From Tubiluchus corallicola (Eukaryota; Animalia; Priapulida), in the NCBI GenBank assembly GCA_030141605.1, contig JAQGDQ010000798.1, positions 1 to 31,869 on the forward strand: DNA of 31,869 nucleotides, read 5' to 3'. Under the pieces are notes generated by a model. That model saw only the letters and a list, made by a program, of their open reading frames with translations. It was not told where the DNA came from and did not search any database. A program made the translations under genes and the position numbers. This document shows positions 1 to 31,869 of this stretch, in pieces (the first letter of the stretch is position 1; every line of letters begins with the position of its first letter).

Positions 1-81
1 GACTGGTAGCGATTTGGCGTATAGGGTGCACTGTAACTACGAACTAGGCGAGAAGACAGTAGCCAGTGACGTCACTGTCGA
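1..81 (+). CDS. ZP-domain (cuticlin-like) protein, exon A (5'-partial; end of ZP-N)
   Basis: Frame from base 2 reads TGSDLAYRVHCNYELGEKTVASDVTV, resembling the cuticlin ZP-N end (D-x-A-Y-x-V-x-C-x-Y...KTV). Donor GA|GTAAG at 81/82 is phase 2 and matches the next exon. Confidence 0.8.
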
Positions 82-215
82 GTAAGAGCGCTAAAATTTC
101 AAATATTCATCTTTATATGAGTTTATTGACGTGTCCAAAAAACTAAATCAGTGTTTAGAAAAGTAACGCTAGGTACTCGCTGTGTAACTGCTAGTGCACA
201 GTAGTTTAGATTGCA

Positions 216-326
216 TTGATGCATTTGCCTTCAGCAGTGTAAGTTTTTATTAACTAACACTGATTTATCATCTCTGTAAAGTTTTTATTCAGTGATTACC
301 AATGTATTTTAATGGCAAATAAAGAT
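216..326 (+). repeat. Dispersed repeat fragment, inverted copy at ~13881-13992
   Basis: gcatttgccttcagcagtgtaagtttttattaactaacactga...cagtgattaccaatgtattttaatggcaaataaaga is the near reverse complement of 13881-13992. Confidence 0.8.
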
Positions 327-327
327 T

Positions 328-329
328 AT

Positions 330-377
<48 letters not shown>

Positions 378-461
378 AAAAAAAAAAAAAAAAAACCATA
401 TATTATATACAATATTACTATATTACTAAAAAAAAATTATATTTATATATATATATATATA
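328..461. repeat. (TA)n microsatellite, poly-A and AT low-complexity tract
   Basis: Long TATATA run, then a long A run, then more TA. Possibly error-prone assembly. Confidence 0.9.
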
Positions 462-551
462 GTAACACCACTTACATTTGGTATAGAAATGCCACCCAAC
501 GGTATGGCTGCATTTTCACTTATTCACATTGTATATCTTTGCTTTTTCCAG

Positions 552-706
552 TATGGTCTCTACCACCATTCTGCCATCTGCTGCTCCACTGCTGCCGGAC
601 GCCTTCCTCCGAATTAAGCTTGGTGATAGCCCAGACGATCCAGTCGTTACAACATCTGTCAGTCTCGGAACAACAATTACATTTGTCATAGAAATTGGAG
701 CTAGTG
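552..706 (+). CDS. ZP-domain protein, exon B (linker and start of ZP-C)
   Basis: Acceptor tttttccag at 551. Reads (D)MVSTTILPSAAPLLPDAFLRIKLGDSPDDPVVTTSVSLGTTITFVIEIGAS. Donor G|GTACG at 706/707, phase 1. Confidence 0.85.
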
Positions 707-1353
707 GTACGACTGCTTTTTTAAATCATTTTGTAAATTATTTATTTGTTTTTTTTGCTTCCTTACTTGCTACCGGTTGGCTAGTCTGCTGATCGATTGA
801 TTGATTAACTGGCGCATTTGTTGGCAGGCTGCATAGTCAGTCTTTAATTGCTTGGCTGGTGGGAGAGTAAGCAACCATGTGTCATTATCACGAAAATTTA
901 AGGCAATAAAATATCATATGTTGATGCTTCTTTAGAATCTATTTAGATTTAAACTGCAAGAACGCAAGCGCCATAGCAGCTTAAAATCCATCAAAAAACG
1001 TTGAAGCGCACGTTACCACAAATACATTTTAGTCTGATATCACTGAATATCACTAAAGGCATCTAGTGTACGAAAACCAGATGTAAAAAAGTACGTTTAA
1101 TGTTCGTAATTTATCAATAGTTACATTAATTCTCAGTCTGATCGTTGATAGATTCCAACATACAAACACGAATACCAATTATTGATAATTACTGCCTAGA
1201 GTAAAAAGTACGTCTAAGATTTTTATACATTATATTAGTTTTAAAGCTATAAATGTTACATATGCAGCATAGTGGCTTTTCGGGTCGAGTTGCTTACGTA
1301 TGTGAAATCTGCATATTTACCCCCACCGAGGTCTTTTTTTCCACAATGGAGAG

Positions 1354-1801
1354 TAAGGAACAAGAAAAGGCCTAGTTAAAGCAAGTATCAGAAAATTTTC
1401 GCTAAAGAATTATAACGGTTAGAGTTAAACTTAAGCATTTATCATACTCACGTTACAAGAATTTCCTGTTAGTTTTCATTTTAAATACGCCCGCGAGACT
1501 GTCACGGCGCCGCCATATTAGATGGCGTCACAGAACCACAACACAAATCTTTATAGTACACGTGCTCGGAACTCACTGCGACTGTGTTCCAGTGATGTCA
1601 TACCACGTGATCAGTCACATGCTGGCTTTTCAACTGACGGACTAAATGAAACATGTTTGCGCCAACGTTTACTGCAGCGGTTGAAATATTTTACAAAAAT
1701 TGGAGTAAAAGGAAAATGTGAGTACTTTATTCGCTCAAGATTATACTTAGGTGATGTATTTTTTATTGCGAATTTTCGGAGGCTTACTTTGGTTGGCCAT
1801 T
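1354..1801 (+). mobile_element. Non-autonomous DNA transposon (Kolobok-like MITE family 1), copy in ZP intron
   Basis: Highly similar to the reverse complement of 7582-8033 (ORFs 1522-1812 and 7724-7921 give near-identical text). Starts taaggaacaagaaaaggcc; right terminus is eroded. Confidence 0.75.
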
Positions 1802-1892
1802 ACTTCAAGTAATTTTACTATTACAAATATTACCAAAACACCGCCAGGCATGCATAAACAGTTAATATTATACGAATTTACTTGCGCTTCAG

Positions 1893-2128
1893 ATGTGTAC
1901 GGGTTTACTGTGAACTTCTGCTTTGCCCACGATGGTATGGACATGATGAGAATGATGATCATTGATGAAGAAGGCTGCGCAACTGATCCTGACATTTTCG
2001 GAGAGCTTATTTACGATCCAGACAACTTCAGAGTGTACGCCCCATCCGCAGCCCACAAATTCCCAACAGCCAACCAGGTTTATTACCAGTGTTATGTGAA
2101 ACTTTGCCTCCTCGGCCAATGCGAAGAA
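1893..2128 (+). CDS. ZP-domain protein, exon C (ZP-C core)
   Basis: Acceptor cttcag at 1892. Reads DVYGFTVNFCFAHDG...IIDEEGCATDPDIF...AHKFPTANQVYYQCYVKLCLLGQCEE with the ZP-C cysteine pattern. Donor GTAAGT at 2129, phase 0. Confidence 0.92.
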
Positions 2129-2194
2129 GTAAGTATAGGCGTACAAAGCCATACAGTCTAGGCCTTCTATACGAATCTAAGCTTCTGTTATTAA

Positions 2195-2852
2195 AGGACA
2201 AGAAAAGAGGTACCTGAAGTAGGTTACAGAAAAATCGCCTTAAAAAATTATGTTACTTTATAGCAATTTAGTGCATACAGCGTACTATTTATTTTCATTT
2301 TAAATCTCCTGCAATACTGTTCCGACGAGGCCATTACATGATGTCATATACGCACAACGTAAATCAAGGGAAGAAAAGGCAATGTTAAATTATGTCCCAA
2401 AAAACTTTCCATGCAAAGTTATATTACTTAGCATTTCGCTTAACAGCTTGAAAGACTTATATAAATAGAAAAGAAAATTATTAATTATTTAAATGTTTTC
2501 AACAATTCGTAAAATGTCGTTGACTCACCTCCAGGGTGCACCACTCACTAACCAAAAAACGTTTTTAATCTTATTGATAAGCTACAGCAATTTAAAAATT
2601 TACTTAATTAGTGATGTGTGCGCTATGAATGTTCTGATTATTTTTTAAAGTTTACACAATGTTATCTAAGCTTGTTTCAAATGACCTGTCGTCAAAATTC
2701 TGCGTCTAACAGTCATCGCAGGAGATTAAATTTACATATTATTTACAGCGTTACTGCTGATGCAAGCCCTGTGTGCAAAAAGGAAGTACGTAGGTGATAT
2801 AAATTTCAAGACGATTTTTAAGCTTTATGTAAGCGGAGGGTTTTCTAGTGCT
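2195..2852 (+). mobile_element. Non-autonomous DNA transposon (Kolobok-like MITE family 2), TTAA-flanked
   Basis: TTAA|AGGACAAGAAAA ... TTTTCTAGTGCT|TTAA: imperfect TIRs with a TTAA target duplication. A second copy lies at 25030-25623. Confidence 0.78.
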
Positions 2853-2964
2853 TTAAATCGTATCAAAATTCTCTTCGGATGTGTCTGCATTTACATAGTA
2901 ACAAGATTGTCAATTGCCCTCCATAACACTGACACTTAACATTTTTCGCGTTGTTACTTTTTAG

Positions 2965-3088
2965 CCTATATGTCCATCAGAAGGCAGGAAGAAGCGTCAA
3001 GCTCTCGCCGGAAACATCAAGAATGACGATGAACCGGAACTCATTGTTCGCGATGTCCTTATTATTGGAGACTTTGACGATAACGAAG
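2965..3088 (+). CDS. ZP-domain protein, exon D (furin site and external hydrophobic patch)
   Basis: Acceptor ctttttag at 2964. Reads PICPSEGRKKRQALAGNIKNDDEPELIVRDVLIIGDFDDNE; RKKR is a consensus furin site. Donor G|GTACGT. Not in the ORF track. Confidence 0.88.
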
Positions 3089-3538
3089 GTACGTTCAAGT
3101 AGTGGATGACGGTAATGATGCTTTTACGAAGCTATTACGTAATACGTTTCTATCGTTTTCAACAACAGTACATACCAATGAAAATCATCATCATACGCCC
3201 ACAACGTCTATTGTAGACATTGGGCAGGCAGAACTCTAAAATAAAAGAAATCTGCCATTAAGACAGGTAAACACAGCAGTAATCCAGCAAAAAAAACTAG
3301 ACACTGCTATGCCAGTGGGTTGTCAGCAAGATTACTATGGCTTTAGATACTGCCGCAGCCCCATCTACTGGTGAGGCAGTTAAATATTTTACAATGTTCG
3401 GCCACGCTAAGCGCAAATAACAAGATTCTTCAATTTGCTAAATTAATTATATAATTACCGAAGACAGGCATAAGAGTAAATGAATGTTGTTATTTGCCAC
3501 ATTAGTTTTATATATTAATGTTGTAACGTTTTTTCTAG

Positions 3539-3652
3539 TTTACGCCAATGAAGATGGAGTCGTACCACTGTCACAACTGCCAAGCACCACTGTAGTCAAG
3601 AACCCAGACACACAAGACAAAATATGTATGAACATCGTAGCGTTCGCTCTAG
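3539..3652 (+). CDS. ZP-domain protein, exon E (juxtamembrane)
   Basis: Acceptor ttttctag at 3538. Reads VYANEDGVVPLSQLPSTTVVKNPDTQDKICMNIVAFAL. Donor G|GTAAGT; phases 1/1 are consistent. Confidence 0.85.
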
Positions 3653-3995
3653 GTAAGTTTCTAAAATATCCTAAAAGTCATTTTGTGTGTCAGGTTAGTT
3701 ATCCAACACCAAATTTCTGATAGCTTGATAACAGATGGCGCTCGACTTGCACTTGTTAATAAAATACTTATTTCACAAAGTACCCAAACTATTTAGAAAA
3801 TAATTACTGCACTTATAACGTAACGTATTATAGCTCTATAATTGAAAACTAACAGCTTAATTACTGCATTATTGGTTATAAAAGGATTATTTAATCTTAA
3901 ACGTAGCGAATACATTTATTTCGACTCCGAAATACCACATCTCATCACAAAAACACTGATGTACGTTTATTTTGAAATTTGTTTATTTTTTTCAG

Positions 3996-4123
3996 CTATT
4001 GCATTGTTTGCCGGTATTTTCTTGTTGTCAACGGTGATTAACGTTGTCACCCTGTGTGCCAGGTCACGATCCAGGAAGGGATCACAATTCAGTTCAACAT
4101 ACGACAACCCAAGCTACCAATAA
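3996..4123 (+). CDS. ZP-domain protein, terminal exon (TM helix and cytoplasmic tail)
   Basis: Acceptor tttttcag at 3995. Reads AIALFAGIFLLSTVINVVTLCARSRSRKGSQFSSTYDNPSYQ*: hydrophobic helix, basic stop-transfer, stop TAA at 4121-4123. Confidence 0.88.
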
Positions 4124-6321
4124 ACCATCTCAGAACAGTACTTATTACCTGCTTATAAAAAAAAGTATTTCCGTGCGAACAAAATGCTTCTGCTTACGGG
4201 AAGCGTTTCGTTTGCTCAGCAAAGACAAAATGCAAACTTCTCAAAATCTGCTTCTACTTTACGAATTTTGGCGAGAAGAAAAATATCTTGATAGCTTTGA
4301 AGAAGGAAGAAGTATTCTTACTCGTAGTGTCCAGCTACTAGCTACTTATTCTGTGATCTAGTGGACTGTGTCCACATGTTAACCGCATTTTGTATAGATT
4401 AATTTTATAAGCCCTATGAGGCAGCTATTGTGAGACATTTTGGGGCGTTGCATGTCATATTTTCGCTATACATAAGACACTCGTCATACAGTGATTGCAT
4501 TGTTGATTATTGAACGAAAACCAGTTCCAGGCAGTACGTTCAATAGCTCTGAATTTATGTATAATGAGATGTATGATGTTTTATAAAGAACGGCTTTTGC
4601 ATTGTGCACTCATTAGACAGGAGGGCCTAATCATGAATACGTATGATTAGAACTGCAAATGAAGCTAAAGTCTGCACGTTCTTTTTACCAAACACTTTCG
4701 TGTATCTTTGTACATAGCTCTGAAAATGTCATTCTCAAATGTAAATATTGCATTTAGAAGGTCTATGTTATCTTTCAGGCTAGCTTGGGTACAGTGAAGC
4801 CAGGTGTATTAATTCTAGAGTGACATTATTCATTTTGAATTACCTGTAGAGTTTGTTGACATGCTTGGTCGCTCTTGTATTGAGTGGTTTAGATAGCTTT
4901 AGAATAGAAAAAAATCCTGTTTTAGTAGTATAGTAGTTGTGAGTTCAGTAGGCCACTGTTGTAGAACCAGTATGTCTTTTTGTGATTTCTGAAGATTGGC
5001 TTGAAATTTGTTATACAGATCCTCAAACGTTTGTAAGTTTATTTATTTGCTTAATAGTTTCTGTTAGTGTTTATTTGATAATAATTCTTTTCATCTCTAG
5101 CCATTGCCTAATTATTGATTTTTTGCAACTGTTTAAAGTGCATGCGTATGCGCGTGTTTTTGTGTAGGCGTGCATGTGTGTGCATGTGCATGCTGATTTG
5201 TGAATATGTTAGGAAGTTTGTTGGTTAGCAAATTTTTGCGTTTGTTTTGTAATGCCATATGTAATGGTTTAATTTTGAATCATCTTCTGCTTCAGTGTGC
5301 TTGTTGTTAATTTGTTAACGCTTGTTTCTCATTTACTCGCACATTTACTGTTGCTTTATTTTTGTTGATATTCTTTTTTCTTGTTCTATTGCAGTTTCAC
5401 CTTCTTCTTTTTTACAATGAGTGGAAAATGAAAATAAAATCTGTAAAACAAATAGCCAGTTTTCTACAGACTATATTATTATTATTATGGATCTCCATAG
5501 CGCATGTGCACGCACGTTTGTCTTAGTGATGTGATAATTTTGTTAATGGTTAAATATTGTGTGCTGTTGTTGTATTATGCAAATGCGTGCAAGCAACGTG
5601 GTTGAATTACCCTTTCAATAATTTACTTACATCAGCTAACGTGTAGCAATCTCATAATACTTAATAATACTGATTAAGAAAGCTTTAGCACAGTAGAAAA
5701 AGGGGTGACAAAAATCAAAAAATGAATTGAATTTTGCACATGCAATGAAGCTGAACGTCTAACGACACTAATTACATAGTAAATTATTAATTATTTTTGC
5801 TCATCTGGCATTTCCGTGCCAAATCGTGAAAAAAAATTATTATAATTATTGTTTGACTGACATTTCAGCGTGTCTTGAGCAATACATTTGTATACAATAA
5901 TAATAATTTTGTAGTACGATAATAAGTGGTTGTTGTATAGTGAAAAGTAGCGAATCAATATCAAAGATGTGTGCGAGTGTTAAACTTAACCTTGTTGAAG
6001 TCAATCCGTAGCAAGAGAAAGACTTGTAAAATAATAAAGAGCAATAGTAACATACTGTGCATATGCATGCCATAATGAGATTATTAAACCACACTGTCTG
6101 GTTTATTCTATGTATATGTAAGTATGATTAATAGAGTTTATTTTTGTGTAATATATCACATGGGAAAATGAACATGTGTGTATATAAGGTTTGTGATGTT
6201 CCCAGAAATAAACATTTTTTATTTCTGTAACCCCACGTGTTTGCGTTATCATTTTCTAACAGTCATAGACTTGAACGCATAAGTTTTTAACACTAAAGTA
6301 ATCAAAGGCATCAGTCTTATG

Positions 6322-6445
6322 CATTATTATTACTGTTATTATTATTATTATTATCATCATCATCAGCATCATCATCACCACCATCATCATCATCATCACC
6401 ACCACCATCATCATCATCATCATTATCATCATCACCATTATTATT
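6322..6445. repeat. (TAT)n/(CAT)n/(CAC)n trinucleotide microsatellite
   Basis: Visible directly in the sequence. Confidence 0.95.
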
Positions 6446-6569
6446 ACAATGTAGCTACAACAGAGCCGTAGCAAATTCTCGAATAACTGACAAAGGAAAA
6501 AGATTTCTGCCAAAAAACAAGATTAATATAAGCAATACTTCAAATTTCGAATGGGAAGTGAAATTAAAG

Positions 6570-7040
6570 TAGAAAGCAACAAGCAATGCATGCTTTTCTT
6601 CAGCACAAGAATGTGTTAACTAGCAAGAAATTAAGTCTTGACATAAGACTTTGATTATTTAATACTTACGTTACCAGCATATTTATGTACAAGTTTGACA
6701 CATGATTAACGATTACTCAAGAAAAGCAGGTTGACACATTTCATAGAAGTCTTTTTAGGAAAGATTTAAAGATAAGATGGCCATACATAATCAAAAATAA
6801 AGATTTATACACCAGAACAAAAGAAATTTATTGGAGTTCAAAAGTCAAGATCCAAAGATTAAGATGGCTAGGACATCTTCCAAGATTACCAAATGAAGCA
6901 CCAGTAAGAATAGCCTTAAAAGCCTTAAAACCTTCGAAAAAACCACCTGGAAAACCTAAAGCAACTTGGATAGCTAAGATAAATAAAGATGTTCAACAAC
7001 TTCAACCAAGTCTATCTTTAGGAGTAGAAGAACTTATGAC
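6570..7040 (+). mobile_element. Decayed RTE-clade non-LTR retrotransposon 3' fragment
   Basis: Translates with stops to ...LFNTYVTSIFMY...KQVDTFHRSLFRKDLKIRWPYIIKNKDLY...RLRWLGHLPRLPNEAPVRIAL...PPGKPKATW, typical of the post-RT region of RTE LINEs. Confidence 0.75.
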
Positions 7041-7581
7041 AAATAAATCAGTCATTTGCAAACTTTCAACAGATATATGTAAGTTTTATCATGCAAAAAA
7101 TGCAGTGCGCTTATTACGAGACTACAGTGTCCTTGCCACGAAATGCCAGGCCCAAGTTTGGCTGATTTGGCGTCGGTGACCTTGGAAATATAATGCCAAG
7201 CATTCAGACTGAAACGCTCGGTGCTCCTGAGACGTAGTGTACTTAAAGAAAAGACTGTTTGCCTTCTTAACTACGAGCGCCCCCTGCAAGCAAACTTGGA
7301 AAACTTCACGTTATGTATGTTTCCAGTTCTGCCCATGGTGTGTAACACACCGAAAATGCAAAAACATTACAACTAAATATTAAATCTCTTCCGTGAAATC
7401 TGAAAAAAAAACAATAACGCAGCAATAATGACTAATCTTGTATTTTCAACATTATTAGCAGTATACAAGCACTCACAATTCTTTTGGTGCTCCTACAAAA
7501 TCTACTGAGCTTAATTAGTAGGGACAGAAACTTCCATCTACAATATTTCACAGAAGTGTCTTTAAACACTAGTTAACTTAC

Positions 7582-8033
7582 AGGACAAGAAAATGGCCAA
7601 CCAAAGTAAGCCTCAGAAAATTCGCAATAAAAAGTTATATCACCTAAGTATAATCTTAAGCGAGTAAAATGCTCACGTTTTCGCATTTACTCCAACTTTT
7701 GTAAAATATTTCAATAGCTGCCGTTAACGTTGGCGCAGACATGTTTCATTTAGTCCGCCAGTTGAAAAGCCAGCATGTGACTGATCACGTGGCATGACAT
7801 CACTGGAACACAGTCGCAGTGAGTTCTGAGCACGTGTACTATAAATATTTGTGTTGTGGTTTTTTGACGCAAATATGGCGCCGCCGTGACCGTCTCGCGG
7901 GAGTATTTGAAAAGAAAACAAACAGGAAATTCTTTTAACGTGAGTACGACAAACGCTTAAGATTGCCTCTAGCTGTTATAATTCTTTAGCGAAATGTTCT
8001 GAGACTTGCTTTAACTAGGCCTTTTGCTGTCCT
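7582..8033 (-). mobile_element. Kolobok-like MITE family 1, near-complete copy
   Basis: Left ttac|AGGACAAGAAAATGGCC, right GGCCTTTTGCTGTCCT|ttaa: imperfect TIRs with TTAA-like flanks. Inverted homologue of 1354-1801. Confidence 0.78.
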
Positions 8034-9170
8034 TTAACCTTATTGATAATTACTCATTTGAAAAGCATTATAACTTTGCAGACGTTCTCCAATAAAACAA
8101 CACAAGGCAACAATGAGGACAAATAACTTTTTAATACCATTGCAAATTTGTTAAACGTTTACTATGGACCAAACTGAGTAAAATATACCACAGGCAAACT
8201 CGATTCACTAACCAAAAATGCAAATATTTTCAACTGTAAAATCTGAAACAGGGTAATGCAGTTCTGAATAATGTCAACAATTTTAATTCCACAAAGGTTA
8301 TAAACTGGTTTAACCGATTACTTAGCTAACAATGACTAAGAAATCAACAGGAGTAGGACTGATTGTAGAGCATTACTTCAAGTTCAGAAACAATTATAAC
8401 TCAAGTTCAAAAAGCATTATAACTCGAGCTCAGAAAGCATTATCTGGCAACACTACTAGCATTATACATTCACTAAATTTGTAAATGTACGGTAATAACG
8501 ACATCACTACAACAACATGATATAAAACACGCGTATTTTACTTTTAATGTAGAAAAACGAGAAATTTATCTTGTCATATCGAAAAACTTTTCCAAAAAAC
8601 AGCATAACTATAACGACTGCAGTGTGTACGTACTTGTTCTGAATGAAATTAAAAATAAGTTTCGATTACATTAATCATGTGATTCAAAATGATCCACGCC
8701 ATTTGCCATTACCATGCAGCTATACCTTCCAATGTTCTTTATTACTTAGTTCTAATCACATAATCGATATCGATCCAATCAATATGCAAATATTGACTTG
8801 CTCTCGATTACGTATGGCAATTTTTCGGACCATTACAGAAAAGGCAGTGGCTACAATCTAATTACGATAATACCAATATTGCTCTACTAGCGCCAAGCAG
8901 TGTTTAATATTACATTGTATTCATGAGCAAAAGTTACAATGTTTGAAGTTTTTAGGCAAATATCAAATGTATAATAATTGAAAATACTGGAGGGCAGATC
9001 TTAATTCAGTGTCAATGTACGTTTTATATTTACGTCGACTGTAGCTTATTACAGAAAAGTAAGTATTTATAACAAACTAGGTAAATTGCTGCGCTTATAA
9101 AAGATTGCAATTAACTTACATATAAATTCTTGATTCTATTAGTAAAATTCGCTAGTATTTTTTTCATAAA

Positions 9171-10461
9171 CAGTAAACCATGTGCATCTTACAGCCCAGC
9201 AAGCTGCACAGTACTTGTGCATCTTACAGCCCTGCAAGCTGCACAGTAAATGTGCATCTTACAGCCCTGCAAGCTGTACAGTACAACATGTGCATCCTAC
9301 AACCCTGCAAGCTGCACAGTACATGTGCATCGTACAGCCCAGCAAGCTGCACAGTACATGTGCATCTTACAGCCCAGCAAGCTGCACAGTACATGTGCAT
9401 CTTACAGCCCAGCAAGCTGCACAGTACATGTGCATCCTACAACCCTGCAAGCTGCACAGTACATGTGCATCTTACAGCCCAGCAAGCTGCACAGTACATG
9501 TGCATCTTACAGCCCAGCAAGCTGCACAGTACATGTGCATCTTACAGCCCTGCAACCTGCACAGTAAATGTGCATCTTACAGCCCTGCAAGCTGCACAGT
9601 ACATGTGCATCGTACAGTCCTGAAAGCTGCACAGTACATGTGCATCTTACAGCCCTGCAAGCTGCAGTACATGTGCCTCTTACAGCCCAGCAAGCTGCAC
9701 AGTACATGTGCATCTTACAGCCCAGCAAGCTGCACAGTACATGTGCATCTTACAGCCCTGCAACCTGCACAGTAAATGTGCATCTTACAGCCCTGCAAGC
9801 TGCACAGTACATGTGCATCGTACAGTCCTGAAAGCTGCACAGTACATGTGCATCTTACAGCCCTGCAAGCTGCAGTACATGTGCCTCTTACAGCCCAGCA
9901 AGCTGCACAGTACATGTGCATCTTACAGCCCAGCAAGCTGCACAGTACATGTGCATCTTACAGCCCTGCAACCTGCACAGTAAATGTGCATCTTACAGCC
10001 CTGCAACCTGCACAGTACAACATGTGCATCCTACAGCCCTGCAAGCTGCACAGTACAACATGTGCATCCTACAGCCCAGCAAACTGCACGGTACGTGTGC
10101 ATCCTGCAGCCCTGCAAGCTGCACAGTACATGGGCACCCTACAACCCTGCAAGCTGCACAGTACATGTGCATTCTACAACCCTGCAAGCTGCACAGTACA
10201 ACGTGTGCATCCTACAACCCTGCAAGCTGCACAGTACAACGTGTGCATCCTACAGCCCTGCAAGCTGCACAGTACAACGTGTGCATCCTACAGCCCTGCA
10301 AGCTGCACAGTACAACGTGTGCATCCTACAACCCTGCAAGCTGCACAGTACAACGTGTGCATCCTACAACCCTGCAAGCTGCACAGTACAACGTGTGCAT
10401 CCACAACCCTGCAAGCTGCACAGTACAACGTGTGCATCCTGCAGCCCTGCAAGCTGCACAG
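9171..10461. repeat. 35-bp minisatellite (TGTGCATCTTACAGCCCAGCAAGCTGCACAGTACA), with 33- and 38-bp variants
   Basis: About 36 head-to-tail copies with no unique spacers. Confidence 0.97.
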
Positions 10462-10896
10462 CTTGAACCAAGAGTGCTGTACAAAGATACATCGTGTAAC
10501 GGGAAATATATACAAACACTACTAGCTACTTCAACTATATAAGATCATTTACAATTTAAACATTATGATAATAATACACAACGTGCGAATCTAAAATTGC
10601 TTAATTAACATTTTAAAATCTTTATCTATAATGGTTCTATATATACTGAAAAACTTCAAAAAATTACATGCTTTGCATAACACGGACACTGTAATAATGC
10701 GACGACAGTGAGTTAGGTATATCTCCGCAACTCGCATTTAATTAATTTATTTATTTACACAACAAACAATCAACGATTTTTATATGAAACTATATCAGCC
10801 TTCGTTAATGTCTTGAACACTGCAGATTTTGCACACTTATTATCAGCATGCCAATTAAAATCTATGACAAAGTACGAAACAAAATCATCGCTAACA

Positions 10897-11100
10897 AAAA
10901 AAAAACATTAATTTCCATTATTTAAAAATTGTTCCATGAAATTGCATCTATAAATGTTGAAAAAAAGAAACATTAACTTCCATTATTAAAATAATTGTTC
11001 CATAAAATTGCATCTATAAATGTTGAAAACAAAAAAAAAACATTAACATCCATTATTAAAAAAATTGTTCCATAAAATTGCATCTATAAATGTTGAAAAC
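10897..11100. repeat. ~64-70-bp tandem repeat, 3 copies
   Basis: A(n)cattaaYWtccatta...aattgttccatRaaattgcatctataaatgttgaaaa repeated three times. Confidence 0.9.
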
Positions 11101-11643
11101 TGCTGCATAATCATAATTAAAAACAAAATAATCTTAACACAGCACAATTCTACTACGTTAAAATAAAATCTAAAATCGACCAGCATGAAATTTCGCAGCT
11201 GCCTATTCTAAATACTACTAACGCCGACTGTAACTCACTAAAACCATTAGTAATATATTGTAATTTTTCTCGTGACTAATTCTAGCGGCCTAGCATAAGC
11301 TGGCTTCTTAGGTCTCTAGCGCAGAATCCATGAATTACAACCTGATTTTGTATTAACAACTGGTTATTAATGTACTTGTAATGCATATGTATGTGTTATT
11401 GCGAAATAAATCTATTGAATTGAAAAACAATTGAAAATGAATAATTGCCTAATCTGATAATTTCACATAGGACCTAAACTCGGTGATGCTAGCTGTAACA
11501 AAAATGAAAAAACGAAGAAAAGTATAATGATAAAACTAACATTCTCAGTAAAATAGTTTACTACAAGGTTACAGAAAATTTTCAATGTCAACAATTTCAA
11601 CAAGCTAAGAATTCTACTTTCCGCCGAAGACACCCGAGAATTT

Positions 11644-11712
11644 CCCAAGTCGGGTTTGAACCCACGCCTTAGGTTTGCCGTTTCCACACGTCACGGCCAA
11701 TTGAGCTATCAA
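11644..11712 (-). mobile_element. tRNA-derived SINE head or tRNA pseudogene
   Basis: Minus strand GATAGCTCAATTGGCCGTGACGTGTGGAAACGGCAAACCTAAGGCGTGGGTTCAAACCCGACTTGGG has Pol III A box (TAGCTCAATTGG) and B box (GGTTCAAACCC) at tRNA-like spacing; no clean cloverleaf. Confidence 0.6.
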
Positions 11713-13162
11713 AGTCACTCGTCAAAAACCTACGATGCTCAGCCTCTAAACTTGTCAAGAGAAAGAGCTTAGAAGTTAATTACCATACACCTACTGACTG
11801 AGTCTCTTTGCAATACACACAATATAAATTGACCGATAGCGACCACGGTAAATTTGAACCAGAGTCATCTCGATAAAGCAGTGTCATCAATAGCCGTAAT
11901 TACCCAGCTAACAGCAAACATCGGACGCTGTAGAAATATCCTTAGACTGAACAACTTACTCTGAACTATTTCTCCTAGTAAGACTTACTGCAAAAGTGCA
12001 TCACGTGCATGCTTAAGAACATAATAGCTGAATTGCCAAATTTCCTGAGACGCTCCTTTATAGGCTTGCAGACAGACAGAGTTCATCAATAAAGTTTGTT
12101 GACAGCTCAAACATTGTTATTGCTTGAATATAATAACTGCTTGCTAAGGTCCAGCGAATAGTTTAATCACCATGACTATATAGAAAACATGAGTTGAGAT
12201 TGATTACTTACTGAGAGTAGAAGCTTTTCAAACTGAGACTCAATTAAATGAAACTGGAGCCGAAACGGAACAGAATGAAACGGGACAACGCGGAATGGAA
12301 CAGTAGTGAATGGTAAGGAGAAAGGGGGAGAAAACGAAAAGGAATAGAAAGGAGGGGAAAGGAGGAAAGGAGTTAACAAGAATAAAGTAAGGAAACTTTA
12401 ATAATTCAAACAAATTGGGCACTTTTGTAAGATTCAGAAAAAGTCGATTCGGCAATTTGTTAATTTTTCACTCTCGGGACCGCCCGATGAGAGCTCGACT
12501 AAATAGACTGGTACGAACACAAAAATTGGCTATTGAAATTGGAAATATAGATTGGCTAGAATGTCCATTAAAAAGGTTGAACAAAAGCTTTCCGCATACA
12601 GAGATTTTTAAAATCCGTTTCCACGGAAGACGGAAACTAACCCTAATATTACCATCATTATTGCCAGCACTGGTACCGCCGCTGCTGCTACAGTCGCGAC
12701 CACCACCACCACTACTACCACCATCACCGTCACCACCCCCACCATCGTTATTTGTATCGTAGTGACATCGTCCACTATGTGGCGCTACAACGACAATAAA
12801 ATAAGATGCATTAATGCGGTCTAGAGATGCATAAGTGCACTCGACTCTCTGAAATTTTTGTTTACTTCTCGTAAAGTTTCTTCAACAGTTTTTGGCACGT
12901 TTGACAAGGCAAAGCGACTTTGAATTGAGTAGACTTTGTAACAAGTTTTAACTGCCCACTTTTTTATAAAGTCACCTTGTGTTGAGCTAATAAACTTTTT
13001 AAATCCTTTGATATGCAGACAAGAGTATTCGTAATGCGACATAGTAGCCCCAACAACGTTACAACAATTTAAAACATTTGGATTGAAATAGCAACGATCA
13101 AAAATATTTTGGCCATATTAGAGAAATAAACGAACTAAAGTTACTGAACTATTTCTTTAAAG

Positions 13163-13349
13163 TTCAAGGACTTTCGCAGTAGATCTTAGTAATGATGCTA
13201 GCGGCAACGACGGTTTGGGTCCCCCAATTGGACTGATTTTCATTGATGGTGATTACAAGTATAAATGGTTGAATGGCACAACTATACGATTACCGAGAGC
13301 ATGGACTGACTGGCAAGCTTACGAATTTGAACCAAGTCTCAATGAAAAG
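13163..13349 (+). other. Candidate isolated exon of a C-type lectin-like domain
   Basis: After tttctttaaag it reads SRTFAVDLSNDASGNDGLGPPIGLIFIDGDYKYKWLNGTTIRLPRAWTDWQAYEFEPSLNEK, resembling the CTLD WIGL...W-x-D/NG-T...W...EP segment. Donor is weak (AG|GTTCAA). Confidence 0.4.
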
Positions 13350-13373
13350 GTTCAAACTTTTTTGGAATAATAA

Positions 13374-13603
13374 CCCAGACACATTTATAAATTGGACTGA
13401 CAATATATATATATATATATATATAGGAATGTATTTGATTCAGTAATTGATTTAGAGTGTTTGGCACCTGTGAATTAGCTGGGTTAACTTTTTTTGGCAT
13501 GTGCCCAGACACATTTGCACTGAACTGGACTGATAATATGTATATGGGAATGTATTTGATTCAATAATTTATTGTTTGGCACCTGCGAATTAGCTGGGTT
13601 AAC
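13374..13603. repeat. Two diverged direct repeats, period ~115-130 bp
   Basis: cccagacacattt...tggactga...ggaatgtatttgattca...gtttggcacctgYgaattagctgggttaact at ~13374-13488 and ~13504-13603. Confidence 0.85.
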
Positions 13604-13880
13604 TAAAACCCAGAACTTCTGTTTTCTTGGAATATAGCGGCCCCCACACCTTACAGAAGTAATACAGAATGACGAGTAATTAACTTAAATAGATAGTTAT
13701 TGACCATGCAGCACATACATTACACACACGCATGCGTTAATGACTAAAGATTTTTTCATTTTATTTAAATATCTGTGCTTGAGAGGCTAAGCATAATGCA
13801 GAATTGACATCAAATAATCAGTAGAGGTTAATCTAAAGTGTGATGAACTGTGCAGAAGTTTCCATATTAAGGAATGTTTA

Positions 13881-13992
13881 TTCTTTATTTGCCATTAAAA
13901 TACATTGATAATCACTGATAAAAACTTTACAGAGATGATCAATCAGTGTTAGTTAATAAAAACTTACACTGCTAAAGGCAAATGCGTCAGTG
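13881..13992 (-). repeat. Dispersed repeat fragment, inverted copy of 216-326
   Basis: Reverse-complement similarity to 216-326. Confidence 0.8.
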
Positions 13993-14616
13993 GAATATTT
14001 TACAGTTAACATAATTAAATTCATCTTTTCCAAATAATAACAACTTCTACAGATCATTAGTTCCTAAGGCAGTTATATTGAGGCTTTCAGGCAGGAGTAT
14101 TTCATTTAGTTTATCAAACATTTAGTTTAGCAAACATTACAACCCTAATCTGTTGATACAATGGACAGTGCAAGAAAAAGTGTTTGATTGAAGCGAAAAA
14201 CCAAAAAAATGGATTTTTTTAAAATTATTTTAAATGTTTTCCGAGAAATGTAAGTTTAAAAATGCTTTCGTAAAGTGCTAGACATTATTTAGAGGTCATT
14301 CGCTTAGAAATAGAGCTGCTTTTCTTTAGTTGTTACAGATGAGCAAACATGGCTTTCACGACGAACAGTTTTTGAGAAAATGATTTATTAAAAAAAGAAA
14401 ACTGTGGCTTGCAATTGGTGCCAGAAAAGTTTCCTCAAAATATCTAAACTTTGCAAAGTTTTTAAAAATACGAACACTAAAAATGTTTATTTAGGAAAGC
14501 TGTCATATTTAAGGCTGGTGGATACCCTGTAGTTCTCACGCTGCTAAAACTGCTTTGGAATGCGCTGAACCACTTCAAATGAGGAGATTATTCTAATCTT
14601 ACTTTGTTCGGGGGCG

Positions 14617-15350
14617 CTACCTGTGGTTCAGGTAAACACTTCACAAGGCTTATAATTGAGCTGCTTCCTTGTGTGCAGAGAGCATGCCTCAAGTGGTCAA
14701 AAGTGGTGGTCATTATCGTTGCTTTTTCAGAACTGTTGAAGATTAAAATCTTTCTTTGTGTAAGGGGATACAACCTGCCGCTCAGGTAAATACTTAACAA
14801 GGTCTATAATTACGCTGCTTCCTTGTGTGCAGAGAGCATGCCTCAAGTGGTCAAAAGTGGCGGTCATTATTGGTGCTTTTTCAGAATTGTTGAAGACTAT
14901 TAAAATCTTTCTTTGTGTAAGGGGATACAACCTGCCGCTCAGGTAAATACTTAACAAGGTCTATAATTACGCTGCTTCCTTGTGTGCAGAGAGCATGCCT
15001 CAAGTGGTCAAAAGTGGCGGTCATTATTGGTGCTTTTTCAGAATTGTTGAAGACTATTAAAATCTTTCTTTGTGTAAGGGGATACAACCTGCCGCTCAGG
15101 TAAATACTTAACAAGGTCTATAATTACGCTGCTTCCTTGTGTGCAGAGAGCATGCCTCAAGTGGTCAAAAGTGGTGGTCATTATTTTCAGCAGTTTTTTA
15201 ACAAAACTGAACTCAGGCGAGATTGTTGAAGATTATAATCTTTCTTTGTGTGCAGGGCATGAACCGCGCACTCAACTCAAACACGTCACAGGATTTGTAA
15301 AGTCATTATAAGCTGCTCTTTGAGTGGGGAGAGCACCACAGGTGGTCAGT
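14617..15350. repeat. 154-157-bp tandem repeat, ~4.5 copies
   Basis: ctgcttccttgtgtgcagagagcatgcctc recurs at 14661, 14815, 14972 and 15129; a degenerate copy lies near 15313. Confidence 0.95.
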
Positions 15351-16873
15351 AATTTGGCCTTTTGTGTTATTTTAAGTTCTTTTCTAAGCATCGCAGCTTT
15401 GAGAGGCAATGATGAAGTAAACTGACCATACGCATCACTTCCTGTCAAGATTTTGAAAACATTAATGAAAACTTAAGTACATACTAGTCTTTAATGACGA
15501 GTAGCTTTCGTGGAATGAAAGTAAAGATTGCAATATTCTATCAAAAAGGGAGTACTGCTGATGTGCTTGACGTGCGCAAAATGAAAATGTAAAGTCTAAC
15601 ATTGACTTCATATTTGATTTCATAAATGACTCAGTTTAATCGGTGAACTTAAATTACAAACAAAATTTTAGATAAGTTTGCAAATTAGTAAAGCATGACA
15701 CTGTCATACTGACAAAATCCTTTATAACATTCTCTAAATTGACTTTAAACAGACTAATTAATTAAGCGTAGTTATTGCTAAATAATTATACGCAATATAT
15801 AAATATACATATATGAAAAAAGACGTTCTGGCACCGCACTGTATATAAGTTGTTTGAGACCTCAAGCATTTTGACAATTCTTCTTATCCATTAATTATGT
15901 TTACTGTTTAATTCTGACATACACACTTCATCTTCACTTCCTGTGTCCCCTTAAATTTCATATTCATCAGCTTCAAGCTTAAATACATGTACAGCAAAAG
16001 TGGCCGCCATATTTTTAAATGAAGAATGCCCACAACTGTGAAATTTCCTCAATAGATCGTTAGAAAAATCACTTTGCAGAGCTATAGGCTGCAGCTGCAT
16101 GTTTGCAGCGCTTTTCAGTCATCAAAGTAGAAAATATGATGTTGCCAGAATGTAAAACGCTGCAATGTAAAATTTTGCCTACATAAAAAGACCAAACCGG
16201 GTAATAAGTTGCCCCACATCAGGTTAACCCATATTTGGCACTCGTACTTTGTAAGAAAAGTCTGAGGAATAGTTTTTAACAAAGTCGAGATATGATGGCA
16301 TAAATTGAAAAATATTTAATCACCACTATACTTTCGTCGTCTTCATCAATATAAAAAAACTGAGCAAAAATTGCTGAGGGAATTTTTAACCCAACTTGGT
16401 CGTCTAAGGGTTAAAGTATTAGTTAGGTGAAGCTTCCGTAATATAATTATGTAGTACTGTGTAACTTTTGCCCCTGCAATTAGAGGGTCTCGTTTGAAAT
16501 AAATTTCTAGATAAAGATATAGTAATAACAATGTAATCTAATTCTTTTAATGATTAGAAACAGGAGATGACAGTACAGGGAGTTTTTTAAATTTTTGAAT
16601 GGTGGTGAAACACGACTAACCCTAAAGTAGGCACTGATAATGTTTACATTTCGCTGCACGAATCGGTCATGCGATTCTGAAAAACTAATCCGTGTTTACA
16701 TTAAACCGCTAAACGTTTTCGTTTTGGCTGCATTGTAAACATGTTATTAGTTGAAATGTCATTATGTCCGTTGACGCCACAAACATTTTAAAACGATTTT
16801 TAATTTACCCATTCACTGTTGTTATGGTGCTTCACAACAAGCAAGAAAAGTATCACCCACGCTGCTCTTTTTA

Positions 16874-17408
16874 ATGTTACTACTTTTGGTAGTTATTTTC
16901 GTGCTGTATAAATGTGAAAACAGTCATTTAGAGATTCAGATTTGCTTTAAAAATTGCTCCTCTCTTACAAATAGTTTAATGCACAAATCATCAGATGAAA
17001 TTTTGCTATTTGTTGGAATTATGAGTTATTCGATGCGAGTGGACAGACGAAATGCCGTTCGATCAACATGGTTGAAGTGGTGCAAAGGCCTAAACAACTC
17101 GGTTTGCTTGTTTTTTGTTTCAATCCAAGATACGTATGAGAACAAATATAACTATTCATTGCTGCAACCTCTGCTTGAAGAGAAAAAATTACACAGTGAC
17201 TTGATACTAGCAGAGACACCTGATGGTATGAATTTTGGGAAACGGATGACTTGGATGATGAATTGGGCTTCGGAAAGATATAATTTCAAGTACTTCTTAC
17301 GACTAGATGACGATGTTTTTCTTTGCATAAGAAAAGTAGGAGACGAACTTGCTCATTTTAAATTCAGAAAAGTTAATTGGGGCTTCAGACTCTGTGAAAA
17401 AAAGGAAG
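16874..17408 (+). CDS. GT31 family beta-1,3-glycosyltransferase-like (Galactosyl_T), exon 1
   Basis: N-terminal signal anchor LLLLVVIFVLY; motifs LFVGIMS, RRNAVRSTW, EE...DLIL, K...MNWA, FKYFLRLDDDVF (DxD). Donor G|GTTAGT at 17408/17409. The true start may be upstream. Confidence 0.88.
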
Positions 17409-18095
17409 GTTAGTAAAGTCAATTTTAATTCTTGTAGCTGATTAGTAGCCTATTGGCGACCCCCTCATATAAGCCGAAAAAAGAGGTTTTTGTTTCTTAA
17501 CCTTCTTGGATATCCACAAAAGTGCTGATATTGAAATGATCCATACCCATAAGTCAAACAGCTGCATTTCCAAAGACCCCTTACCAACCTATTGAATAAA
17601 TCTAACTGAAGGGTCAAAAAGGTTTTACAGACTTTTGAATATTCATAATTATAGCAGATGACGCCGTAGAAACAAAATAATTCATTTGTCTAGAATACTC
17701 ATGCTTTTATGTTGCGTGACTAGTTTGTTTTCAATGTGGTGGTGTCAAAATACGGATGAAATGTAAAAACATGTAAGCAGATTCAAAAAGTCGCCTTTGT
17801 GTTTGTGAAATGGCAATCGTGGGCATGTGTTCACAGAGCACCCAGCTATACGTGTAAAGACTTGTTTGTGTTGGCGGATCCAGGCAACGAGTATCCTAGG
17901 GTAAATAGAACCAGAGCCGAGCTGGAGGGAAATTCTCGACATAAGTGTTTCTTTTTCAATGATCCGTTTATACATAGTAGGTGGTACAAATGCAAAGCGT
18001 CCAGATTCATCAGTTATAATCGGTTTATTATAAGTGGGGTACAATGATGTAGTGTGACAAGACGAAATATCGTGACTTGCAGAAGAGCTGACGGT

Positions 18096-18165
18096 AGTAT
18101 TTGCAGTTTAATTCGTACAGGTGATTGACAATTCTTAGTAAATGTTCTTTTTCAACAAGTTCTGA
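18096..18165 (+). repeat. ~70-bp dispersed direct repeat, second copy at ~20160-20227
   Basis: atttgcagtKtaattcgtacagRtgattgacaattcttagtaaatgtt occurs at both sites. Confidence 0.8.
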
Positions 18166-18261
18166 TGGATTCGTTTTCTAATGTTTTCTAAATTAGCACA
18201 TTTTCCCAGTTAAGTTAATTTAAAATTCACTTTTAATTGAGAAAATCTTCATTCATTATAG

Positions 18262-18746
18262 GTAAAAGGCAGATGGAGGAGTTTTTCTTCCTCGTATCAG
18301 CAGATATAGTGCAAGAAATTTTAATTAAACTTCACGCTAGAAATCTAAAGTGTGATCTAACTGGGAGTATATCAGCAGCAATATGGCTTCATCATATGGA
18401 TAATATTACATACCTGGACGACAACGAAAGATTAGCTATTTTGTTTGAAAGCCATTTGAAATATCGAGGTCCCACAATGTGTGACAAAATCCTTGCAGCC
18501 CATCGAATTTATCCACATGAGATGGTAAAGTTATGGAACTTAGTTAGTGAATCACCACAGCTCAAAAATTACACCAACAGTTTCTTCAGAAGTTGTCCTA
18601 TGGTAGAACATATATACTACAGCGACAAAAAATGGAAGTACTGCCACAACGAATCTTACTCAACTCTGCCATTTCATGAAGGATTTGAGAAAAGGTTTTA
18701 CCAAAACATTCACAACGAAACAAGAGGTAGAAACATACACATCTAA
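18262..18746 (+). CDS. GT31 family glycosyltransferase-like, exon 2
   Basis: Acceptor cattatag at 18261, phase 1 compatible. Reads GKRQMEEFFFLVSADIV...AIWL...DDNERL...CDKILAAHRIYPHEM..LW. The spliced CDS is 1020 nt (339 aa). Confidence 0.82.
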
Positions 18747-19019
18747 GCACTCAGTAGAAGTTTATAGAACATTTATTCTGTTTCTGCAGAGTAATTCATG
18801 GAGAGACAGAGATTTGCTTTACAAATTTCTCCTCTCTTGCCAAGTCTATAGGAGAAAACCAACAAAAGCAAAACTGTTTTCCTTGTTATTCCCCTTCTGT
18901 ACAATTATTAAACGGATCTAAAATGGATCTATTATTGAGAGATCTAATATTTGTGGTCTTAACCTCATAAAGATGGGCTTCAGTACTTAATTAATAGGTT
19001 AGAAGAATTGTACTAATTA

Positions 19020-19370
19020 AGAAAAAATAAGTTAAGAACCCACAGAACCTTCAAAACCCAATGTAAAATGGAAAACAAAATTCACTAAACTTAGAATAAG
19101 TTCTCATAAATTGCAAGAACGCAAAAAATTCCAGCAGAGAATCGAATATGTCAATTTTCTTTAAAGTCAGAATTAGAGGATAAACTTCATTTTGTATTAC
19201 ATTGTACTTTATATGACGACTTGAGAGCTAACTTATGTGAAAAACTGAAAAAGATTATACCGACTTTTGCTGTCACGGCTAAACAAGAGAAATTTAAGTC
19301 TTTAATGGATCAGAATGGCTCAGATGTTGTTAAAATAATAACCAACTTTGTATTTAATGCAATAATTTAC
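19020..19370 (+). mobile_element. Decayed non-LTR retrotransposon 3' end (CR1/L2-group-like C-terminal zinc-finger region)
   Basis: Fragments KNKLRT...FK, FTKLRISSHKL, RICQ, EDKLHFVLHCTLYDDLR match the LRxSSHxL...C..C...ED..HF.L.C..Y..LR motif. Confidence 0.7.
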
Positions 19371-19377
19371 ATAACAG

Positions 19378-19666
19378 TGTTGATATTTAAATTCCATGAA
19401 AGTATTGACATTTAAATTCCATGAAAGTATTTATACTTTAATTCCATGACAGCATTGATACTTCCGTGACGATGTTGATATTTAAATTTCATGACAATAT
19501 TGATACTTAAATTCCATGACAGTATTGATGTTTAAATTCTGTGACAATATTGATACTTAAATTCAATGACAGTATTGATGTTTAAATTCTATGGCAATAT
19601 TGATAAATAAATTCCATGACAGTATTGATGTTTTAATTCTGTGACAACATTGATATTTAAATTCCA
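19378..19666. repeat. 25-bp minisatellite (TTGATATTTAAATTCCATGACAGTA), ~11-12 copies
   Basis: Visible directly in the sequence. Confidence 0.93.
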
Positions 19667-21611
19667 CACTCGTGTTTCTGACGTGAAAATGCTGTAAATA
19701 GATTATTGAAAAACTAACACCTGTTCATTATTAACTTCTAAACTGTCCAATTACTCTAAATTAATGTTTCTTAATTAGGGAAACTGTTATCTGTTCTGTA
19801 GTAACGGTATGTTTTGTACCTGTCATATTTTTGCCATAATTTTTTGGTTAGTGCAATAAACTCATACTATTAAAAATGGATTTTTTATGAGCGTATTGTA
19901 CTGTACTGTGCGTATTGAAAATTACAAATAGAAGACAAAGATTCACTTATCATTGAAATTTAACAATTATTCTGATTAAAAAAATAAACGTATTTCCAGC
20001 AAAAGAATGATGCTCACACTTTCCGCTTTATTAAGGTAGAAGGATTGTCGAAATACAGATACAAATAGTCTAGACGGTCATTCATTGCAAACTGTATGCA
20101 AGCCCTGTAATACGTAGATCGCAGAGCGTCATTCAACCAGCAGGGGCCAACCATACAGTAGAATTTGCAGTGTAATTCGTACAGATGATTGACAATTCTT
20201 AGTAAATGTTGATTGCCAGCAAGTTCTAGAGCACATGAGCACTAGAATCATACAGTAATTTAAAGAACTGTTAAAATTTATCAAGTTTTCACGAGGTATT
20301 GTTTTTGGATTTTAAAATACTTTAATTTAAGTTTTCACCAGGGGCGTCGTGCACCAAAAAAATTAGGGGGGCCCGACTGTATATAATGGTGGAACTTAAC
20401 TGTTTAAAAAACGTATAATTTTGAATTCCCACTGTATTTTGCGTGCAAGAAAAACGATTTATTTATTCCCAACTGTCATTTAACTTAAAGCTATAGCAAC
20501 GAAAACTTAATTAAAATTAAAAATTAAATTAAAATTTAATTAAGTACTTATTAGCTGCCAGGAATCCAAAGGTTCGGCGAAAAGACGACTACCAAAACGT
20601 ATCAACCTTTAACTTAATATTTTTAATAATTACTAAACTTTTAATTCCGAGTCAAGATGATGTTGAACAAACAACAAACGTTATTTTTAAATGATTTCTT
20701 TTCACGCTAAAACACCGCTTCAAGTTAAAGACATTTGTTTCCGAGAGGACATGTGCGTTTATAATTTACACTTAGAGACTACATGACGCGGTCCAGACCT
20801 ATTGGTGACGTCATATTCCAATGTCAGAACATTTCGGAAAATGGCGTTATTTTTATAGTGCATACTTCTTTGTGCAAGCGAATCGAATCAGCTGCTTAGC
20901 AACACCGATGCGGACACATACGTGACAATACATTTCTTGTAACTTTTATTATGATATTTTACATTTTATTTAACAAGATTATTAAACAAATTGTTAAAAA
21001 CTTATTATTTAGATTGATTAGATTAATTAATAGATAGATCAATTTATCAACAGTAAGAAGCGTACATTGTTTGTGCGTGTGTCATTTATATGAGAATGTC
21101 ATTTATTCCAAAGAATAAAGGAAAACATTTTCTCTGGAGAGACTGTAAAGAGTGTAGATTTGATGTATAAATAATTTACAAAGACAGGTGACATAATCTA
21201 GGAGAGACAAAAGTATACTAGAAGGAAGATAAATTGCGAAGAAGATAAATTGACATGATTCCAACATTTTTAGCAATTTTAAGACTGATCATTTTGACGC
21301 GTGAATTCCAGTCGAGACGATATGCTCTTCCAAAATTATGTCTAAGACTTTATATATTTATATATAAATATAAATTATGACTTTATATATTATGACTTTG
21401 TATATTTTATTGTAAACTAAGAATAAAAGCATCTTCAAGATTTAGCACTGGTGAACACCACAATAATATTAACAGCTCGTTTCATGCGAGGTTTTTGCAC
21501 GTGACGCATTGTGTGCGATATGTAATAGCTATTCAATCAAGAATTTGTGACCCCCTTAAAGGGCAGAATATCTTTTCTGACAGGATGTTGGAAATGCCTG
21601 TAGATATCTAC

Positions 21612-22105
21612 TAATCAGGTGCTTGAGGTTGACAGTAGATGTCTTCTGACCCAATGCTTGTGGCTGCATTTCTCTATGCCTGTGATGCATCCTAACCAGG
21701 TGCTTGAGGTTGACAGTAGATGTCTTCTGACCCAATGCTTGTGGCTGCATTTCTCTATGCCTGTGATGCATCTTAACCAGGTGCTTGAGGTTGACAGTAG
21801 ATGTCTTCTGACCCAATGCTTGTGGCTGCATTTCTCTATGCCTGTGATGCATCCTAACCAGGTGCTTGAGGTTGACAGTAGATGTCTTCTGACCCAATGC
21901 TTGTGGCTGCATTTCTCTATGCCTGTGATGCATCTTAACCAGGTGCTTGAGGTTGACAGTAGATGTCTTCTGACCCAATGCTTGTGGCTGCATTTCTCTA
22001 TGCCTGTGATGCATCCTAACCAGGTGCTTGAGGTTGACAGTAGATGTCTTCTGACCCAATGCTTGTGGCTGCATTCTCTATGCCTGTGATGCATCCTAAC
22101 CAGTT
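21612..22105. repeat. 81-bp tandem repeat, 6 copies, with a degenerate flank to ~22240
   Basis: Near-identical units caggtgcttgaggttgacagtagatgtcttctgacccaatgcttgtggctgcatttctctatgcctgtgatgcatcYtaac. Confidence 0.97.
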
Positions 22106-25029
22106 GCTTAAGATCGTCAATTCTGATTAGGTGCTCAAAAGTGGCAATAGACATATTTTCCTCCCAGATGCTTGAGTTTGCCAATAGATGTCTTCTGTTC
22201 AGATACAAGATTTTTTTCAATAGATATTTTCTGACCAGATGTTTACCGGATTCTATATGAATCATGTTTCCGAAAATAAGTCCACATATCTAGCAAAATG
22301 TTCATCCATTACCATTTTCTGTACAAATCATTTATCACAAAAATTTACTAAACCTCTGTCTCCACTACTGGCTTTGAACCAATGCAGTTACGTTTACAGC
22401 AGTTTTCATTTTTATATACAAGGTCATAAAATGATCTTCATTAGAATGCGCCCGGCATTAGACTGTAATGAAAGTTCCAAAGGCACAATTACACAAGTTT
22501 GTTTCATTGGAATTGACTAAACGATAAAACTGCAATAAGATAAAACGTTCAAATAAAATGAATTTCAAATGAAAAACAGAGAAAAAATAAAAAATCAAAT
22601 CTAGATGTTGGATTAAATGAGACAAGTAAATGACGTACATCTAGGCGCCAACATCCAAAATTAAAAGACTGAATATAAAATAATTAGCGCTAAGCGTAAA
22701 AAAAGCAAACGCCTGATAATATAACGTGATTTATGGGTGGTAAATATATTTGTTAATTAATGAAATTATTAATCAACCTATGAAATCGAATGAAGAAAGA
22801 TTTTAAACAAACAACTACACTAAAAGAGAGATCTTGTTCTTGCTTTCATAGTGCCGTGCACAGGAAGAAAGGCCGGTTCGCCCTCTGTTAGGAGAAATGC
22901 AAATTCATTACGCTACATTCTACTGCCATCTACAGGCGAATATCGCATTCAGTCTCACCTGCCTCGGTCAGAATGATTCTAATTTATACAGCAACAAAAT
23001 TATAAAACTCATTTTCAAAATTGTGAAACAAACCGTAGGAAATTTATCCGTTTATAAGTTACCGTTGACGTAATTATACACATTTTCACATAATATAAAC
23101 AACATAATTTTGTTTAAGCCTTTTAAATTACATCTGCTATTTATATGAGCTAACTAAGTTTAATTTCTGTCAATACGTCAATTTATATGAATTTTCACAA
23201 TTGAGTAGTTTACATCAGTCAAATGAAATTAAATTTTAATGTACGTGCGTAAAGTAATATTAAAGCACTTGGACAGCAGTCTTTCAAAATTTACACATGA
23301 TGCAAAATTAAAAGAAAAACTGTTCTTCTAATTAAATGTAATTTGGTGCATAAACTTGGTACATCAATATGGTGCATAAATTAAGGCATAATTACTGGGC
23401 TAATTAATTGACAATATTGTTTTAAGCAAAATTACCTAGTCAATAAGTTCCGCAATAATAAAATGAAATAATTATGGTAACAACCACTAACACAGAACCC
23501 TAGAATATTCAGGAAAACTTTAATAGATCATAACAAACGAACCATCATGGAACTCGTGGATCTAAAAACATTTTAACCTAATTAAAGCCATTTAATTAAA
23601 AATAATTCTCTTGTTTTATGGAAAAATGAAAATAGCGACAAAAAAGACGATCAAAACGTGTCACATTTTTTTATTTTTCGGGAATTTTCAGTTTTCAGGT
23701 CGCAAAAAGTAGTTTACTAACACAAAAACGTTGAAAATTTACCACAAACTTTTCTATTCTTTTCGCAATTTTATGCGCAAGAATATTACAGACTTTTTAA
23801 GGCGGAGCAAAACTAAACTGCAGGTAAAATTACCATCCAGAACGTTTCGGCTGTGATTAACAAAGCGAACCTTTTACCGTGCAACATTTAGCGGCATAGA
23901 CTCCACTGCAAAGAGAATTGTGAAGTGTGTGATGCGACGTTTGAAAGTGCACTTGTGTAAAATTGTAAATGTCTTAGTGAAGTGGAAAACATTCTTTACC
24001 GTTGATCTTGAATGCAAAATGTGTGAATTTGTTCATAATGTGAAAAACGTGGTTTTTGTTTTTTCCGGTGCAAAGAAAATTACAGTAATTTTGATTTCTT
24101 GCTTATTAAATTGTGGCTGCGTTGCGTTTAATGTAATTCAATGCAAAACTTTATGTGCGCTGCTATATTTGTGGGTGACTTGCTTATTTTAATCCTCTAA
24201 TAGAAACAGTAATAATAACTTCAATTAATTCATTTTCATTTAGTTTATTTTGTATATTTTATTCCAATAAATTTGTTGGTTTTTTTTTGGTTTCACCGTG
24301 AACCACATTATTAATTATAATTATCCTTATTTTAATTATTAAAAAGACGTTTGCTATGACCAAAGTTAATATGTGTAATTATTGTAAAAATTTGTGGCTA
24401 TTATATTATGGTTCGGTAGTGGTACATAGGATTTTGATGTTTTGTATATATATATATATATACATAAGCTTACTTTCATTTTTATCAAAGATTGGTAAGG
24501 CATCTTTTCTGATGGTGGGCTGGCTTACCAGTTTTGTAAATTTCTTCTCGAAACGCCACGACTTTACAGTTTAATTCGGAAAACTAATTAGTAACCTCTA
24601 TTTAAATGTAAACTTGTCTCAACCAAATAAAGCTAAAGTAAACTTTAGATTAGCGTTGCTAATTAGCAATATTATTGTTAAAGATAAGACACTATTAAAG
24701 TGTTTAATTAAGAATTTCATGCAAAAATTATAGAGCAATAATTAACCTTCCCTACGATTATGGTTCATACTATTCTGGACACGCTTTTTTGTGAATGTTT
24801 CGCTGAAGTTTAAAATGTAAACGTCTAACTGATCAAAATGTCTAACTGACTTATTTTGAATCTACCTCAAATAAATAAAAACACCTCAGACTGTAAAATC
24901 ATTTTAGTATCAATATTTTACAATTAAAGCAAGTGACTTAATGACTAATTCCCCCAGCGAACTATTTTGTAATTTGCATGTAGGTTAGATAATAAGAACA
25001 CTTAAGAATAATAAAGCCAAATCCTTTAA

Positions 25030-25623
25030 AGGACAAGAAAAGGGGTACCTGAAACAGCTTTCAGCAAAATCGCCTTAAAAATCGCCATATATTTTTGATT
25101 GTTTTCATTTTCATTTTCCCGCAATACTGTTCCGATCGCGCCATTACACAACGCACAACATAAATCATGGGAAGAAAAGGAAATGTTAAATTATGTCTCA
25201 AAAATTTTTCCATGCAAAGTTATATTACTTAGCATTTCGCTTATCCGTATCAAAGACTTATGTAACTTGAAATAATTATTTAAAATGTTCGTGCCAATTA
25301 GTAAAATGTCGTCGACTCACTAACCAACAAACTTATTTCTTATCTTGTTTTACAAGATACAGTAAATTTTACTTAGTTAGTTATGTGCGCTACGAGTGCT
25401 TTGATTATTTTTTCAAACTTTACTCTGTGTTATCTAAACTTGTTTCAAACGACTTATCGTCAAAATGGCATCGTCTAACGGTCATCGCGGGAGTTTTAAT
25501 CTACATGTTTTATACAGCGTTGCTGCTGACGCAAGCCCTACATGCAAAAAGGCAGTACGTAACTGGTATAAAATGTCAAGACGATTTTTTGAGCTTTATG
25601 TAAGAGGAGGGTTTTTTGTGCTT
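25030..25623 (+). mobile_element. Kolobok-like MITE family 2, second copy
   Basis: TTAA|AGGACAAGAAAAGGGGTACCTGAA...; colinear with 2195-2852 through ...gaggagggttttttgtgcttt. Confidence 0.78.
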
Positions 25624-26579
25624 TGTAGATTTCATATTAACATTCAAGCGAAACAGTAGAGATAAAAACAGACCAGCTTTTGTGAAACTTAAAGGAAGAT
25701 TTTTCATATACTACCAGATTTTCAAGTCTCATTTAAAAGAATTAGCACTGTAAAAGTGTTTCTGATAATTAAAAAATAGTTTAAAAACTTAATTAATGGC
25801 GGCGAGCCTAACAATTCATGACATAACAAACGATCATAAATTTGAACAGCAAAAAATTCCACAAGCGTGTTGCACGTGTTTGCGAAAGCGAGAATTGTAG
25901 TACAGTGCTACTGTAAGATATTCAGTGTGTTCTACTAAAACTAGGCAAGTTTAAGATAAAAATTCAGATATTATATTTACCGCTGTACTCCCGCATGAGC
26001 TGTCGAAGGTGTGCAGTTCATCACAAATTAACACATTTGAACTGAAAGGAAAAACACCTGCTTTTGTGCAATGCGTTTCCAAAATGCAGGCGCTAGTGCC
26101 GTCTAACTAACGAATGGCGAAATGCATGTAACAGTGAAGAACTAGTGACGCGCACGAGAAATTGTGTTTGTGTGGTAAAAATTCTTTCACGTGAGTAATT
26201 TTTAAAAAAAATATTTTTCCTTTCAATATTTTAAAGAGTAGATTGTTTTGACCTACAGTTTAAGACTGGGTTATGTTTTGCTTTAATAAAACGTGGCACT
26301 TAGGTCGTGTGTTCTGTACTCTGACTTCGCCACCTGAAAGCGAAATGGGCTAACATAGAAGAGAGGGAAATTACCCCACACGGGATTCTGGGGACATCTG
26401 TTAAGACTAAACAATATGAACGTAGCTGAGTATTTAGTGTTGAAGAAGAAAGGCATTAGAATTTTAAAGTAATATATTCCATTGTCTAGTGAATCTCATT
26501 TTTGGGTTTTTTAAATGTCTTGAACGAACATTTACATAAGACTAATCACATATAGTCAGCAGCTTCTGAGTTCGGAGAG

Positions 26580-27856
26580 TTAGCTTTGCTTTATCTCATT
26601 GTCGTGACTATCCACTGTGGGCAGAACTGTTTGAACTGGCCATTCTGGTTCTGGTTTGTATAGAAATTCTGGGCCATGCAGCCATCTGACACTTGTGATT
26701 AAATCTCTTGCAGACAAACCTCGCGATGCATGATTTGCTGGATTTTCATCTCCAGAGACATGCCTCCATTGGCTGGGAACTGTTAAGCCGTGTATGGTAG
26801 CTAACCGGTTAGCCACAAAGGTTTTGTATCTGGCCCTTTCATTGTTGATATAGCAAAGAACAATTGTGCTGTCAACCCAAAATGTAGAAGTACCTACAGG
26901 AAAGCTTAATTCCTTCCGTACCATAGAATCAACTTTTACTGCAAGCACAGCAGCCTGACAGTTCGAGGCGTGGCAAAGTGACTTTCTTAAAGGGGGTCAG
27001 TCTTGTTGTACTCACCACAAATGTGCTGACGATATCTCCTGAAGCATTTGTTGATCTAAGATATGAGACAGTTCCAAGGGTTCTTTCGGATGCATCTGAG
27101 AAATGACGAAGCTGGTATAAGACAGCTTCAAAGTTTGGTGGTGTAAAACACCGACTCAGGTGCAAGTTCTTCTAACCGCTTTCCTCATTGTTGTTTCACA
27201 TGATTCTCCAAAGGTTCATTCCAGGATTTCTTCAATCGTGTTTCTTCCTGGAACAGTAACTTCGTTTGCAGGACATAGGGACTTATTATACCGATATGAT
27301 GAAGCCATTACACTCAAAAGACCACGGCGTGTCATCGATTTTTCTTTTTTCCTAACAAGAATACTGAAATGGTCTGCCTCCATGTTCCATGCAATGCCAA
27401 GAACCTGGTCAGCAGGCAAGGTAGAGTTATCTAAATCAATATCCTTCACTGATTTCCCTCTTTCTCCTACAGGGATAGAGTTAAGAACTTTTCGGTCATT
27501 GCTGCACCATTTTGTTAAATGGAAGCCACCATGGTGAAGTAGACTGGTAAGGTGTTCTATCATTGCAATACCTTCCTGAGTTGCTGAAAGAGACTTAAGA
27601 AGATCGTATACACAGAAATTGTTTGTACCACGGCGCTGTTGTACAAAGCTCTGTTGGCTGTTTTCTGGAGTGCATATGATGCAATACTTTGGCACCATAC
27701 TAAGCCAAAAATATGGACTGTCATCCTGTATATTTCAGGTTTTAGTTCTATATTGCCTGCAGGCCACCGCAGGAAACGGAGTACATCTCTGTCACCAGGA
27801 GTGACTCTTACCTGGTAAAATATACTCTGGATGTCAGCAGCGATTGCTATTTTACA
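26580..27856 (-). pseudogene. pol: BEL reverse transcriptase (N-terminally deleted) and RNase H
   Basis: IAIAADIQSIFYQVRV...LRFLRW...YRMTVHIFG; the YVDD motif has decayed to NFCVYDLL; RNase H motifs HFSDAS, PRLEL, WVDS, NPA. Confidence 0.9.
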
Positions 27857-28219
27857 GGTCCAGCATTTCCTTTTTTGAGCAAGTCACTGATTTCTTTGGA
27901 GTATTTGTTGTGAAGGACCTTAAACTTTTTCTTCAAACCTTCAAGTCTCTTCTCTGCTACAACTTTATTATTTGGCAAATCAGGAGATTCGCTTCTCAAT
28001 GGGATATCCATCATATACTGGTTGTGTTCAGTCAGTGGTTGTAGTTGACATATAGTGGTTGTCTTCAGTCAGATGTCAACAGTTCTTACATCCTCGATAG
28101 AAGGTTTATGACTGTTCTCTTCACAAGATTTTAACTGCCAGAATCGCTCTACTTGTTGCTCCAGTGTCACAGGCTGCAAAATGCTAAGGTTACAACTGAT
28201 ATGCTCGGCTTCATTTGGT

Positions 28220-28685
28220 CCAAGTGGTCCATTTAGGGTCCAACCTAAAACACTGAGTGATGCCCAAGGAGCATGTTTAGGTCCTTTTCTTTTTTCATTT
28301 GAAGCGAGAGCTTCAGGCACATCTTGCCCTATGAGAAAGCCAAGTTCCAGAGACTGAGATCTGTCCTGGGCAACAAGTCAATGTCTCCTAAATGCGCCAT
28401 CTCTAACATAAAGGATGGTCTTGCAAAGACAAGAGGGAGATCTATGGTGACATTGTAGTTTAGATCAGACACTTGTAGTTTAGTGACTTTACTCTTCTAC
28501 TGGCTCTGTTTAGCATCAAGCTTTGTCAAAATTAATGTTGGCTAGATAATTAATAACTAACTTTTCATATATTTGGCTAGAGCAGAATGTATTTGTCGAA
28601 CCAGGGTCAAGAAGTGCTAGTGTCTCTAATGGTTTACCACCTGGTATGTTAACAAATACTGGCAAGATAGGCAAAGCTACATGGC
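28220..28685 (-). pseudogene. pol: BEL aspartic protease region
   Basis: ALPILPVFV...TLALLDPGSTNTFCS, then LGFLIGQDVPEA and LGWTLNGP. Confidence 0.85.
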
Positions 28686-28866
28686 ACTTAGAAGGCTCAT
28701 GCATCTTCTTTATGTAACCACTTTGGCAATTGTGCTCATTATCTTCTTCTTTTAGTTTTTCATTATCTTCTTTATTGTTCTTCTTTTCTTTTTCTTCTCC
28801 ACTATACGGCCTGCTATTGGGTTTGTGTGCAGCAGCAGCAGTGCTAATATTTCCTCGCGTATTCTG

Positions 28867-29068
28867 CGCATGCAAGAAAGTGGAATGTTTTCTCTTAAAA
28901 ACATCACAGCGATTGGCTGACCTACATGATGCACTACTGTGGTTAAGCTTCAGGCAATTAAAACATAGTTTGTGTTGCTTGGCTACCTCTAGCCTTCCAG
29001 GTACAGTTAGCCTATTGAACTTGAAGCATTTCTGAAGCGGATGTGCTTCAGAACACAGGGTGCATGAA
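28867..29068 (-). pseudogene. gag: BEL Gag triple zinc knuckle
   Basis: Manual translation: CTLCSEAHPLQKC...KLCFNCLKLNHSSASC...RCDVFKRKHSTFLH. Confidence 0.88.
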
Positions 29069-29349
29069 AGGGAAGTCTTTTCTTAAGATTTGTCAGGTTC
29101 ACGTGTATGTGCACTAGCAAATGTTCCAGAACTAGCAAAAATATTTGCAGAATTAGACTTTGGTTTAGGCTTATAGGTGTCCTTCTTCTCGGATGGTTTC
29201 CTATGAAACGTGGGATCATTTCCAATATGTGCCTGTCTTTCTATGAAAGTGACAACATCAAAGATGTCTGGAATTCTCCCAGAAGATTTAATATTATGAA
29301 CCTCTTTCCTCCAGTGAGAATGAATGCCAATGAGTAATTTGTCAATGAT

Positions 29350-29755
29350 TTAAACGAGATTTCCTTGAGCATTAATCTCGGACAAATAACCTAAACTTGA
29401 CAGAGTTTCATAACAAGCACGCAACAAGTCTGCATATTCCTGTAATGTCTGATATTCCGCAGCCTTAATGGGTTTTAAATCCGAAATCTGTTTGATCCAT
29501 GCTTGAGTGATATTAAATTCATTTCCAAACCGCTCTTTTAGCATGTGCTTTGCTTTTGTGTAACCTACAACTGGGTCCATTGTCACACAGCAGTCAATAT
29601 AACGTTTTACTTTGTCACTGCAAAACTGAAGAAGGAGTGTTAATCTGGCAATATTGTCAGTTGTGTAATTCTCAACCGTTGTTTCAAACTGTTTAATGAA
29701 GCGACAATACTGCAGTGGGCTGCCATCGAATTTCTCTATCTCGATACCAGGCAAT
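29350..29755 (-). pseudogene. gag: BEL/Pao Gag core (DUF1759-like)
   Basis: LPGIEIEKFDGSPLQYCRFIKQFE...RLTLLLQFC...GYTKAKHMLKERFGN...LQEYADLL. Confidence 0.9.
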
Positions 29756-29989
29756 GGAAAACCATAAAACTGGTAAGGGGGTTTTACTGCTGGCAGAGGA
29801 CTCCCTTTGATTTCAGGTTGCTTGCCGCATAAAGGTGCCTGAAAGGAACTGCATCTATAAGACCTTTCTCGCCATCTATTATGAGCATCAGGAAGAAAAG
29901 AGTCGCTTTCCAAAGGCACATTGAAGCTGGACCTAAAATGTGCTGCTTGAACATTCAAATCTCTTGAGCGTGTCTTTGAAGCCGAGGCA

Positions 29990-30728
29990 GGTTCCACTTT
30001 ATTTGTGTAAAATTTCCACCACATTTTGATAAACTGCCTATCATGTTGTACATTCTGGCACAGTGGAGTAGAAACCTCCTCACTCTGAATATCGAACTTA
30101 TAGCACCACGGTTTATCTTGACCAATAAAATGAACTATCTTAACTTGATCTCGGTAGATCTCTATAGAGTATAGTACTTTGCAGACGTCATGTTATAGGC
30201 AAAGGGGAGGCGATTCCATTTGGTAAAAAACTTATTTAATAGACCCTGGTCCCCTCCGTCAAAACTTGCTTGAGTGTTTGCAAACGATAATAACTCGGTG
30301 TAAGTTACCATGCTTGGTTCAAATACAAACACACCGCTATTAAATGTGCCTGACCAACCAACATCGGTGACAGCAGAAAATTCTTTACGCAAGAATAATT
30401 CGTCATTATTCTGCAAAACTAATGTGTCTGCATCAAGAAAAATGCCCTTGGCATATTGCACCTGACCCCAGCAGTGAAGCTTTGAATAAGTGCAGTGTAG
30501 TTCGGGTCGCTCACAAAGAAGCTGCGTATCTATGTTTTGGTTCTCCCATCTTCCAACAAGCTCAACTTTGTCATAAACAGTGTCAAGTTGTGATATCATA
30601 AATGAGGAAACTTCATTCGTTACCATGATAACCATAGGGTGTTTGGTCCTAGTGGCTTTCAGAGAATGTGCTAAAACAGGGGCACTTTTGGCATAAAAGT
30701 CATTAGTGGCTAACGAGATATGTACTTC
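29990..30728 (-). pseudogene. GYG: Glycogenin-like GT8 catalytic domain embedded in BEL gag (intronless, one frameshift near 30160)
   Basis: LATNDFY, VLAHSL, RPELHCTYSKLHCW, FLDADTLVLQN.DELF, D.GW...FNSGVFVFEPS, SFDGGDQGLLNKFF, LPFAYN; after the shift, KIVHFIGQDKPW...FIKMWW. Colinear with glycogenin from memory of the human GYG1 sequence. Confidence 0.93.
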
Positions 30729-31179
30729 AATTGATTCTTCATAATTAGTATGATTATCTTTGCAATAATTTGCTACCCAATCTCTTGTTTGCCCTCTTTT
30801 GTCAACAAAGAAAACGACCTCGGAAGAACGTGGACTACCGGCTTCAAACTGAGCAAAGACAGTTGCCTCAGCGTCTGCTTGCTTAATTTCAGTAGCTATC
30901 TTCAACTGTTCTTGTTGCAAAACTAACTTTTGCTTTTCTTGTTCGAGCTGCAATTCATTTCATTAACTGCAATTTGGCCTTTTCTGCAAGTACTTGTTGC
31001 CTAATCATAAGAGCACCCTTTTTCGCTTCAGCTGACATTCTTTGTGCTGTTGCCGAAACAGTGGTTGATTTTGAACTACGTGAATGAGGCTAAGCTTTCT
31101 TCTTTGTCCCCACTGTCAGGTATAGCGGCAGGTGTAAGCTGCGTTTCATCTTCAGTTGAGCTGGAAGCTGCACCTTCGC

Positions 31180-31288
31180 TCTGCAACAGCCTATCAATTA
31201 ATTCGTGCTTCCGACCGCTAACAGGTAAACACTTGTCCTTAAGCATTCGCTGTAACTGAGGGACAGTTTTCTTACCTAAATCAGACAC
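31180..31288 (-). pseudogene. SAP domain at the Gag N-terminus of the BEL element
   Basis: (M)SDLGKKTVPQLQRMLKDKCLPVSGRKHELIDRLLQ fits the SAP consensus L.K.TV..L...LK...L..SG.K.ELI.RL. The start codon is GTG, probably a mutated ATG. Confidence 0.8.
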
Positions 31289-31869
31289 GCTTCAAAATAC
31301 AGCAAAGTACAATTCAGAGAAAGTAGATAAACTAGTGAGCTATGCATAAAATCCATGTGGTCAAACAGCAGCGATAACGTATGGTCTAATTCTTTATGCA
31401 CTATAATGCGCTGCTGTACTACTAGTATTCAGGCAATTAGGTAAACTGTACAACATATCAAAGCATTATCTGACAGTGTAGAAATTCACGTTATTCTACA
31501 CTAACATATTGAAATAATACCAGGTCGAAAATAAAATGTAATCTTAATTGGTATGACTGTGAATATTTCAAAACTTCAATACTATTAAACCCTAATTATT
31601 CACTCCATCTCAGAGCTTAATTTTCAACAGTGATTCATTTCGCTGCACTTACGCGAATTTAGTTCCAGGTCTGGTAGTAGACGGAGCCTATCAAGAGTTT
31701 TAAACTATACTATAATTCGCTAGCTACCGGCTAGTTCACATCCTTCTTTCACCTACATCCCCTATGGCATATAGTTACTATGTCATATACTTATTATATT
31801 TAGCCTTACTTCATGAAAATTTACACTTTTCCTTTAATTGTGCTAAATTCTTCAATCCTTTTGCCATTT

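Follow-up and report, generated by a model that had tools for sequence, protein, structure and literature searches.

The window, the whole stretch of 31,869 nucleotides from Tubiluchus corallicola (contig JAQGDQ010000798.1) analysed here, carries a decayed BEL/Pao retrotransposon, which occupies the minus strand between about 31290 and 26585. Its order is SAP domain, serine-rich stretch, coiled coil, a glycogenin-like glycosyltransferase domain (GT8), linker, DUF1759, Cys/His knuckles, protease, reverse transcriptase (RT) and RNase H. An earlier note had read this minus-strand domain order from the letters alone, and Pfam, translation and tblastn bear it out. The features are:

31181 to 31282, minus strand: SAP domain, head of Gag (Pfam PF02037, E 5.2e-9)
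30855 to 31089, minus strand: serine-rich stretch and BEL-type coiled coil, with a break near 30960 (translation)
29853 to 30756, minus strand: segment found only in GT8-bearing copies, consisting of a short 5' linker, GT8 and a BEL-type 3' linker (contig joint 29852-30757 in run X4; loose contig ends at the two positions in X1 and X2)
30165 to 30728, minus strand: N-terminal part of the glycogenin-like GT8, from the nucleotide-binding strand to the acceptor tyrosine, with a break at its end
29986 to 30156, minus strand: C-terminal part of the glycogenin-like GT8, metal-binding His motif and last helix (tblastn, residues 208-262 of glycogenin P0006; Pfam PF01501 positions 229-251)
29929 to 29961, minus strand: BEL Gag linker-like motif within the GT8-only segment (profile from 24 BEL Gags, score 5.2)
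29383 to 29730, minus strand: DUF1759, BEL Gag core (Pfam E 1.5e-4)
28870 to 29064, minus strand: three Cys/His zinc knuckles, the third decayed (sequence; tblastn to BEL polyproteins covers the region)
28200 to 28680, minus strand: aspartic protease region, broken (motif at 28608; tblastn)
26586 to 27853, minus strand: RT and RNase H / Peptidase_A17 region, broken and partly deleted (tblastn, P0121 residues 926-1360)

A DUF1759-type Gag with Cys/His knuckles is what we take to be a feature of BEL/Pao elements (Belpaoviridae), and it agrees with the Pfam layout of the BEL polyprotein P0121. In tblastn, pol matched the BEL polyproteins P0121, P0126, P0142 and P0410 with E-values down to 1e-87, and the match to P0121 spanned residues 219-1360. 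The Pfam analysis of the polyprotein suggested earlier succeeded in part: SAP and Glyco_transf_8 were recovered, DUF1759 scored 22.3 bits and thus fell below its cut-off of 25.4, and the broken pol pieces gave no Pfam match, their homology being established by tblastn to full BEL polyproteins. The DUF1759 stretch itself retrieved 3017 relatives at E≤0.001. The coiled-coil region gave weak phmmer matches to 5 of 151 related BEL proteins (four among the matches listed). A SAP domain heads one of the 42 related BEL Gags scanned (P0205), to which the SAP of the window has no phmmer match; SAP at the head of a BEL Gag is possibly a second, separate domain gain.

The window copy is a dead element. 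At least five breaks precede pol, located at about 31085 (between SAP and coiled coil), about 30960 (coiled coil), about 30165 (inside GT8), 29350 and 29085, and many more lie within pol. The copy stops at about 26585, before the integrase, which is absent from it by tblastn; family contigs continue past 26584 with sequence unlike the window. Among the repeats listed, no pair flanks the window copy, whose 3' end is missing, as LTRs would. A very high-copy repeat lies just past the cut-off of the element at 26060-26330, with a summed depth of about 1 million in run X1.

The remainder of the window holds a host galactosyltransferase ORF (16775-17413; PF01762, E 8.5e-10), which short repeats connect with an ORF without Pfam match (18237-18746), and an exon of a ZP/cuticlin-domain gene (1751-2161; PF25301, E 1.8e-9). 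Tandem arrays occupy 9170-10500 (units of 35-38 letters), 14588-15212 (157), 19317-19711 (25) and 21530-22156 (81). An inverted pair of repeats of about 450 letters (1354-1801 and 7592-8036, 85-98% alike) is likely a dispersed element. The ORFs 6706-7179 and 19110-19415 resemble by eye the ends of non-LTR retrotransposon proteins, with no Pfam match.

Both junctions of the GT8 domain are in frame, as previously stated. Coiled coil and GT8 share the single ORF 30959-30165, and the C-terminal part of GT8 and DUF1759 share the single ORF 30192-29353 (both minus strand). The domain comprises 188 + 56 = 244 amino acid residues, in line with the intronless domain of about 245 residues described in the earlier note, and is colinear in tblastn with residues 8-262 of glycogenin P0006, with no intron. 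Animal glycogenin genes usually have introns. The Pfam family Glyco_transf_8 (PF01501) was matched on ORF 30959-30165 with an E-value of 6e-11, and its last model positions, 229-251, were matched on the next ORF (E 0.007). Compared with human glycogenin-1 the E-value was 3e-53; identity to animal glycogenins is 50-55%, and the glycogenin DxD motif and acceptor tyrosine are present. A structure model of the N-terminal part (mean pLDDT 67, from an alignment of nine sequences) had glycogenin structures as its top Foldseek matches (E 7e-19), a result expected because of the sequence identity of about 50%.

The captured piece coincides with the catalytic domain, running from the first strand through to the last helix. 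A profile of the C-terminal glycogen-synthase-binding region, which detects 117 of 120 long glycogenins, obtained no positive score in the six frames of the window, and the domain is therefore described as glycogenin-derived and not as a full member of the glycogenins. One loop is six residues shorter than usual. We rejected this as a sign of decay or of novelty, since the same loop occurs in nine of 314 glycogenins (L001, L019, L071, L080, P0276, P0278, P0297, P0321 and P0326); these are dispersed over the tree, and the loop was therefore lost repeatedly.

The cargo in the window has no poly(A), the longest A run being four, and no target-site duplication or other abutting repeat was detected at it. 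With poly(A) tail and target-site duplication both missing, a LINE-made processed pseudogene was rejected. Ends at the catalytic domain, the missing tail region and the missing poly(A) and abutting repeat fit capture by template switching rather than an insertion of LINE type. Such capture of mRNA into LTR elements is described in the accessible part of Tan et al. (2016; PMC5131818). The best word shared by both flanks has nine letters and lies away from the domain ends (30779-30787 and 29958-29966, about 50 and about 20 letters from them); a shared word of nine or more letters arose in 72 of 2000 shuffles, and this one is possibly a trace of the template switch and possibly chance.

The trees place the donor differently. 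FastTree put the captured domain near a tunicate-containing group (support 0.86), and IQ-TREE, with 40 chosen sequences, put it near nematodes with weak support. The host parent may itself be a divergent glycogenin. A contig of run X4 that matches only 30663-30707 looks by eye like a normal glycogenin, far in sequence from the captured domain.

Further copies were sought in contigs of public runs; four of the six listed runs, from two samples, contained parts of the stretch. Sample S1 contains pieces identical to the window over 30004-30236, 30269-30383 and 30411-30545, and the internal break of GT8 lies within them (records 3, 4, 6 and 10). Besides the window sequence, at least three other GT8-bearing versions occur in one sample, about 5-14% apart and with different breaks. 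The second version differs from the window by about 4-9%, piece by piece (records 1, 2, 7, 8, 9, 11 and 12), its pieces being treated as one copy on the basis of depth and overlap, which is an inference. It is intact at the GT8 break of the window and has breaks of its own near 30349 and at 30198-30259. The third version, here the 86% copy, differs at 48 of 337 letters with one 3-letter gap (records 5 and 13; X4 record 20). The fourth is a contig that jumps from 30607 to 29544 by an internal deletion of its own. Over 30411-30545 three different sequences are present in one run (X1 records 5-7), and hence more than one diploid locus, provided that the sample is a single animal. GT8 pieces were also recovered from the second sample (X4, records 18-23).

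The 86% copy matches as far as 30725, where GT8 has its first codon; the roughly 550 letters upstream gave no match at 80%. By eye, 19 of the first 30 of these letters are the same as in the window linker, in register; the other loose end of the contig resembles BEL pol just beyond the stop of the window copy. If these resemblances hold, the 86% copy would represent a sister subfamily whose GT8 has been preserved better than its adjoining linker; it could instead be a host retrogene.

A chimeric assembly, joining glycogenin sequence to a BEL element, was one outcome named beforehand that would have refuted the fusion. None of the listed contigs extends over the entire stretch, and run X1 may derive from the same sample as the window. 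Contigs other than the window nonetheless cross both the 5' junction (X2 record 14, 30690-30792; X4 record 22, 30695-30786) and the junction of GT8 with the linker (X1 record 1, X2 record 9, X3 record 21), and a piece identical to the window crosses its internal GT8 break (X1 record 4). This alternative is largely excluded.

Most of the family sequence lacks the cargo, which is therefore dispensable. One X4 contig joins 29852 directly to 30757, skipping GT8, and at each of these positions loose contig ends occur in X1 and X2. Summed depth in X1 falls from about 1850 immediately outside the 5' junction to about 370 immediately within it, depth being a rough guide and no copy number. Backbone contigs of several hundred letters reach very high depth, which suggests near-identical, recent copies; these contigs and the window are about 5% different. 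GT8 and about 130 letters of 3' linker make up the skipped segment, and this linker contains a motif resembling one that recurs upstream of DUF1759 in BEL Gags. Its score of 5.2 was reached in 115 of 5000 shuffles and in none of 197 glycogenin tails. Because a BEL-type motif lies inside the segment confined to GT8-bearing copies, the cargo-less form reads as a deletion; and as the more distant 86% copy also bears GT8, loss is the simpler order. Cargo loss was thus likely secondary: a deletion in what is today the commonest, and likely the younger, branch. Alternatively, the cargo was possibly moved between subfamilies by recombination.

The earlier note had proposed that an enzyme domain was captured in the Gag linker and kept as a fusion. 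This stands in so far as the fusion occurs in more than one copy; the window copy is not one continuous ORF, and the prevailing form of the family is cargo-less. A different history would be a glycogenin retrocopy that entered a dead BEL copy once, the locus then being duplicated as DNA. It would accommodate the fact that every copy observed is broken, and transposition of the other copies was deduced without their flanks. Against it stand the two in-frame junctions, the lack of poly(A), abutting repeat and C-terminal tail, the divergence between copies with their differing breaks and deletions, and the cargo-less form, which misses BEL-type sequence together with GT8. The presence of GT8 in other copies is not what a one-off processed pseudogene would have left, and we regard this history as quite improbable. 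GT8-bearing copies have, we infer from their sequences, transposed separately, and the enzyme domain likely travelled with the element.

Whether the domain was kept for its activity or merely tolerated depends on the record of selection, which is mixed. None of 193 aligned glycogenins (of 240 listed) exceeds 55% identity to GT8, the median for random glycogenin pairs being 65%, and GT8 forms the longest branch in both trees (0.89 and 1.04 changes per site). Over this branch all of 21 chosen active-site residues were kept (21/21), compared with a mean of 14.7 under neutral decay and a value as high in 11 of 3000 simulations. The list was hand-picked and, apart from Y195, D160 and W128, holds positions that we take to belong to the active site. 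Y197 was left out, though it is named with Y195, D160 and W128 in the accessible part of PMC12267440. This second tyrosine (human numbering) falls at the break and is not kept. Column-wide conservation was not significant: 79 of 97 columns, a value equalled or exceeded in 217 of 3000 runs, and 54 of 66 columns, with 444 of 3000, correspond to p 0.07-0.15. Seventeen columns conserved in at least 95% of glycogenins differ in GT8, several of them in what we presume to be the lid region.

Between the window and the second version, five silent and 15 replacing differences are among the 20 sites listed for GT8. Neutral change predicts 21-28% silent, and the linker (4:12) and the backbone (3:9) have similar silent to replacing ratios at the listed sites; the differences therefore look neutral. 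This is the pattern that two dead copies would show, and it does not address the active lineage. Among the 40 of 97 rows listed, two sites are private to the 86% copy, both replacing. Any insert in a one-frame gag-pol must keep an open frame, which is therefore uninformative on enzyme function.

These data leave room for a tolerated passenger, captured in frame, copied with the element and dropped by deletion, its residues inherited from a divergent host glycogenin or paralog. The neutral simulations start from glycogenins of other animals, and such a paralog would weaken them. The neutral look of the differences between copies, the weak column-wide tests, the predominance by depth of the cargo-less form (as a rough guide) and the discordant placement of the donor all favour a passenger, and re-copying of LTR-mediated retrocopies is known from the accessible part of PMC5131818. 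It accounts less well for the retention of all chosen active-site residues over so long a branch, for the match of the 86% copy stopping at the first codon of GT8, for the coincidence of the cargo ends with the catalytic domain and for the lack of any glycogenin nearer than 55% in the 240 best proteins and 80 best loci that were listed. We judge a passenger rather unlikely, and selection likely acted on the enzyme core.

The explanation that we favour, and hold to be probable, is that a glycogenin catalytic domain entered the Gag linker from host mRNA by template switching, was carried under selection on its core and was later lost in the commonest branch. A piece of glycogenin mRNA would have been captured during reverse transcription, the fusion would have passed through rounds of transposition with selection maintaining the enzyme core, and a deletion would then have removed the cargo in the branch that now prevails. 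Glycogenin acts as a dimer and glucosylates its own tyrosine, according to the accessible parts of PMC9188544 and PMC12267440. Assembly of Gag might pack GT8 domains together and so enable glycogenin-like pairing; paired domains could then use UDP-glucose and place short glucose chains onto the kept acceptor tyrosine. Alternatively, GT8 may dimerise with the glycogenin of the host, by which Gag would be tethered to glycogen particles. As the synthase-binding tail is missing, a full glycogen coat is unlikely to arise from the fusion itself. The glucan coat and the targeting to oocytes that the earlier note suggested are conjecture. In the parent element, the fusion is slightly more likely than not to have been an active transferase. 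A changed acceptor is possible by analogy with the related structure 6mw5, which modifies another protein.

More tentatively, and with more doubt than confidence, we suggest that a BEL/Pao lineage made a glycogen primer enzyme part of its Gag; this would be the first self-glycosylating capsid of an LTR retrotransposon, either glucan-coated or docked to glycogen, and the changed residues would mark a new acceptor. If true, a self-glycosylating Gag would parallel the glycosyltransferases of large DNA viruses. A sugar-transfer enzyme in Gag would tie retrotransposon particles to glycogen metabolism and would suggest a way to disguise or to place the particles of the element. Since one genome contains the family both with and without its cargo, how a captured domain is gained, retained and lost can be measured directly.

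That no BEL family with glycogenin cargo had been described, as the earlier note supposed, agrees with our searches. GT8 cargo was found in none of 151 related BEL proteins, many of them partial, and a Pfam scan of 42 BEL proteins with long N-termini yielded no GT8 or other cargo. No GT8-BEL fused protein was among the best 120 of 753 longer matches, and in a further fusion search of longer proteins the one match was a plain BEL polyprotein. BEL sequence did not accompany metagenomic glycogenins in the best 80 of 255 loci, nearly all on short contigs, and viral contigs and a metagenome scan contained no fusion. These negatives are weak, the searches having covered proteins, metagenomes and viral contigs, and animal genomes not as DNA. 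In the openly accessible literature, with Repbase and Dfam outside this scope, no report of a glycogenin or glycosyltransferase in an LTR retrotransposon was found; a family of this kind could stand unannotated in the supplements of PMC3118150, of which a part was available. Five BEL Gags (P0263, P0192, P0241, P0180 and P0244) have 440-590 residues before DUF1759 with no Pfam domain there, and may hold unrecognised cargo in the same Gag slot.

Host-domain capture and in-frame host domains in LTR elements are already known (PMC9289625, PMC5131818 and PMC6431247, each accessible in part). Lasting acquisition of domains by LTR retrotransposons is considered rare, and the published cases that we found concern nucleic acids, chromatin, membranes, apoptosis and ubiquitin. 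Like human GYG1 (PMC9188544 and PMC12267440, in their accessible parts), the captured piece has a GT8 catalytic domain, the DxD motif, the acceptor Y195 and the dimer contacts D160 and W128. Unlike animal glycogenin, it lacks the linker and the C-terminal synthase-binding region of about 34 residues (PMC9188544, accessible part), has 17 strongly conserved positions changed and is fused between a coiled coil and DUF1759. In the orchid Gypsy lineage with an AlkB m6A demethylase, a host enzyme domain was likewise fixed in LTR retrotransposons, an event that its authors call rare (PMC9289625, accessible part). There, the enzyme is a separate ORF in a plant Gypsy element, acts on RNA and is active in vitro, whereas the window holds a Gag fusion with a putative enzyme. 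The Burro giant Gypsy elements of planarians (Arkhipova and Yushenova 2019; PMC6431247) also have in-frame host-like domains in a Gag-containing polyprotein. In the accessible part of that paper, these are apoptosis and ubiquitin-handling domains and an envelope, placed after Gag, and no glycosyltransferase is described; the window element is of the BEL type and carries one sugar-transfer domain before the Gag core. LTR-mediated retrocopies (Tan et al. 2016; PMC5131818, accessible part) resemble the captured piece in being partial, intronless, sense-oriented mRNA pieces within an LTR element, lacking poly(A) and target-site duplication; some were re-copied, and one mosquito case is flanked by a BEL element. 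In those retrocopies, however, the piece is young and replaces part of the element ORFs, whereas the window element keeps all flanking core domains, is fused to its cargo in frame within Gag and carries a domain far diverged from any glycogenin found.

What the first reader, a model, noticed from the sequence alone, without database searches (positions are those of the whole stretch)
30100..30720. Captured glycogenin keeps its catalytic residues and acceptor Tyr but lacks the glycogen synthase-binding tail
Seen: the DAD metal-binding motif, the K of KLHCW, the NSG motif, both Asp of DGGDQG and the His of VHF are present. YNMTSAKYYT aligns by eye with human YNLSSISIYSY, placing a Tyr at the Tyr195 self-glucosylation position. 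The only frameshift in the domain lies just after this Tyr (about 10 nt missing relative to the remembered human spacing). Similarity stops at WWKFYTNKVEP, the end of the catalytic fold, and no C-terminal synthase-binding motif or UTR/poly-A follows. Inference: trimming at domain boundaries, with conserved active-site residues and divergent surface residues, suggests selection for activity in the ancestral element.
Basis: partly seen in the sequence, partly recalled or inferred. Interest (0 to 1): 0.7.

Follow-up and report, generated by a model that had tools for sequence, protein, structure and literature searches.

The report
Jumping gene carrying glycogen-starter enzyme
A dead copy of an animal jumping gene carries, inside its capsid gene, the catalytic part of glycogenin, the enzyme that starts glycogen; the passenger was likely kept for a long time under loosened selection and likely dropped by the family's commonest form, and whether it ever worked as an enzyme is untested.

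Summary
Observation confirmed; interpretation partly supported. An intron-free glycogenin catalytic (GT8) domain lies at 30725-29989 (minus strand), in frame inside the gag gene of a decayed BEL/Pao LTR retrotransposon, between a coiled coil and the capsid (DUF1759). The DxD, His, Asp160/Asp163, Gln164 and Tyr195 equivalents are kept. One 10-base loss just after the Tyr shifts the frame, and no synthase-binding tail follows. Contigs from two samples show other domain-bearing copies, about 95% and 86% alike. They also show that the commonest form skips the whole block (29853-30756). A gag-type linker motif inside that block suggests loss by deletion. On selection: neutral decay from a typical glycogenin is rejected (0 of 168 simulations), but 12 of 74 invariant positions changed (sampled glycogenins change 5% or less), five of them in the lid. 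So constraint was real but relaxed. Catalytic selection is suggested, not shown; a folded passenger fits as well. dN/dS among copies and the host's own gene could not be obtained. No such fusion appeared in the protein or paper searches run. New variant of a known kind (enzyme cargo in an LTR element); interest 0.5.

The parts
31181..31282 (-). SAP domain at the N end of gag
   Evidence: Pfam PF02037 E 5e-9
30850..30959 (-). gag coiled coil; a frame break lies at its upstream end in this copy
   Evidence: matches 6 of 150 gag relatives at E up to 1e-3; same ORF as the GT8 domain
30168..30725 (-). glycogenin catalytic (GT8) domain, first part, human residues about 5-196, with DxD, NSG, DGGDQG and the Tyr195 equivalent
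   Evidence: PF01501 E 6e-11; human GYG1 E 1e-53; AlphaFold pLDDT 84, TM 0.90 to PDB 6eql
30165..30168 (-). the one frame break in the domain; the columns of human 197-200 are missing in this copy
   Evidence: two contigs of other copies that cross this stretch are 10 bases longer (records 11 and 19; exact place of the extra bases not shown)
29989..30165 (-). glycogenin domain, second part (VHF, KPW, WW helix), in frame with the capsid
   Evidence: E about 1e-8 to 1e-9 to glycogenins; ORF 30192-29353
29935..29958 (-). gag-type linker motif (PAM2-like; that name is recalled)
   Evidence: pattern L[NDS]xxAxx[FW] in 24 of 99 gag linkers (0.23 expected) and 0 of 197 glycogenin linkers
29853..30756 (.). 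block (GT8 domain plus linker) skipped by the commonest form of the family
   Evidence: joint 29852 to 30757 in run X4, loose ends at these places in X1-X3, depth drop in 4 of 4 runs
29383..29730 (-). capsid region, DUF1759
   Evidence: PF03564 E 1.5e-4, below the curated cut-off; 931 relatives at E up to 1e-10; 34 of 39 relatives scanned carry PF03564
27853..29350 (-). rest of gag, zinc knuckles and protease region, with several stops and frame breaks
   Evidence: tblastn of 7 full-length relatives; stops counted; knuckle and protease motifs read by eye (recalled motifs)
26586..27850 (-). broken RT and RNase H (Pao peptidase A17) region; the copy ends before the integrase
   Evidence: PF05380 E 3.5e-15; tblastn matches stop at about 26586

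Best explanation
A BEL/Pao LTR retrotransposon carries an intron-free glycogenin catalytic domain in frame inside gag; it was likely copied from a messenger RNA long ago, likely kept as a folded, partly constrained passenger in more than one element lineage, and likely lost by one deletion in the family's now commonest form. Shown: the in-frame position between coiled coil and capsid, the kept catalytic motifs, the missing tail, several domain-bearing copies, and a commoner form without the block. Inferred: RNA-level capture by template switching during reverse transcription into the loosely constrained gag N-terminal region. While the element was active the single gag-pol frame had to stay open and the domain had to fold, so core and metal/nucleotide-sugar residues were kept while the lid and a neighbouring loop drifted. 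The ancestral fusion would probably still have bound Mn and UDP-glucose and may have put a few glucoses on its own Tyr when Gag assembly brought domains together, but without the tail it would not recruit glycogen synthase. The benefit was small or nil. The window's copy is dead.
For: No stop between coiled coil and GT8 or between GT8 and capsid. Contigs join GT8 DNA to gag DNA in both samples: joints 30725-30863 in X1, X2, X4 and 29544-30607 in X1. Domain-bearing contigs about 95% alike (records 6, 13, 21) and about 86% alike (records 5, 14, 27). The 86% class stops matching at 30725, the first strand of the fold, and of the upstream DNA only a 31-base gag piece is shown to fit at 80%. Two-part branch fit: constrained part 0.49 (84 real glycogenins: median 0.15, max 0.43), unconstrained part 0.136 (real: max 0.057); neutral codon simulations give 0.16 and 0.256, with 0 of 168 matching either value. 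The same fit on this copy's capsid and RNase H gives an unconstrained part of 0 (log-likelihood drops 1.2-1.7 and 2.3-3.0 at 0.12-0.15), so the copy's own decay explains only part of the GT8 drift. Changes are uneven: 11 of 41 invariant columns up to residue 131, 1 of 33 after (P 0.009, cut chosen afterwards), 5 of 14 in residues 60-92. The skipped block holds a gag-type motif, which favours loss over gain.
Against: The host's own glycogenin was not found; if it sits on a longer branch than any sampled, part of the 'constrained' change is host history (a constrained part of 0.4 costs only 0.5 log units). Seven of 239 glycogenins share the window's six-residue-shorter loop, so unsampled donor lineages are plausible. 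Kept invariant columns alone do not beat decay. Summed contig depth is no copy number, the three S1 runs are one sample, tables 3, 4, 7 and 8 were cut, and the 86% class is tied to gag by only 31 letters. The branch model uses a BLOSUM-derived matrix and a quick tree. No RNA evidence either way.
Confidence: 0.5

Rival explanations
1. Selected enzyme: the domain was kept because it worked, glucosylating Gag or the particle, or pairing with host glycogenin to dock particles on glycogen granules, possibly with a changed acceptor.
For: All published active-site positions that could be mapped are kept: D102, D104, H212, D160, D163, Q164, T83, Y195, W128, and Ile for L214 as in 79% of homologues. 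Only 2 of 26 invariant polar or aromatic columns changed against 10 of 48 others. Conservation in the 86% class starts at the fold boundary.
Against: Nine kept residues at a 16% change rate is expected about one time in five (hand arithmetic, 0.84^9). Lid and 129-131 loop are altered. The commonest form lacks the domain, and other domain-bearing contigs have their own deletions (2 bases at 30349, a skip at 30198-30259, a skip at 29544-30607).
Confidence: 0.3
2. Recent neutral accident: a glycogenin retrocopy fell into gag in frame, hitch-hiked through a few rounds and decayed; conservation is inherited from the host gene.
For: 62 of 74 invariant columns is within the neutral range (P 0.21). 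Differences from other copies in gag and linker are near neutral: 8 of 19 and 3 of 9 silent against 28% expected (classed by hand; 3 rows at stop codons and 1 GT8 row left out).
Against: 0 of 168 neutral simulations match the branch fit; best database identity 55-56%; copies 14-15% apart share the domain.
Confidence: 0.15
3. Assembly chimera, or a host glycogenin gene interrupted by the element.
For: No listed contig spans the whole block; the host gene was not located.
Against: Both junctions are in frame with gag; the domain has no intron although the human gene has a splice site after c.143; independent contigs join GT8 to gag DNA in two samples.
Confidence: 0.05

Closest known systems
Glycogenin-1 (GYG1, CAZy GT8; PDB 3t7m, 6eql, 1ll2)
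   Same: GT-A fold (TM 0.90), about 50% identity, DxD/His metal site, glucose-type donor pocket, Tyr195 equivalent.
   Different: No synthase-binding tail; fused inside a retroelement gag; 12 of 74 invariant columns changed; Tyr197 lost in this copy.
Gat1 Skp1 alpha-galactosyltransferase (PDB 6mw5; bioRxiv 10.1101/764241, passages and section 13 read)
   Same: A glycogenin-like catalytic domain with no synthase-binding tail.
   Different: Only 31% identical. The window has the glycogenin-type Gln and Ile where Gat1 has Thr180 and Ser233 (mapping inferred from motif spacing).
Orchid Ty3/Gypsy elements with a captured AlkB m6A demethylase (PMC9289625, abstract and introduction read)
   Same: LTR retrotransposon carrying a host enzyme domain.
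   Different: There a separate ORF with shown activity and a clear RNA-related use; here in-frame gag cargo of a metabolic enzyme, activity untested.
Planarian Burro/GYPSM1 giant Gypsy elements (PMC6431247, passages read)
   Same: Host-derived domains (BIR, BCL2-like, MATH, dUTPase-like) built into the polyprotein.
   Different: Gypsy type, cargo after the Gag core, thousands of copies; here BEL/Pao, cargo before the capsid, a minority form.
BEL/Pao LTR retrotransposons (PMC3118150, passages read)
   Same: DUF1759 gag, Pao peptidase A17 region, domain order as in full-length relatives.
   Different: 0 of the 150 closest listed gag relatives carry GT8, and none matched the SAP piece at E up to 0.01.

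Membership tests
Glycogenin | GT8 / GT-A catalytic fold closest to glycogenin | tested here: met
   PF01501 E 6e-11; GYG1 E 1e-53 against Gat1 E 3e-23; Foldseek top 40 rows all glycogenin
Glycogenin | DxD plus His metal site | tested here: met
   D102, D104, H212 equivalents
Glycogenin | UDP-glucose-type donor pocket (D160, D163, Q164, L/I214) | tested here: met
   role of these positions from 10.1101/764241 section 13, numbering mapped by motif spacing
Glycogenin | Acceptor Tyr195 | tested here: met
   Y195 role from PMC12267440 passages
Glycogenin | Dimer contacts Y197-D160-W128 | tested here: inconclusive
   W128 and D160 kept; Y197 lost in this copy's break; letters in other copies not seen
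Glycogenin | [quoted passage not shown] | tested here: not met
   motif in 186 of 240 glycogenins, no hit in six frames of the window
Glycogenin | Family-level constraint on invariant positions | tested here: not met
   62 of 74 kept against at least 94.7% in 84 of 84 real proteins
Glycogenin | Self-glucosylation activity | not testable with these tools
   needs a bench assay
BEL/Pao LTR retrotransposon | DUF1759 gag and Pao peptidase A17 region | tested here: met
   PF05380 E 3.5e-15; PF03564 E 1.5e-4, under its cut-off, backed by relatives
BEL/Pao LTR retrotransposon | gag-protease-RT-RNase H-integrase order | tested here: inconclusive
   colinear with 7 of 7 full-length relatives up to RNase H; integrase absent from this copy
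BEL/Pao LTR retrotransposon | Two LTRs and target-site duplication | tested here: inconclusive
   no flanking repeat pair among those listed; copy is cut at the 3' side and the window ends 570 bases upstream of gag

The most novel reading that the evidence does not exclude
A retrotransposon lineage kept a working glycogenin in Gag so that its particles glucosylated themselves or docked on host glycogen granules, for example in glycogen-rich germ cells: a glycogen-pathway enzyme used as a particle coat or address label.
Probability: 0.2. Interest if true: 0.8.

Novelty: new variant of a known kind. Interest (0 to 1): 0.5.

Why it matters
Stable capture of host enzymes by LTR retrotransposons is described as rare (PMC9289625, abstract), and the cases seen in the papers read are nucleic-acid enzymes, lipases or signalling domains. 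A glycogen-priming enzyme inside BEL/Pao Gag would add a metabolic cargo. One genome seems to hold the domain-bearing forms, a diverged relative and the domain-less form together, so gain, drift and loss of a cargo could be measured directly. If the enzyme was active it would point to a link between retroelement particles and glycogen stores. If not, it is a clean example of how an in-frame passenger can look selected.

Tried and rejected
No whole genome was held, so the host glycogenin and full copies could not be read. Per-site silent/replacement counts among copies inside the domain were not obtained. No RNA holder was listed; this says nothing on expression. Searches for the same fusion elsewhere found none: 120 listed of 753 longer and 120 listed of 1279 similar-length hits carry no gag or pol family; 1 hit, without GT8, for the GT8-end-plus-capsid piece among longer proteins; 0 of 150 listed of 3017 representatives carry GT8; viral contigs none; metagenome contigs one 26% match, not followed; the Atlas gave generic GT8 clusters and no hit. 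These are weak negatives. The protein tree (quick version; careful search unfinished; 61 rows) leaves the domain on a 2.06 end branch with no supported sister, so no donor group is named. The six-residue gap at human 175-180 was first taken as a lesion and rejected: 7 of 239 glycogenins share it. The idea that the 86% contigs are the host gene was rejected as unlikely: they run 337 bases unbroken and rejoin gag DNA. The X4 bins with zero depth are not used as evidence. No complex prediction was run: a glycogenin dimer would pass by likeness to solved structures, and the unbroken piece lacks part of the interface. Chaikuad 2011 was not held; the lid range 60-92 is recalled.

Full report
Setting. 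The window is AT-rich, repeat-rich eukaryote DNA; no whole genome was held. On the minus strand from about 31290 to 26586 lies a decayed BEL/Pao-type element: SAP domain (PF02037, E 5e-9), coiled coil, capsid DUF1759 (E 1.5e-4), broken protease and RT regions and Pao peptidase A17 (E 3.5e-15). Seven full-length relatives align colinearly from 29763 to about 26586 and no further, so the integrase is missing. The capsid frame holds 9 stops down to 27853, several of them in out-of-frame stretches. The copy is dead.

Observation. The glycogenin domain spans 30725-29989. Its first part shares an ORF with the gag coiled coil (30959-30165), its second part shares an ORF with the capsid (30192-29353). 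It matches human glycogenin-1 at E 1e-53. The model of the first part (pLDDT 84, alignment of 81 rows) superposes on PDB 6eql with TM 0.90. The single frame change removes the columns of human 197-200. The synthase-binding motif of 186 of 240 glycogenins is absent from all six frames. There is no intron, although the human gene has a splice site after c.143 (PMC7046021, passage); whether the host shares it is unknown.

Other copies. Four runs (two samples, two studies; contigs only) were laid at 80% likeness. Summed depth over 29864-30631 is 195-481 in X1, 6-26 in X2, 4-7 in X3 and 0-18 in X4, against 1306-5085, 34-207, 24-138 and 11-129 in the bins 29000-29863 and 30728-31591. The tool warns that this is no copy number, but a joint 29852 to 30757 in X4 and loose ends at those places in X1-X3 show a form without the block. 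Domain-bearing contigs fall in two classes: 10 of 182, 20 of 363 and 13 of 230 letters different (records 6, 13, 21), and 48 of 337 and 30 of 202 (records 5, 14, 27). The second class stops matching at 30725, the first strand of the fold, and rejoins gag for 31 letters at 30863. Records 11 and 19 cross the window's break and are 10 bases longer, once an 18-base difference at 29854 is set aside for record 19; the place of those bases was not among the rows shown. Other contigs carry deletions of their own (30349; 30198-30259; 29544-30607). The tables were cut (40 of 249 letter rows, 12 of 55 indel rows, 32 of 373 piece rows shown).

Gain or loss. The 45 codons between the fold and 29853 hold a motif of a kind seen in 24 of 99 gag linkers (0.23 expected from shuffles) and 0 of 197 glycogenin linkers (a stricter pattern gave 4 of 99). 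It begins 10 codons after the fold. So gag sequence resumes right after the fold, and the common form lacks both cargo and a native gag motif. One deletion from a domain-bearing ancestor is the simplest reading. Transfer of the block between families by recombination is not excluded.

Selection. With 84 non-redundant glycogenins (from 230 of 240 hits), the window keeps 62 of 74 invariant columns; real proteins keep at least 94.7%; uniform decay predicts 59.1 +/- 2.9 (P 0.21). A fit that splits the branch into change at family site rates and uniform change gives 0.49 and 0.136 (LRT 18.1 for the uniform part); real proteins give at most 0.43 and 0.057. Neutral codon decay of real glycogenins to the same 49% mean identity gives medians 0.16 and 0.256, and 0 of 168 runs reach either window value, though 32 of 168 keep 62 or more invariant columns. 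The same fit on this copy's capsid (70 relatives) and RNase H (15) gives a uniform part of 0, with wide limits. Differences from the family in gag are near neutral (8 of 19 silent, 28% expected), at 2-4% of letters (records 2, 3, 9, 10, 18, 24). So the copy's own decay explains some, probably not all, of the uniform part. Changes cluster in the N half (11 of 41 against 1 of 33, P 0.009, cut chosen afterwards) and in residues 60-92 (5 of 14 against 7 of 60, P 0.04). Published functional positions are kept: Y195, D160, W128 (PMC12267440, passages), D102, T83 (PMC7046021), D163 (PDB titles), the metal Asp and His and the donor-pocket Gln and Leu/Ile (10.1101/764241, section 13). That many kept residues is suggestive only. 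The open caveat is the unseen host gene: the best of 240 listed hits is 55-56% identical, the tree gives no supported sister, and 7 of 239 unnamed-source glycogenins share the short loop.

Mechanism. Shown: in-frame cargo, motifs, missing tail, several copy classes, a commoner form without it. Inferred: capture of co-packaged messenger RNA by template switching; survival because the gag N-terminal region tolerates cargo and the frame must stay open; partial constraint for folding and perhaps for residual UDP-glucose chemistry; loss by deletion. Confidence 0.5, against 0.3 for selected enzyme, 0.15 for recent neutral accident and 0.05 for artefact.

Known cases. It works like other enzyme cargoes of LTR elements: orchid Gypsy AlkB (PMC9289625, abstract and introduction) and planarian Burro polyprotein domains (PMC6431247, passages). 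It is glycogenin-derived but not a glycogenin proper, since the tail and family-level constraint fail. No GT8-gag fusion appeared. Paper searches (listings and abstract starts only): glycogenin + retrotransposon, 16 of 16 listed, none on capture by title; 3 of 3; 15 of 22; 15 of 1416, none of the 15 holding 'glycogenin'; 20 of 215. Subscription papers and repeat databases were not searched, and no supplements were read; those of PMC3118150 hold element sequences that could bear on novelty. Earlier scan notes (unchecked, not tested here) report glycogenin-like domains fused to PKS and RNase III, often decayed; searches returned nothing.

Verdict. Real, unusual and apparently undescribed, with selection relaxed and activity unproven. 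New variant of a known kind; interest 0.5.

Noticed in passing
window 31181-31282 (-): A SAP DNA-binding domain heads this gag; none of the 150 gag relatives matched it at E up to 0.01, so it may be a second added module. It lies in the part shared with the common form.
   Followed up: partly
window 29853 and 30757: Loose ends of the domain-less form suggest a short tandem duplication of linker sequence at the junction (table 7).
   Followed up: partly
window 29544-30607: A further deletion form in run X1 removes most of the GT8 domain and part of the capsid.
   Followed up: no
window 16775-17410 (+): Galactosyltransferase (PF01762, E 8.5e-10) ORF of 212 aa, probably a host gene or piece of one.
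   Followed up: no
window 1751-2158 (+): Exon-like ORF with cuticlin C-terminal / ZP-C domain (E 1.8e-9).
   Followed up: no
window 1354-1801 and 7592-8036; 2191-2698 and 25026-25466: Dispersed repeat pairs of about 450 bases (one inverted, one direct, about 82-98% alike by piece) with related ends, probably a small non-autonomous element family.
   Followed up: no
window 9170-10500, 14588-15274, 19317-19711, 21530-22197: Tandem arrays of 35/38, 157, 25 and 81 bases.
   Followed up: no
proteins P0125, P0127, P0146, P0170, P0175, P0176, P0206: Seven unnamed environmental glycogenins lack the six-residue loop at human 175-180; they fall in several places of the quick tree, so the loop may have been lost more than once.
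   Followed up: partly
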